The notes beneath the pieces were generated by a model. The model was given only the letters and a program-made list of their open reading frames with translations. It searched no databases and was not told the DNA's origin. From positions 768,001 to 832,000 of the forward strand of contig OY970303.1 of assembly GCA_963716255.1 (NCBI GenBank): a stretch of DNA of 64,000 nucleotides, in the 5' to 3' direction. Of this stretch, positions 1 to 64,000 are shown in pieces. A program made the translations under genes and the position numbers. Position 1 is the stretch's first letter. Every line of letters begins with the position of its first letter. Source of the stretch: an uncultured Gemmatimonadales bacterium (GTDB lineage Bacteria > Gemmatimonadota > Gemmatimonadetes > Longimicrobiales > Longimicrobiaceae).

Positions 1-579
1 TGGGCGCTCTTCGGCTCGGCGCGCGGGCCGCTGGTGATGCACGCCGCCTTCGCCGCGCACCACATCCTGGACCGCGGCAACGGCTACTGCGCCCGCACCG
101 AATTTTTCCGGAGGCTGCGGCAGCTGGGTCCCCTGGCGGTGGTGCTCTGCGAGCCCAGCTCGGACCACCACACCCACCTGCTGGGCGAGCGCTTCGAGAA
201 CTGCTGGCGCCACTTCGGCCTCACCTTCGACCTTGTGGACCGCGCGGGGCTCCCGCCGCGCGAGGCGGCAGCCATCAAGATGTTCTTCGCCCGCGAGATC
301 CAGGACATCCTGGGGAACGCCGAGGAAACGCGCTGCGAAAGGCACGAGAGCGCGTCCGCGTGGGTGGACCGGCTGCGGCGCGCCGGCTTCGTCCCGTACG
401 GCGACTTCGTCCTTTCCGACCGCATCCGCCACGACGTGGTGGCGGTGAAGCCGCGCGAGGGGTACGTGGGACTGGACTACTCCGGCGAGACGCTGGTGGC
501 GGTGATCTGCGCCACCTCCGGCGACGCGGCCGCCCAGGCCCGCCTGCACCACCCCACCCGGGTGCTCCAGGTGGCCTGA
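1..579 (+). CDS. Bacterial GRAS-domain protein, C-terminal part (5' truncated by window edge)
   Basis: Frame open from base 1. Motifs LVMHAAFAAHHI, RFENCWRHFGLTFD, FFAREIQDILG and RCERHESASAWVDRLRRAGF match the order of the GRAS PFYRE/SAW regions (REI..I...R.ERHE...W..R...AGF). Confidence 0.8.
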   Translation, partial: WALFGSARGPLVMHAAFAAHHILDRGNGYCARTEFFRRLRQLGPLAVVLCEPSSDHHTHLLGERFENCWRHFGLTFDLVDRAGLPPREAAAIKMFFAREIQDILGNAEETRCERHESASAWVDRLRRAGFVPYGDFVLSDRIRHDVVAVKPREGYVGLDYSGETLVAVICATSGDAAAQARLHHPTRVLQVA

Positions 580-602
580 CGCCCGCCCGGGGGCGCACGC
601 GG

Positions 603-644
603 AGCGGGGGCGGGGGATCCGGACCGGATCTCCCGCCCCCGCTT
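603..644 (+). terminator. Long GC hairpin after GRAS gene
   Basis: agcgggggcgggggatccgg-a-ccggatctcccgcccccgct followed by tcgcttt. Confidence 0.55.
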
Positions 645-842
645 CGCTTTCCGGCCGTTTTCCACACCGCGGCCCCTCCGCCGCGAGGCTTGCACGCACC
701 CCGGACGGCGCGTAGACTATACGCTCCTTGCCGGCCGATGCCGCGCCCGGCGGCGCGGCCGCTCATCCCCGCCGCGCCCGGTGCCGACACTTCCCCGTTG
801 CAGCGCCCTCTCCGCGTTCAACCCATCTTCCTCCGAGAGCCC

Positions 843-1373
843 ATGAACGCCCGTCCCTATCCGCCCAGCTTCCAGGTGAGCGGCGGCAACATCCTTTCCA
901 TGCTCAGCGCCATGGGCCCGTTCCGCAAGCGCGGCGAGCAGCTCCTGTCCGAGCAGGGGATCGAGAACGTGTCGGCGGAGGCGTGGTACCCGCTGGAGGG
1001 GTACGTCCGGGCGCTGGAAACCATCGGCGAGAAGATGGGGCCCAACACTCTCTTCCAGATCGGCAAGCAGATCCCCGACCACATCATGCTCCCGCCGGGG
1101 CTGGACACGTTCGAGAAGATCGCGGCGTCCTTCGGCATGGCGTTCGACATGAACCACCGCGGGCACCCGGGAAAGATCACCTACCAGATGACGGACGACC
1201 ACTCGGTCACCATCGTAACGGGGACGCCCTACCCCACCGACTTCGACCGCGGGGTGACGCAGGGGTTCTTCCACAAGCTGATCTCGGCGCGGGTGAACGT
1301 GGTGGAGGCGACGTCGCAGCCGAGCAAGCGCGACGGTGCGGAGACGTCCACGTTCCTGGTGTCGATGCTTTAG
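843..1373 (+). CDS. V4R/HNOB-like small-ligand-binding domain protein
   Basis: ATG at 843 (MNARPYPP...). Motifs WYPL, GPNTLFQIG and TPYPTDFDRG..QG resemble stand-alone V4R/heme-NO-binding-like proteins. Coding-like composition starts here, not at 360. Confidence 0.6.
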   Translation: MNARPYPPSFQVSGGNILSMLSAMGPFRKRGEQLLSEQGIENVSAEAWYPLEGYVRALETIGEKMGPNTLFQIGKQIPDHIMLPPGLDTFEKIAASFGMAFDMNHRGHPGKITYQMTDDHSVTIVTGTPYPTDFDRGVTQGFFHKLISARVNVVEATSQPSKRDGAETSTFLVSML

Positions 1374-1383
1374 ATCTGTCTGG

Positions 1384-1514
1384 GGGGCCGCTCCGGAGCC
1401 GGACGATACTGCCGTCCGTCTCCTGCGCGGGCTGCGGGAGCCAGCCGAAACTGCCCGGCTGTCTCCCTTCGCACGGAGGGAACCCCGCCAAACAACCGGC
1501 GGGTTTCCCTCCGT
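1384..1514 (+). repeat. Triple-hairpin intergenic repeat (family B), copy 1
   Basis: Starts GGGGCCGCTCCGGA, then three stem-loops with loops GATACTGCC, AAACTGCC, AAACAACC; colinear with 60937-61066. Confidence 0.75.
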
Positions 1515-1647
1515 TCACGTATTTGGGTTCGGCTCCGTGTCGGCCGCTGGATCCCGCTACCGGATCGGGCGCTGGAGCAGCCTATGATTCTACGACACGG
1601 GGCGGGGCCGGCGAGGCCGGCCCTGCCCGCGGTCCTGCTCCGCAACT

Positions 1648-3450
1648 CTACCCGCAGACGCGGTTCCGGCCTGCATGCTTGGCCTCGTACAGCCTGGCGT
1701 CCGCCCCGCGGACCAGGGCCTCGGCGCTTCCACCGGAGCCGCAGACGCCCATGCTGAGCGTGACCCGCAGCTCCGGGTGGAGCGTGGCCCAGTCGCTGGC
1801 CTCCACGGCGGCGCGGATGCGCTCGCACAGGCCCCGGGCCTGCTCCGGCGGCGTCCGCGGGAGCAGAAGCAGGAACTCCTCCCCGCCATACCGTCCCACG
1901 ACGTCGATCGTCCGGCACGACGCGCGAAGGATCCGGGCGACCCGGCGCAGCACGTCGTCCCCCGAGGCGTGGGAGAACCGGTCGTTGATGCTCTTGAAGT
2001 GGTCGATGTCCGCGATGACCACGGTGAGGTCCTCCCCGAAGCGGCTCGCGCGCTCCCACTCCACCGCCAGGCACTCGTCGGTCCAGCGGCGGTTCGCCAG
2101 GCCGGTAAGCCCGTCCTCGCGGCTCTGGCGCTCCAGCTCCGCGGCCTGCAGCCGCAGCTGTTCCAGCAGCGAGGCCTTTTCCCTGTCCGCCGCGCGCAGG
2201 GCGTCGTTGGCGGCGGTCAGCTCGTCGTTCATGGTGCGGAGCAGCTCGGCCTCGCGCTGCGAACGCTCCACCTCCGCCTGGACCAGCAGTGTCTGGATTC
2301 GCCGCTCGGTCTCGGCGTTGCGCGTCTCCTCCCGGACCTCGTAGTGGCTCTTGAGGTGGTGGAGCGCCCTGGCGGCGTCCCCACACACCTCGTGCGCCCG
2401 GGAAAGGACCACGTGCGCTTCGCACACCACCCCGCGCGCCCTGATCTCTTCCCCGATGGCCAGCGCTTCCCCGAGCGCCTCCCGCGCCCTTTCCGGCTCC
2501 GCCAGCAGAAGGAACAGCTCCCCCATGGTCGTCCGGGTGACCGCTTCGAGATACCGGGAACCGGTCGCCAGCGTCGCCTCGATGGCGGCGCTGCACGACT
2601 CCAGCGCCGCGTCCCGCTCTCCACGGCGCCCGTGCAGCAGCCCCAGTTCGCCGAACGCCCGTGCTTCGGCATGGCGGTCGCCGACGTCCTGGGCGACCGC
2701 CAACGCCTCGTGGAACCGCCGCAGGGCGTGTTCATGCTCGCCCAGTCTGCTGTGCGACACGCCCATGTTGAGCAGGGATACCGCTTCGTTGTTCAGGTCC
2801 CCGACCTCGCGCGCAAGGGCGAGCGCCCGCCCGTGGAACTCCAGCGCGCGCCGGAAGTCGGCGAGCTCGCCGTGGATGTTGCCGATGTTGACGACCGATT
2901 GGGCGACCCGCACGCGGTCCCCCGTTTCCTCGGCGAGGCGCAGGGCCGCCTGGTAGGCTTCCAGCGCCCGGGCGAACTCGCCGATGGCGAAGTGTACGTT
3001 GCCGATGCCGATCATGGTCGCGGCCTCTCCGGTGCGGTCGCCGGCCGACCGCTGCAGCCCGAGCGCCGCGAAGTGCGAAGCCAGCGACGCCGGAAAGTCG
3101 CTGCGGCGATGATGGACGTTTCCGGTCCAGTTCAGCGCGCTGGCCGACCCGGCGGGCTCCCCGATCTCGCCGAAGATCTCCATGGCACGCCCCAGGTCCG
3201 CCAGCGCCAGTTCGAAGTCCAGGAGAAGGCAGCGGCACGCCCCGGAGTTGCGCAGCGCGTACGCGGCGCCCACGCGGTAGCCTGCTCGATTCGCAAGCTC
3301 CAGCGCCTGGCGGGCGAACCACAGCGCGGAGGTCGGGTCCGTATGCCGCGTCTCCCACGCGCGCTCGTTCAGCGCATCGATGCGCGCCTTTCCGTCCGGC
3401 TCGCCACCTGCGCCGGGAAAACGAGGGGTGGCCGAGGTCGTATCGGTCAA
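1648..3450 (-). CDS. TPR-repeat diguanylate cyclase (GGDEF)
   Basis: N-terminal TPR repeats, DGLTGLANRR, DIDHFKSINDRFSH, RxxD I-site (RTID) and GGEEF active site. Confidence 0.92.
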   Translation of the reverse strand: MTDTTSATPRFPGAGGEPDGKARIDALNERAWETRHTDPTSALWFARQALELANRAGYRVGAAYALRNSGACRCLLLDFELALADLGRAMEIFGEIGEPAGSASALNWTGNVHHRRSDFPASLASHFAALGLQRSAGDRTGEAATMIGIGNVHFAIGEFARALEAYQAALRLAEETGDRVRVAQSVVNIGNIHGELADFRRALEFHGRALALAREVGDLNNEAVSLLNMGVSHSRLGEHEHALRRFHEALAVAQDVGDRHAEARAFGELGLLHGRRGERDAALESCSAAIEATLATGSRYLEAVTRTTMGELFLLLAEPERAREALGEALAIGEEIRARGVVCEAHVVLSRAHEVCGDAARALHHLKSHYEVREETRNAETERRIQTLLVQAEVERSQREAELLRTMNDELTAANDALRAADREKASLLEQLRLQAAELERQSREDGLTGLANRRWTDECLAVEWERASRFGEDLTVVIADIDHFKSINDRFSHASGDDVLRRVARILRASCRTIDVVGRYGGEEFLLLLPRTPPEQARGLCERIRAAVEASDWATLHPELRVTLSMGVCGSGGSAEALVRGADARLYEAKHAGRNRVCG

Positions 3451-3549
3451 CGGAAGCTCCCTGAAAGGATTTAGGCGGAGAAGGAGCGGCGGGGTGCCGG
3501 CTAGGAGCCGGCGGGCGCACAGGACCCGGCACCGGCTGACGCCCGCGCC

Positions 3550-3789
3550 TCAGCCGATCTCTTTCGCCGGGTCGGACTCGGCGAGGGCCTGGCGGAGGGC
3601 GGGCTCGTCGTCGGTCGCCACGGCGTCGGCGAACAGGAAGCCCACACGCACCGGCTCGTCCGGGTCCTCGGGGCAGCGGAAGCGCGCGGCGAAGATCCCC
3701 AGCTCGGTGGGGGCGGGGTGCCCGTACTGGATCTCCACCAGCCAGCCCCGGCCGCGCTCGTCCTGGAAGATCGCCCTGTCCTTTTGCAT
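3550..3789 (-). CDS. Small hypothetical protein (79 aa)
   Basis: ATG at 3789, MQKDRAIFQDERGRGW...; coding-like composition; co-oriented with the DGC. Confidence 0.65.
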   Translation of the reverse strand: MQKDRAIFQDERGRGWLVEIQYGHPAPTELGIFAARFRCPEDPDEPVRVGFLFADAVATDDEPALRQALAESDPAKEIG

Positions 3790-3940
3790 CGCTCGCCCGT
3801 AGCATCGGTGTGTGCGCCGCTCCCCGGCGGGCGGCCGGCGGGATGATAACACCCCGCGGCGGCGCGCGGTACACCCGCGGCACGCTCCTCGCCACGCGGC
3901 GGGCGGGCGGTGCGTGGCGACGATCACCCGGGCGGAGAAC

Positions 3941-4348
3941 ATGAGCGAGAACGCGGGAACGCGCGAGCGGCTGGAAGCCGCGGCGGAGGGGCTTCTCTTC
4001 ATCAGCGAGACGGAGTCGCCCTTCGAGTACGAGGAGCTTCCCGGCGATGCGCCGGAGGAGCTGACCGCCGACGCGGTGCGGGCGGCGCTCGGAGAGCCGG
4101 AGGAGACCCCCGCCGCGGAGCTGTCGCTGGACCGCTTCCTGTCGGGCCACATCGAGGAGGCCGACCCCGCCGACCCGGTCGCGCAGGAGAGCGTCGGGCG
4201 CTTCCGGGCGCTCAAGCAGGCGCTCGCGGAATCGCTTGCCGACGTGAAGGTCTTTCGCGTGGGCGACGTGCAGGTGTGCTACCACGCACTCGGCCGCACG
4301 CCCGACGGCAGGGTCGCGGGGCTGTCCGCCTCCGCGCTGGAGACCTGA
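3941..4348 (+). CDS. nuiA: Nuclease A inhibitor (NuiA family)
   Basis: GLLFISETESPFE, VKVFRVG..QV...LG, C-terminal ..LET; acidic; GGAG RBS; adjacent to a NucA-type nuclease. Confidence 0.85.
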   Translation: MSENAGTRERLEAAAEGLLFISETESPFEYEELPGDAPEELTADAVRAALGEPEETPAAELSLDRFLSGHIEEADPADPVAQESVGRFRALKQALAESLADVKVFRVGDVQVCYHALGRTPDGRVAGLSASALET

Positions 4349-4384
4349 GCCCACATGGCCCCCGAACCGCAACCCGTCGCGCGA

Positions 4385-5776
4385 ATGAGATCCCGTTTGA
4401 TTCCAGCGCTCGCCCTCGCCGCCGCGCTGGCGGCCGCCTCCGGCGGGAACGTCCCCCGGCTTCGCGCGGCCACCGTGGAGCCCGGCATCGACGCACCCGG
4501 CGCGGCGCAGGGACGGGCGCGCATCGTCATCAGCGAGGTGCTGGCGGACCCGGGCGCCGTCGCGGACGAGCAGGGCGAGTGGATCGAGCTGTACAACGCA
4601 GGCGACGCCCCGGCGGAGCTGCGCGGCTGGCGGCTGGCCTCGCGCGGCGACGCGGGGCATACCATCGGACACTCGCTGGTGGTGCAGCCGGGGGCGGCGG
4701 TGGTGCTGGCGCGCTCCACCGCCCAGACCCGCAACGGCGGCGTCGGCGCGGACCACTCCTACGGAACGGACCTGTCGCTCGCCAACTCCGCCGACTGGCT
4801 GGTGCTGCGCGACACCCGGGGTGCGACGGTGGACTCGGTGGCGTGGAGCTCGCCTCCGCGCCGGGGCGCCTCGTGGGCGCTGCGGACGCTGGACGGGGCG
4901 CACGCGGAGGCCGGCGGTCCGGCGTGGACCGTGTCGGAGGCCAGCTTCGGGCGGGGGGACCGGGGGACGCCCGGGCGGGTGGAGGGGCTGGAGGGCCCGG
5001 CACTCGCGCCGGACACCGTCACTGCGGGCCCGGTCTACCGGAGCCACGTGGAGTTCGGCACGCCGCGCGACCAAAATCCGGCGGACGACTACCTGCTGGA
5101 GAAGCGGCAGTACGTGCTCTCGTACAACCCGCGGCTGAACGTGGCCAACTGGGTGTCGTGGAACCTGAACCGCACGCACTTCGGCGACGAGCCGCGGGCC
5201 CCGGCGTTCATGGCGGACTCGGCGCTCCCGGCGCGCTTCACGCGCGTGGTCGCCTCGGACTACACGGGGAGCGGCTACTCGCGCGGGCACATGGTGCGCA
5301 GCGAGGAGCGCACGGCCACGCCGGAGGACAACGCTTCCACCTTCCTGCTCACCAACGTCCTCCCGCAGACGCAGGACCTGAACGCGGGGCCGTGGCTGGG
5401 GCTGGAGCGCTACCTCCAGGAGCAGGCGCAGCGTGAGGGGCGGGAGATCTTCGTCGTGGCGGGCGGGGTCTTCCCGGCGCAGCCGCAGACGCTCAGGGGG
5501 CGCGGCAAGGTAGCGATCCCCACGAGCACCTGGAAGATCGCGGTGCTGCTTCCATACGGGCGGGGGCTCGCGGACGTGAAGTCCGCCCGCGACCTGCGCA
5601 TCATCGCGGTGAACATGCCCAACGTGAACGGCATCGCGACCCGGCCGTGGCGCGAGTACCTGACCACCGTGGATGCGCTGGAGCAGGCGACGGGGTACGA
5701 CTTCCTCGACCAGCTGCCGGACGAGATCGAGGCGGAGGTGGAGCGGGCGCCAGCGCGGACACCTGGACGACCTTGA
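4385..5776 (+). CDS. Secreted DNA/RNA non-specific endonuclease (NucA-like) with N-terminal lamin-tail domain
   Basis: Signal peptide; IVISEVLADP..GEWIELYN (lamin-tail domain); YVLSYN..ANWVSW, YSRGHM (DRGH-like), TFLLTNVLPQ..LNAGPW..LE. Confidence 0.9.
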   Translation: MRSRLIPALALAAALAAASGGNVPRLRAATVEPGIDAPGAAQGRARIVISEVLADPGAVADEQGEWIELYNAGDAPAELRGWRLASRGDAGHTIGHSLVVQPGAAVVLARSTAQTRNGGVGADHSYGTDLSLANSADWLVLRDTRGATVDSVAWSSPPRRGASWALRTLDGAHAEAGGPAWTVSEASFGRGDRGTPGRVEGLEGPALAPDTVTAGPVYRSHVEFGTPRDQNPADDYLLEKRQYVLSYNPRLNVANWVSWNLNRTHFGDEPRAPAFMADSALPARFTRVVASDYTGSGYSRGHMVRSEERTATPEDNASTFLLTNVLPQTQDLNAGPWLGLERYLQEQAQREGREIFVVAGGVFPAQPQTLRGRGKVAIPTSTWKIAVLLPYGRGLADVKSARDLRIIAVNMPNVNGIATRPWREYLTTVDALEQATGYDFLDQLPDEIEAEVERAPARTPGRP

Positions 5777-5812
5777 CTCGGACACGCGCGATGCGCATCA
5801 GGAGAACCGGCC

Positions 5813-6058
5813 ATGGCGAGGATTACCAAGAACCTGTCGCTCGGCCCGAAAGCCGTTGAACGCGGGGAGCACTACAGCGCACTCCACTCCACGAGCCTTT
5901 CACGGCCCGTGAGCGACTTCCTCTCCCGGCTTCCGTTGGACGAAGAGGAGCAGGAGCAGCTGTTGACTCCGACGGTCCGTCGGCTCATGGGCGCGGCGAA
6001 GGGTGGCCCGGACGAAGACGACTACCATGAGTACCGCTTCCAAAAGTACGGCCAGTGA
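5813..6058 (+). CDS. Putative antitoxin (DUF6364/ribbon-helix-helix-like)
   Basis: 81 aa; TKNLSL..A....YS....SLSR.V.DFL...V.RL.G.....DY..Y...KY pattern typical of antitoxins upstream of PIN toxins; AGGAG RBS. Confidence 0.65.
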   Translation: MARITKNLSLGPKAVERGEHYSALHSTSLSRPVSDFLSRLPLDEEEQEQLLTPTVRRLMGAAKGGPDEDDYHEYRFQKYGQ

Positions 6059-6185
6059 GGCAACTGGGCGACATCAACTTCGCTCACGACGTGCGGCTGG
6101 AACGGATACCGTGGGCGGGAGAATAGCGGATACCGTGGCCAGGAGAATGAGGCGCTGCTCCTGGCATTGTTTGAATACTGGTGAG
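6055..6185 (+). pseudogene. Degenerate PIN (VapC-like) toxin remnant
   Basis: GTGA overlap with antitoxin stop; reads VRQLGDINFAHDVRLERIPWAGE* (cf. MRVLxDxNVVLDVLLxRxPWA), stop at 6124-6126, then an imperfect 24-bp duplication. Confidence 0.55.
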
Positions 6186-6287
6186 TTGGGAATGCCTACC
6201 GAAGCAAGGCTGCTCGATCATTTTTAGTGGCAATGTAGAATGGCGCGCCCCCCAGCATCGGCCTAGACTCCCACGGAATGCTGCACC

Positions 6288-6863
6288 ATGACCCAGCGCG
6301 ACGACAGTTCGAACATCGTGGATGGAGTATTGATCGGAGCTACGGTATTGGCTCTATTAACTCTGAGTTCCGCATTTCTTCCGCTGGGATTTACTCGTTG
6401 GTCCATGACCGCTTTAATCATGGTCTGGTCTTTTCTACAGTTCAGGACGCGCGAAGGCACGAGCACGGCATTGGGGATCGCGATCTTCGGCGGAATTTCT
6501 ACCGCTGCGCTCGTGGCCGTTTTGGACCCGATGCAGGCTTCAGCGACTCCTGGTGAGATCATCATTGGCTTTGCGGCATTCGGATCATCTTTAGGCCTTG
6601 GAACGGGCCTGATGCGCGACAATCCGCCGGTCCCTACTCTGGATCAGTACAAGAGGTGGTTGGAGGTAGCCGTACTCATTGGATTGGGATTCGGGTTTGT
6701 TGCAATTCCATTCACTCCCTTCACCAATGCCGCAGATGTCTCGAGCCGTGCGACCTTTGGTGCTGCCATCTTCGGCGCTGCACTCATCGGCCCTGCGCGG
6801 ATCGGTTTGTCGCTCGGAATTTTTTTTCGGCGTGTTTTCCGTCCCCTGCGCCCCAGAGCATGA
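6288..6863 (+). CDS. Hypothetical multi-pass membrane protein in lower-GC islet
   Basis: 191 aa, about 6 hydrophobic segments; many A/T-ending codons unlike the flanks. Confidence 0.65.
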   Translation: MTQRDDSSNIVDGVLIGATVLALLTLSSAFLPLGFTRWSMTALIMVWSFLQFRTREGTSTALGIAIFGGISTAALVAVLDPMQASATPGEIIIGFAAFGSSLGLGTGLMRDNPPVPTLDQYKRWLEVAVLIGLGFGFVAIPFTPFTNAADVSSRATFGAAIFGAALIGPARIGLSLGIFFRRVFRPLRPRA

Positions 6864-7035
6864 CACTCCGGATCGCGGTCGCCGCACACGACTCGACATC
6901 CTGGACACCATGACAGAGCACTTCCACACGGATCACTGGATGCCACCATGAAGTTGGTGGCGAAGCCGTTGCGGAAACCCTGAACGGTGTCGCGCCTACA
7001 CGGCATGCGGGATAGCTGCGATTCCCTATACGACT

Positions 7036-7884
7036 CTACTCTGTCGATCCCGCAGCTTCCTGCGCCAGCTCGTACGCCGCGTTCCGCGCGATCCCCAGCC
7101 GCCGCCTCAGCTCCTTCGCCACCGCGCTGGGCGACATCCCCTGCGCCATGAGCGCCTGCGCGATGGACCGAGCCGCCAGCGCGTCCGTCTCCGCCTCGGC
7201 CTCCGCGTCCTCCGGCCTCCCCTCCACCACCACCACGATCTCCCCCTTCACCTCGCGCTCCTCGAAGCGGGAAGCTGCGTCCTCGGCCGTCCCGCGGAAG
7301 AACTCCTCGTGCATCTTGGTGAGCTCGCGCCCCACGGCCACGCGGCGCTCCGCCCCCGCCGCCGCAGCCAGGTCGCGCAGCAGCTCCGCCGTGCGGTTGG
7401 GCGACTCGTACAGCACGGCCGCGTAGGGAAGCCCGGCGATCTCCTCCAGCAGCTCCGTGCGGCGCCCGCCCTTGCGCGGGATGAAGCCGTAGAAGGCGAA
7501 GCGCTCGGCGGAGATCCCGGAGGCCACCAGCGCCGCCAGCAGCGCCGAGGCGCCGGGAATGGGCACCACGTCGAACCCCGCCTCCACCACCTCGCGCACG
7601 ATGCGCGCGCCGGGGTCCGACAGGAGCGGCGTCCCCGCGTCGGTGATGAGGGCCACGTCGCGTCCCTCGCGCAGCATCTCCACCACCGTGCCGGCGCGCG
7701 ACCTCTCGTTGTGCTCGTGCGCCGAGACCAGCCGCCCGCCGATGCCGTAGTGGCGCAGCAGCACCCCCGAGCGGCGCGTGTCCTCCGCCAGGATCACGTC
7801 CGCGGCCCTGAGCACCTCCACCGCGCGGTAGGTGATGTCGCCCAGGTTGCCGATGGGCGTGCTGACGATGAAGAGCGACGCCAT
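7036..7884 (-). CDS. rsmI: 16S rRNA (cytidine1402-2'-O)-methyltransferase
   Basis: STPIGNLGDIT.RA, AEDTR, DAGTP..SDPG, YESPNR, RELTKMHEE. Confidence 0.95.
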   Translation of the reverse strand: MASLFIVSTPIGNLGDITYRAVEVLRAADVILAEDTRRSGVLLRHYGIGGRLVSAHEHNERSRAGTVVEMLREGRDVALITDAGTPLLSDPGARIVREVVEAGFDVVPIPGASALLAALVASGISAERFAFYGFIPRKGGRRTELLEEIAGLPYAAVLYESPNRTAELLRDLAAAAGAERRVAVGRELTKMHEEFFRGTAEDAASRFEEREVKGEIVVVVEGRPEDAEAEAETDALAARSIAQALMAQGMSPSAVAKELRRRLGIARNAAYELAQEAAGSTE

Positions 7885-7886
7885 CC

Positions 7887-8864
7887 TCAGAGACCCACCG
7901 CCCAGGGGAGCCGCGCGAAGAACCCCTGCTCCGCCAGCACGAAGCGCGAGTCGTGCGCCACCCGCGCCACCACCTCCGCCGGGTCCACCGCGAAGCGCTC
8001 CGCCGCCACGATCAGCGCCTCCGTCACCCACTCCGCCACCCCGTCGGTGAGCGTGCGCGGCGTGGCCACCGGGTCCCCGCGGACGCGCCCCTCGTCCGTG
8101 AGGACGAAGGCCTCCACCTCCGGCCGGCGGACCCTCACCTGCGCCTGCGTGCGCCGCATCAGCTCCAGCCCCGCCTCCCTTCCCACCGGCGCCGACACCT
8201 CGCGCAGCACCCCGCCCACGATGCGGCGGTACAGGTCCACCAGCCCCGGTCCGGCCTGCACCGGCAGCTCCGCGAGCCCCGCGTACAATCCCACGCTGAG
8301 CGCGTCGCCCGCCTCGGCGAAGACCGCGCGCAGGTGGTCGCCCACGGGCACCCCGGGGTCGCGCCGGCAGAAGTAGCCGGTGCGGAAGCCGCCGTTCTCG
8401 AACACCAGGTACTGGTGCGCCCGCCCGTCGCTCAGCTCCACCACCCCGCTGAAGGCGCGGCCGCGGAGCGCGGGAAACAGGCAGTCCGGCCGCCGCGCGT
8501 CCTCCTCGCTCGTCCAGGGGAGCGGCGGCTGCACAAGCGTGGCGAGCATGGCCTGGAGCTGGACCTCCGGCGCGCCCAGGTAGGCGATCTGCCCGCCCTC
8601 GCCGCGCTCGCTCTCCGTGCCCACCACGCGCAGCACCTCCGCGAGCGCCACCTGCTCCCGGCGGCCGGGCTCGATGCGGGCGGCGTGGAAGGGCTCCCCG
8701 TCCCGCAGGAAGATGAGGTAGCAGCGGTCGCCCAGCTGCACCGCGACGAAGCCGGGGACGCGGGCCGTGCGGTCGCGCTTCCCGTCGCTGAGCAGCCCGG
8801 GGAGGTTGACGTAGCTGAGCTTGGTCCGGGGGAGGTAGGCGACTTCGTGGGGGAAGCGGTACAT
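7887..8864 (-). CDS. Hypothetical protein with two DUF4388-like internal repeats
   Basis: ATG at 8864 (MYRFPHEV...); segments GFVAVQLGDRCYLIFLRDGEP and FSGVVELSDGRAHQYLVFENGG resemble each other. Confidence 0.75.
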   Translation of the reverse strand: MYRFPHEVAYLPRTKLSYVNLPGLLSDGKRDRTARVPGFVAVQLGDRCYLIFLRDGEPFHAARIEPGRREQVALAEVLRVVGTESERGEGGQIAYLGAPEVQLQAMLATLVQPPLPWTSEEDARRPDCLFPALRGRAFSGVVELSDGRAHQYLVFENGGFRTGYFCRRDPGVPVGDHLRAVFAEAGDALSVGLYAGLAELPVQAGPGLVDLYRRIVGGVLREVSAPVGREAGLELMRRTQAQVRVRRPEVEAFVLTDEGRVRGDPVATPRTLTDGVAEWVTEALIVAAERFAVDPAEVVARVAHDSRFVLAEQGFFARLPWAVGL

Positions 8865-8998
8865 GGCGCGTGACGAGTCGGGTCGGGGAAAGCGGACCCT
8901 GTGGGGATTACGGGACGCGGGCCGGCGTGAAAGGCGCGCGGGGGAAACGAAGCGCGGCGGACGCGGGGCCGAGATGGCCCCGCGCCCGCCGCACTTTG

Positions 8999-9346
8999 CT
9001 ACATGGCCTGCTGGCTCTTCTGCAGGTGCTGCTGGATCTTCTGCTCCAGCGCCGGCCGGGGCACCGCGCCGACCACCGTGTCCACCAGCTGCCCATCCTT
9101 GAAGAACAGGATGGTGGGGATGGAGCGCACGTTGAACTGCGCCGCCGCGCGCGGGTTGGAGTCCACGTCCAGCTTGGCCACCTTGACCTGGCCCTGGTAC
9201 TCGCCGGCGAGCTGCTCCACGATGGGAGCGATCATCCGGCAGGGACCGCACCACTCGGCCCAGAAATCCACCATGGAGAGACCCTGTGCGATCTCCGCCT
9301 GGAAGTTGTCGTCGGTCACCGTGACGGTGTTTCCGTTCTCCGCCAT
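8999..9346 (-). CDS. trxA: Thioredoxin
   Basis: VDFWAEWCGPCRMIAP; ATG at 9346. Confidence 0.97.
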   Translation of the reverse strand: MAENGNTVTVTDDNFQAEIAQGLSMVDFWAEWCGPCRMIAPIVEQLAGEYQGQVKVAKLDVDSNPRAAAQFNVRSIPTILFFKDGQLVDTVVGAVPRPALEQKIQQHLQKSQQAM

Positions 9347-9448
9347 TTGCGTCCTTCCGTTTGTGAGGATCGGTAGCCAGGCCCGCCCCCGCGGGCTATT
9401 CTTCCCCGCGTCCGAATCCACGCAAGAAACCAACCGTTGCGAGGCACG

Positions 9449-9853
9449 ATGAGCGAGCGGGCTCTGGATCACGTGGGGATCGCCGTCCACTCCCTGGACG
9501 AGTCGCTCCCGCTCTTTGAATCTATCACAGGGGGGAAGGGGTACGGCCGCGAGGCGGTGGAGTCGCAGGGGGTGGAGATCGCCTTCGTGGGCTCCGGCGC
9601 CGGGCGCGTGGAGCTGCTGGCCCCCACCCGCGACGACTCCCCGGTGGGAAAGTTCCTGGCGAAGCGGGGCCCGGGGATGCACCACGTCTGCTACCGGGTG
9701 CCGGACGTGGCCGCGGCGCTGGCGGGGTTCGAGCGCGAGGGCTACTCGCTGATCGACCGGGAGCCGCGCACCGGCGGGCACGGCCACCGCGTCGCCTTCC
9801 TCCACCCGCGCTCCACCGGCGGGGTGCTGGTGGAGCTGGTGGAAGGCGAGTAG
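9449..9853 (+). CDS. mce: Methylmalonyl-CoA epimerase
   Basis: LDHVGIAV, VELLAP, KRGPGMHHV, VAFLHPRSTGGVLVELVE. Confidence 0.92.
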   Translation: MSERALDHVGIAVHSLDESLPLFESITGGKGYGREAVESQGVEIAFVGSGAGRVELLAPTRDDSPVGKFLAKRGPGMHHVCYRVPDVAAALAGFEREGYSLIDREPRTGGHGHRVAFLHPRSTGGVLVELVEGE

Positions 9854-9860
9854 CGACCGG

Positions 9861-10337
9861 CTAGCGCGGGCCGCGCGGCGGCTGGGGCGTGGAGGTGATC
9901 GCCTCCACCCCCACCTGCTCCACGAACCAGCGGGCCTCCGGCCCGCGCACCGCCACGAAGGGCACCTCCGGCCGGCGGTTGCCCTGCTGGAGCTGCACGT
10001 TGACGCGCACCGCCGCGCCGATGCGCCCTGGGATGGGCTCTTCGCCGCGGATGGTGTAGCCCTGGTTGGTGAGCACGGAGGCGAGCGCGTACATGCGCTT
10101 TTCCACGTCGGAGGCGGGATCGCGCCGCATCACCGGCCCCTCGGCCGTGCCGAACAGCCACCCCATCTGCACGTAGTCCTTGTCCTGGGAGAGGCGCAGG
10201 AAGCGCTCGACTGCGGCCGACGGCGCGGGAGCGCCGGGGGTGCCCTGGGCCGCGGGCGGTGGCGCGGACGCGCAGGCGGCGGCGAGGAGCAGCACGGCGA
10301 GCGGGAGCAGCCGCGGAAGTCGGAGAAGGGCGGACAA
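9861..10337 (-). CDS. Hypothetical lipoprotein
   Basis: TTG start with GGAGG RBS; lipobox LAAAC. Confidence 0.75.
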   Translation of the reverse strand: MSALLRLPRLLPLAVLLLAAACASAPPPAAQGTPGAPAPSAAVERFLRLSQDKDYVQMGWLFGTAEGPVMRRDPASDVEKRMYALASVLTNQGYTIRGEEPIPGRIGAAVRVNVQLQQGNRRPEVPFVAVRGPEARWFVEQVGVEAITSTPQPPRGPR

Positions 10338-10462
10338 GAGGCCTCCAGGGGAGAATAGCGACGGGGCCGCTCCGGAAGGAGCGGCCCCGAATGCTAGGAA
10401 CGGTCAGGAAGGGTGTCAAGCAAGCGAGGACGCCCACGCAAGCCCCGCGTGAGGGATTCCGG

Positions 10463-10634
10463 CCCGAAGGGCTTCAAGGTTCTGCCCCGGCGCTGGGTAG
10501 TCGAACGCACCTTTGCGTGGCCGATGAAGTACCGGCGCCTGCGTGCCGACTACGAGAACACGGTGAGTTCCTCACGCGCATGGATCCTGCTCGCCATGAC
10601 CAGCCTCATGGCTCGTCGCCTCCGGCCCGCGTGA
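10463..10634 (+). pseudogene. IS5-family transposase C-terminal remnant
   Basis: [26 protein letters not shown] is the hallmark IS5 C-terminus; no N-terminal part upstream. Confidence 0.85.
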
Positions 10635-10645
10635 GACTTACCTGA

Positions 10646-13324
10646 TCACTCCTGTCGAAGCGCCTCCATCGGGCGAACCCGGAGCGCCTGGCGCGCAGGG
10701 CCGGCCGTAGCGAGCAGCCCGGCGGCGATCACGAGTGCCGCGACCATAGGCACGAGCACGTGCTGCTGGCCGCGCATGAGTTCACCGCCGGAGAGTCGCT
10801 CGAGCAACGTGGCGAGGGCGACCCCCACGGCCAGCCCGAGCGCGAGTTGAAGCGCGGAGCGCGAGAAGATCGTCTGCAGCACCTGGCGCCGCGATGCACC
10901 GAGCGCGAGCCGGATCCCGATCTCCCGATACCGGCGTGTGACGGCGAACGACATCATCGCCGAGATCCCTGCCGCGGAGAGAAGGAGCACGCTCAGCGTC
11001 ACAAGGCTTACCAGGATGACGGAGAATCGGACCGCCGCGCCACTGGTGCCGCCGCGAAGCTCGTCCGGGCCTGCGACGGTCATCGGGCGCCCCGGTGCTA
11101 CCTCGCCGGCGATGTCCCGCAGCCGCGGGACGAGGACGTCGGGGTCGATCCCCCGCGTGCGGATGGCGACGCTCACCGGCGCCGCCCCCAGCGCCGTCGG
11201 GAGAAAGATGGCCGGCCTCTGAAGCTCCGGCTCGCCGCTCTCGTCGTAGAGATCGTCCACCACCCCGACGATCTCGAGCCAGGGGCCTGGCTGGACGGAG
11301 TCGCCCGCGGCGATCGCCGTGCTGCGCACCCGGCGGCCGAGGGCGACTCCGCCCCCGAGGAAGCGACGGACGAAGGAGCGGCTGACGACAGCGGCCGCGC
11401 CATCGGGCGCGTCGCCGGACCCGAACGGCCGCCCCGCCAGCACCTGAGCGCCAAACACATCGAAATAGTTGGGTGCGACACCGGAGGAGAGCGCGACGAC
11501 ACGCGCCGCGTCCGCCGTCGTCACCCCGCCCTCGACCTCGATGCGCACGCGCTGGCCGGAGCGCGGGGGCGCCGAGGCATACGTCACGCCGAGCACGCCC
11601 GGCTCCGCGGCGATCCGGCGGATCAGCTCGGCTTGGGTTTCGGCGAAGGACTCGCCCGCCTGCTCCACGGACGGAGCGGCCAGCGCCTCCCGGGCCGGAG
11701 CTACATCCCGCTCGAGCCGGAGCACGAGCATCTCCTCGACCGGGAAGGTGGGCTCGGCGCGCGGCTGCCAATACGCGTTCCAGGCGATCGCGATCACGGG
11801 CGGGAGCACAGCCACCGCGACCCCGACCTGCACCACGATGAGCGCCGACCAGGTTCTCCCCAGCTGCAACCCGGTGGCGCCGCCCATCTGGCGGAGCGTG
11901 GACTGCAGCCGCTGCCCAGTGGCCGCCAGCGCAGGGACGATACCGACGATGAAGGCTGCGAGCACGGCGAGACCCATGGCGTACGCGACCGTGGACGCCG
12001 GGAGGCCGGGCTCGATCCAGTACGGAAGGCTCCCCGGACCGGTGATGGCGACGATTTGCCGGAACCCGACGTTCGCGATCAGTAGCCCGGTCACCGCCGC
12101 AAGCGACGAGAGCGCGAGCGCCTCCAAGAAGAGTTGCGTGATGATGCGCCGGCGGCTCGCGCCCAGCGCCGTGCGGACCGCGATCTCGGCCTGGCGAGAT
12201 GCCGTCCGGGCGTAGACCAGTGCCGCCACGGTGACCGCGACCGCGGCCAGAACCAGAGCCGCGAAGAGCTGCATCGTCCAGACGATCCAGGCCGGGTACT
12301 GGTGCACGTCGAGCACGACACGGACGTACGGTCTGACGATCGGGCGGAAGGTGGTGTATGCCGCGGGGAACTCGCGCGCGAGCCGCGCGCTCACGCTTCT
12401 CAACTCGGCTTCGGCCGCCGCCCTGGGAACCCCTGAGGCGAGCCGGCCGAAGATCGTCACGTGGGGGCCCTCGCCAGGGCCGTGGAGCGCAGGGTCGCTC
12501 CGGAGCGCGGTCCAGTAGCCGTGGTGGTACGGGAAGCGGAAGCCCTCGGGCATCACACCGACGACCGTGTACGGGGTGCCGTCGAGGCGCACCTCGCGTC
12601 CCACGATGCCACGGTCCGCGCCGAAGTCCCGCCGCCACTCATCGTACCCCATCACCAGCACGGCCGGAGCTCCTTCGGCCTCATCCGCCTCGAGGAGCGG
12701 ACGGCCGAGGAGCGGCGGCACCCGCGCCACGTCGAATCCCGACGCGGTCATCTCCGCCACTCGTACTCCACCCGTCGTGCCGCCCGGAACGTGCAGGTAG
12801 CGTTGGGAGTCGCGGAAGGCGGACAGCTGCCGGACGGACCGCTGGCTCCCCTTCCAGGTGTCCAGGTCAAAGAGGGTCGTGCGGGAGTTGTCCTCGTTCC
12901 TCATATCGAGGTAGTCGAGCGCGACGATCCGGTCACCCTCGTCGAGCGGCGGGGCCGAGTAGTAGAACACCATGAAGCTGAAGAAGCCCGTTGCGATGGC
13001 AACGCAGACGGCCATCCCGAGCGCGCCGATCACGGAGAGCGCCGGGTGCTTCGCCAGCATGCGCAGGGCGAGCTTTACGTCTGGCGTCAGCCCGATCACC
13101 GGTGCAAACCAGCGCGCGTCGCGCACCTCTTCCCGGAACCGCTCGCGTCCGCCAAAGGTCAGCACCGCCTGCCGCCTCGCGGCTTCCGGGGTCATTCCGG
13201 CGCGGAGGTTGTTCCGCGTCTCCATCTCGAGATGGAAGGCGAACTCCTCCTCCAGCTCGCGCTCCACCTCTTCCCGGCGGAGGAGCACACGCAGCCGCTT
13301 CCGCCATCGCGTGATCCACTCCAT
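10646..13324 (-). CDS. ADOP-family duplicated ABC permease (MacB/FtsX domains)
   Basis: ELEEEFAFHLEME..A.R.FGG prefix, two periplasmic/FtsX halves, EIAVRTALGA and EIGIRLALGA. Confidence 0.92.
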   Translation of the reverse strand: MEWITRWRKRLRVLLRREEVERELEEEFAFHLEMETRNNLRAGMTPEAARRQAVLTFGGRERFREEVRDARWFAPVIGLTPDVKLALRMLAKHPALSVIGALGMAVCVAIATGFFSFMVFYYSAPPLDEGDRIVALDYLDMRNEDNSRTTLFDLDTWKGSQRSVRQLSAFRDSQRYLHVPGGTTGGVRVAEMTASGFDVARVPPLLGRPLLEADEAEGAPAVLVMGYDEWRRDFGADRGIVGREVRLDGTPYTVVGVMPEGFRFPYHHGYWTALRSDPALHGPGEGPHVTIFGRLASGVPRAAAEAELRSVSARLAREFPAAYTTFRPIVRPYVRVVLDVHQYPAWIVWTMQLFAALVLAAVAVTVAALVYARTASRQAEIAVRTALGASRRRIITQLFLEALALSSLAAVTGLLIANVGFRQIVAITGPGSLPYWIEPGLPASTVAYAMGLAVLAAFIVGIVPALAATGQRLQSTLRQMGGATGLQLGRTWSALIVVQVGVAVAVLPPVIAIAWNAYWQPRAEPTFPVEEMLVLRLERDVAPAREALAAPSVEQAGESFAETQAELIRRIAAEPGVLGVTYASAPPRSGQRVRIEVEGGVTTADAARVVALSSGVAPNYFDVFGAQVLAGRPFGSGDAPDGAAAVVSRSFVRRFLGGGVALGRRVRSTAIAAGDSVQPGPWLEIVGVVDDLYDESGEPELQRPAIFLPTALGAAPVSVAIRTRGIDPDVLVPRLRDIAGEVAPGRPMTVAGPDELRGGTSGAAVRFSVILVSLVTLSVLLLSAAGISAMMSFAVTRRYREIGIRLALGASRRQVLQTIFSRSALQLALGLAVGVALATLLERLSGGELMRGQQHVLVPMVAALVIAAGLLATAGPARQALRVRPMEALRQE

Positions 13325-13339
13325 GCGGCCCTCTCCCGA

Positions 13340-13675
13340 TCAGGTGGTTCGCAGGATGGTGTCCATCATCCGCACGTACTCCTGCCAGCTCCGCGACTCC
13401 TCCCCGAGTGCGCTGCGGCCAGCCGCAGTCAGCTCGTAGTACTTGGCCCGGCGGTTCTCCTCGGTGACGCCCCATTCACTCACCAGCAGCCCACGCTCTT
13501 CCAGGCGCTGGAGCGCGGGGTAGAGTGATCCCGCTCCCACGCGTAGCGCGTCGCCAGAGAGCTGCTCCAGCCGCTGTGCGATCGACCACCCGTGCATGGG
13601 CTCCAGCGAAAGCGCCTTCAGGACCAGGAGGTCGAGCGTACCTCGAAGGATGTCGCTGGATGCGTGAGGTGGCAT
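13340..13675 (-). CDS. PadR-family regulator (ADOP-associated)
   Basis: LRGTLDLLVL..L...PMHG, GSLYPALQRLE, ENRRAKYY. Confidence 0.93.
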   Translation of the reverse strand: MPPHASSDILRGTLDLLVLKALSLEPMHGWSIAQRLEQLSGDALRVGAGSLYPALQRLEERGLLVSEWGVTEENRRAKYYELTAAGRSALGEESRSWQEYVRMMDTILRTT

Positions 13676-13851
13676 TTGGTTTTCGGAGAGTAGTATCGAG
13701 TTCCGATAAGAATGCGCTTCGTTGTATCGAAAGTCAATACCAGCGTAAACCGGGGCGTGCGTGCTGGGGAATTAGCGGCCGGTGGGCCCGCGACTCAGGC
13801 CCAGGGCTTCGATGCTCTGCTGCCCCACTTTATACCCACGCTCATAGAGCC

Positions 13852-13881
13852 GCCCCCCTCTCCCAATTCTGGAGAGGGGGC
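13852..13881. repeat. REP-like CCCTCTCCC/GGGAGAGGG palindrome (family C)
   Basis: gcccccctctcc-caattct-ggagagggggc; the same CAATTCT loop occurs near 28588 and 61142. Confidence 0.7.
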
Positions 13882-13915
13882 CAACTGCGGGTACTTTCAG
13901 AACGGGCAGGCGGTT

Positions 13916-14046
13916 GCGTGAGGGATTTCGGCCCGAAGGGGCGAGACCCCGCGGGCAGTTTCGCGGGGGCTCGACTCCGTTGCAGACGGTAGTATCGTTT
14001 GCTACGGAGCCGAAGCCCGACCCCGGCGCCAGCCGGGGACACGCCC
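13916..14046 (+). repeat. Multi-hairpin intergenic repeat (family A), copy 1
   Basis: gcgtgagggatttcggcccgaagggg...ctccgt..acggagccgaagcccgaccccggcgccagccgggg.cacgccc; homologous to 20670, 28340 (rc) and 50354 (rc). Confidence 0.9.
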
Positions 14047-14069
14047 AGACCCGCAGTTCAACCGGCTTC

Positions 14070-16706
14070 TCACACCCCCGCCGGCGCCTCCGCGGAAACC
14101 CCCGCCGCCCGGAACGACAGCTGGTGCGAGCCGTCCTCCCGGTCCACCACCACGGTGTCGCCCTCCTCGAACTCGCCCTCCAGCACGCGGATGGCGAGCG
14201 GGTTCTGGAGCAGCCGCTGGATGGAGCGCTTCAGCGGGCGCGCCCCGTAGGCCGGGTCGTAGCCCTCGTCCGCGATCAGCTCCTTTGCCGCGTCGGTGAT
14301 CCGCAGGGCCAGCTTGCGGTCGGCGAGGAGCCGCTCCAGCTGACGCAGCTGGATCTCCACGATGTGCTTGAGGTCGTCCACCCCCAGCGGGCGGAAGACG
14401 ATGATGTCGTCCACGCGGTTCAGGAACTCGGGGCGGAAGGCCCGCCGCAGCTCGGCGAGCACGGAGGCCTCCACCCCCACGCGCGTGGCCGGGTCGCGGA
14501 GCGCCGCCGACTGCTCCAGGATCAGGTGGCTCCCGAGGTTGGAGGTCATGATGACGACCGTGTTCTTGAAGCTCACCACGCGTCCCTGCGAGTCGGTGAG
14601 CCGCCCGTCGTCCAGGATCTGCAGGAGGACGTTGAACACGTCCGGGTGCGCCTTCTCGATCTCGTCGAAGAGCACCACCGAGTACGGCCGGCGCCGCACC
14701 GCCTCGGTGAGCTGGCCGCCCTCCTCGTAGCCCACGTACCCCGGCGGGGCGCCGATCAGCCGCGCCACGGCGTGCTTCTCCATGTACTCGGACATGTCGA
14801 TGCGGACCATGGCCTCCTGGTTGTCGAACAGGAACTCGGCCAGGGCGCGCGCGGTCTCCGTCTTCCCCACGCCGGTGGGCCCCAGGAAGATGAAGCTGCC
14901 GATGGGGCGGTTGGGGTCCTGCATTCCCGCCCGCGAGCGCCGCACGGCGTCGGCCACGGCGCGCGTGGCTTCCGGCTGACCGATCACCCGCTGGTTGAGG
15001 TGCTCGTCGAGGTGCGCCAGCCGCTCGCGCTCGCTCTGGAGCATGCGGGTGATGGGGATCCCGGTCCAGCGGGCCACCACCTCGGCGATGTCGTCGGCGT
15101 CGACCTCTTCCCGGAGGAAGCGGGACTTCTGCTGCACCTCCAGCAGGCGCGCCTCGGCGTCCTGCACGTCCTTCTGGAGCGCGGGGAGCTCGCCGTACTG
15201 CACCTCGGCGGCGCGCGTCAGGTCGCCCACGCGGGTGGCGCGGTCCACCTCCACGCGCAGCTCTTCCAGGCGCTCCTTCATCTCGCGCAGGTCGGCGATC
15301 ACCTGCTTCTCGCCCTGCCACTGCGCCTTCATCCCCGACGACTTCTCGCGCAGCTCGGCGAGCTCCTGCTCCAGCCGCCCGGAGCGCTCGCGCGACTCGG
15401 GGTCGGTCTCGCGGGCGAGCGCCTGCCGCTCGATCTCCAGCTGCACGATGCGGCGCTCCACCTCGTCGATCTCCTGCGGCAGCGAGTCGATCTCGATGCG
15501 CAGCTTGGACGCGGCCTCGTCGATCAGGTCGATGGCCTTGTCCGGCAGGAACCGGTCGCCGATGTAGCGGTTGGAGAGCGTCGCCGCGGCCACGATGGCG
15601 GGGTCGGTGATGCGCACGCCGTGGTGCACCTCGTAGCGCTCCTTGAGCCCGCGCAGGATGGCGATGGTGTCCTCCACGCCGGGCTCGCCCACGAACACCG
15701 GCTGGAAGCGCCGCTCCAGCGCGGCGTCCTTTTCGATGTACTGGCGGTACTCGTCCAGGGTGGTGGCGCCCACCATGCGCAGCTCGCCGCGGGCGAGCGC
15801 GGGCTTGAGCATGTTGCCGGCGTCGGGCGAGCCCTCGGTCTTCCCCGCCCCCACGATGGTGTGCAGCTCGTCGATGAAGACGATGAACTTGCCGTCGGCC
15901 TCGGTGATCTCCTTGAGCACGGCCTTGAGGCGCTCCTCGAACTCGCCGCGGTACTTGGCGCCCGCGAGCATGGAGCCCATGTCCAGCGAGATCAGTGTCT
16001 TGTCGCGAAGCCCCTCGGGGACGTCGCCGTTGACGATGCGCTGCGCCAGCCCTTCCACGATGGCCGTCTTCCCCACGCCGGGCTCGCCGATGAGGACGGG
16101 GTTGTTCTTGGTGCGGCGCGAGAGCACCTGCACCACCCGGCGGATCTCCTCGTCGCGGCCGATCACGGGGTCCAGCTTGCCGCGGCGGGCGCGCTCGGTG
16201 AGGTCCACCGAGAAGCGCTGGAGCGACTGGTACTTTTCCTCGGGGTTCTGGTCGGTGACGCGGTGCGCGCCGCGGACCTGCTGCAGCGCCTGGACGACGG
16301 CCTCGCGCCCGGCCCCCTGAGCCGACAGCAGCTCGCGCGTGGTGGAGCCCTTCTTTTCGGCGAGGGCCAGGAGCACGTGCTCGGTGGACACGTACTCGTC
16401 CTTGAGGTCGCGCGCCTCCTTTTCCGCCCGGTCCAGGATCTCGTTCAGCTCGCGGGAGATGGTGGGCTGCGCGCCGCCGGACTGCCTGGGCAGGCGGCCG
16501 AGCGCCGTTTCCAGCTCGCTCCCCAGCCGGGCGACGTTGACGCCCACCTTCTGGAGGATGGGGACGACGATCCCCTCCTCCTGCGCCAGCAGCGCGGCGA
16601 GCAGGTGGACGTCCTCGATGGCCGGGTTTCCGTTCTTGCGCGCGGCGTTGGCGGCTTCCTGGATGGCTTCTGCCGTTTTGACCGTAAGTCGATCGAAGTT
16701 GATCAT
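14070..16706 (-). CDS. clpB: ATP-dependent chaperone ClpB
   Basis: [23 protein letters not shown], coiled-coil M domain, [30 protein letters not shown] at 16706. Confidence 0.97.
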
Positions 16707-17064
16707 CCGTGCTCCTTTAACCGGTTGGGGCGGCCTGACCGGGGAATCCCGCATCTGCGAGGATTTTGTCTACGCCTGCTGCCGGGGCCGCCTCTCGTCT
16801 GGTGTCGCTGCCGGGGAACCAAGGAAGATCCGTGCCCGCGAATGCCTGCCAAAATGTCTAAATTCCGTCGTGGATTGAGCATGCGTGACCGGGGCCGGTA
16901 CGGGCTGCGCCCGGGGCAGGAAGCAGACCGACGCTGCTCGGCGCAAAATTTGCGGCGTAAAATACGCGCGATTTGTGATTGATGTCATCGGCCCGCCCCG
17001 TCCGTAGCCAAGCTCGACAGCCGGCTGCGGAAGCCCGCACCCCACGTTTCTCCCGGGAGGAACC

Positions 17065-17286
17065 ATGAAGCGCATCCACACCATCGTGTTCGGCGCGGGC
17101 ATCTTCGCGGCGCTGGGCTTCGGCTCGGCGTCGGCCTTCGCGAAGCCCACGACGGAGCGGACCTGGACGTACTGCCCGTACCAGCCGGTGAACGAAGCGG
17201 GGTGCGTGACCTGCTGCGAGAACTTCGAAATGTATGATTACCAGTACGACTGGTTCACCCACACGTGCCGCTGCTGGTCCGAGTAG
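17065..17286 (+). CDS. Secreted six-cysteine peptide (defensin-like Cys spacing)
   Basis: GGAGG RBS; signal peptide ending ASAFA; mature C-x9-CxxCC-x16-CxC; own terminator. Confidence 0.8.
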   Translation: MKRIHTIVFGAGIFAALGFGSASAFAKPTTERTWTYCPYQPVNEAGCVTCCENFEMYDYQYDWFTHTCRCWSE

Positions 17287-17311
17287 CTCACCCGGCCTCC
17301 GGGAGAAGGAC

Positions 17312-17351
17312 GGCGCCCCCGTCGCGACGGTCGCGGCGGGGGCGCCTTTTT
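17312..17351 (+). terminator. Rho-independent terminator
   Basis: ggcgcccccgtcgcga..tcgcggcgggggcgcc followed by ttttt. Confidence 0.8.
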
Positions 17352-17372
17352 ACACCTGGAGCGGCCACGCCG

Positions 17373-19904
17373 TCAGGGCACCGAGTCGTACAGCAGCGCG
17401 TTGACGAACAGGGGCTGGCTGGCGCGCCAGAAGAGGCGGAAGAGCGGGTCGTCGGCGAAGAGCACCACGTTGCCCTCGCCCACGGACTTGGTGACCAGCC
17501 AGGAGCCCTCCTGGAGCCGCTTGAGGTTGGCGGGGGAGATCACGCCGGAGATGCGCGCCAGGTCGCCGGGGAAGTACGCCACGCTCTCCACGCCCTCGGC
17601 GGGCTCGAAGACCAGGCCGCCCTCGTGCAGGGCGAAGGCCCGGTCGGGGCGGCCGTCGACCCCGGCGCCCCAGGCCAGCGGGTGGGCGGGGTCCAGGCGC
17701 AGCGGCAGGATGGTGCCCGGCACCTGCTTGCGCCAGTCCTCGCGCTCGCGCTCCTCGCGCCCGGCGAGCGCCCGAGCGCCCGCGGCGGAGTCGGAGGGCT
17801 CGGAGCGGGTCTTGACCTCGGCGATGGAGGCGAGGGCCTGCGCGGCGCCGGCCACGGCCACCAGTCGCCCGCCGCGCTCCACCCAGGCCTTGAGCGCGTC
17901 CTGCACCGGCTTGCCCGTGGCGGCGCCGAAGGCGTCCGGGACGACGACCACGTCGTACTGGGACAGGTCGATGCGCGCGAGGTCGCCGGCCAGCACCGCG
18001 TCGAACGGCATCCCCAGGTCCCGCTCCAGGAAGTACCAGAACGCGCCGTAGGAGGTGGCGCTCACCCCCTCGCCGCCCACCAGGGCGACGCGCGGCATCT
18101 TCACCGCGACTACGTTCTCGCTCCCCAGGTCGATGCCGCCCTGGCTGAGCCCGCTCGCCACGGGGACCACCGTGCCGCCCAGCCCGGCCGCCGCGACGCG
18201 CGCCGCCAGCGAGTCGTTGCCGCCCGCGGGGAGGAACCACGTCCCCGCCGCGAAGCGCTGCCCGCCGAAGGTGGAGGGCTTGTTGAGGACGCGCGCCCGG
18301 CCGCCCCCGGCGAGGAAGCGGACCAGCCGCGGCGCGTTGCCGGCGCCCGCGGGGACCAGGTAGCCGTAGCCGGGCGCGGGGGCCGCGGCACGCGCGGCCT
18401 CCCCGGCCGGGGCGGGCACGGGGGTCCAGCCGGCCGCGGGGGCGGATCCCACGCGGTACGCGGCCACGCCGTAGGCGTACGGGAGCGACCAGGCGCTCAC
18501 GTCGTACGAGTACTCGGCCTTGAGCTCGGTCTCGGGCTGGAGCAGGGTGATGGCGAGCCGGCCGCGGGGCTGGCGGGCGCGCACCCGGTACGTCCCCGCG
18601 GGGAAGCGGCTGCGCTCCTCGAAGCCGGGGTGGACCCGGGCCCCGGCGCCGAACGCCTCGCCGGCGCGCTCCACCTCGATCCCCTGCTGCCGCAGGTGCG
18701 CGACCAGCGCCTCCACGCGGCTGGGATCGGAGCCGGGGACCAGCAGGAAGTCCGAGGCGCCGTCGGCGACGGTGCGCGCGCCGGCGGCGTAGTCCAGCAG
18801 CAGCCGGGTCTTGCCCGCGGCGGCGGTGCGCAGCGTGGCGTTGCCGGCCGTGCGGTGGTGCTCGGCGCGATCGCGGAGCGTGAGGGTGTCGCCGTCGTCC
18901 CGGCGGATGGCGAGTCCCGCGGCGCCGTGCCCGGCCTGCTCGTACGTCATCCCGATGGCCCCGGTGAGCGAGGGCCACGAGTCGCCGTAGCCGGGGTAGA
19001 ACAGGTCGAACGCCTCCGCCGTGTAGTACTCCCACCCGCGCGCGTCGAAGGCGCGGGCGTTCCCCTCGCCGAAGCGCTTCCCCCACTGGAGGACGTAGTC
19101 CGGGTAGATGGGGTTGATGGGCGCGCTCGCCGGGAAGAAGAAGTACGACGAGTTGTAGAACATCTCGTGGAAGTCCACGTGCACCTGGGGGTTCCACCGG
19201 GTCCAGGTGGCCAGGCGCGCGCGGGTTTCCGGCTGGGTGGCCCAGCTCCAGTCGCGGTTCAGGTCGAACAGGTAGTGGTTGAAGCGCCCACCCGGCCAGG
19301 GCTCGCGGTGCTCGCGCGCCTGCGGGTCGGGGTCGGCGGTCTGCCCCACCACGGAGTTGAACCACTGCACGTAGCGGTCGCGCCCGTCCGGGTTGGTCAC
19401 GGGGTCGATGACGACCACCAGCGAGTCCAGCGCGCCGGCCACCTCGGGCGCGCCGCGGGCCAGGTCCCAGGCGGTCCACATGGCGGCCTCGCTGGACGAG
19501 CTCTCGTTGCCGTGCACGCCATACGAGAAGTACACCACCGCGGGATTCCCCGCGGCCACCTGCCGGGCGCGCTCGGCGGAGGTTTCCGGGCGGGTCAGCT
19601 CGGCGTTGGCGGCCAGGACGGCGTCCAGCCGGCGCAGGTTCTCCGCGGAGCCGATGACCAGCTGGAAGAGCTCGCGCCGCTCGGGGGTGGTGCCGTAGGG
19701 GCGGTACTCCACCAGCGGCGAGGCGTCGGCGAGGGCGCGGGCGTAGTCGCGGACCCCGGCGTACGGGGTGAAGTGCTCGCCCATGGCGTAGCCGTGGAAC
19801 TGCTCGGGCGAGGGCGGCGCCTGCTGGGCGTACGCCGTGCCGATGGGGAGCGCGAGGAGCGCCAGGGCCGGCAGCGTACGCCGCCGCGGTGTGCGCAGGT
19901 GCAT
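17373..19904 (-). CDS. Secreted M14 zinc carboxypeptidase family protein
   Basis: Signal peptide; VHGNE, NPDG, DLNRDW, DFHEM; ATG at 19904. Confidence 0.9.
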   Translation of the reverse strand: MHLRTPRRRTLPALALLALPIGTAYAQQAPPSPEQFHGYAMGEHFTPYAGVRDYARALADASPLVEYRPYGTTPERRELFQLVIGSAENLRRLDAVLAANAELTRPETSAERARQVAAGNPAVVYFSYGVHGNESSSSEAAMWTAWDLARGAPEVAGALDSLVVVIDPVTNPDGRDRYVQWFNSVVGQTADPDPQAREHREPWPGGRFNHYLFDLNRDWSWATQPETRARLATWTRWNPQVHVDFHEMFYNSSYFFFPASAPINPIYPDYVLQWGKRFGEGNARAFDARGWEYYTAEAFDLFYPGYGDSWPSLTGAIGMTYEQAGHGAAGLAIRRDDGDTLTLRDRAEHHRTAGNATLRTAAAGKTRLLLDYAAGARTVADGASDFLLVPGSDPSRVEALVAHLRQQGIEVERAGEAFGAGARVHPGFEERSRFPAGTYRVRARQPRGRLAITLLQPETELKAEYSYDVSAWSLPYAYGVAAYRVGSAPAAGWTPVPAPAGEAARAAAPAPGYGYLVPAGAGNAPRLVRFLAGGGRARVLNKPSTFGGQRFAAGTWFLPAGGNDSLAARVAAAGLGGTVVPVASGLSQGGIDLGSENVVAVKMPRVALVGGEGVSATSYGAFWYFLERDLGMPFDAVLAGDLARIDLSQYDVVVVPDAFGAATGKPVQDALKAWVERGGRLVAVAGAAQALASIAEVKTRSEPSDSAAGARALAGREEREREDWRKQVPGTILPLRLDPAHPLAWGAGVDGRPDRAFALHEGGLVFEPAEGVESVAYFPGDLARISGVISPANLKRLQEGSWLVTKSVGEGNVVLFADDPLFRLFWRASQPLFVNALLYDSVP

Positions 19905-20075
19905 GCGGACCGTTCGTTTTGTGGGGGACCGGGTCGGACGGGCGGCCGTTCGAAAACCGCGGCAACCTAACGCGAGCGCTTCGGCCCACGCAACCATGCG
20001 GCTTGACACCGCACGGGCGCCGCGGTAGCCTCCGGGCCGCCGCGTCGTCCACCCTCTTTCCCGCGCCGTCCACCG

Positions 20076-20579
20076 TTGAAGCACGCCCTGCTCCCCCTCC
20101 TCGTCGCCCTCGCGCTGCCGGCCGCCCTGGGCGGCTGCCGCGACGAGTACGCGGGCACCCTGTCGCGCGAGCGCTTCGTGGCGGTGAACGTGGCGCTGCG
20201 CCGGCTGGACGCCGCGGGCCGGGACTCGCTGCGCACCGCCGCCGACTCGGCGCGCGCGCGCGCCGCCGTGCTGAAGAAGCAGGGGGTCACGGAAAAGGAG
20301 CTGCGGGCGTTCGTGGACGCCAGGCGCGACGACACGGAGGAGCTGTCGGAGACCTGGCGCGAGATCGCGTCGCGCCTGGCGCGCGCCGACTCCGTCGTCC
20401 GCGCGGACTCGGTGCGCAGGGACTCCCTGTCGCGCGCGAAGAAGGACACCGCCGCCGGCCGCCGGGACACGGCGCGCACCACGCCCCCCGCTCCGCGGGG
20501 CGGCCCGGCCCCGCCGCCGGGAACCCGGAGCAGGGAGCGCCCCCGCCCCACTCCGCCCCCGCCGACGCCGCGGAGCTGA
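20076..20579 (+). CDS. Hypothetical lipoprotein with Pro-rich tail
   Basis: TTG start; lipobox LGGC; helical core and xDS repeats. Confidence 0.7.
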   Translation: MKHALLPLLVALALPAALGGCRDEYAGTLSRERFVAVNVALRRLDAAGRDSLRTAADSARARAAVLKKQGVTEKELRAFVDARRDDTEELSETWREIASRLARADSVVRADSVRRDSLSRAKKDTAAGRRDTARTTPPAPRGGPAPPPGTRSRERPRPTPPPPTPRS

Positions 20580-20586
20580 GCGCGCA

Positions 20587-20618
20587 GAACCCCTTTCCCG
20601 GACGCGGGAAAGGGGTTC
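20587..20618. terminator. Hairpin between convergent genes
   Basis: gaacccctttccc-ggacgc-gggaaaggggttc. Confidence 0.55.
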
Positions 20619-20669
20619 CGCCGTTTCCGGAGCCGCCGCGGGGAACCCGCGGACCCCAGCGAGACCCCC

Positions 20670-20802
20670 GCGTGAGGGATTTCGGCCCGAAGGGGCGAGA
20701 CCCGGCGGGGCCGTTTCCGCCGGGGCTCGACTCCGTTAGCGAGCGTTGTTTGCTCGCTTACGGAGCCGAAGCCCGACCCCGGCGCCAGCCGGGGGCACGC
20801 CC
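20670..20802 (+). repeat. Multi-hairpin intergenic repeat (family A), copy 2
   Basis: Colinear with 13916-14046; overlaps the 3' end of the GT87-like gene. Confidence 0.9.
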
Positions 20803-21969
20803 GAACCCGTCTCCCCCCGCACTTTCCACACGCAGCCGCACGGCAACCGCAAGCGGCGCCAGCAGAAGCGGAAGGTACGTGGCCCAGCAGAGCGGCGCGA
20901 AGAGCACGGCGGCGGCCGCCACGATCCCGCAGCGCAGCGCCGTGTCCCGCGTCCGCCGGGTCAGCCAGGCGGCCGCCAGCGGCGCTGCGATGCCGGCGGC
21001 CGTGAGGTAGAGCCGGGCCCACGCCGGGAGCGGCCCCGGCCGGTACTCCCACCCCAGCTCCCGGACGATGCGCAGCACCGCGAACGAGATGGACACGTTG
21101 GTGCCGCCGTACTTGGGGTCGTACGCCCAGGTCCCCTGCCCCACCACGGGAAGCATGTAGCGCGCCCAGTCCAGCAGCGAGCGCACGAACACGCCCGGGC
21201 CCAGCACGGCCATGCAGAGCACGCTGCCGATCACGAGCGCGAGGGCCGCCCCCCGGACCACCCTCCACCCCTCGCGCTGGGCGGCCGCCAGCAGCGGCCA
21301 GGCGCAGTACAGCTTGACCATGGCGGACGCCGCGAAGCAGAAGCCCCGCGCCGCCGGCCAGGCGAGCGCCGCGCCGAAGAGCGCCCACAGCACCGGCTCC
21401 ACGTTGGCGACCATGACGGCGAGCTGCGCCCCCGGCACCGCGGCCACCACCGCCGCGGCGACGACCGCCCCGGCCGGGGTGACGCGGCCGGTGGCGAGCT
21501 TCGCCAGCGAGGCGGCGTACACCGCGAACGCCGCGTACAGCACCACGTACCATGCCCGCGCGAAGGTGAGCAGAGGCAGGTGGGCGAAGGGCACCAGCAC
21601 GCCCATCAGGAAGGGCGGATACGGGTAGCGGGCGTGCGGGTACGTGTGGCCGGGCGTGCCGATGTGGGGTCCGTAGTCCGGCCATGGCCAGTACAGCGCC
21701 TGACCCCGCAGGGCACGGCCGGCGATGACGTAGTAGCGCACCATGTCGTCGCGCCGCGCGGCCCGGGTCCACAGCGCGGGGACCAGCTCCCACCCCAGGT
21801 ACGCCAGGTACAGCACGCTCGCGGCGGCCAGCGCGGCCAGGGCGGCGCGCTCCCGGCCGGAGCGGCGCCGCCCGGGCTCGCCGCGGGCGTGGACGGCGCC
21901 CGCCACCCCCAGCGCGACCGCGGCGATGCCCAGCAGGTAGCGCGCCCACTCGGGCATGGACTCATGCAT
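20758..21969 (-). CDS. Glycosyltransferase family 87-like membrane protein
   Basis: D...YY.A....G..LY, YPYPPF, many TM helices, VKLY motif. Confidence 0.75.
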   Translation of the reverse strand: MHESMPEWARYLLGIAAVALGVAGAVHARGEPGRRRSGRERAALAALAAASVLYLAYLGWELVPALWTRAARRDDMVRYYVIAGRALRGQALYWPWPDYGPHIGTPGHTYPHARYPYPPFLMGVLVPFAHLPLLTFARAWYVVLYAAFAVYAASLAKLATGRVTPAGAVVAAAVVAAVPGAQLAVMVANVEPVLWALFGAALAWPAARGFCFAASAMVKLYCAWPLLAAAQREGWRVVRGAALALVIGSVLCMAVLGPGVFVRSLLDWARYMLPVVGQGTWAYDPKYGGTNVSISFAVLRIVRELGWEYRPGPLPAWARLYLTAAGIAAPLAAAWLTRRTRDTALRCGIVAAAAVLFAPLCWATYLPLLLAPLAVAVRLRVESAGGDGFGRAPGWRRGRASAP

Positions 21970-22209
21970 GGCGGGTGCTCATCCCCGGAGGGGTCTCCCG
22001 GCGTGGTCGTGGGGCGCCGGCCCGCCGGCGGACACGGGCGGGAACGGGCGGCGGAAAGGGCGCAAAGTATCGGAGGCGGAGCGGGCCGCCAAGGGGCGCC
22101 GGGCCGCCCGGGAACCTCCGGGGCGCGCCCTGGTACCGGTTGTCCGGCGCGGCCCCTCGCGCGGCCGAGGCCGCGCGCCGCAGCTCCCACCCGGACCCCG
22201 ATCCTGCCC

Positions 22210-24414
22210 ATGCGTCACACCCTGACCCCCCGCACGGTCGTACTGGCGCTGGCGACGGCCGCCGCCGGCTGCGCCCCCGCGAGCGCCGTGAGCCCGGAGA
22301 CCGCGCCCGCCCCGGCCCCGCAGGCCGCCGCGTCCGCCCCGGCCGCGGCGACCAACCCGCTCCTCGCCGGGTGGACCGGCCCCTACGGCGGCGTGCCGCC
22401 CTTCGACCGCGTGCGCGTGGCGGACTTCGTCCCCGCGCTGGAAGCGGCCATGGCGGAGAACCTGGCCGAGGTCGAGCGCATCGCCGCCGACCCCGCAGCG
22501 CCGACCTTCGAGAACACGGTGCTGGCGTTCGAGCGCGCCGGGAGGACGATGCAGCGGGTGATCACCTTCTACGGCGTGTGGAGCTCCAGCATGAGCACGC
22601 CGGAGTTCCAGGCCGTGCAGCGCGAGATGGCGCCCCGGCTGGCCGCCTTCAACGACCGCATCACGCAGAACGAGGCGCTCTTCCGCCGCCTGGAGGCGGT
22701 CGACGCCTCGCCGGAGAAGGCGCGGCTCAACCCGGAGCAGCAGCGGCTTCTCTGGGTGCACCACAACAACTTCGTGCGCGCCGGCGCGCGGCTGGACGCG
22801 GCGAAGAAGGCGCGCCTGTCGCAGGTCAACCAGCAGCTCGCCGGGCTCTTCACGGCCTTCAACCAGGACGTGCTGGCCGACGAGAGCGACCAGTTCCTGG
22901 TGATCCGCAGCGAGGCCGAGCTGGCCGGCGTGCCGCAGTCGGTGCGCGACGCCGCCTCCGCCGCCGCGGCCGCCCGCAAGCTGCCCGGCGCCTGGGTGAT
23001 CGACAACACGCGCTCGGCGGTGGATCCGTTCCTCACCTACGCCGACCGGCGCGACCTGCGCGAGAAGGTGTGGCGCACCTTCGTGAACCGCGGCGACATG
23101 GGCGGCGAAACGGACACCAACGCCACCATCGCGCAGATCCTCAAGCTCCGCGCCGAGCGGGCGCAGCTCCTGGGCTACCCCACGCACGCCCACTGGCGGC
23201 TGGACAACGCCATGGCGAAGACCCCCGAGCGCGCCATGGAGCTGATGGAGGCGGTGTGGACGCCCGCCGTGGCCCGGGTGCGCCAGGAGGTCGCCGACAT
23301 GCAGCAGGTGGCCCGCGCGGAGGGCGGCAGCGTCACCATCGAGCCGTGGGACTACCGCTACTACATGGAGAAGGTGCGCAAGCAGCGGTACGACCTGGAC
23401 CAGAACGAGGTCAAGCAGTACCTCCAGCTGGAGCGGCTGCGCGAGGGAATGTTCTGGGTGGCGGGCGAGCTGTTCGGCTTCCAGTTCACGCCCATCACCA
23501 GCGTCCCCGTCTTCCACCCCGACGTGCGGGTGTGGGAGGTCACGGACCGCGCCACCGGCCGCCACGTGGGCGTGTGGTACTTCGACCCGTACGCCCGTCC
23601 CGGCAAGCGCTCCGGCGCCTGGATGAACGCGTACCGGTCCCAGCAGCGCATGAACGGCGAGATCACCACCATCGTCTCCAACAACGCCAACTTCGTGAAG
23701 GGAAGGCCGGGCGAGCCGGTGCTCATCTCCTGGGACGACGCGGAAACTCTCTTCCACGAGTTCGGGCACGCCCTGCACGGCCTGTCCTCCAGCGTCACGT
23801 ATCCCACGCTCTCGGGGACGGCGGTGGCGCGCGACTACGTGGAGTTCCCCTCGCAGCTCCTGGAGCACTGGCTGGGCACGCCCGAGGTGCTGCAGCGCTT
23901 CGCCGTGCACCACCAGACGGGCCAGCCCATCCCGGCGGCGCTGGTGGACCGGATCAAGCGGGCCTCCACCTTCAACCAGGGCTTCGCCACCGTGGAGTAC
24001 CTGGGCAGCGCGCTGGTGGACATGAAGCTCCACCTGGCAGGGACCCGCGACATCGACCCGGACGCCTTCGAGCGGGAAACGCTGGCGCAGCTGGGGATGC
24101 CGCGCGAGATCGTGATGCGGCACCGCACGCCGCAGTTCACGCACGTGTTCGGCAGCGACAGCTACTCGGCGGGCTACTACAGCTACCTGTGGTCCGACGT
24201 GCTGACGGCGGACGCGGCGGAAGCCTTCAAGGAGGGCAAGGGGCTGTACGATCCGGCCGTGGCCGAGCGGCTGCGCCGCTACATCTTCGCCGTGGGGAAC
24301 ACCGTCGACCAGGCGGAGGCGTACCGCGCCTTCCGCGGGCGCGACGCGCGCATCGACGCGCTGATGCGCGACCGGGGCTTCCCGGTCCCCGGCCCGGCGA
24401 CGAGCCGTCCGTAG
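22210..24414 (+). CDS. dcp: M3-family metallopeptidase (peptidyl-dipeptidase Dcp-like), lipoprotein
   Basis: Lipobox AAGC; PPFD, KRSGAWM, LFHEFGHALH, DYVEFPSQ, YSAGYYSYLW. Confidence 0.93.
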   Translation: MRHTLTPRTVVLALATAAAGCAPASAVSPETAPAPAPQAAASAPAAATNPLLAGWTGPYGGVPPFDRVRVADFVPALEAAMAENLAEVERIAADPAAPTFENTVLAFERAGRTMQRVITFYGVWSSSMSTPEFQAVQREMAPRLAAFNDRITQNEALFRRLEAVDASPEKARLNPEQQRLLWVHHNNFVRAGARLDAAKKARLSQVNQQLAGLFTAFNQDVLADESDQFLVIRSEAELAGVPQSVRDAASAAAAARKLPGAWVIDNTRSAVDPFLTYADRRDLREKVWRTFVNRGDMGGETDTNATIAQILKLRAERAQLLGYPTHAHWRLDNAMAKTPERAMELMEAVWTPAVARVRQEVADMQQVARAEGGSVTIEPWDYRYYMEKVRKQRYDLDQNEVKQYLQLERLREGMFWVAGELFGFQFTPITSVPVFHPDVRVWEVTDRATGRHVGVWYFDPYARPGKRSGAWMNAYRSQQRMNGEITTIVSNNANFVKGRPGEPVLISWDDAETLFHEFGHALHGLSSSVTYPTLSGTAVARDYVEFPSQLLEHWLGTPEVLQRFAVHHQTGQPIPAALVDRIKRASTFNQGFATVEYLGSALVDMKLHLAGTRDIDPDAFERETLAQLGMPREIVMRHRTPQFTHVFGSDSYSAGYYSYLWSDVLTADAAEAFKEGKGLYDPAVAERLRRYIFAVGNTVDQAEAYRAFRGRDARIDALMRDRGFPVPGPATSRP

Positions 24415-24448
24415 GCGGGACCGCCGCGCCGCCCGGCAGCGTGACAGG

Positions 24449-24483
24449 AGCCCCCGGCGGTCCGCACCGCCGGGGGCTTTTTT
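24449..24483 (+). terminator. Rho-independent terminator
   Basis: agcccccggcggt-ccgc-accgccgggggct followed by a T run. Confidence 0.85.
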
Positions 24484-24511
24484 CGCGTCCGGGCGAGACG
24501 CCTTGCGAAAG

Positions 24512-24532
24512 CAAGATACGCAACGTATTTTG
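24512..24532. promoter_or_regulatory. Candidate operator of the Xre/RES operon
   Basis: Near-perfect inverted repeat caagatacg-caa-cgtattttg in an AT-rich patch 50 bp upstream of the antitoxin. Confidence 0.45.
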
Positions 24533-24582
24533 TTGCACGAAGAGGCTTGCCGGGAAGGTTTTCCGCGGATCCAGGAGAAACC

Positions 24583-24963
24583 ATGACGCGATCGGGCTCG
24601 GCGAAAAAGGTCAGGGAGCTGAACACCGACCAGAGCTTCTACGCGCTCCGCCTGGAGTCGGCGCGGCGCGCATTCCCCTCCGACGCGCAGGTGGCCGAAG
24701 CGCTGGGGGTGGACCGGGCGCAGGTGAAGCGCTGGTACGAGGGCACCACCGTCCCCGGACCGGAGAACGTGGACCGGATCGTGGGGCTGGACGCCGTCGT
24801 CGAGCTGCTTTCCGGGTACCTGGAGCCGTCGTCCGTCCCCAAGTGGCTGGGCGGGTTCAACGCCCACCTGGGAGACCGTCGCCCCATCGACGTGCTCCGG
24901 CAGGGCAGCCTTTCCGAGGTGATCGCCGCCATCGAGGCGCTGAAGAGCGGCTCCTACGCGTGA
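24583..24963 (+). CDS. Xre/MbcA/ParS-type antitoxin
   Basis: HTH (VAEALGVDRAQVKRW) and C-terminal WL...N..LG..RPID.L...G.YA; AGGAG RBS. Confidence 0.85.
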   Translation: MTRSGSAKKVRELNTDQSFYALRLESARRAFPSDAQVAEALGVDRAQVKRWYEGTTVPGPENVDRIVGLDAVVELLSGYLEPSSVPKWLGGFNAHLGDRRPIDVLRQGSLSEVIAAIEALKSGSYA

Positions 24964-25568
24964 GCGCGGCGCCGGCCCGCGCCTGGCGGGTGTTCCCGTG
25001 GGACCCGGGGGCCGCGGCGGGCGAGCGCTTCTCCCCCTCGTACGTGCCGCCGGCCCAGGGCAAGGGACGCTTCGACCTCCCCGGGGTTCCCGGCGGCGTG
25101 CTGTACCTGGCCGAAACGCCGGAGCACGCGGTGGCCGAGCTGGTGCAGCAGTACCGGGGGCAGTCGCTGGACGACGCGGAGCTGGTCGCCGGCGGCCGGC
25201 GCCTGGCGCTGGTGGCCGCCGCCCTGCCGGACCCGCTGCGCGGGAGCGTGCTCGACCTGTGCGACGCCGCGGAGCTCGTCCGGCTGGGCGTGCGGCCGGA
25301 CGAGACCGCTTCCCGCGACCGGGGCGCCACGCAGCGGATCGGCGCCGGGGTCCACGCCGCCGGGCACGCCGGGCTGCGCTGGTGGTCGGCGTTTTCCGGC
25401 GACTGGCACACCCTGCTTCTCTTCCGCGACCGCATGGGCGAGCCGCTGGCGTTCGGCACGCCGGAGGCCCTGACGCTCGACCACCCCGCCCTGCGGGAGG
25501 CCGCGCGGGAGCTGGGGATCGGCATCACGGCGGTGCGCCGCGCACGCGCCCGCGCCCCGGCGCGCTGA
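24960..25568 (+). CDS. RES-domain toxin (NAD+ phosphorylase-like)
   Basis: GTGA overlap; GRFD, LYLAE..EHAVAE, TQ.IG, GLRWWS (R, E, S residues). Confidence 0.85.
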   Translation: MSAAPARAWRVFPWDPGAAAGERFSPSYVPPAQGKGRFDLPGVPGGVLYLAETPEHAVAELVQQYRGQSLDDAELVAGGRRLALVAAALPDPLRGSVLDLCDAAELVRLGVRPDETASRDRGATQRIGAGVHAAGHAGLRWWSAFSGDWHTLLLFRDRMGEPLAFGTPEALTLDHPALREAARELGIGITAVRRARARAPAR

Positions 25569-25704
25569 CGCGGGACGGCGGCGTCACCCCGAGGGGAGCC
25601 CCCGGAGGCACGCGCTTCCGGGGGCTCCCCGCGTCCGGCCGCGCCCGCGCAGTACGAATGTTGCAGCCCCCGCCTCCCCTTTTCGTGTCCCCGAGGAGCG
25701 ACGC

Positions 25705-28299
<2,595 letters not shown>

Positions 28300-28339
28300 A
28301 CGGGGTTTTGACGACGGGGACGACAGGGACGACGGGTGC

Positions 28340-28730
28340 GGGCGTGCCCCCGGCTGGCGCCGGGGTCGGGCTTCGGCTCCGTAAGGCAGCAAACAACGCT
28401 GCCTAACGGAGGTGAGGTTTGGCGGAAACAGCCCCGCCGGGTCTCGCCCCTTCGGGCCGAAATCCCTCACGCGACAGGCCCCCTCCCCCGCAAGCGGGAG
28501 AGGGGGAGAACTTCATCGGGGACAACGTGTTTCGCGCTGGCGTCCGCGGGGCCCCACCCGGCTCGCTTGAGGCTCGCCACCCTCCCCCAATTCTGGGGGA
28601 GGGCTTCCTGACCCTCGCTTCCGACGTGTCGTTCTCCTCCTCTCCCCTCGTGGGAGAGGGGCCGGGGGGTGAGGGGGCCCAGACTCGCGGACGCCAGCAC
28701 CCGACCCCGGCGCCAGCCGGGGGCACGCCC
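28340..28730. repeat. Composite repeat (family A copy 3 rc 28340-28472 plus family C palindromes) bounded by a perfect 31-bp inverted repeat
   Basis: gggcgtgcccccggctggcgccggggtcggg (28340-28370) is the exact reverse complement of 28700-28730. Confidence 0.85.
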
Positions 28731-28762
28731 AGGCCCGCCGTCCAGAGCTGTTCAAGCCGGTA

Positions 28763-29410
28763 TCAGTAGGCGACGCCGAACCGCCGCCCCACGTGCTGCG
28801 GCTTCTCCAGCTCGTCGACCAGCGCAACCGCGTAGTCCTCGAAGGAGATGGCGCTGTTCCCGTGCTCGTCCGTGAGGAGCTGGTCGAGGGTGGTCCGGTA
28901 CTTCCCGGTGCGCTCCCCCGGCTGGATCACGATCGCCGGGCTCAAAAAGGTCCAGTCCAGCCCCTCCCCCTCCGCACGGTACACGGCGAGCGAGTCGCGC
29001 CCCTCGGTCGCCTCGGCGCGGTACTCGTCCGGGAAGCCGGGAGCGTCCATCAGCGCCACCCCGGGCGCCACCTCCAGGCTCCCCGCCCCGCCCACCACCA
29101 CCAGCCGCTTCACCCCCGCCTCGCGCAGGCCGGCGATCAGGCCGCGCGCCGCCGCGACCAGCGACGGGGCGCTCCCCGTGCTCCCCGGGCGCGGGGACAC
29201 GGCGCTGACCACCGCGTCCGCCCCGCGGACGGCCCGGGCGACGCTCGCCGCGTCGGTGGCGTCGCCCTGCACCAGCCGGACGCGCGGGTCCGGCGCCTGC
29301 GGCTTCGCCGGGTCGCGCACCACGCCCACCACCTCGTGGCCGCGCTCCAGCGCCTCCCGGACGATCCGCTGGCCCACGTGCCCCGTGGCGCCGAAGAGTA
29401 CGATCTTCAT
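28763..29410 (-). CDS. NAD(P)-dependent oxidoreductase (NADH-flavin reductase/YwnB-like)
   Basis: MKIVLFGATGHVG, VVGGAGSL, LDWTFLSP, ISFEDYA. Confidence 0.92.
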   Translation of the reverse strand: MKIVLFGATGHVGQRIVREALERGHEVVGVVRDPAKPQAPDPRVRLVQGDATDAASVARAVRGADAVVSAVSPRPGSTGSAPSLVAAARGLIAGLREAGVKRLVVVGGAGSLEVAPGVALMDAPGFPDEYRAEATEGRDSLAVYRAEGEGLDWTFLSPAIVIQPGERTGKYRTTLDQLLTDEHGNSAISFEDYAVALVDELEKPQHVGRRFGVAY

Positions 29411-29523
29411 GATGGCTCCCTTTCCGGTTGCGGGCGGCTCGGGCCGCCCGGGTACGATGCCGGAGCGGACGTCGCCCCGGCATGTGTGTATCCACCGTTG
29501 TCACATACCACACCAAAAAAATT

Positions 29524-29970
29524 TCAGCGGGCTTCCCGCGTCCCCTCCGCCTCCGCGCCGGCGAGGTCCCGCCCCAGCTCGGCGATGGTGGTGCGGTCCA
29601 GCTCCGCCTCCAGCACCCGCTCCGCCGCGTCCAGGCGGCGCTCCAGCACGGCCTGGATGTTCCGTCCCACCGGGCAGGCGGGGTTGGGCCGCTCCCGGTG
29701 CATGGCGAACAATTCCCCACCGCCCTCGCCCACCGCGCGGTACACGTCGCCCAGGGTGATGCGGGACGCGGGGCGCGCCAGGAGCGCGCCGCCGCCCGTG
29801 CCCATCTGCGAGGTGGTGAGCCCCGCCTTCGCCAGCACGCCCAGGAGCCGCCGGACCAGCGAGGGGTTGGTGTTCACGCTCCCCGCGATGAAATCGGACG
29901 TGACCGGCTCCCCCCCGCTCTGCTCGAGCAGGGTGAGGATGTGCGTGGCGACGGCGAAGCGGCTGTTCAT
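29524..29970 (-). CDS. Rrf2-family regulator (YwnA-like); in frame with the upstream oxidoreductase C-terminus
   Basis: MNSRFAVATHIL, IAGSVNTNP..VRR, G..GG..LAR, PNPACPVG.NI. Confidence 0.88.
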   Translation of the reverse strand: MNSRFAVATHILTLLEQSGGEPVTSDFIAGSVNTNPSLVRRLLGVLAKAGLTTSQMGTGGGALLARPASRITLGDVYRAVGEGGGELFAMHRERPNPACPVGRNIQAVLERRLDAAERVLEAELDRTTIAELGRDLAGAEAEGTREAR

Positions 29971-31381
29971 CCGGCGCAGCGCCGCGCGGGCGGCGTAGTA
30001 GCCGCACATGCCGTGGACGGCGCCGCCCGGCGGGGTGGACGCGGAGCACAGGTACAGCCCTTCCACCGGCGTGGTGTACGGGTTGGCACGGAGCGCGGGG
30101 CGGAAGAAGACCTGCCGCAGCGTCATGGCGCCGGCGCTGATGTCGCCGCCCACCAGGTTGGGGTTGTGGCGCTCCAGCTCCGAGGGGGGCATGACGCTGC
30201 GCGCCAGCACCAGGTCGCGGAAGCCGGGGGCGAAGCGCTCCACCTGGTCCTCGATGGCGCGCGTCATGTCCACTTCGCAGCCGAAGGGGACATGGCAGTA
30301 GGCCCAGGCGATGTGCTTCCCCGAGGGCGCACGCGACGGGTCGTGCAGGGTGGGCTGCACCAGGAGGACGAACGGCCTGTCCGGCACCCTGCCGTTCGAG
30401 CGGCGCCTGCTCCGAGGCGGCGATCTCGTCGAGCGTGCCGCCCAGGTGCACGGTGTGGGCGCGCCGGCACTCCGGGGAGCGCCAGGGGACGGGGCCGCCG
30501 AGCGCCCAGTCCACCTTGAACGACCCGGCCCCGTAGCGGAAGCGCTCCAGCGCGCGGCGGTAGCGCGCGGGGAGGCGGTGCCCGGCCACGCGCAGCACCT
30601 GGCGCGGCGTCAGGTCCAGCAGGATCGTCCGCACGCCGCGCAGCTCGTCCACGCTCTCCACCGGCGCCCCGACCACGATCTCGCCGCCCAGCGAGCGCAG
30701 GTACGAGGCGAGCGCGTCCGCGATCGCCTGCGAGCCGCCCCGCGCCACCGGCCACCCCACCGCGTGTCCCGCCGCCGCCAGCGTCAGCCCGAACGCGGCC
30801 GTGGGCGAGGCGGTGAGCGGCACCATGGAGTGCGCCGCGTTGCCGGCGAAGAGCGCCCGCGCCTCCTCCCCGCGGAAGCTTCCCCTCGCCACCGCGCAGG
30901 CGGAGCGGACGGCGGTCAGCCCGAAGCGCGCCAGCAGCAGCGGGTGGTCGGGGAACGCCAGCGGGCCCAGGATGTCCTCGGCCAGGGCGGGCCAGCGGTC
31001 CACCCAGCGGCCCAGCAGCCGCTCCCAGGCGAGCGCGTCCGGCCCCAGCGTCGCGCCCGTCGCCGCCATGGACCGCTCCAGCATCGCCACGCGCCCGTCG
31101 TCGAAGGGGTGAGCCAGGCACGCGGGCGAGTGCACCCACTCCAGCCCGTGCTCCTCCAGCGGCAGCGTGCGGAAGAACGGCGAGGAGAGCGCCAGCGGGT
31201 GCACCGTGGAGCAGACGTCGTGGCGGAAGCCCGGAAGCGTCAGCGCCTCCGTCCGCATCCCTCCCCCGATCGTGTCGGCCTGCTCCCGCACGACCACGGA
31301 GCGCCCCGCCCGCGCCAGCACGATCGCCGCGGACAGCCCGTTGGGCCCCGAGCCCACCACCACCGCGTCCGGCAGCGCCAT
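29971..31381 (-). pseudogene. Phytoene-dehydrogenase-like NAD(P)/FAD oxidoreductase, frameshifted near 30395 and lacking its own stop
   Basis: MALPDAVVVGSGPNGL..., HDVCS, GWPVARGGS; frame changes at EQAPLE/GRVPDRPF; C-terminus STPPGGAVHGMCGY runs into Rrf2. Confidence 0.8.
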
Positions 31382-31600
31382 CCCCCGTCCCCGTCCGGAG
31401 TGTTCGTCCCGCCGCAGCCGGCGCCCTGCCCGTCCGCCGCCGTCGGCGCCCCACCGGCCGCGGGCGGCCTGCACGATGCGCTCCACCGCCCGGCGGAGCG
31501 GGGCCGCGACCCTGGTGTGATTCTCGCACGACACGCGCCGGGCCCGCGCCGCGCCGCGAGCCCCCGGACCGACGGCTCCGTCCCAGCCAGGGAGGTACGA

Positions 31601-32641
31601 ATGCACCCGAAGGGCTTTCACCCGTGGACGTGCGTGCTGCTCCTCGCGCTCCCGGCGTGCAGGATCGTCGACCGCGTGCGCGACGGCGGCGCGCCCGCGG
31701 ACACCGCGGCGGCCCCCGCCTCCACGGAGTCGCTGGTGCTGCGGCTGGAATCGCCCGGCGTGCTCCACCCGGGCGAGGAGGGCACGGTGCGCGTCTCCAT
31801 CGCCAACCACGGCGACTCGGTCCCGCGCGGCGTGGTGCTGGAGCTGTTCGTCCCCGGCTGGCTGGAACCGTCCCCGCCCGCGCCGGGCGGGAGGGAGGTG
31901 ACGGTGGGGGTGACGGAGGAGGAGGGAGTCAGGCTCGCGTACCGGCTGGACGAGCCCCCGCTGCGGCCCGGGAAGACGGAGATCGTGGAACAGCGGCTCC
32001 GCGTGCCGCCCGCGAGCCCGGCGACGCGCGGAGGCCGTCCCTGGGGGCGCGTGGTCCGCGCGCGCCTGACGGCGCCCGGCGGGCGCTCCATGACCGAGGT
32101 GGAGAGCCCGATCGCCTTCGATTCGGTCGCGGCGGGCGACTCGGCCGCGGCCGCGCCGGACACGGCGACGACGGCGGCGATGCCGCGCGACCGGCTGGGC
32201 CCGGCCCGGCTGGGGATGACGGCGGCGGCGCTGCGCCGGGCGGCTCCCGGCGCGCGCGACACCGCCTGGACGCGCGGGGGCGCGGCGGAGCGCGGGGTGG
32301 TGGTCCCGCTGGGCGGGAGCGGCCGGGCGGTCGCCCTGCTCGCCGGGGACTCGGTGGAGCGGATCGAGGTGCGCGACCCGGCGGCGCGGACGCGCGAGGG
32401 GCTGGGCGTGGGATCGCCCGTGGGTGAGCTTCGCGCGGCGTACGGGACCGCCTGCGCGGACGTGGTGGACGACGAGGTGGTGGTCTGGTTCCCCCGCGCG
32501 CCGGGCGTCGGCTTCGCGCTGGACGTGAGGCCGCCGCGGGACCCGCGCCTGGCGCGGGCGCAGCCGGACCGCATCCCCGCCACCGCCCGCGTCACCCGCT
32601 GGTGGCTGCGCCGCGGACCGCAGGGCTGCGCTCCGCCCTGA
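31601..32641 (+). CDS. Hypothetical lipoprotein (Ig-like N-terminal region)
   Basis: GGAGG RBS, ATG 31601, lipobox LPAC; C-terminal T.EGLGVGS...L..AYG motif. Confidence 0.7.
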   Translation: MHPKGFHPWTCVLLLALPACRIVDRVRDGGAPADTAAAPASTESLVLRLESPGVLHPGEEGTVRVSIANHGDSVPRGVVLELFVPGWLEPSPPAPGGREVTVGVTEEEGVRLAYRLDEPPLRPGKTEIVEQRLRVPPASPATRGGRPWGRVVRARLTAPGGRSMTEVESPIAFDSVAAGDSAAAAPDTATTAAMPRDRLGPARLGMTAAALRRAAPGARDTAWTRGGAAERGVVVPLGGSGRAVALLAGDSVERIEVRDPAARTREGLGVGSPVGELRAAYGTACADVVDDEVVVWFPRAPGVGFALDVRPPRDPRLARAQPDRIPATARVTRWWLRRGPQGCAPP

Positions 32642-32669
32642 CGCCGGACGCTCCACCGAACTCCCGGAA

Positions 32670-32710
32670 CGACGAAGCCCCGGCGCCGCTGTGCGGCGCC
32701 GGGGCTTCGT
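32670..32710. terminator. Bidirectional hairpin between convergent genes
   Basis: gacgaagccccggcgccgc-tgt-gcggcgccggggcttcgtc. Confidence 0.75.
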
Positions 32711-32738
32711 CTCGTGGGGCGCGGGGATGCCGCGTCGG

Positions 32739-33611
32739 CTACCCGCGCGCCCGGGCGAGCTTCCCTTCCAGGTTCTTTGCCCACGGCTCGCTGCGCATCC
32801 ACGCCGGATCGCGCGGAGAGAACAGGAACACCAGGGAGCCGTTGCTGATGGTGGGGATGAGCCAGCTGGCGCGGCCCTGGTCCATCGCCGGGCATCCTTC
32901 GCTGCGGCCGGCCGTACGGGGCGTCACGTACGGCGCGCCGTGCACCACCACGCCGCGGGCGCGGGCGCGGCTGTTGAAGAGCCCCGAGAGGCCGCGGAGC
33001 CGCAGCCCCACGGACCGGTAGCGTCCCCCGCCGGACGAGCCGTTGAAGGCGTAGGTCTCCTGCGTCAGGAACAGCCCCAGCGAGGTGGCGTTGCTTCCCT
33101 GCCGGTTGGAGAACTCTGTCGGCACGCCGTCGCGCGCCGCCGAGCCCCGCCCGTGGGCGACGGCGAACGGGCCGTCCACAACCGTCAGCGCCTCCATGTC
33201 GAACACGTAGCCGCGCGGGGTGCTGCTGTCCAGGCCGTAGTCCACGAAGTACAGGTACGGCTTGCGGACCACCCGCGGGTGCGCGTTCCGGTAGTTGTAG
33301 TAGGCCTGGAAGGCGTAGCGCAGCGCGTCCGGGTGGCTCTGCCTGCGCACCGCGTTCGCCAGCCGGTCCAGCGCGGTCTCCACCCGGCGCGCCGGGGCGT
33401 CGTCGTCCCTGCGGACGGCCGCCGCGAGGGAGCCGAGGGCCCTGCGGGCGACATGCACCGGCAGCGGCGAGGCGTCCGGGGCCTCGCGGGGGCCGTGGAG
33501 GACGGCCGCCGGACGGGTGGCGGCGTACGCGGACGGGGCGGGGAGCGCTACGCCGCTGAGGACGCCCAGGGACAGGGCGACGGCGGCGAGCATGCGCGGG
33601 TGTGGACGCAT
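32739..33611 (-). CDS. Murein L,D-transpeptidase catalytic domain family (YkuD_2) protein
   Basis: Signal peptide; VAHGRGS, FSN..GS.ATSLG, LRLRGL...N..A..RGVVVHGA, GRSEGCPA. Confidence 0.9.
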   Translation of the reverse strand: MRPHPRMLAAVALSLGVLSGVALPAPSAYAATRPAAVLHGPREAPDASPLPVHVARRALGSLAAAVRRDDDAPARRVETALDRLANAVRRQSHPDALRYAFQAYYNYRNAHPRVVRKPYLYFVDYGLDSSTPRGYVFDMEALTVVDGPFAVAHGRGSAARDGVPTEFSNRQGSNATSLGLFLTQETYAFNGSSGGGRYRSVGLRLRGLSGLFNSRARARGVVVHGAPYVTPRTAGRSEGCPAMDQGRASWLIPTISNGSLVFLFSPRDPAWMRSEPWAKNLEGKLARARG

Positions 33612-34050
33612 TGCTCTCTCTGGAGATCTGCGAGCGGATCCGGGCCGCGGGCGGCGCTCGGAAGCTCTGTGGTGTGGGATGGTCGCTCGGACTGCCGGAA
33701 GGCGCGCCTCAGCCGGGGCCGGGGCACCGCCGCGTGGGGTCAATCACCAGCGGACTGCGTGCGAGACGGGCCGGGCGCGCGGGGATCAGCATCGTACGGA
33801 AACGCCGGGGGACCGGCATGCGGAAGAACACATGCGGCGATCCGGTCCCGTGGGAGCCCGGATCACCCGTCACTGCCGCGTTCGATACTGCCGCGCTCGA
33901 TTTGTCTCGGTGCGGAATAATGTATACCGGTCATCGCCTCCGCAAGGGGGCTGCACACGCGGAGCGCGGCGGTCGGGGCCTCCCGGCCGGTCCCGGCGGC
34001 GACGTGGCTCGCGCGATGGGTGGACAGGCCGGGGCCGCGCGCCGGCTGGA

Positions 34051-34860
34051 TCAGTCGGGCGACAGGTCGATCATGCTCTCGCCGTTCACGTACGGCCGGG
34101 TGACGAGGGCTTCCACGTCCTCCAGCCGGCTGAGCACCCCCGCGATCCGCAGCCCCTGGTAGCGGACGCACTCGGCCCACCGGATCCGGTCCTCCTCGGA
34201 AAGGTCCGGCGCGGCCAGCAGGTCGGACACCAGGACGATCCCCGCGAGCGCGTTGTTCACCTCGTGCCGCAGGCCCGTGGACACCTCCTGGAGGGCCCGG
34301 TGCCGCTCGGCGGTCAGGAGCGCCTCCTGCTCCTCCTCCATCTGGCGGAGGAGGGTGCGCAGCTCGATCTCGGTGAGCGCCGAGCGGGCCATCTCCGCCA
34401 CGATGGCGACCTCGTCCTCGGTCCAGCGGCGCGGCCGGGAATCGCTGACGCAGAACGCGCCGAGCGCCTGCCCCTGTGCGTTGACGAGCGGGACCCCGGC
34501 GTAGCTGACGACGCCCATCCGGGTGACGGCGGGGCTGTCGCGGAGCCGGGGGTCGGTGCGCGCGTCCTCTACCAAGAACGGCTGTGCCCTGGCGACGGCG
34601 TACTTGCAGAAGGAGTAGTCGAGCGGGGCTTCCCGCGGCGTGGTCCAGGGGTCCGCGAGGCCCACGCAGCTCTTGATGATCTGGCAGTCCTCGTCCACCA
34701 GCGTCACCATGGTGAGGGGGACTTCCAGCAGCCGGTGGGCGAGCGCGGTCAGCCGGTCGAAAATCGCTTCCACGCCGGCGTCCAGCAGGCCGGAATCGCG
34801 CAGCGCGGCGAGCCTGGCGGGATCGCGCAGGACGGGGTCCAGGTCGGGGTCGGAGCTCAT
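34051..34860 (-). CDS. GAF-domain protein with C-terminal HisKA-like H-box and no ATPase domain
   Basis: RLAALRDSGLLD..FDRLT, SFCKY, YAGVPL, GAFCVSD..PR.W; then LRHEVNNAL and ends ..MIDL. Confidence 0.85.
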   Translation of the reverse strand: MSSDPDLDPVLRDPARLAALRDSGLLDAGVEAIFDRLTALAHRLLEVPLTMVTLVDEDCQIIKSCVGLADPWTTPREAPLDYSFCKYAVARAQPFLVEDARTDPRLRDSPAVTRMGVVSYAGVPLVNAQGQALGAFCVSDSRPRRWTEDEVAIVAEMARSALTEIELRTLLRQMEEEQEALLTAERHRALQEVSTGLRHEVNNALAGIVLVSDLLAAPDLSEEDRIRWAECVRYQGLRIAGVLSRLEDVEALVTRPYVNGESMIDLSPD

Positions 34861-34993
34861 GGGGCGCCACCGGGGAGAGAGGCCCGGCTCCATCCTGGCG
34901 TTCGCCGGACGGGGGCCAGCTCCCACGATAATGCACGCACCGGGGAATGTCACCAGCGGCGTGATCGAGCCACGTCCCCGCCTTCCGGAAGGC

Positions 34994-35467
34994 TCAGACG
35001 GGGGGCGTGGACAGCGGCGGCTCGCCGGGCGGGTCCGCCGGGCGCAGCGAGGTACGGACGTGGAAGGCCCCCGCCAGCGACTTGTGCACCGGGCACTGCT
35101 CCGCGATGTACAGCAGGCGGTCGCGCTGGGCGTCGTCCAGCACCCCGCGCACCGTGATCTCCCGCTCCAGCTGCGTGAGCTTCGCGTCCGGCTGCTCGCA
35201 CCGCACGCAGTCGGCGGCGTGGTCGCGGCCCTCGCGGAGCGCCACCGTCACCTCCTCCAGCGGCCAGCCTTTCCGCGCCGCGTACATGCGCAGCGTCATC
35301 CCCGTGCAGGCGCCCAGTGCCGCGAGGAGCAGGTCGTACGGGGTGGGGCCGGCGCCCGTGCCGCCCACGGCGGCCGGCTCGTCGGCGGTGAGGCGGAAGC
35401 CTCCCGCGTCGATGTCGGTGCGGTATCCGTCGCCCGCGGTGCGGGTGACGATCTCGGTTCCGGCCAT
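34994..35467 (-). CDS. OsmC-family protein
   Basis: ADEP..VGG...GPTPYDLLLAALGACT.MTLRMYA, CPVHKSL. Confidence 0.92.
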   Translation of the reverse strand: MAGTEIVTRTAGDGYRTDIDAGGFRLTADEPAAVGGTGAGPTPYDLLLAALGACTGMTLRMYAARKGWPLEEVTVALREGRDHAADCVRCEQPDAKLTQLEREITVRGVLDDAQRDRLLYIAEQCPVHKSLAGAFHVRTSLRPADPPGEPPLSTPPV

Positions 35468-35667
35468 GTGCCTCCGGGGGCGGCGCGGTGTCCGCGTCTG
35501 CGGATCGTGGAGAGCGGAGCGCCGATGCACGCGCCGCCATGCCTTTGCACGGTAACGCGCCCACCCCGAGTCGGCCAGGATCGTGTCCCGCCGCCGTCAG
35601 CTTCCTCGCGTACCGCTGCCGCCCCATGCGCTCGCTAGCGCCACCTTAGAGCCGTTCCCGAAAGAGA

Positions 35668-36273
35668 TTAGAGCAAGTAGCCGCAGTGCTGGAACCAGCC
35701 GTGGGCATCCTCAGCCGTGATGCGGTCGAGGAGTTCGGCCAGTGCGCTCTCCAGCGCCTCCATCGAGCGGGCTGCCGCCGTACGCAGGAGGGTCTTGAGC
35801 TTGCTCCAGGCCTGCTCGATCGGCGCGAAATCGGGCGAGTAGGGCGGCAGGTAGAGCAGACGCAAGCCTGCCGCGTGGAGCTTCTCGCGCACCTTCGGCA
35901 CCAGATGCGGCTTCAGGTTGTCCAGGACCACGATCGCACCGGGCTTCTTCTCCACCAGGTCGGGGATCAGAACCTGATCGAGGTAAGCGAGGAAGACCGG
36001 CGTATCGGTGGCCGCTGGAATGCTCATGACGCCGAGCAGCCCCTCCAGGGCGAGCCCGCCCAGGATCGTCAGCCGCTTGTAGTTGCCGAACGGCACGCTG
36101 CCTCGCGCCCGCGCTCCGGGAGCGGCACGGGCGTAGCGGCGCACCATGTGGGTGTCGATGCCGCTCTCGTCCACGAAGACCAGAGCCCGCACGTCGACTC
36201 CGGCAATCGTTTCGCGGAACTCGGCCCGCTTCTGCTGAACGTCGGATCGGTCCTGTTCAGCGGCTCGCAGCGT
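35668..36273 (-). CDS. IS630 transposase OrfB (DDE), reached by frameshift at the A8 run
   Basis: TLRAAEQDR...VFVDESG, VVLDNL..H, YLPPYSPDFAPIEQAWSKLK. Confidence 0.9.
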   Translation of the reverse strand, partial: TLRAAEQDRSDVQQKRAEFRETIAGVDVRALVFVDESGIDTHMVRRYARAAPGARARGSVPFGNYKRLTILGGLALEGLLGVMSIPAATDTPVFLAYLDQVLIPDLVEKKPGAIVVLDNLKPHLVPKVREKLHAAGLRLLYLPPYSPDFAPIEQAWSKLKTLLRTAAARSMEALESALAELLDRITAEDAHGWFQHCGYLL

Positions 36274-36625
36274 TTTTTTTCCGCGGTAGCTTCAGCTTCT
36301 GTAGCGCACGGTGGAGTGCCGAACGGCTCACACTCACCCCCATGCGTTCTTCCACCAAGGCGCGATACTCCTTGATGGTGCGGTCATTCGCTTGCTCGAC
36401 CATGTCCGCCAATTGCTTCATCCGCTCTTCATCCAGCCTCGGCTGCGGTCCGCCTGCGTGCGGGAGAGGCGCCAAGGTGGCGTCCTCCTTCCAGCGCCGA
36501 AGCCAAATGTAGAGCGTGGCCTCTCCGATCTCGAATTGCCGGGCCACCTCGGCGCGCGTCATCTCTCCCTTCAGTGCCGCGGAAACAGCACGTTGACGCA
36601 AATCTGCTGAGTAAGGTGCTGCCAT
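36257..36625 (-). CDS. IS630 transposase OrfA (HTH)
   Basis: YSADLRQR, VARQF.I, ends LPRKKN over an A8 run. Confidence 0.9.
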   Translation of the reverse strand: MAAPYSADLRQRAVSAALKGEMTRAEVARQFEIGEATLYIWLRRWKEDATLAPLPHAGGPQPRLDEERMKQLADMVEQANDRTIKEYRALVEERMGVSVSRSALHRALQKLKLPRKKNAASR

Positions 36626-36720
36626 CGTACTCCTGTGCAGTCCTGAGACTTAAAACTGCACCCGTTACCCTTGCGGCGTCCTATTGGTCCACCTGGGAAC
36701 CGCTCTAAAAACAGCATCTA

Positions 36721-37113
36721 CTACCTGGACCGGCCCCACGTCAGCCTCCACAGTCCGCGCGCCGAGAGGATGACGGAGAAGAGCGCGGTCACGCCGAGCG
36801 CGATGAGCGTCCAGATGAAGAAGAAGGCTCCGCCGGAGCTGGCGATGGGCCCGTCGACGCCGACCCCCGTCCCCCTCATGTGCAGGACGGGGATGCCCAG
36901 CCCGAGGAGCGCCCCGAGGAGCATGACGACGTACCCGGACCGCCGCTCGGCGAGCACCAGCGCTCCGTACAGCCAGACGACGCAGATGGGCAGCGCCGTG
37001 AGGTTCCAGAGCCCTCCCTTCTCGAACCCGCGGACGATGTCGTCCGCCAGGTGGAACGTGAAGAGGAGGATCGAGAGCAGGGATGCGATGGTCAGCATGG
37101 CGCCTTGTTTCAT
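36721..37113 (-). CDS. Hypothetical 4-TM membrane protein
   Basis: 130 aa, hydrophobic, FHLADD motif; GAGG RBS; 3 bp from the upstream gene. Confidence 0.75.
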   Translation of the reverse strand: MKQGAMLTIASLLSILLFTFHLADDIVRGFEKGGLWNLTALPICVVWLYGALVLAERRSGYVVMLLGALLGLGIPVLHMRGTGVGVDGPIASSGGAFFFIWTLIALGVTALFSVILSARGLWRLTWGRSR

Positions 37114-37116
37114 CGC

Positions 37117-37836
37117 TCACCTCGCGTGCGTGGCGGGCGCCAACGGATCGTGCCGGACGAGCACCGGCAGCGGGCGGCGGCCGCGGACCCTCCACAGCCA
37201 GTAGAACATCGCGCCGAACAGCAGCAGGATCGGCAGCGCGCGCATCGGCCCCGTCGTGAACGGCTCGGGAAGGACCTTCGCCACGCGCTCCTGGATGGAA
37301 AAGAACGACCCGGCCGCGATGAACAGCGCGAAGCACATCCGCCACAGGTGGCGCGCCAGGCGCGGTCCGCCGCGCGGCGCGCCGGATCGCAGGATGCGCA
37401 GGTCCCCCGCCGCCGCCAGGAGGAGGGCGGTGGCGAGGACGAAGGACATCACGCCGATGGTGCGGAACGGGACGCCGCCGGGGGAAAGGAGTGGGCTGCC
37501 GATCATCCGGACACCGCCCACGATCGCCAGGAGCGCGAGTCCGACCGCGACCGTCAGCGCCGCCGCATTGATCCGGCGGGTCCAGGAAGATGCGGGACGG
37601 ACTGTCGTCCACGCCGTGCCGACGAAGTAGGCGGTCAGGACGGCCGCCACCACGTTCCCGTCGGCGAGACCATTGCGGAGCCCCAGGATGGCGGCGCTGG
37701 TGCTCATGACGAGCATGGCCCCGACGAACAGCAGGCCGCTGCGGCGGTGGAGGGTCCCGCCCTTCTTCGCCAGCAGGGCGACGGCGCCGAGAATGATGGC
37801 GAGCCCGCCCGCGGCGATGTGGACCGGCAAGAGCAT
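37117..37836 (-). CDS. DUF2306-like membrane protein
   Basis: GAGGAGG RBS, ATG 37836; HIAAG..A...G..AL.AKKG..LHRRSG, RHLWRM. Confidence 0.8.
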   Translation of the reverse strand: MLLPVHIAAGGLAIILGAVALLAKKGGTLHRRSGLLFVGAMLVMSTSAAILGLRNGLADGNVVAAVLTAYFVGTAWTTVRPASSWTRRINAAALTVAVGLALLAIVGGVRMIGSPLLSPGGVPFRTIGVMSFVLATALLLAAAGDLRILRSGAPRGGPRLARHLWRMCFALFIAAGSFFSIQERVAKVLPEPFTTGPMRALPILLLFGAMFYWLWRVRGRRPLPVLVRHDPLAPATHAR

Positions 37837-38054
37837 GTGTCCTCCTCGGGATGAGCAGCCTCGACGGAGTGTTCCAGGCTGCCGGGAGACGTTGCGAGCA
37901 ACGAAGGCGAGGCCTGGTGACGGATGTCGATCAGGGAGATCGACCCGGGACGGTCCGGAGTCGCCGGAGCTGCGCCGTCGGCGACGCGGTGCTTCGGCCT
38001 CCACCGTCCTCGTGCGAAGCAAGTTTGCGGGGGGCGCCCTCGGGAACAACCGGA

Positions 38055-38090
38055 TTGCGACGAAGGGCGGAATCGTGCGGACGAGCGGCG
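38055..38090 (-). promoter_or_regulatory. Putative LytTR direct-repeat operator upstream of the membrane-protein operon
   Basis: cgacgaaggg and ggacgagcgg spaced 21 bp; aligns without gaps to 40097-40132. Confidence 0.65.
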
Positions 38091-38091
38091 G

Positions 38092-38880
38092 CTACATCTG
38101 CCTGAACAGGTGCACGAAGCTGCGGCTCACGGGCAGCACCTCGCCGCGACCCCTGAGGTGGATCTCCGCCGTCTCGTTCTCATGCCGCTTCACGTGGCGG
38201 ATCGAGCGCAGGTTCACGACGACCGAGCGGTGGACCTGCGCGAACTTCTCCGGATCGAGCTTCTCGAGCAGCTCCTTGAGCGGCGTCCGGACCACCGCCT
38301 CGGCGGGCTTTCCCCCGTCGCGCCAGGCGACGAGCGTGTACTTCGCGTCGGACCGGAGGTAGTCGACGTCGTCGATCGCGATGAGGCGCACGGTCATCCC
38401 CGACTGTGCCCGGATCCAGCGCAGCGGCTCGCGCCGGCCGCCGCCCTGCAGCATCGCGAGCTGGGCGCTGAGCTGCTGCAGGAGCTGCTCCGTGTTGACC
38501 GCGGGCCTCGACGACCGCAGCCGTTCCTCGAGACGGCTCACGGTCTCCGCGAGCCGCGCCTGTTCGACCGGCTTCAGGAGGTAGTCGAGCGCGCCCTGCG
38601 CGAAGGCCTGCACCGCGTAGTGGTCGTACGCGGTGACGAACACGACGTGCGCGCGGCGGCCTATGTGGTTCGCGGCATCCACGCCGGAAAGGCCCGGCAT
38701 GTGGATGTCGAGGAAGCAGATGTCGGGATGCCGCTCCTCGAACAGCCGCACCGCCTCCCGCCCGTTGCGCGCCTCGGCCACGATCTCGAGCTCGGGCCAG
38801 ACCTCCGCGAGCTGGCGCCGCAGCGCGTCGCGCAGCAGCGGCTCGTCGTCGGCGATCAGCGCCGTGGCGTGGGCGCTCAT
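38092..38880 (-). CDS. LytTR-family response regulator
   Basis: IADDEP, FLDIHMPG, FVTAYD, DYLLKP, FAQVHRS, VSRS. Confidence 0.95.
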   Translation of the reverse strand: MSAHATALIADDEPLLRDALRRQLAEVWPELEIVAEARNGREAVRLFEERHPDICFLDIHMPGLSGVDAANHIGRRAHVVFVTAYDHYAVQAFAQGALDYLLKPVEQARLAETVSRLEERLRSSRPAVNTEQLLQQLSAQLAMLQGGGRREPLRWIRAQSGMTVRLIAIDDVDYLRSDAKYTLVAWRDGGKPAEAVVRTPLKELLEKLDPEKFAQVHRSVVVNLRSIRHVKRHENETAEIHLRGRGEVLPVSRSFVHLFRQM

Positions 38881-39932
38881 GTCCGTGCCGGCATGTCGAC
38901 TTCGACGGCGACACCGCGGGGCGAGCCGGATGTCAGGCGCAGCTGCGCCGCATCGCCGAAGTTCAGCCTCAGCCGCTCGCGCAGGGTCGTCAGCCCGGTC
39001 CCCAGACCGTTCGCCGACGAACGGAGTCCGACCCCCGTGTCGGTCACGCGGACCACGCAGCGCTCGCCGACCCGCTTAATGTCGATGTCGATCCGGCCGC
39101 CTTCTTCGCTGGGGTCGATCCCGTGCCGTACGGCATTCTCCACCAGGGTCAGCAGCGTGGTCGGGGGGCAGCGAAGCTCCAGCGCCGCCGGGTCGACGCG
39201 CATCGCGTACTGCAGGCGATCGGGGATGCGCATCTGCATCAGCTCGAGGTACGGCCGGACGAGCTGCAGCTCGCGCTCGATCGTCGCCACGGGCTCGTGG
39301 AGCTGCGGCACCGCCGCGCGGAGGTACTGGACCAGGCTGCGAAGCACGGTGGACGCCTGCGGCGAGCGCGCATCGACGAGTGCCTGCACGTTCGCGAGCG
39401 TGTTGAAGAGGAAGTGCGGGGCGACGCGCGCCTGGAGCAGGTGCAGCCGCGCGTCGAGCGCCTGCCGCTCGAGCTCGCTGCGTTCCAGCGCGAACGCGAG
39501 CTCCTGGTGGCGGGCGAAGGCTTCCTTCTGCCGCACGACCGCCGCGAGCGCCGTCCACGGCGCGATGAGGAGGGCGAGGTGGGTGAGGAGCATCCAGTCG
39601 TGGTGCTCCAGGTATGGCGGAGCGCCCGGTGGAGGAGGGTAGTACATCGCGAACAGCGTGATCGGCACGGAAGCACCCACGGCGGCGACCTGGAGGACCC
39701 ATCGCTGGAACCAGGGCGGCAGCCTCCGGGGCCACGCTTCGAAGAGCACGAAGGCGGTCGTCGCCGACAGGCCCAGGATGATGGCGCGGACGAAGAACGA
39801 GGACGGATCGCTCTTCGCCAGGTTGTACAGCAGGAGTCCGACGGCGGTGGAGATCGTCATCGCGACGGCGGCGCGACGCGCCGTCTTCGCGATGATGCCC
39901 ACCGGTCTCGCGGCCGCCGCCTCTTCGGTCAT
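38877..39932 (-). CDS. LytS/AlgZ-type sensor histidine kinase
   Basis: TM region, LQARVAPHFLFNTL, LVENAVRHG, DTGVG, GTGL..LRERL; start uncertain (39932/39953). Confidence 0.92.
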   Translation of the reverse strand: MTEEAAAARPVGIIAKTARRAAVAMTISTAVGLLLYNLAKSDPSSFFVRAIILGLSATTAFVLFEAWPRRLPPWFQRWVLQVAAVGASVPITLFAMYYPPPPGAPPYLEHHDWMLLTHLALLIAPWTALAAVVRQKEAFARHQELAFALERSELERQALDARLHLLQARVAPHFLFNTLANVQALVDARSPQASTVLRSLVQYLRAAVPQLHEPVATIERELQLVRPYLELMQMRIPDRLQYAMRVDPAALELRCPPTTLLTLVENAVRHGIDPSEEGGRIDIDIKRVGERCVVRVTDTGVGLRSSANGLGTGLTTLRERLRLNFGDAAQLRLTSGSPRGVAVEVDMPART

Positions 39933-40096
39933 CGCCGCTCGGGCTCCCTTCATCGTGGCTGCGATCAGGCCGGAGGCTCGCATCCCCTTCGCGGCCCGGA
40001 TCACCTCACGGGCGAGTTTCCAGAGCAGGACGGGAGGCGCCGATTCGTGAACAGAGACCACGAATATGCGCCGCGGGTCACGAGAGTGACAGCGCT

Positions 40097-40132
40097 TTGC
40101 GATGAACGGCGGATTCCCGCGCATGAACCGCG
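40097..40132 (-). promoter_or_regulatory. Putative LytTR direct-repeat operator upstream of the kinase
   Basis: cgatgaacgg and gcatgaaccg spaced 21 bp; homologous to 38055-38090. Confidence 0.65.
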
Positions 40133-40253
40133 AAAACAACCTCTGGAGGACCGGCGGCTTGTTTGCACCGACGAAAGGCCCGACAACGAACGAGTCGTTG
40201 CCGGGCCTCAGCTCAATCAGAACAGGAGATTACGGGACGTTTCCGACGGGTAG

Positions 40254-40327
40254 TGGGCACTGAGGGATTCGAACCCCCGACCCCCTGTGTGTAAGACAGG
40301 TGCTCTAACCAGCTGAGCTAAGCGCCC
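40254..40327 (-). tRNA. tRNA-Val(TAC)
   Basis: GGGCGCTTAGCTCAGCTGGTTAGAGC..CT-TAC-AC..GGTTCGAATCC..GTGCCCA; followed by CTA, so CCA is not encoded. Confidence 0.97.
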
Positions 40328-40587
40328 TTCTCCCGGTCCCTGCCCTGCCAGATGATCCCCAGCGGGATCAGCACCACGTACCCCAGCACCAGCAGCGCCG
40401 GCGCCAGGTCCACGGAGCCGCCGTTCAGCAGCACGTACCCGAGGACGATGCTCACCAGCCCCGCGGCGAGCAGGATCCAGTTCTGCAAGGAGAACCGGAC
40501 CGTCCCCTCGCCGTCGGTGCGGGAAGCGGCCGCCGAGCTGGAAGCGGCGGGCCGGCGCGGGCTCTGTGCGGGCGTAGGTCTGGGCAT
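40318..40587 (-). CDS. Small two-TM membrane protein
   Basis: FSLQNWILL..G...GY.LL...LAP.LLVLGY.VLIP.GI; stop codon lies inside the tRNA 5' end. Confidence 0.75.
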   Translation of the reverse strand: MPRPTPAQSPRRPAASSSAAASRTDGEGTVRFSLQNWILLAAGLVSIVLGYVLLNGGSVDLAPALLVLGYVVLIPLGIIWQGRDREKGA

Positions 40588-40596
40588 GGGCGAAAC

Positions 40597-41544
40597 CTAT
40601 TCCAGGGGATATTGGACGTCAACCCCGTCCTCACGGGGCGGCGGGAGCATCCGTTCCTCCAGCCTCATCTCCGCCAGGCGGGCCCGGTCCCGCCGCCGGC
40701 GGAGCGCGAAGAGCACCACCAGCAGCCCCGCCGCGAGCACCCAGAACACCCCCGCCTGCGCGCCGACGAGGAGCCAGCCGTAGCGGCGGCGCACCCCGCG
40801 CGCCCACTCCTCCTCGAACTGCCCCATCGTCATCCCGTACGCCGAGCGGATCGCGCGGTCCAGCGTCCCCTCGCGCTTCCAGGCCTGCATCAGCAGCTCG
40901 AACCCGCCCGGCCCGCTGCGCTCCGCCAGGTGGCGCACCGCCGTCGCCGAAAGCAGGTAGGCGAGCCGCGCGTCCTCCTCCCCCGCCGGCCAGTCCAGCG
41001 AGATCGAGTCCAGCGGCGGCGCGCGCCCGGTGAGGAACGCCAGCCGCAGCTGCCACCCCGCTGACGCGTCCCACCCGCCCGAGGCCCACTGCGCGTACCC
41101 CTCGTCGAACCAGCGCGGCACGTTCTCCCCCAGCTCGCGGTGCACGGCCAGGTGGAGCAGCTCGTGGCGGAGCGTGGTCCCCAGGTCGCGGGGCTCCGAG
41201 CGCGGCGTGGCGTACAGGGGGAGGACGACGAGGCGCGCCGCGGGGAAGGCCACCCCGGCGCCCCACTCCGGGATGCGCCCGCCGGTGACCGAGTCCCACA
41301 CGGCGCGCGAGGGCGCCAGCACGATGGTCGCGGGGATGGGGCGGCGCGCGTCCGGGAAGCCGGGGAGCGGGAACGGTTCCAGCGAGGCCGCCAGCACCTC
41401 CTCCGCGCGAGGGCGGCTCCCGGGAAAGAACACCACCCGCACCGAATCCGCCATGAGCACCTGCCCTCCCCCGCCCGCCGCCGCCGGGGCCTGCGCGAGC
41501 GCCGCGCCCGCCCAGGCGAGCGCGAGCAGCAGCGCAGCGGTCAG
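40597..41544 (-). CDS. Peptidase MA-like (HExxH) metallohydrolase with C-terminal TM anchor
   Basis: LRHELLH, PRWFDEGYA, AY..S; signal-like N-terminus implies a CTGA-overlap start near 41544 (first ATG at 41454). Confidence 0.8.
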   Translation of the reverse strand: MTAALLLALAWAGAALAQAPAAAGGGGQVLMADSVRVVFFPGSRPRAEEVLAASLEPFPLPGFPDARRPIPATIVLAPSRAVWDSVTGGRIPEWGAGVAFPAARLVVLPLYATPRSEPRDLGTTLRHELLHLAVHRELGENVPRWFDEGYAQWASGGWDASAGWQLRLAFLTGRAPPLDSISLDWPAGEEDARLAYLLSATAVRHLAERSGPGGFELLMQAWKREGTLDRAIRSAYGMTMGQFEEEWARGVRRRYGWLLVGAQAGVFWVLAAGLLVVLFALRRRRDRARLAEMRLEERMLPPPREDGVDVQYPLE

Positions 41545-42404
41545 GCGGAAAAGGATACCGGCTCCCCCGCTTCCAGGCGCGCCAGGGCCTCGCCGCACCG
41601 CTCCCCCCAGGGGTTGAAGCGGTTGGTCTCCACGCCCTTGCGCCACGCCTCCGCGGCGTGGGCGGGGTCGCCGTCCAGGTAGTGCGCGTGTCCCAGCTCC
41701 CAGTACGCCTCGATCAGGTTGGGGCCCAGCTCCAGCGCCTTGCGGAAGAAGGAGCGTGCGTCGACGTACATCTCCCGCTCCAGGTACACCATCCCCATGT
41801 AGAGGTGCGCGTACAGCTGCGCCTTGCGGTCCGCCTCCTGGCGGATGGCGCGCGCCAGGTGCTCGATCGCCTCGCCGAAGATCCCCTTCTTGAGGCAGAT
41901 GTAGCCGACGTTCACCCGGGCCAGGGCGTTGTTCGGCTCCTTCATCAGCACCTTGGAGTAGGTGTACAGCGCCTCGTCGTACTGCTCCTGGAGCATCTGC
42001 GCCCACCCCAGCAGCGACTCCGCCCCGGGGTCGTTGGGGGCGAGCTCCAGCGCGCGGTTCAATTCCTTGACGGCGCGGGCGTGGTCGCCGGCGGCGATGG
42101 CGCTCCAGCCGCGCTCCACGTAGGTGCTGCTCCCCAGGTGGTCCGAGCGCGGCGGCGCGGCCGGGGCCATCCCGCGCGGCGTGGAGGCCGCGAGCGACTT
42201 GTAGCGGTCCACCAGCGCGCGGATCTCCTCCTTGAAGGCGGCGAGCTGCTCCAGGGCGCCCTCCGTTTCGCGGAACAGCTCCATGATGTCGCGCTTGATG
42301 CGGTCGCGCTCCTCCACCGGGGTGCCCGTGCCGGCGCCCGTGAGCGCGGCGTCGATCTCGTCGTAGCGGGTCCGCAGCGACCCGACGTACTGCTCGCGCG
42401 TCAT
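41541..42404 (-). CDS. Coiled-coil plus TPR protein
   Basis: N-terminal helical hairpin, about 5 TPRs, C-terminal NRFNPWG. Confidence 0.88.
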   Translation of the reverse strand: MTREQYVGSLRTRYDEIDAALTGAGTGTPVEERDRIKRDIMELFRETEGALEQLAAFKEEIRALVDRYKSLAASTPRGMAPAAPPRSDHLGSSTYVERGWSAIAAGDHARAVKELNRALELAPNDPGAESLLGWAQMLQEQYDEALYTYSKVLMKEPNNALARVNVGYICLKKGIFGEAIEHLARAIRQEADRKAQLYAHLYMGMVYLEREMYVDARSFFRKALELGPNLIEAYWELGHAHYLDGDPAHAAEAWRKGVETNRFNPWGERCGEALARLEAGEPVSFSA

Positions 42405-42928
42405 TCGCCTGCGCTCGCGGGGTTTTCGGGCTCCGATCCCGCGGCGTCCGGCAGGAGGTCCGCCGTTTCCAGGGCGATCCGCTCCTGGCTGCTGAGGATG
42501 CGCTCGATGTCGATCAGCACCACCAGGCGCGCCTCCAGCCGCACGATGCCGCGCACGAACTCCGCGGCCAGGCCGCGGATGTACGCGGGCGGCTCGGACA
42601 CCGCGGTCTCGGGGACGCGCAGCACCTCGGTGACGGCGTCAACCACCAGCCCCAGGCGCTCCCCGCCGTGCTCCACCAGCACCACGCGGGTCTCGTCGTT
42701 CACGGGCGCCTCGGCCAGCTCGAAGCGGCGGCGCATGTCCACCACGGGCACCAGCGTGCCGCGCACGTCGATCACCCCCTCCACGAACTCCGGGGCGCGC
42801 GGCACCGGCGTGGGCTCCGAGTAGCGCAGGATCTCGTGGACGGCGAACACGTCCAGACCGAACTCCTCCGGGCCGAGGCGGAAGGTCACGAGCTGGACCT
42901 GGGGAACGACTTGACGGACCTTTCTCAC
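42401..42928 (-). CDS. cheW: Chemotaxis adaptor CheW
   Basis: LVTFRLG.EEFG, P..PEFVEGVIDVRG..VPVVD, GLVVDAV. Confidence 0.93.
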   Translation of the reverse strand: MRKVRQVVPQVQLVTFRLGPEEFGLDVFAVHEILRYSEPTPVPRAPEFVEGVIDVRGTLVPVVDMRRRFELAEAPVNDETRVVLVEHGGERLGLVVDAVTEVLRVPETAVSEPPAYIRGLAAEFVRGIVRLEARLVVLIDIERILSSQERIALETADLLPDAAGSEPENPASAGE

Positions 42929-43419
42929 GGGGTCTCCCGGGTGGTCAGGGATGTGAAGTTCGACAGCACGGCCGCCAGGTCGAGGAGGGTCACCAGCGCG
43001 TCGCCGGCGCGCGCGACCCCCAGCACATGCTCCTCCTGCTCCGCGCCCCGCTGCGGCGCCGGACGGACGGCGGCGGCGGGGAACGCGGCCACCTCGCGCG
43101 CCTCGTCCACCGCCACGCCCACGCGGCGCTCGCCGGCGTCCAGCACCAGCACGTCCGGCGTCACCGTCTCCTCCAGGCGCAGCCCCAGCCCGGGGGCCAG
43201 GTCCAGCACCGGCACCAGCGAGCCGCGCAGGCGGATGACGCCCAGCAGGGGGCGCGGGAGGTCGGGGAGGGGGTGCACGCGCTGGCCGGTGACCACCTCC
43301 TCCACCAGCCGCACGTCGCAGGCGTGCAGCTCCCGCCCGATGCGGAAGACCACCCCGCGGAACTGCGCCTCGTCGATGTCGCCTTCGCGCGCGGGAAGGT
43401 GCGGATCGGGCACGCTCAC
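42925..43419 (-). CDS. cheW: Chemotaxis adaptor CheW (divergent)
   Basis: GTG at 43419; VVFRIG, LLGVIRLRG.LVPVLDL, GVAVD. Confidence 0.85.
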   Translation of the reverse strand: MSVPDPHLPAREGDIDEAQFRGVVFRIGRELHACDVRLVEEVVTGQRVHPLPDLPRPLLGVIRLRGSLVPVLDLAPGLGLRLEETVTPDVLVLDAGERRVGVAVDEAREVAAFPAAAVRPAPQRGAEQEEHVLGVARAGDALVTLLDLAAVLSNFTSLTTRETP

Positions 43420-44519
43420 CGGGCCTCCTGCGTGGCGGTGCGGACGGCCGCGGCGCGAACCTCGCCGGCGAGCGCGTCGGCGATGCGGTCCAGCGGGAGC
43501 ACGGAGGTGGCGTGCTCGGCGGCGGCGTGCGGCATCCCGTAGATCACCGAGGTGTGGCGGTCCTGGGCGATGCCGGAGCCCCCCGCGCGGACGATGGCGG
43601 CGAGCCCCTCGGCGCCGTCGCGCCCCATCCCCGTGAGCACCACGCCCACCGAGGCGGGGCCGTACGCGTCGGCGACGCTGCGGAAGAGCGGGTCGGCGGC
43701 GGGGCGAACCCCCCACACGGTGGGCTCGCGGTCCAGCGCGATGCGCGCGCCGGCCGCGCCCTGCACCACCCGCATGTGGAAGTCGCCCGGGGCCACGTAG
43801 ACGCGGCCCGCCAGCACCGGCTGGCCGTCCTCCGCCTCGGCGACGGGGAGAGGGCTCATGCCGTTGAGCCGCTCGGCCAGCGAGCGGGTGAAGCGCGCGG
43901 GCATGTGCTGCACCACCAGCACCGCGGCGCCCAGCCGCGCCGGCAGCCGGGGGACCAGCTCGGCCAGCGCCCGCGGCCCCCCGGTGGAGGCGGCCACCGC
44001 CACGGCCACCCCGGCGCCGGGGCCGCCGCCCTGGGAGGCGGCCCGCGGGGAGGCGGGCTCCGCGCCCCGTCGCGGCATGTGCACGCGGACGTTGGACAGG
44101 TTGGCGGCGGCGGCGGCGCGCAGCGCCTCCAGCAGCCGGTCGGACACCTTTTCCAGGTCCAGCGAGATGGTCCCCGAGGGCTTGGCGACGAAGTCCACCG
44201 CGCCGTAGTCCAGGGCGCGCAGCGTGGCCTCGCCGCCCTCGGTGGTGTAGGCGGAAAGCATCACCACGGGGCGCGGGGTCTCGCTCATGATGTACCCCAG
44301 CGCGCCCAGCCCGTCCAGCCCCGGCATCTCCACGTCCATGGTCACCAGGTCCGGGTCGTACTGGTGCACCTTGCGCAGGGCGTCCTCGCCGTCGCGGGCG
44401 GTGGCGACCACGCGGAACTCGTCGGTGCGCGACACCACGTCGGTGATGACGCGGCGCATGAAGGCGCTGTCGTCCACCACCAGCACGGTGATCGCGCCCC
44501 GCCGCTCAGAGCGCGACAT
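43416..44519 (-). CDS. cheB: Chemotaxis methylesterase CheB (REC plus esterase)
   Basis: VDDSAFMR, ASTGGP, QHMP, LTGMGRDG. Confidence 0.96.
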   Translation of the reverse strand: MSRSERRGAITVLVVDDSAFMRRVITDVVSRTDEFRVVATARDGEDALRKVHQYDPDLVTMDVEMPGLDGLGALGYIMSETPRPVVMLSAYTTEGGEATLRALDYGAVDFVAKPSGTISLDLEKVSDRLLEALRAAAAANLSNVRVHMPRRGAEPASPRAASQGGGPGAGVAVAVAASTGGPRALAELVPRLPARLGAAVLVVQHMPARFTRSLAERLNGMSPLPVAEAEDGQPVLAGRVYVAPGDFHMRVVQGAAGARIALDREPTVWGVRPAADPLFRSVADAYGPASVGVVLTGMGRDGAEGLAAIVRAGGSGIAQDRHTSVIYGMPHAAAEHATSVLPLDRIADALAGEVRAAAVRTATQEAR

Positions 44520-44997
44520 CGGGCCGCCCCACCGAGGACACCGTCACCCTTCCCTCTCCCACGTGGAAGCGGACCGAGCGCCCGTAGTCCGCCCCCACCT
44601 CCTCGCCGTGGATGGGGATGCGCAGCCTGCCGAGCGCCGCCCGCGCGGCGATCACGTTGCGCTCGCCCATGTTCAGCGTCCCGGGCGCCATCAGGCTGGC
44701 GAACATGGACGCGCCGCCCACCAGGCGCGCCTGCAGCCGCTCGCGGCGCCCGCCCAGCGCCACCACCTCGTCCGCCAGCAGCGGGACGGCGGTGGAGGCG
44801 AACTTGGACAGGTTGCTGGAGTCGCGCGCCAGCTGCTTCTCGGGGAGGAGCACGTGCGCCATCCCGCCCACCCGCGCCACCGGGTCGTGCAGCAGGATCG
44901 CCACGCACGAGCCCAGCCCCAGCGTCACCAGCGTGGCGTCGGCCCGCCCGACGGCGTGGTGCGCCACCTTCACGAAGATCTGACCTGCTGCCGTCAT
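44506..44997 (-). CDS. cheD: Chemoreceptor glutamine deamidase CheD
   Basis: TLGLGSCVA, GGMAHVLLP, GGASMF, GERN. Confidence 0.95.
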   Translation of the reverse strand: MTAAGQIFVKVAHHAVGRADATLVTLGLGSCVAILLHDPVARVGGMAHVLLPEKQLARDSSNLSKFASTAVPLLADEVVALGGRRERLQARLVGGASMFASLMAPGTLNMGERNVIAARAALGRLRIPIHGEEVGADYGRSVRFHVGEGRVTVSSVGRPDVAL

Positions 44998-45851
44998 GCG
45001 GGCTTCTGGAAGATGCGTTCCCGGTTGTTGACCGCGCGGAACATCCCGCGCGTGGGGCCGATCAGGGTCTCCACCTTGCCCAGGACCAGGAACCCGCCCG
45101 GGAGGAGCGCGTCGTAGAAGTGCTGGAACAGGCGCTCCTGGATCTCGCGGTCGAAGTAGATGATCACGTTGCGGCAGAAGATCAGGCTCTGCTCGCGGAG
45201 CGGCGGGTCGCTGATCAGGTCGCGCCGCACGAACGTGACGTTCCGCTTCGCCTCGGGGCGCAGGCGAAAGGGCGGCCCGGGAGAGAACCACCTGGCGCGC
45301 ACGGCGTCCGGCGTTTCCGTCAGCGAAAGCTCGGGGAACTCCGCGCGCGCCGCCGCCTCCAGGCTGCGCCGGTCGATGTCCGTGCCGGTGACGTGGAAGC
45401 GCGCCAGGTCGCCCGCGCGGCGGTGGCGCTCCGCCCACTCGTGCAGCAGGATGGAGACGGTGTACGCCTCCTCGCCGCTGGCGGAGCCGGCGCTCCAGAT
45501 GCGGTGCTGCGGGCGCGCCCAGTCGAACAGGCGCGGGATGACCACGTCCTCCACCACCTTCCAGGTGTCCGTGTTGCGGAACAGCTTGGTGACGTTGATG
45601 GTGAGCGTGTCCAGCAGCACGTCGTACTCGGCCGGCTCGGCGTCCAGGAGCCGCCCGTACTCGGCGAACGAGGCGCGGCCGCGGGCGCGCATACGCACCG
45701 CGATGCGGCGGCGCAGGCACTTGTCCTTGTAGAACTGGGTGTTGAAGCCCCGCTCGCGCTGGATCTTGACCTTGAGAAGCTCCAGCTCCTCGTCGTCGCC
45801 CTCCATCTGCGCGAAGGGAGTGCCCGGCTGCGGGCGCGGAGGAAAGCTCAT
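44994..45851 (-). CDS. cheR: Chemotaxis methyltransferase CheR
   Basis: LTINVTKLFRN, IWSAG.ASGEEAY, GTDID, IFCRNVIIYF. Confidence 0.95.
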   Translation of the reverse strand: MSFPPRPQPGTPFAQMEGDDEELELLKVKIQRERGFNTQFYKDKCLRRRIAVRMRARGRASFAEYGRLLDAEPAEYDVLLDTLTINVTKLFRNTDTWKVVEDVVIPRLFDWARPQHRIWSAGSASGEEAYTVSILLHEWAERHRRAGDLARFHVTGTDIDRRSLEAAARAEFPELSLTETPDAVRARWFSPGPPFRLRPEAKRNVTFVRRDLISDPPLREQSLIFCRNVIIYFDREIQERLFQHFYDALLPGGFLVLGKVETLIGPTRGMFRAVNNRERIFQKPA

Positions 45852-47467
45852 CGCAGCACCGTCTGCACCAGCTCCAGGTTGGTGCGCACCACCCCGTTCC
45901 CCGGGTTGAGCTCCAGCGCCCTCCTCCACAGCCGCACCGCTTCCTCCCGGTTCATCCGCTTGTAGTGGATGTTGCCCAGCTTGAAGTACGTGTCGTCCCC
46001 CAGGTCGGGGTCCAGCTCCAGCGCCCTTCCGTACGCCTCCGCCGCGTCGTCGTATGCGCCGCGGCGGTACAGCACGTCGCCCAGCGACTTGTGCGCCTGC
46101 GGCACGATCCCGTCCTCGTCCACCGCGCGCCGGTACAGCGCCTCGGCGTCCCGCCACTCCTGCCGCCGCTCGCGCACCGCGCCCAGGTGCAGCAGCAGCA
46201 GCGGCGCGTGGGGGTGCAGGCCGATCCCCTCCTCGCCCAGCCGCAGCGCTTCCGCGTCGCGCCCCGCCGCGGCCTCCGCCAGCACCGCGAAGGCGAAGTA
46301 CGCGGCCGGCGCCCTCCCCTGCCCCAGCGCCTCGCGGTAGGCGGCGAACGCCTCCGCGGCGGCGGGGGCGTCGCCCAGCTTGAGGCGCAGCACCGCGCGC
46401 GACAGCAGCACCTGCGGCCGCTTCGGCGCCAGGCGCGCGGCCTCCTCCACGGCGGCCAGGGCGTCCTCGGCGCGGCCGGCGCGCTCCAGGGCGAGCGCCA
46501 GGTTGTGGAAGGCGGCGGCGCGCGGGCCGCCCTGCTCGATGGTCTCCTTGAGCCAGCGCACCGCCGAGCGGTCGTCGCCCGTTCGCAGCCCGATCAGGGC
46601 CAGGTAGAAGCGCGCGTCGGCGCTCCCGGGCTGCAGCTCGGTCACCCGCCGGAACTCGCGGATGGCCTCCTCGTACATCCCCGTCTTGTAGAAGGCGATG
46701 CCCAGGTTGCGGTGCTCCTCGATGCGCGCCAGCGGCACCTCGCGCACCTCCACGGGGCGCTTGCGGCCCACGGGGTGGGCGAAGCCGGCCTGGATCAGCC
46801 CGAAGAGCGCCTTGCCCACGTCGAACTCCACCAGCCCGGACTCCTCCACCACCTCGTGCACGGTGCGCTTGCCGTCCACCAGGGGGATCACCTTGCGCTG
46901 CTCGTCGGTGAGGTCCACCCCCTCCAGCGGCCGGGCGCGGTCCATCTCGAAGATCAGGTCCAGCGAGGGGATGCGCTTCTCGACCAGGCTCCACTCGTCG
47001 ATCCGGCGCGCCCCTTCCAGCAGCAGGTTCTCCGGGTTGATGGAGACCAGCATCGCCCCCTCGGGCGGGCGCTGCTCCGCCTCGAAGTAGAACGAGCCCT
47101 GCGACCAGGTGAACAGGTAGTAGACCGCCTCCTCGATCTGGATGCGGATGTACTGCTCCAGCTGCTCGCGGGTGATGGAGCCGCGGCGGATGAGGATCTC
47201 GCCCAGCCGGATCTCGGGCTCGCGCGCCTGCTCGTCCACGGCGGCGGCGAGCGCGGCGGCCTCCAGCAGCCCGTTCTTGACCAGCAGGTCACCCAGGCGG
47301 TCGCGCCGGTTGACGATGGAGGCGTAGGTGATGCGCCCCCGGTCGAAGTAGATGTAGCCGAAGTTGGAGCGGTCGGTGACCGACAGGCACCCCGTCTTCT
47401 GCCCCATGGCCAGGAGCTGGAGGACGTCGGGGAGGCTGGCCTCCTTGAGGCTTCCCTTGATCGCCAT
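45848..47467 (-). CDS. DUF4388 (PATAN-like) plus TPR protein
   Basis: MAIKGSLKEASLPDVLQLL..GQKTGCL, LF.WSQG.F.FE, LLEGARRIDEW, C-terminal TPRs. Confidence 0.88.
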   Translation of the reverse strand: MAIKGSLKEASLPDVLQLLAMGQKTGCLSVTDRSNFGYIYFDRGRITYASIVNRRDRLGDLLVKNGLLEAAALAAAVDEQAREPEIRLGEILIRRGSITREQLEQYIRIQIEEAVYYLFTWSQGSFYFEAEQRPPEGAMLVSINPENLLLEGARRIDEWSLVEKRIPSLDLIFEMDRARPLEGVDLTDEQRKVIPLVDGKRTVHEVVEESGLVEFDVGKALFGLIQAGFAHPVGRKRPVEVREVPLARIEEHRNLGIAFYKTGMYEEAIREFRRVTELQPGSADARFYLALIGLRTGDDRSAVRWLKETIEQGGPRAAAFHNLALALERAGRAEDALAAVEEAARLAPKRPQVLLSRAVLRLKLGDAPAAAEAFAAYREALGQGRAPAAYFAFAVLAEAAAGRDAEALRLGEEGIGLHPHAPLLLLHLGAVRERRQEWRDAEALYRRAVDEDGIVPQAHKSLGDVLYRRGAYDDAAEAYGRALELDPDLGDDTYFKLGNIHYKRMNREEAVRLWRRALELNPGNGVVRTNLELVQTVLR

Positions 47468-49206
47468 CAGGCCAGCTCCTCGATGAGCCGGTCCTCCAGC
47501 GCGAGCGCCGACCAGGCCACCTTCTCGGTGTTGTAGAACCAGCGGTCCGTGCCGTCGGCGCGGGCGGCCGGAGCGGCAGGCTCCACGGCGGCCGGGGCCT
47601 CGTCGGCGGGGACGGCGTCGGGGGAGGGGGGCGCGGCGGCCAGGTCCACCACCAGCCCGCCCTCGAAGCGGGAGCGCAGCCGCGCGTCCAGCGCCGCCAG
47701 CTCGCGCGGCGCGCGGTCGGCGGCGGCGGCCACCTGCACGTCGGAGCGCAGCAGCGCGTCCAGCAGGTAGAACACCTCCTCCTGCACCCGCTCGTCGGCG
47801 GGCAGCTCCTGCAGGCCGTCCACCAGCAGCAGGTCGGCGGCGCGGTAGCGGCGGCGCCACGCCTCCGCGGCGCCGGCGCGCAGCGCGGGCGCCAGCTCCC
47901 GGGCGACGGCGCCCGCGCGCAGCCAGGCCACCCGCGAGTCCGGCCGCTCGGCCAGCGCCGCGCGCCCCACGGCGGCCAGCAGCTCCGCCGCGCCGGGGCC
48001 GTGGAGGAAGAGCGGGTTGTATCCGGCGGCGGGGGGCCCCAGCGCGCGCCGCGCCGAGCGCACCGACAGCGACTCCGCGCCCAGCCGCCCGGCCAGCTCG
48101 TCCAGCCCGGGTCCCTCGGGCGGCGCCGCGAGCGGCGCCGACGTGACGCGGGCCAGCTCCACCAGCGCCTCCGCCTCGTCCACCCGGTCCGGGTCGCGCA
48201 GGGTCGGGGACGCGGCGGCGGCGGGATCCAGCGCGCGCAGCTCCGCCCCGGCGGCGCGCAGGCGCTCCACGTCGGCGGCGAAGGCGGCGACCAGCGCGTC
48301 CACGTCGGGGGCGGAATCGGCCTCCAGCGCGTCCTCCAGGCGGCGGGTGCGCACGCCCTCCCCCTCCCAGCGCAGGATCGCCGCGCCCAGCGCCCGGCGC
48401 CACGGCGCGGCCTCCACCATCTCGGCGACGGTGAGGGTGATGTCGGAAAGGAAGGCGCCGAACTCGTCGGCGGCGAGGGCGCGCTCCGCGCTCATCCCCA
48501 GCAGCGGCCCCACCTCCTCCGCGGCGACCGGGCGCCCCTCGGCCTCCTGTGCGGCGAGCACGCGGTTCAGCCCGCCCTGGAGCTCGCGCACGCTCGCCCA
48601 TCCCAGCCCGCCCAGCGCTTCGGCCACGCCCGCACCCAGGGTCGCTCCGCGCTCGGCGGCCATGCGCCGCGCGATCGCGACGCGCGTCTCGGTCTCGGGC
48701 GGGGTCACGTCCACCAGCAGCCCGGCGGCCAGGCGGGAGACCAGGCGCGGGTCCAGCCCCTCGATCTCGCCCGGCGGCCGGTCGGAGGCGAGCACCACCT
48801 GCGCCCCGGCGCGCGACATGTCGTCCCACACGCGCAGCAGCTCGTCCTGGGTGCGCCCCTTGCCGCCCAGGAACTGCACGTCGTCCAGCAGGAGCAGGTT
48901 GACGCGGCGGTACTCGTCGCGGAAGGCGTCCAGCGTCCCCGCGGCCAGCGCGGCGCTCACCCCGTCCACCACCTCCTCCACGGTGCGGTACGCCACGCGC
49001 AGCTCGGGGCGCACGGTGCCGGCCAGGTGCCCCACCGCCGTGAGCAGGTGCGACTTCCCCATCCCCGGGCCGCCGTAGACCACGAGCGGGTTGTAGCTCG
49101 TCCCGGGCGACTCCGCGGCACGGCGCGCGGCGGCCGCGGCCAGGCGGTTGCTCGGCCCGACGACGAAGCCCTCGAAGGTGAGGCGGGGGTCCAGCGGGGA
49201 GGTCAT
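47467..49206 (-). CDS. DnaA/Hda-like protein with tandem AAA+ domains and no DNA-binding domain IV
   Basis: TFEGFVVGPSN, YNPL..YGGPGMGKSHLL, LLLDDVQF, SDRPP, RL.SR, VRELQG; second degenerate copy YNPLFLHGPG, LLLVDGLQ, RLRSRFEGGL. Confidence 0.88.
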   Translation of the reverse strand: MTSPLDPRLTFEGFVVGPSNRLAAAAARRAAESPGTSYNPLVVYGGPGMGKSHLLTAVGHLAGTVRPELRVAYRTVEEVVDGVSAALAAGTLDAFRDEYRRVNLLLLDDVQFLGGKGRTQDELLRVWDDMSRAGAQVVLASDRPPGEIEGLDPRLVSRLAAGLLVDVTPPETETRVAIARRMAAERGATLGAGVAEALGGLGWASVRELQGGLNRVLAAQEAEGRPVAAEEVGPLLGMSAERALAADEFGAFLSDITLTVAEMVEAAPWRRALGAAILRWEGEGVRTRRLEDALEADSAPDVDALVAAFAADVERLRAAGAELRALDPAAAASPTLRDPDRVDEAEALVELARVTSAPLAAPPEGPGLDELAGRLGAESLSVRSARRALGPPAAGYNPLFLHGPGAAELLAAVGRAALAERPDSRVAWLRAGAVARELAPALRAGAAEAWRRRYRAADLLLVDGLQELPADERVQEEVFYLLDALLRSDVQVAAAADRAPRELAALDARLRSRFEGGLVVDLAAAPPSPDAVPADEAPAAVEPAAPAARADGTDRWFYNTEKVAWSALALEDRLIEELA

Positions 49207-49210
49207 GCGG

Positions 49211-49825
49211 CTAGCCGGCGTCGGCCGCGAGCGGACGGTTGAAGCGCTGCGACAGGCGGCGGAGCACGTGCTCGCTGATCCCGCGCAGCGTGTCGAACAC
49301 CCCCGCCCCGGCGAGGGCGCGCGCCTCGTAGCGCGGCAGGTCGCGGTAGTTGAGGAGGTCGTCCATCTCCTCCGTGGAAAGCACGTCGGGGAGGTCGCGC
49401 TTGTTGTACTGGAGCACCAGGGGGATGGTGCGCGGGTCGGTCCCCTGCTCCAGCAGGTTGACCTGCAGGTTCCTGAAGCTTTCCAGGTTCTCCTCCTGCT
49501 GCATGCGCTGCGAGTCGGCCACGAACACCACCCCGTCGGCACCCTGCAGCACCAGCTTGCGGGTGGCGTCGTAGTACACCTGCCCGGGGACGGTGTAGAG
49601 CTGGAAGCGCGTCTGGAACCCCGAGATCGCCCCCAGCTCCAGCGGGAGGAAGTCGAAGAACAGCGTGCGGTCCGTCTCGGTCGCCAGGGAGATCATGCGC
49701 CCCTTGCGGTCGTCCGGGACCTGCGAGTGGATGTACTGCAGGTTGGTCGTCTTCCCCGACCGCCCGGGGCCGTAGTAGACGATCTTGCAGGTGATCTCTC
49801 GGGTCGAGTAGTTGACCAGCGACAT
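49211..49825 (-). CDS. mglA: MglA-family small GTPase
   Basis: KIVYYGPGRSGKTTNL, TETDRTLFFD, LYTVPGQ, YNKRD. Confidence 0.96.
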   Translation of the reverse strand: MSLVNYSTREITCKIVYYGPGRSGKTTNLQYIHSQVPDDRKGRMISLATETDRTLFFDFLPLELGAISGFQTRFQLYTVPGQVYYDATRKLVLQGADGVVFVADSQRMQQEENLESFRNLQVNLLEQGTDPRTIPLVLQYNKRDLPDVLSTEEMDDLLNYRDLPRYEARALAGAGVFDTLRGISEHVLRRLSQRFNRPLAADAG

Positions 49826-49835
49826 GGCTATCGCC

Positions 49836-50315
49836 TCACCGGGATCCGAAGAAGTGGTCCAGCCCGGCCTCCAGGTCCTTCTCGAAGGCCGCGGCGTCCG
49901 CCGTGGGGCGCGTCTCCCGCCAGCCGGGGAGGGCGGCCACCTCCTGCATCAGCGTGTTGAAGAAGACGCGCACCAGCCCGATGGACGAGTCGTCGCCGAA
50001 GACCGCGACCAGGATCAGCTCCTCGGCGGGGGTGGCGAAGGAGCCGATGAACACCTGGTCCCGCCCGCCGCCCTGGTGCAGGTGGTGGAAGCCGCGCTGC
50101 CCCAGGAGGGCGGCGATGGCGCGCGACGAAGCGTGGATCCCCGCTCCCAGCGCCGCCACCCCCATCACGTCCAGCGCGCGCGCGAACCCCCGCTGCGCCA
50201 GCACCTGGCCGCTCTCGTTGATGAGCAGCACCAGCCGCGTCCCCGCCTCGCGGGTGAAGCGCTCGACCGGCCCCGCCAGGTCGCCGACGAACTTTTCCAG
50301 GTCGCCGCGCCTCAT
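49836..50315 (-). CDS. mglB: MglB-like Roadblock/LC7 protein
   Basis: LLINESGQVL, AAL.AG......IA.LLG..F..L..G, LVAVF....IGLVR; directly upstream of mglA. Confidence 0.85.
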   Translation of the reverse strand: MRRGDLEKFVGDLAGPVERFTREAGTRLVLLINESGQVLAQRGFARALDVMGVAALGAGIHASSRAIAALLGQRGFHHLHQGGGRDQVFIGSFATPAEELILVAVFGDDSSIGLVRVFFNTLMQEVAALPGWRETRPTADAAAFEKDLEAGLDHFFGSR

Positions 50316-50353
50316 GCGGGGTCCCGTCGGAACAGAATTGAACTGCCGGGTTC

Positions 50354-50481
50354 GGGCGTGCCCCCGGCTGCGCCGGGGTCGGGCTGCGGCTCCGTAAGCG
50401 AGCAAACAACGCTCGCTAACGGAGGCGAGCCCGCGCAAACAGCCGCGCGGTCTCGCCGCTTCGCGCTCGCATCCCTCACGC
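50354..50481 (-). repeat. Multi-hairpin intergenic repeat (family A), copy 4
   Basis: Reverse complement of the 20670 element with compensatory stem changes. Confidence 0.88.
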
Positions 50482-50538
50482 GGGCCCGCGCTGGCGTCCG
50501 CGGGGCACCACGCCGCGCCCTCCACTCCCCCGTGTCAT

Positions 50539-50578
50539 TCTCCCCCCTTGCGGGGGAGGGGGCCGGGGGAGGGGGGTC
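50539..50578. repeat. REP-like palindrome (family C)
   Basis: tctcccccc-ttgc-gggggaggggg-ccgggggagggggg; similar to 28635-28680 and 61182-61224. Confidence 0.75.
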
Positions 50579-50597
50579 GCCATCGCCGTTCTCGCCC

Positions 50598-50951
50598 TCA
50601 TTGCAGCGCACCGGCGGCGCGGGCGGCCTCCAGGCGGACGAGCCCCACGTTCACCCAGCGCTCGGCCACCACCACCAGCAGCAGGTCGCCCATCTCCGGG
50701 GGGGCCGCGGCGAAGAGGAAGCCGTCGTCGCCCTCCACCTGGAGGAACGAAGCGCTCCCGAACGACGCCGCCCGGACGGACCTGCGCGCCCGCCGGAAGA
50801 GAGACGCCACCAGCGCCGCCACCGCGGGCCCGGGGACGCCGATCATCAGGTCGGCCTCCACCACCAGCCCGTCCTCGGCGGCCACCACCATGGAGCCGCG
50901 CACCCCGGGGATGCGGTTGATGACCGACAGCTGCTCCGCGAACGCGCTCAC
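50598..50951 (-). CDS. Roadblock/LC7 protein
   Basis: IPGVRGSMVV..EDGLVV, VAAL.AS, VNVGLVRLE; GTG start. Confidence 0.88.
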   Translation of the reverse strand: MSAFAEQLSVINRIPGVRGSMVVAAEDGLVVEADLMIGVPGPAVAALVASLFRRARRSVRAASFGSASFLQVEGDDGFLFAAAPPEMGDLLLVVVAERWVNVGLVRLEAARAAGALQ

Positions 50952-51811
50952 CCCTGTCCTCCCCCGTCCCCGGTCCCCAGGAGCCGCGCCGCCACCGACG
51001 AGGCGCGCGCCGCGATCCGCAGCGCCCAGCCGGTGGGCACCTCGCGGCTGGCGGCCAGCGCCAGCATGGCGTCGTCGGCCGCGGGCGCGATGCGGACGGT
51101 CGTCTCCGGCGTCTCCACCAGCATCCCCCGCCACGTCCCCAGCCCCAGGTGCCGCAGCGCCCGCTCCGCCTCGGCGGAGGCGCCGTGCAGCGCAGCCGCC
51201 ACCTCCGGCGCGCGGTCGACGCCCTCCGCGCGCATCTCCCCCGCGACCACGAAGCCCTGCGCGTCCATCAGCAGCGCGCCCAGGATGCCACGCTCCGCGG
51301 TGAGCGAGCGGAACTCCGCCTGCGCGGCGTCCCACGGCGCCGGGGCGGGCGCGGGCGGAGCGGCGGGCCCGGCGGGCGGCGGGCTCGGCGCCGGCGGCTC
51401 CCCGGACTGCGCCCGGGAGCGGGCGAGCGCGTCCCGGACGTCCTCGTCGGCGGGATTGGCGGCGGCGGCGCGCTCCAGGTGGCGCAGGGCGCTCCCCCAC
51501 TCGCCGCGCTCGGCGCACACCAGCCCGATCTCGCGGCGGGCGCCGGCGTGCTCGGGGTCCAGGCTGAGCGCCATGTCCCACTCGTCGAAGGCCTTGACCG
51601 GCTCGCCGCCCTCGCGGTACAGCAGCCCCAGGAGGTAGTGCGCCTCCACGTTCGTGGGGTTGCGCTCCAGCCCCCGCAGGCACAGCCGCAGCGCGGCGTC
51701 GCGGCGCCCCGCCTGGCGGTACGCCTCGGCGAGCGGGAGAAAGGCGAGCGTCCCCGGGTCCCGGGCGACCTCCTCGCTCCAGGCGCGGATCTGCGCGGGG
51801 GTGGCGCTCAT
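50948..51811 (-). CDS. TPR plus Roadblock/LC7 fusion protein
   Basis: DP...AF.PLAE.YR TPRs, Pro-rich linker, GILGALLMDAQGFVV Roadblock. Confidence 0.85.
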   Translation of the reverse strand: MSATPAQIRAWSEEVARDPGTLAFLPLAEAYRQAGRRDAALRLCLRGLERNPTNVEAHYLLGLLYREGGEPVKAFDEWDMALSLDPEHAGARREIGLVCAERGEWGSALRHLERAAAANPADEDVRDALARSRAQSGEPPAPSPPPAGPAAPPAPAPAPWDAAQAEFRSLTAERGILGALLMDAQGFVVAGEMRAEGVDRAPEVAAALHGASAEAERALRHLGLGTWRGMLVETPETTVRIAPAADDAMLALAASREVPTGWALRIAARASSVAARLLGTGDGGGQG

Positions 51812-52950
51812 CCGCCCTCCTCGTCCAGCACGGCCCGCAGCGAGGCCGCCGCCTTTCGCGCCCGCTCCGCGGTGGAGCGGCGCGCGGGATCGGCCTCGGC
51901 GAGGCGCAGGTAGGTGCCCCACGCCTCCCCGGCGCGCTCCAGGTTGCCGGTGCGCGCCGCCGCGAAGCCCAGGTGGAAGTGCGCCGCGGGGAGGAGCGGG
52001 TCCAGCGAGATCACCCGGTCCAGCGCCAGGCAGGCCTCGGTCCAGCGCCCGGCGGCGGCGTGCGCCCTCGCCAGCAGCGCGTGCACCTCGGGGCGGTCGG
52101 GGTAGCCGCGCGCCAGGTCGCCCAGCACGCGAAGGGCGCGCGAGGGATTGCCCTCGCGAAGCGCGGCGTGGCCGGCGGCCAGCCCCTCGAAGAGGGTGGC
52201 GTCGCCGGGCGCCTCCGCCACGGCCACCGGCGACGGCTCCTCCGCGATGTCCACCACGCCGGTGGAGACCAGCCCGTAGACGATCTTGGCGACGTCGAAG
52301 TCGCTGCGCCCCAGGTCCGAGGCGATCTCCTTGAGCGGGCGCACCCCGTCGATCTCGGCGAGCACCTCCCACTCGCTGGGGTGCAGGTCGAGCACCCCCT
52401 CGTCCGCGCCCTCGCCGGTGAGCGCGGGGACCACCGCCATGTGCGGGATCTTCGCCTCCAGCGTGCTCCACTCGTCGATGCGCCGCGCCGCCTCCATCAG
52501 CAGCGACTCGGTGGGGACGCGCACCGCCACGCCGCCGGGCTCCGCGGGCGCGGACTCCTCGAAGCGGAAGTAGCCGTCCTTCCACTGGATCAGGTCGAAG
52601 ACGATCTCCTCGATCTGGAAGCGGAGCTGCCGCTTGAGGTCCGTCTCGGAGACGGCGCCCATCTCCACCAGGATGGTGCCGATGCGCCGGCTGGTATCCT
52701 GCCGCTGCAGCTGCACCGCGCGGTTCACCTGCGCCTCGGTGACCTTGCCGGCCATGAGCAGCAGGCGGTCGATGCGCCCCGTGCTCCCCGCCAGCTCGGC
52801 GCCCACCACGGCGCCCCGCTCGAAGCGGATCGAGGCCCGGCGCCCGGCGGCGTCGCCGGTGACGGTGAGCAGCCCCGTCTTCCGCGACAGGTCCAGGAGC
52901 TGGAAGACGTCGCTGAGCGCCAGCTCGCGGATCGGTCCCTCGATCGCCAT
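51808..52950 (-). CDS. DUF4388 plus TPR protein
   Basis: MAIEGPIRELALSDVFQLLDLSRKTG, WKDGYFRF, LMEAARRIDEW; paralog of 45848-47467. Confidence 0.88.
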   Translation of the reverse strand: MAIEGPIRELALSDVFQLLDLSRKTGLLTVTGDAAGRRASIRFERGAVVGAELAGSTGRIDRLLLMAGKVTEAQVNRAVQLQRQDTSRRIGTILVEMGAVSETDLKRQLRFQIEEIVFDLIQWKDGYFRFEESAPAEPGGVAVRVPTESLLMEAARRIDEWSTLEAKIPHMAVVPALTGEGADEGVLDLHPSEWEVLAEIDGVRPLKEIASDLGRSDFDVAKIVYGLVSTGVVDIAEEPSPVAVAEAPGDATLFEGLAAGHAALREGNPSRALRVLGDLARGYPDRPEVHALLARAHAAAGRWTEACLALDRVISLDPLLPAAHFHLGFAAARTGNLERAGEAWGTYLRLAEADPARRSTAERARKAAASLRAVLDEEGG

Positions 52951-52957
52951 GGCGCCG

Positions 52958-55711
52958 TCAGGCCGGCTGGAGGGCGGCGTCGCCCGTGCGGAAGATGCGC
53001 GCGAACTCCATCGCCGCGGCCACGTTCTCCCTCGCGCGCGCCGCCAGCTCGCCGTCCGGGTCCGCGTCGATGGTGTCGCGCCAGTGGCCGATGGCGTCGC
53101 GGAAGCGGCGCTCCTCCCCGGCGACGACGCCCAGGTAGAAGGAGGCCCCCGCGTGCCGCGGGTCGAAGCGCAGCACGCGGCGGAAGGCCTGCCGCGCGTC
53201 GTCGCGGCGCCCCTCGTCCAGCAGCACCCGGCCCAGCAGGATCAGCGCGTCGAAGTGGTACGGGTCGTCGGCCAGCAGCTCCACCAGCGCGCCGACGGCC
53301 TCGCCCGTGCGCCCCGCGCGCCACTCGGCCCGCGCGAGGAGCTGCAGGGCGTCGGGGTAAGTGGGGAGCAGGTCCAGCGCGGCGCGCGCCTCGGCGGCGG
53401 CCTCCGCGGGGCGGTCGGTGTCCAGCAGCAGGCGCCCCAGCTCCAGGCGCGCGCCCACGAACTCGGGGTCCAGGCGCACCGCCTCGCGCAGCGCGGCCTC
53501 GGCCTCGGCGCGGCGCCCGGCCAGCGCTTCCGCGCGCCCCAGCGAGCGCAGCGTCGCCGGGTCCGCCGGGTCCAGCGCCCGCACCCGCGCGAACACGTCC
53601 GCGGCGGCCCCGCCCTCGCCGCCGCGCAGAAGCGTCTCGCCCAGCACGCGCAGGTTGGCCGCGTCGTCGGGGGTGTGCGCGCGGGTGGCCTCCGCGGCGG
53701 AGCGCGCCTCGTCCAGCCGCCCCAGCTGGAGCAGCGCCCGCGCGCGCCCCACGGCGGCGCGCCGGTGGGCGGGGGACCACTGCGCGTCGTCCAGCCGCGC
53801 CAGCGCCGCGTCGAAGCGCTCCAGCGCCTCGCCGTCCAGCCCCTGCCGCAGGAACGTTTCCGCGGTGAGCAGCGCCGCCTCCACCGGGTCGCCGCCGGCC
53901 AGCGCGGCGCGGCGGATCTCGGCGAGGGCGCGCTCCAGCAGCCCCTTGGACAGGTAGTCCCCGGCCAGCGCGAAGGCGTCCGCCGGCGGAATCGCGGCGG
54001 GCGTCTCCGGCTCCGCCCTGGGCGCGATCTCGCCGAACAGGGCGTCCAGCGCGCCCGCGTCGAAGGTGAAGCTCGCCACCCCCTCCTCCTCGCCGGACAC
54101 GCGCTCGGCGGCGTCCAGGTCGGGGGCGGGGATCTCCGCGTACTCGAACTGCAGCTCGATGGCGAGCCGGTAGCGCGGGGTGGTGTAGTACGGGTTCAGC
54201 TCCAGCGCGCGCTTGGTCTCGCGCAGCGCGCCCTCGAAGTCGCCCAGGTTGGACAGGACGAAGCTGAGGTTGTAGCGCGCCTCCGCCGAATCGGGGTCGG
54301 CCTCCACCGCCCGCGCGAAGGCGTTGCGCGCCTCGTCGTAGCGGCGCGACTCCATCAGCACCGAGCCCACCCCGTTCCATGCCGCCGCCGAGGCGGGGTC
54401 GGCGTCCAGCCCGCCGCGGAAGGCGTCCAGCGCCTCGCGGTGGCGGCCGCGCCGCAGGTACATCAGCCCGCGGTTGCACCAGGCCTCGGTGAACGCAGCG
54501 CGCAGCCGCACCGCCTCGGCGAAGGAGCGCTCGGCCCCCTCCGGGTCGGCGCGGTGGGTGCGGGCCACGCCCAGGTTGTTCCAGGCCAGCGCGTACGCCG
54601 GGTCGGTCTCGATGGCGCGGCGGTAGCTGTCCTCCGCGCCCGCGACGTCGCCGGTCTGGTGGAGGCACACGCCCCGCTCGTTCCACAGCTTGGGGCTCCC
54701 CTCGTCCTCGGCCAGCAGCCGGTCGTACAGGTCCAGCGCCGGCCCCGTCTTCCCCTGGAGGAGGTGCACCTCCGCCATCCCCTGACGCACCAGCCCCGCG
54801 TCCTCGCCCCCGGAGAGCGCCCGGTCGAACTCGCGCAGCGCCTCGTCGTACAGCCCCTTCTGGCGGAAGGCGACGCCCAGGTTGTAGTGGGCCAGGAACT
54901 CCCCGGTGGCGATCTCCGGGCGGCGCACTCGCTCCCCCACCAGCTCGCGGTAGCGGGCGGTGCTGTAGCGGTCCAGGCTGAGGTTGGTCTGCGCCTTCGC
55001 CAGCTGCGGGTTGAGCTGCATGGCGCGGCGGGACGAGGCCGAGGCCTTTTCCATCTCGCCCAGGTCGCCCCACACGAAGGCGAGCACGTGGTGCGCGTCC
55101 GCCAGCTCCGGGTGCAGCTCGATGGCGCGCACCAGCTCGCGGCGCGCCTCCTCGTTGAGCCCCCGGTTGTAGTACAGCTCCCCCTGGTAGAAGTGGAGCA
55201 CGGCGCTGTCCGGGTCCAGCTCCAGCGCGCGCCGGAACCACTCCATCGCCGCCTCGAAGCTCCCCCCCGCCTTTTCCGCCTGCCCCAGCCGGATCAGCGT
55301 TTCCAGGTCGTCGGGGACGTGCCCGAGCAGGCGCCGCAGCTCCGCCACGGCGCCGGCGCTGTCGCCGGTGTGCAGGTACGCCTGGGCCAGGCGGGTGCGC
55401 GCGTCGGCGTCGGCCGGGTCCTCGCGCAGCCGCTCGCGCAGCTCCGCGATCATCCGGTCGTAGTAGCCGGTGGCGAAGTAGGCGATCTCCAGGTTGCGCT
55501 GCGCCACCTGCATCTTGGGGTCGATCTCCAGCGCGCGCTGGAACTGCGAGATCGCCTCCTCGTACAGCCCCTTGTTGAAGTACAGCACCCCCAGGTTGTT
55601 GTGCGCGCCCGCATCCGCCGCGTCGATCCGCTGGGCGAAGCCGCGGAGGATGCGGAGGTCGCGCTCCGAGCGCGGGGCGCGTGCCTGGGCGTTGGGGGCG
55701 AGCTCCTGCAC
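52958..55711 (-). CDS. Large cytoplasmic TPR protein
   Basis: About 20 TPR units (AHNNLGVLY, AHYNLGVAF, AWNNLG); no signal peptide. Confidence 0.9.
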   Translation of the reverse strand: MQELAPNAQARAPRSERDLRILRGFAQRIDAADAGAHNNLGVLYFNKGLYEEAISQFQRALEIDPKMQVAQRNLEIAYFATGYYDRMIAELRERLREDPADADARTRLAQAYLHTGDSAGAVAELRRLLGHVPDDLETLIRLGQAEKAGGSFEAAMEWFRRALELDPDSAVLHFYQGELYYNRGLNEEARRELVRAIELHPELADAHHVLAFVWGDLGEMEKASASSRRAMQLNPQLAKAQTNLSLDRYSTARYRELVGERVRRPEIATGEFLAHYNLGVAFRQKGLYDEALREFDRALSGGEDAGLVRQGMAEVHLLQGKTGPALDLYDRLLAEDEGSPKLWNERGVCLHQTGDVAGAEDSYRRAIETDPAYALAWNNLGVARTHRADPEGAERSFAEAVRLRAAFTEAWCNRGLMYLRRGRHREALDAFRGGLDADPASAAAWNGVGSVLMESRRYDEARNAFARAVEADPDSAEARYNLSFVLSNLGDFEGALRETKRALELNPYYTTPRYRLAIELQFEYAEIPAPDLDAAERVSGEEEGVASFTFDAGALDALFGEIAPRAEPETPAAIPPADAFALAGDYLSKGLLERALAEIRRAALAGGDPVEAALLTAETFLRQGLDGEALERFDAALARLDDAQWSPAHRRAAVGRARALLQLGRLDEARSAAEATRAHTPDDAANLRVLGETLLRGGEGGAAADVFARVRALDPADPATLRSLGRAEALAGRRAEAEAALREAVRLDPEFVGARLELGRLLLDTDRPAEAAAEARAALDLLPTYPDALQLLARAEWRAGRTGEAVGALVELLADDPYHFDALILLGRVLLDEGRRDDARQAFRRVLRFDPRHAGASFYLGVVAGEERRFRDAIGHWRDTIDADPDGELAARARENVAAAMEFARIFRTGDAALQPA

Positions 55712-55712
55712 G

Positions 55713-56330
55713 TCAGGCCAGGCGGATGTGCTCGAGGATGATCTGCAGCGACTCCACGTCGGGGAGGAGTAGGAAGTGCCCCTGCACCGAGGTCTCTTCC
55801 TCCATCTTGAACTCCGTCTGGATGCAGAAGACGTAGTCGCGCTCGTGCCCGAAGTTGGTGTACGCCGTGGTGAGCACCGCGCCCGCCAGGTCGATGACCA
55901 GCGACGGCACCGAGGGAAGCAGCATCATCCCCATGAAGTCGGAGAGCGCGTTCATGTACGCCGCCGACAGGATGTTGCCCGCCTCCTTGATGGCCGACTG
56001 CTCCAGCTCGCCGAAGACGTGCGAGTTGCCCGGGGGCCGGTGCAGCAGGATCTCGGACAGGCGCATGGCCGAGGTGCGCGGAAAGATCAGCAGCGTGCGC
56101 CCGGTGAGGTCGCCCAGCATGTGCATGAGCACCGCCGCCACCACCTCCTCGGAGCCGCTCAGCAGCTCGGGGACGTCCTCCAGCGGCGCCACCTGCAGCT
56201 GCGGCACGGTGATCATGATCCGGCTCTTCGTCATCTGCGAGAGCGCGGTCGCGGCGTGCCCCGCGCCCATGTTCGCCACCTCGCGCAGCGCGTCGAGCTG
56301 AATGGCCTCAAGGTCTCGGATGTCGATCAT
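55713..56330 (-). CDS. cheC: CheY-P phosphatase CheC
   Basis: DALREVANMGAGHAATALS and SAIKEAGNIL (two ExxN motifs), PSVP. Confidence 0.95.
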   Translation of the reverse strand: MIDIRDLEAIQLDALREVANMGAGHAATALSQMTKSRIMITVPQLQVAPLEDVPELLSGSEEVVAAVLMHMLGDLTGRTLLIFPRTSAMRLSEILLHRPPGNSHVFGELEQSAIKEAGNILSAAYMNALSDFMGMMLLPSVPSLVIDLAGAVLTTAYTNFGHERDYVFCIQTEFKMEEETSVQGHFLLLPDVESLQIILEHIRLA

Positions 56331-56367
56331 CGGTGGGCCCGGTCTCTGTGCGTAGGTTGCGGCGCGC

Positions 56368-58326
56368 TCAGGCGGCGGCCACGGCTTCGGCGCGGCCCTC
56401 GCGGGCGAGGATGCTCCCCACGTCGAGGATCAGCGCCGGACGTCCGTCGCTGAGGATGGTCGCCCCGGAAAAGAGGCGCAGCGTGGCGACGGTGGCGTCG
56501 AACGACTTGACGACGATCTCCTGCTGGCCGGCGAGCCCATCCACCTCCACCCCCACCCGGTGCTCGCCGGCCTCCAGCACCACCGCCATGCGGCGCCCGT
56601 CCGCCGGCGCCTCCTCCGCGTGCCGCAGCATGCCGCGCAGCGACAGCAGCGGGATCACCTCGTCGCGGAGCACGGCCACGGTGCGCCCCTTCACGGAGCG
56701 CACGTCGGCCTCGGGGATCTCCACCGTCTCGCCCACGTGGGTGATGGGGAGCGCGTAGGTCTCCCCGCCCAGCTTCACCAGCAGCGCCCGCACGATGGCG
56801 AGCGTCAGCGGCATGCGCAGGGTGAACACGGTCCCCCGCCCCGGCGTGCTCTCGATCTCCAGCGTGCCGCCCAGGGCGCGCACCCGGGTCGCCACCACGT
56901 CCAGCCCCACCCCGCGGCCGGACACGTCGGTGACCCGTTCCGCGGTGGAGAAGCCCGCCCGCGTCAGCAGCCGGAACACCTCGTCGTCGGGGAGCGCGTG
57001 CGCCGCCTCCGCGGGGACCAGCCCGGCGGAGACCGCCTTGGCCAGCACCCGCTCGCGGGAGATGCCGCGCCCGTCGTCCTCCACGCGGATCAGCACCTGG
57101 GAGCGCTCGCGCGCCGCCAGCAGGTGCAGCGTCCCCGTCTCGGGCTTGCCCGCCGCGCGCCGCTCCCCCGGAGACTCGATGCCGTGGTCCAGCGAGTTGC
57201 GCAGCAGGTGCACGATGGGGTCGCCGATCTCGTCCAGCATGGAGCGGTCGAACTCGATCTCCTTGCCCTCGATCACGAACTCCACCTGCTTCCCCAGCGC
57301 CCGCGCCGCGTCGCGCACCAGGCGCGGGAAGCGGTCGAACACCTGGCCCACGGGGACCATGCGCGCCTGCATGATCTCGTCCTGCAGCTCGGAGATCAGC
57401 CGCGCCGCCTGGTCCACCGTTTCCTCCAGCTCCGGCTCGTCCCTGACCGCCGCCAGCTTCTGCAGGCGGTCGCGGATGATGACCAGCTCGCCGATCTGGT
57501 TCATCAGCGCGTCCAGCCGCCGCAGGTCCACCCGGATGTTGCGCGCCCGGGCCGTGGCGGGCGCCGCGGCGGCGATCTCGGGGACGGCCCCGGGAGCGGG
57601 CTCCGGAGCGCCGGCGCCGGGGGCGGACTCCGCCACCTCCACCCGCTCGATCTCCCCCGCCGCGCGCAGCGCCGCCTCCACCTCCGCGGCGGGCCGCTCC
57701 GTGCGCAGCAGGAACTCCAGCACGCCGCGGAACTCCGGCCCCTGGAGCAGCGTCTCGTCCGGCGCGACGCCGCCCACCTCGCCCATCCCCCTGGCCAGGC
57801 GCAGCGCCATGAAGGCGCGCACCCCCGGGAGCGGCGAGTCGTGCGCCACCACCACCCGCACCCGCAGCGCCCCGTCCGCCGCGGCGCCGGCGCCGTTCGC
57901 CCCCGGGGAAGCGGCGGACGCCTCCGCCTCCTCCGCGGGGGCCGCGTCGCCCAGCACCCCGCGGAGCCGCGCGATCACCGGCGCAAGGTCGGGCTCCGCG
58001 CCGTCGTCCTCCGCGACCGCCGCCTCGATGGCGCGCTCCAGCGCGTCCGCGCCCTCGAAGAGCAGGTCCACCAGGTCGCCGTCCACCGAGCGCCCGCCGT
58101 GGCGCACCCGGTCCAGGAGGTCCTCCAGGGCGTGCGCCAGGTCGGCGACGCCGCGGTACCCCATGGTCGCCGACATCCCCTTGATGGTGTGCACGGCGCG
58201 GAAGACCCCCTCCACGGGCTCGCGCGAGCCGGGGCTCGCCTCCAGCGCCAGGAGGAGGTCGTTGATCGCCGAGACGTGCTCGCGCGACTCGGACAGGAAC
58301 AGCTCGCCGTACTGGGACAGTTCCAT
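56368..58326 (-). CDS. cheA: Chemotaxis histidine kinase CheA
   Basis: HPt FRAVHTIKG, P2, IRVD..RLD.LMN, HLLRNSLDHGIE, DDGRG, GRGVGLDVV, CheW-like P5. Confidence 0.97.
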   Translation of the reverse strand: MELSQYGELFLSESREHVSAINDLLLALEASPGSREPVEGVFRAVHTIKGMSATMGYRGVADLAHALEDLLDRVRHGGRSVDGDLVDLLFEGADALERAIEAAVAEDDGAEPDLAPVIARLRGVLGDAAPAEEAEASAASPGANGAGAAADGALRVRVVVAHDSPLPGVRAFMALRLARGMGEVGGVAPDETLLQGPEFRGVLEFLLRTERPAAEVEAALRAAGEIERVEVAESAPGAGAPEPAPGAVPEIAAAAPATARARNIRVDLRRLDALMNQIGELVIIRDRLQKLAAVRDEPELEETVDQAARLISELQDEIMQARMVPVGQVFDRFPRLVRDAARALGKQVEFVIEGKEIEFDRSMLDEIGDPIVHLLRNSLDHGIESPGERRAAGKPETGTLHLLAARERSQVLIRVEDDGRGISRERVLAKAVSAGLVPAEAAHALPDDEVFRLLTRAGFSTAERVTDVSGRGVGLDVVATRVRALGGTLEIESTPGRGTVFTLRMPLTLAIVRALLVKLGGETYALPITHVGETVEIPEADVRSVKGRTVAVLRDEVIPLLSLRGMLRHAEEAPADGRRMAVVLEAGEHRVGVEVDGLAGQQEIVVKSFDATVATLRLFSGATILSDGRPALILDVGSILAREGRAEAVAAA

Positions 58327-58341
58327 GGAGGACAACGAGGA

Positions 58342-58425
58342 AGGTTACAGGTTACAGGAGACAGGTTACAGCCAACCAGGGAGACAGCAGCTGAAGGCTG
58401 TCCCCTGTAACCTGTTCCCTGTCCC
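58342..58425. repeat. Inverted heptamer tandem arrays between cheY and cheA
   Basis: aggttac-aggttac-aggagac-aggttac facing tgtcccc-tgtaacc-tgttccc-tgtcccc. Confidence 0.7.
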
Positions 58426-58788
58426 CTATCCCAGCACGCGCTGGACGGCTTCGAGGACGCGCGAAGGCTGGAACGGCTTCACCACGAAGTCGCGCGCGCC
58501 GGCCTGGATCGCCTCGATCACCAGCGCCTGCTGCCCCATGGCGCTGCACATGAGGACCTTGGCGCCCGGGTCTTCCTTGACGATCTCGCGGACGGCGTCG
58601 ATCCCGCCCATGTCGGGCATGACGATGTCCATGGTCACCAGGTCCGGCTTGAGGGTGCGGTACTTTTCCACCGCCTGCAGCCCCGTCTCCGCCTCGCCCA
58701 CGATCTGGAAGCCGGCCTGCGTCAGGATGTCGCCGATCATGGTGCGCATGAAGATCGCGTCATCGCAGATCAACACGGTCTGAGCCAT
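58426..58788 (-). CDS. cheY: Response regulator CheY
   Basis: CDDAIFMR, TMDIVMP, CSAMGQ, FVVKPF (Bacillus/Thermotoga-type CheY). Confidence 0.95.
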   Translation of the reverse strand: MAQTVLICDDAIFMRTMIGDILTQAGFQIVGEAETGLQAVEKYRTLKPDLVTMDIVMPDMGGIDAVREIVKEDPGAKVLMCSAMGQQALVIEAIQAGARDFVVKPFQPSRVLEAVQRVLG

Positions 58789-58829
58789 CAATCCTCCAGT
58801 GGAAGAGGTGTGAGCGGAAGTGGAATGCG

Positions 58830-59318
58830 CTACGCGAGGATGGGACGGAAGATCTCGTCCGGGTCCACGGCGACGAAGATGCGGTCGTCCGTCTCCCCCA
58901 CCCCCAGCAGGTAGGACCGGTCGATGCGGAGCGAGCGGAGCAGGTCGGCGCCCATCTCCAGGTTGTCCAGGTCGGCGCGGACGATGCGCGACACCTCCCG
59001 CACCGCCAGCCCCACCAGCCGCCCGCCGTGCTCCAGCACCACGATGCTGTGGTCGGGGTCGGCGGAGGCCGCCGGCAGCTCCAGCCGCGCGCCCAGGTCG
59101 ATCACCGTGACGATGCGCCCGCGCAGGTTGATCAGCCCGCACACGTACGGCTCGCTCCCCGGGAGCGGCGTGTACGGCCGCGGCGGGATGATCTCGCGGA
59201 TGGAGCGGATCGCGACGCCGAACCAGTGCTCCGCCACGCCGAGCAGGACGATGCGCTCCGCGGACGCTTCCGCGGCGAACAGGTCATCCACGTCGTGTGT
59301 GGTCTGGAGGTCGTGCAT
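58830..59318 (-). CDS. cheW: Chemotaxis adaptor CheW
   Basis: IREII, PLPGS..YVCGLINLRGRIVTVIDL. Confidence 0.92.
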   Translation of the reverse strand: MHDLQTTHDVDDLFAAEASAERIVLLGVAEHWFGVAIRSIREIIPPRPYTPLPGSEPYVCGLINLRGRIVTVIDLGARLELPAASADPDHSIVVLEHGGRLVGLAVREVSRIVRADLDNLEMGADLLRSLRIDRSYLLGVGETDDRIFVAVDPDEIFRPILA

Positions 59319-59379
59319 CACGGCCGGGAGGGAACGTCGTCGTGGGAGGTGAAGCGAAAGTATAGCGGGCACCCCCGCG

Positions 59380-60340
<961 letters not shown>

Positions 60341-60351
<11 letters not shown>

Positions 60352-60901
60352 CCTTTTCCCGGGCCGCCTGCACGTCCTCGCGCCACAGGGAGATCGCCAG
60401 CAGGATGGCCCCGCAGGTCACCGCGATGTCCGCCACGTTGAACACCGGCCAGCGCACCTCGCCCAGGCCGAAGTCCAGGAAGTCCACCACGCCCTGGTGC
60501 GAGCGGACGCGGTCGATCAGGTTGCCGATTGCCCCCGCCGTCACCGAGGCCAGCGCCAGGAGCCGGGAGCGGTCGGTGCGCGGCGTGGAGCGGTACCACA
60601 AAAAGAGCCCGATGATCGCCAGGACCGTGAGCCCGGTGAAGATCCAGCGGGAATTCTCGCCCAGGTGCAGCCCGAACGCCGCCCCGCGGTTGAAGATGTA
60701 GGTGAGGCGGAAGAAGTCGCCCAGCACCGGCACCGGGTCGTAGAGCCGGAGCGTGCGCTGCACGACCGCCTTGGTGACGATGTCCAGCAGCACGACGCCG
60801 CCCACGACGCCAAGGTACATGCCGAGCTTTCCCTGCATGCTGGGCTCGTTCAGGATCGTGGGCGGGGTCTCGGTTTTCTCCGTCAACGTGCTGCTCTCCA
60901 T
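60341..60901 (-). CDS. lspA: Lipoprotein signal peptidase II
   Basis: N.GAAFG, GAIGNLIDR, VVDFL, WPVFNVAD. Confidence 0.96.
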
Positions 60902-60936
60902 GTTGTGCGATCTCGTTTGACTGTCGCTCGTAGTTT

Positions 60937-61066
60937 GGGGCCGCTCCGGAACCAGGCCAAACAGCCGGCCTGTTTCCTACGCGGGTCGCGGAGCCACCGG
61001 AAACTGCCCCGGTGTCTCCGCTCCGGCTCCGTGAGCCCCGCCAAACTGCCGGCGGGTCTCCCTCCG
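60937..61066 (+). repeat. Triple-hairpin intergenic repeat (family B), copy 2
   Basis: GGGGCCGCTCCGGA then three stems with loops AAACAGCC, AAACTGCC, AAACTGCC. Confidence 0.75.
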
Positions 61067-61102
61067 CAACAGCATGTGGGAACTGCGGGGAACGGCAACG
61101 GC

Positions 61103-61224
61103 GGCCCCCACCCGGCTCGCCTTGGGCTCGCCACCCTCCCCCAATTCTGGGGGAGGGCTTCCCGTGTCCCAGCCCTGTCGTTCTCCCCCTCTCCCCTTGC
61201 GGGGAGGGGCCGGGGGAGGGGGTC
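61103..61224. repeat. REP-like palindrome cluster (family C)
   Basis: ccccacccggctcgc..gctcgccaccctcccccaattctgggggagggcttcc nearly identical to 28551-28608. Confidence 0.8.
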
Positions 61225-61297
61225 GCCGTCGTAGTTGCAGGCTGTTCCCTGTGGCGCTTCACGCTTCGCGTGAACCGATGAACCCTGTTCCCTGCCG

Positions 61298-64000
61298 TCA
61301 GGCCTTCGCCAGCCCGATGGTCGCCGGCACACCGTCCAGGTCCACCTCGCGCACCTCGGCGTAGCCGCCGTCACCCAGGCCGCCCGGGCGCACCTGCAGG
61401 TCCGTCGCGAGCGTTTCCCCGGCGACGAACTCGCTCCAGCGGGCCAGCGCCGCGCGCAGCTCGCCGCCGCCGGCCACGCCCAGGCGAATGCGGTCGGCGA
61501 CCTCCAGGCCCGCGTCCTTGCGCAGGCGCTGCACGCGGTTCACCAGCTCGCGGGCCAGGCCCTCCTCGCGCAGCTCCGGCGTGACCGTGGGGTCCAGCGC
61601 GGCGGTGAAGCCGCCCTCGGCCTGCACCTGCAGGTCGCCGCGGGCGGTCTGCACGATCTCCAGGTCGTCCGCGGCCACGAGCACCGTCATCCCGTCCACC
61701 TCCACGGTCAGCGGCTCGCCGCGGCGGAAGCCCGCGAGCGCGTCCGAGGACAGCTCGCGGATGGCGCCGGCCACCTTCGGCGTCTGCTTGCCGTGGCGGG
61801 CGCCGAGCGCCTTGAAGCTGGGGCGCGCGGAAAAGGTCACCAGCTCCTCCGCCCGGTCCATGAAGTCCACCGACTTCACGTTCAGCTCGTCGCGGGCGAT
61901 GTCCAGCAGGTCGCCGCCCACCGCGTAGCCGTCCGGGACCACCGCGTACAGCGTCCCCAGCGGCTGGCGCACCCGGATCCCCACCTCCTCGCGCGCCGCG
62001 CGCCCCAGCGTCGCCAGGGTGCGCACCGCCACCATCCCACGCTCCAGCGCCTCGTCGCGCGCGCTCTCCCGCGCCGCGGGAAAGTCGGCCAGGTGCACGC
62101 TCTCGCCGGTGAGCGCGCGGTGCAGCCAGTCCGAGAAGAAAGGCGCGACCGGCGCCATCAGCCGGGCCACCAGCACCAGCGCGCCGTACAGCGTCGCGAA
62201 CGCCGCGCGGGCGTCCGCGCTCTCCGCCGTCCCCCAGAAGCGGTCGCGCGAGCGGCGCACGTACCAGTTGGACAGGTCGTCGGTGACGAAGTCGCCAAGC
62301 ACGCGGACCGCGCGCGTCAGGTTGTACGCTTCCATCTCCCCGCGCACCTCGCGCGTCACCGTCGCCAGGCGCGACAGCAGCCAGCGGTCCAGCGTCGAGC
62401 GGTCCACCGGGTCGCCACCGCCCCCCACGGGAGCCCACTCCTCCAGGCCGGCGTAGAGCGCGAAGAAGCGGTACGTGTTGCGCAGCGTGTCGAAGGTCTT
62501 GCGCTGCACCTCGCGCACGCCCTCCGGATCGAAGCGCTTGGGCACCCACGGGTTGGACGACGACAGCAGGTACCAGCGGATCGCGTCCGCGCCGAACTGC
62601 TCCACCGCCTCCCAGGGGTTCACGACGTTCCCCTTGGACTTGGACATCTTCTGCCCTTCGGCGTCCAGGATCAGGTCGTTCACCACCACGTTGCGGTACG
62701 ACGGGCCTCGCCCCAGCAGCGTGGAGATGGCCAGCAGCGAGTAGAACCACCCGCGCGTCTGGTCCACCCCCTCGCAGATGAAGTCGGCCGGGAACTGCCG
62801 CTCCTGCAGGGCCCGGTTCTCGAACGGGTAGTGGTGCTGCGCCCACGGCATCGCCCCCGAGTCGAACCAGACGTCGATCACCTCCGGGATGCGCCGCATC
62901 GTCCCCGCGCACCCGGGGTGCGTGCACGCCCAGGCGTGCTCGTCGATGAACGGCCGGTGCGGGTCGAAGGGCTCCGGGAGCGCGCCCGCCCGCTCGCGCA
63001 GCTCCGCGAACGACCCCAGCACCTCCACGTGCTGCTGCGGCGCGGCGCACACCCAGATGGGGAGCGGCGTCCCCCAGTAGCGGTTGCGCGAGATCGCCCA
63101 GTCCACGTTGTTCTCCAGCCACTCGCCGAAGCGCCCGCTCCCCACCTCCGGCGGGAACCAGCGGACCTCGGCGTTGTTGGCTAGCAGCTCGTCGCGCACC
63201 TGCGTGGTGCGGATGAACCACGAGTCGCGCGCCATGTACAGCAGCGGGCTCCCGCAGCGCCAGCAGTGCGGGTACGAGTGCTCCTCGCGGCTGGACCGGA
63301 ACACCTGGCCGCGCTTCTTCAGCTCGATCACCAGGTCCGTGTCCGCCTCCTTGACGAAGCGGCCGCCCACCAGCGGGATCTCCGCGCGGAAGGCGCCGCG
63401 GTCGTCCACCGGGTTCAGCACCGGCAGGCCGTGCTCCTGCCCCAGCGCGTAGTCGTCCGCGCCGAAGGCCGGGGCCGTGTGCACGATCCCCGTCCCGTCC
63501 TCCGCCGTCACCCAGTCCGCCCCGTACACCCGCCACGCCCGCGCCACCGAGTCGGCCGCGAACTCCGCCGTCCCCACCCAGTCGAAGGGGCGGGCGTAGC
63601 GCAGCCCCACCAGCTCCGCCGCCGGAAAGGTCCGCGACACCGCGGCCTCCGCCCCGAAGAGCGCGGCCACGCGCGCCGCCGCCAGCACCAGCCGGCGCCC
63701 CTCGTGCTCCACCTCCGCGTACTCCAGGGACGGGTTCACCGCCAGCGCCGTGTTGGACACCAGCGTCCACGGCGTGGTGGTCCACACCAGCAGCTCGCGC
63801 CCGTCCGGCCCGCCGTCCTCGCCCACGACGGGGAGGATCACGTACAGCGACGGGTCCTTGACGTCGCGGTAGCCCTGCGCCACCTCGTGGCTGCTGAGCC
63901 CCGTCCCGCAGCGCGGGCAGTAGGGGAGGATCTTGTGCCCCCGGTACACCAGCCCGCGGTCGGCGATCTGCTTCACCAGCCACCACACCGACTCCACGTA
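61298..64000 (-). CDS. ileS: Isoleucine--tRNA ligase (5' truncated by window edge), type-2-like
   Basis: WTTTPWTL, GTGIVH.AP, DWAISRNRYWGTP, EGVDQTRGWF, KMSKS. Confidence 0.97.
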   Translation of the reverse strand, partial: YVESVWWLVKQIADRGLVYRGHKILPYCPRCGTGLSSHEVAQGYRDVKDPSLYVILPVVGEDGGPDGRELLVWTTTPWTLVSNTALAVNPSLEYAEVEHEGRRLVLAAARVAALFGAEAAVSRTFPAAELVGLRYARPFDWVGTAEFAADSVARAWRVYGADWVTAEDGTGIVHTAPAFGADDYALGQEHGLPVLNPVDDRGAFRAEIPLVGGRFVKEADTDLVIELKKRGQVFRSSREEHSYPHCWRCGSPLLYMARDSWFIRTTQVRDELLANNAEVRWFPPEVGSGRFGEWLENNVDWAISRNRYWGTPLPIWVCAAPQQHVEVLGSFAELRERAGALPEPFDPHRPFIDEHAWACTHPGCAGTMRRIPEVIDVWFDSGAMPWAQHHYPFENRALQERQFPADFICEGVDQTRGWFYSLLAISTLLGRGPSYRNVVVNDLILDAEGQKMSKSKGNVVNPWEAVEQFGADAIRWYLLSSSNPWVPKRFDPEGVREVQRKTFDTLRNTYRFFALYAGLEEWAPVGGGGDPVDRSTLDRWLLSRLATVTREVRGEMEAYNLTRAVRVLGDFVTDDLSNWYVRRSRDRFWGTAESADARAAFATLYGALVLVARLMAPVAPFFSDWLHRALTGESVHLADFPAARESARDEALERGMVAVRTLATLGRAAREEVGIRVRQPLGTLYAVVPDGYAVGGDLLDIARDELNVKSVDFMDRAEELVTFSARPSFKALGARHGKQTPKVAGAIRELSSDALAGFRRGEPLTVEVDGMTVLVAADDLEIVQTARGDLQVQAEGGFTAALDPTVTPELREEGLARELVNRVQRLRKDAGLEVADRIRLGVAGGGELRAALARWSEFVAGETLATDLQVRPGGLGDGGYAEVREVDLDGVPATIGLAKA

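Follow-up and report, generated by a model that had tools for sequence, protein, structure and literature searches.

A family of DnaA-derived proteins, encoded in a polarity and chemosensory operon of the Gemmatimonadota, is reduced in some genomes to two short motifs that remain paired with a neighboring DUF4388-TPR gene. These ATPase-less minimal forms, consisting of motif 1 and the C-terminal tail, are new, and no published account of the family was found in the literature. Also new is the relationship of the linker of the longer forms: it is homologous to units repeated in tandem in proteins of Thermoplasmata, and several of these proteins contain a DnaA domain III minus domain IV. DnaA domain III is known as an engine of replication and, in Hda, as a regulator of replication. 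For the family described here, the favored reading, with roughly even odds, is an adaptor that works through its short motifs and serves the PATAN-TPR output of an MglA/Che system for the control of type IV pili; the DnaA-type ATPase modules are a likely oligomerization switch.

Results

The window analysed here, a 64,000-nucleotide stretch of DNA, carries one member of this family, P0001 (579 aa), on the minus strand at 47467..49206. An earlier note had described this reading frame as a DnaA-derived double AAA+ protein lacking a DNA-binding domain; the frame proved exact and every motif quoted was found. A Pfam search detects two Bac_DnaA stretches (E 4e-80) and neither Bac_DnaA_C nor DnaA_N. 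The second half is a copy of the AAA+ module; the two halves align with each other (39% over 158 aa, E 5e-28). The predicted AlphaFold structure has no helix-turn-helix after domain 2, and domain I is also missing, as the fold begins at residue 5 and DnaA_N is not matched.

Domain 1 (aa 5-237; 48496..49194, minus strand, as are all features below) is a complete DnaA domain IIIa and IIIb with Walker A GKS, Walker B DD, the sensor I aspartate, the arginine finger of box VII and the sensor II arginine; its best Foldseek match is domain III of Bacillus subtilis DnaA (8bv3, TM(target) 0.94, rmsd 1.6). Motif 1 (aa 246-264; 48415..48471), an acidic and aromatic helix, and a three-helix linker domain (aa 266-356; 48139..48411) separate it from domain 2 (aa 365-522; 47641..48114), which retains these features only in part. 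Domain 2 corresponds to domain IIIa alone: a three-residue deletion removes Walker A, D-G replaces the D-D of Walker B, and the helical lid with its sensor II is missing, while both box VII arginines (R509 and R513) are retained. The C-terminal tail (aa 556-579; 47470..47541), the second core motif, has the fixed spacing E-K-x-x-W-x-W-x4-D-R-h-h-E-E. In the AlphaFold monomer (pTM 0.48) domain 2 is undocked from domain 1; all folded domains have pLDDT values above 85, and motif 1 and the tail lie under or near 50-57.

The gene lies within an operon. It begins 4 bp after the stop codon of a gene for an MglA-type small GTPase (49211..49825), and its own stop overlaps by one base (TGATG) the start of a gene (45848..47467) encoding a DUF4388 (PATAN) protein with an MshE-type c-di-GMP motif and TPRs. 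Upstream are an MglB-type roadblock (49836..50315), a second roadblock protein with a TPR-roadblock protein (50598..51658), a second DUF4388-TPR protein with a 917-aa TPR protein (51808..55711), and cheW, cheY, cheA and cheC (55713..59318); downstream are cheR, cheD, cheB, a CheW-like ORF, cheW and a TPR protein (41541..45851). The operon order is conserved among the loci compared, and the linkage to mglA noticed earlier holds widely: mglA lies upstream in 28 of 29 loci, and linkage to roadblock and PATAN genes and to a polarity/chemosensory operon is conserved as well. The DUF4388-TPR gene is immediately downstream in all 29, and it, not mglA, is the tightest partner of the family gene. G116 retains the gene and the DUF4388-TPR gene without mgl or che neighbors, and five g24 genomes retain the gene with a diverged MglA and no cheR, cheD or cheB matches. 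Mutual-information analysis of the protein against the DUF4388-TPR protein or MglA (about 90 pairs, Neff 41-59) is dominated by hub columns, even in an MglA-MglB control, and gives no usable signal. In three studies, metatranscriptome contigs match portions of the operon at 85% likeness; they come from relatives and are no evidence of transcription.

The family is present as a single copy in 99 of 151 genomes of the phylum and forms a natural deletion series of 645, 579, 395 and about 70 aa. At its short end, six genomes from three genera, which may represent two or three events, keep the operon with both ATPases gone and encode about 60-100 aa containing only the motif 1 helix and the tail. 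Motif 1 scores 12-18 bits in these minimal forms against a background maximum of 7.3, and each motif is predicted to be disordered alone. Neither Pfam nor NCBIfam has a model matching the minimal ORFs or the tail; PDB matches of the tail were rejected as beta-propeller repeat artefacts. The DUF4388-TPR gene was not found in the absence of motif 1 and the tail, the six minimal-form genomes included. Among 52 linker-less genomes, 45 also lack a match to the DUF4388 gene; the other seven have it, each time preceded by a tail-bearing ORF (the six minimal ORFs and one tandem form that has lost its linker). In P0230, P0203 and L042 the linker and tail follow unrelated N-termini; an apparent linker-DUF4388 fusion, P0191, looks like a frameshift artefact. 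Since some relatives have shrunk to the two motifs, the family is likely to be an adaptor for the neighboring protein of pilus control, and the ATPases an accessory to it. At 80 of 80 starts the final codons of the tail also serve as ribosome-binding site for the gene that follows, an overlap that could account for part of the conservation of the tail and of the gene linkage.

In hand-counted tallies, a PilB-type match is found in all 99 carriers and flagellin in 25 of them; PilB is likewise present in 48 of 52 non-carriers and so does not point specifically to pili. In G000 there are four PilT-family genes, and flagellin is not matched. In Synechocystis, PilB1/PilC are binding partners of PATAN domains (bioRxiv 10.1101/2021.06.11.447907).

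Both ATPase modules branch with Gemmatimonadetes DnaA in the phylogeny and derive from the class's own dnaA. This origin, together with the retained arginine-finger face, would be compatible with a link to the cell cycle, in which the modules would join assemblies of the cell's DnaA, or contact single-stranded DNA at the origin, and thereby couple polarity or motility to the state of replication. The residues of B. subtilis DnaA that contact ssDNA and recognize the DnaA-trio are given as N187, I190, I193, R202, K222 and E228 in PMC10721633. Most of these positions are retained in domain 2 of the family (I190 as I/V in 59/64, R202 in 64/64, K222 in 46/64, E228 in 64/64), and in forms lacking domain 2 the K-x-R-T loop is kept in domain 1 instead. 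The trio set is incomplete, however, because N187, which reads adenine, has given way to other residues in both domains (E in 55/68 in domain 1 and D in 45/64 in domain 2), and domain 2 of P0001 has lost the ssDNA-contact positions. Domains I and IV are missing as well, with no domain IV match in 71 two-domain ORFs (some genomes counted twice), the gene is far from dnaA-dnaN, an N-terminal beta-clamp binding motif (consensus pattern) occurs in none of 111 sequences, and six genomes keep the operon without either ATPase. We consider a cell-cycle link unlikely.

A role like that of RomR, in which the tail would provide the binding site for a roadblock dimer of the MglC/MglB type or for MglA and serve as polar anchor or GTPase regulator, is suggested by the adjacent mglA, the three roadblock domains in the operon and the absence of a RomR C-terminal match in G000. 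The tail E-K-x-x-W has the spacing of RomR E390/K391/W394, which bind MglC (PMC12719032). Profiles searched each way between the tail and 82 distinct RomR-type C-termini nevertheless gave background scores (best score 4.6 bits, reached by 64 of 82,479 ORFs), and homology of the tail to RomR was rejected. Several minimal forms lack the E-K or the first W, the G114 minimal form has no mglB or roadblock match nearby, and the G116 gene has no mglA nearby, making this role quite improbable.

The earlier note had also proposed that an active and a pseudo-ATPase form a switch. Loss of Walker A in domain 2 holds for P0001 and its close relatives P0002-P0004 and P0006, in which the dead domain remains under conservation (84-95% identity, compared with 94% in domain 1; no nonsynonymous and five synonymous changes over 80 codons between P0001 and L293). 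It does not hold for the family: the Walker A lysine of domain 2 is retained in 59 of 64 sequences (Walker A is intact in 47/49 long and 7/10 lidless forms), domain 2 is wholly missing in 36 relatives, and six genomes lack both ATPases. The loss is a lineage-specific stage of decay rather than the design of the family, and an obligatory active/pseudo pair is thus unsupported as the family mechanism and very unlikely, even though sensor I of domain 2 is frequently lost (D in 20/64). The domain 2 arginine finger is retained in 63/64 sequences. In forms without domain 2 the sensor II arginine is present in only 7/36, so that domain 1 there may not hydrolyze ATP. Finally, that the gene is a dnaA duplicate in decay, retained chiefly because it couples the translation of mglA and the DUF4388 gene, is highly improbable: the disappearance, step by step in different lineages, of the lid, domain 2, the linker and domain 1, the ribosome-binding-site overlap and one frameshifted copy in G127 would fit, but about two thirds of the phylum sample carry a single intact copy, the catalytic residues of domain 1 are near invariant (Walker A Lys 68/68), and motif 1 survives in the minimal forms.

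The linker has no Pfam or PDB sequence family and no usable match in the ESM Atlas, and its model has no Foldseek match under E 0.001 (against generic three-helix bundles, best VIA Z 6.1). By profile comparison it is a three-helix unit homologous to the Thermoplasmata repeats (HHalign 98.7%, E 4e-16). In quick trees, as all trees with archaeal rows were, the Thermoplasmata and Gemmatimonadetes ATPase modules form separate clades when unconstrained, and a single clade is not rejected by the AU test (p 0.515). DUF2226 matches PATAN weakly (HHalign 1.5-6%, E 0.006-0.035), nothing in G000 matches PF09987, and no mglA was found among the neighboring ORFs listed for the Thermoplasmata genes. A further domain-IV-less DnaA adjoins pilT in Endomicrobia.

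Discussion

In the adaptor reading, motif 1 and the tail would fold upon binding the PATAN-TPR protein. Domain 1 would bind ATP, and an arginine finger from domain 2 or a neighboring molecule would allow oligomerization in the fashion of DnaA; in the P0001 lineage, the nucleotide-dead, lidless domain 2 could still donate this finger. Oligomerization may in turn gather the PATAN-TPR output or set it free, and this output, acting downstream of MglA and of the Che pathway, would direct type IV pili at a pole.

A broader and more doubtful proposal is that DnaA domain III was co-opted as a general signaling ATPase, without its DNA-reading domain, with the three-helix repeat added, and coupled to PATAN/DUF2226-type outputs, as two genes of a pilus-polarity operon in Gemmatimonadetes and as one fused protein in Thermoplasmata, plus the Endomicrobia protein beside pilT. 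If true, scaffolds switched by nucleotides and made out of a replication initiator would form an undescribed class that spans two domains of life. The repeat shared with archaeal DnaA-III proteins gives the finding a scope wider than one phylum, and a copy fixed in a polarity/chemosensory operon through the greater part of a major class of soil bacteria points to a use of the initiator fold outside replication. For experimenters, the deletion series offers a candidate minimal binding element. Genes of this family are routinely mislabeled dnaA, which affects origin prediction and marker-gene work; P0001 scores 343.8 against the TIGR00362 cut-off of 343.9.

The operon shares its types of components (small GTPase, roadblocks, PATAN, TPR and Che pathway) with the MglA/MglB/RomR-MglC system of Myxococcus and with cyanobacterial PATAN regulators, for which the literature consulted describes no DnaA-type ATPase. 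With DnaA (PF00308 domain III; B. subtilis 8bv3/8btg), P0001 has the fold and catalytic motifs of domain III in common, and its domain 1 is 43% identical to the DnaA of the same genome. Unlike DnaA, it consists of two modules in tandem without domains I, II and IV, has a novel linker and tail, and is dispensable in relatives; its gene is not beside dnaN. The true dnaA, which the earlier note expected elsewhere, adjoins dnaN about 2.3 Mb away and matches Bac_DnaA, Bac_DnaA_C and DnaA_N. Like Hda, P0001 has a DnaA-type AAA+ domain with an arginine finger and no domain IV, and relatives are labeled 'DnaA/Hda family protein' in databases; unlike Hda, it lacks an N-terminal clamp-binding extension, with about 10 residues ahead of the fold, has a TIGR03420 score of 97.9, below the cut-off of 194.8, is much closer to DnaA, is tandem and lies in a polarity operon. 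The uncharacterized DUF2226-repeat-DnaA III-zinc ribbon proteins of Thermoplasmata (P0091, P0105, L369 and L373) differ in having about eight repeats followed by one fully canonical ATPase, and in lacking motif 1 and the tail, but in them, too, a homologous three-helix unit is fused to a DnaA domain III that lacks domain IV.

The mglA-linked gene encodes a tandem DnaA-type protein

P0001, a 579-aa protein, is encoded on the minus strand at window positions 47467-49206. As the earlier note had expected of a Pfam scan, it contains two Bac_DnaA stretches and no Bac_DnaA_C; DnaA_N is absent as well. The second half proved to be a DnaA-type copy, which aligns with the first at 39% identity across 158 aa and has a gap of three residues in its Walker A motif. 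The true dnaA does lie elsewhere, about 2.3 Mb away and adjoining dnaN; it encodes 466 aa with all domains and is the sole further match to P0001 in its own genome. In an AlphaFold model built on a 29-sequence alignment (mean pLDDT 88, pTM 0.48), a complete domain III (domain 1, residues 1-240) and a lidless domain IIIa (domain 2, up to about 522) flank a low-confidence segment (241-265) and a helical linker predicted with confidence (268-356); confidence is low again at the C-terminus. The model's closest Foldseek match is domain III of B. subtilis DnaA. Judged by the features that define DnaA and Hda, P0001 belongs to neither. Its family, the tandem protein and its Gemmatimonadota relatives, is a real, conserved DnaA-type AAA+ variant for which no paper was found in the full-text literature searched, which includes few subscription journals; the neighbourhood supplement of PMC4316618 may list the gene.

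The proposed descent from a replication initiator agrees with a tree inferred by maximum likelihood from 84 domain III sequences, in which the bootstrap fell short of fully settling. Clades were recovered for the copies of domain 1 (100/95), for those of domain 2 (100/97) and for the two combined (100/94), and the joint clade groups with 15 of the 17 Gemmatimonadota DnaAs at 96/93. An early duplication of dnaA within the class, followed by an internal duplication, is the best-fitting scenario.

Loss of the second ATPase site is confined to a lineage

The suggestion that an active ATPase is paired with a dead one holds for P0001 and its close relatives, which have in common a deletion in the domain 2 Walker A motif and in which domain 2 is still conserved, but not for the family, where this motif is mostly intact. 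From 112 collected sequences, 17 were excluded for their tail pattern or as partial, P0001 and its closest relatives among them, leaving 49 long forms, 10 lidless forms and 36 without domain 2; the domain 2 Walker A is intact in 47/49 long and 7/10 lidless forms. In the de-duplicated set the Walker A lysine is present in 68/68 copies of domain 1 and 59/64 of domain 2, the latter retaining the arginine finger in 63/64 and sensor I in only 20/64. The DnaA-trio positions, among which PMC10721633 names N187, I190, R202, K222 and E228, align gap-free onto the family domains. N187 is lost from both domains alike; the other four are mostly retained in domain 2 of the family but not of P0001. Judged from these alignments, the pseudo-ATPase state of domain 2 is a local one, restricted to a lineage.

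Genomic linkage and distribution

The P0001 gene belongs to one co-oriented run of cheW, cheY, cheA, cheC, TPR, DUF4388-TPR, TPR-roadblock, roadblock, mglB and mglA, continuing after mglA with the P0001 gene, a further DUF4388-TPR gene, cheR, cheD, cheB, two CheW-type genes and TPR. Linkage to mglA is conserved, as anticipated: mglA is upstream in 28/29 best foreign loci and 27/29 further named loci, and DUF4388-TPR is downstream in 29/29 and 26/29, respectively. Genome G116 has kept only the P0001-type gene and DUF4388-TPR of the operon. Homologues carry the labels Longimicrobiaceae and Gemmatimonadota, and every tandem-form match in the homologue search came from Gemmatimonadota. The linker profile matches 99 of 151 phylum genomes, a tally that takes in two unpublished genomes on which alone no claim depends, in single copy in all but one; within this set it has no match in families f7 and f9-f12. 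Counted by hand, a PilB-type match occurs in 99/99 carriers but also in 48/52 non-carriers, and flagellin exceeds the cut-off in 25/99 carriers. The source genome (G000) gave no flagellin match and has four PilT-family genes and nine chemoreceptors above cut-off.

Several further features were observed. Loci L036-L040 (genus g24) keep the P0001-type gene and cheA/C/Y; their MglA has diverged strongly (32-41%), and cheR/D/B went unmatched. A second, 60% identical MglA paralogue lies at G000:C1:1249946-1250524; most class members have two MglA copies, and a paralogue of this type occurs also where the operon is missing. An intergenic element upstream of mglB (window 50340-50510) gave no Rfam match of note and has at least 500 BLAST matches across the genome, which accounts for the high contig depth there. 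At L045:8826-10924 (G127) a frameshift, either sequencing error or decay, splits the gene between domain 1 and linker.

Minimal forms retain motif 1 and the tail

With the query used, the DUF4388 gene was unmatched in 45/52 linker-less genomes and matched in seven. In six of these seven (G036, G047, G052, G072, G074 and G114; three genera) the P0001-type gene is replaced by a short ORF, about 60-100 aa long (69-73 aa in the cases with a listed start), that consists of the helix of aa 246-264 (motif 1) and the C-terminal tail. In the five of six that were scored, the helix reached 12-18 bits where the highest background score was 7.3; for the tail the corresponding values were 9-32 and 8.9 bits. 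The seventh genome has both ATPases, helix and tail, and lacks the linker. DUF4388-TPR is without its last TPRs in the three minimal-form genomes checked (430, 430 and 477 aa versus about 540). Tail spacing is fixed in 105 sequences, with the caveat for its conservation that the final tail codons supply a Shine-Dalgarno-like sequence in 80/80 downstream starts. Both motifs are of low confidence in the monomer model, which would fit segments that become ordered on binding a partner.

An MshE-type c-di-GMP motif (aa 57-108) is inserted in the PATAN domain of the DUF4388-TPR protein (window 45848-47467); it is missing in G036 and G047, and apparently in G052, G072 and G074, or 5/6 minimal-form genomes. 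Linker and tail are also found behind unrelated N-termini. A second copy outside the operon (L042 about 7800-9450, on G050:C50; P0167; P0203) follows an unrelated, cysteine-containing domain, and in P0230, which has no ATPase, linker and tail are fused to a TPR N-terminus resembling the operon's TPR-roadblock gene.

The linker resembles a repeat in archaeal proteins

The linker model is a confident three-helix bundle for which structure searches returned no specific match. In a full-library profile search with the linker, 28 of 147 newly listed proteins have at least three copies, and two named repeat proteins are from Thermoplasmata. A profile of 201 repeat units alone retrieved the P0001 linker from 82,479 genome ORFs (E 2e-9, next 0.42), a test that is reciprocal rather than independent, the linker having first retrieved the repeat proteins; HHalign of repeat units against linker gave 98.7%. 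Several of these proteins run from DUF2226 (above cut-off in 1/4 N-termini scanned) through about eight repeats to a canonical DnaA domain III, usually followed by a double zinc ribbon; domain IV is absent. No paper on DUF2226 was found in the full-text literature searched, a scope mostly outside subscription journals. Such Thermoplasmata proteins, with a DUF2226-like N-terminus, lie at L369:9130-13350 and L373:6296-13335, at L371, L372 and L368, and include P0091, P0105, P0106 and P0111; at two Thermoplasmata loci the gene adjoins a paralogue without the ATPase. Six genome loci have the ATPase motif of these proteins, 6/6 labelled archaeal and 4/6 Thermoplasmata or Thermoplasmatota. Ten of 11 archaeal ATPases form their own clade, and a common origin with the P0001 family is neither demonstrated nor, in the AU test, rejected (p-AU 0.515). 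An Endomicrobia DnaA domain III protein (L093:768-4344), two genes after pilT, lacks domain IV and has none of the P0001 family motifs.

Discussion

We favour P0001 as an adaptor for the PATAN-TPR protein encoded directly behind it, with ATP-dependent clustering. Motif 1 and the tail would dock P0001 on this partner, and the DnaA-type modules would contribute the clustering. Coevolution analysis gave no informative signal. A relationship of the tail to RomR scored no better than background in profile tests; the tail's E-K-x-x-W recalls the MglC-binding residues of RomR (PMC12719032). The pilus motor of Synechocystis is a binding partner of PATAN domains (bioRxiv 10.1101/2021.06.11.447907), and PATAN genes have been described in the neighbourhood of mglA (PMC4316618).
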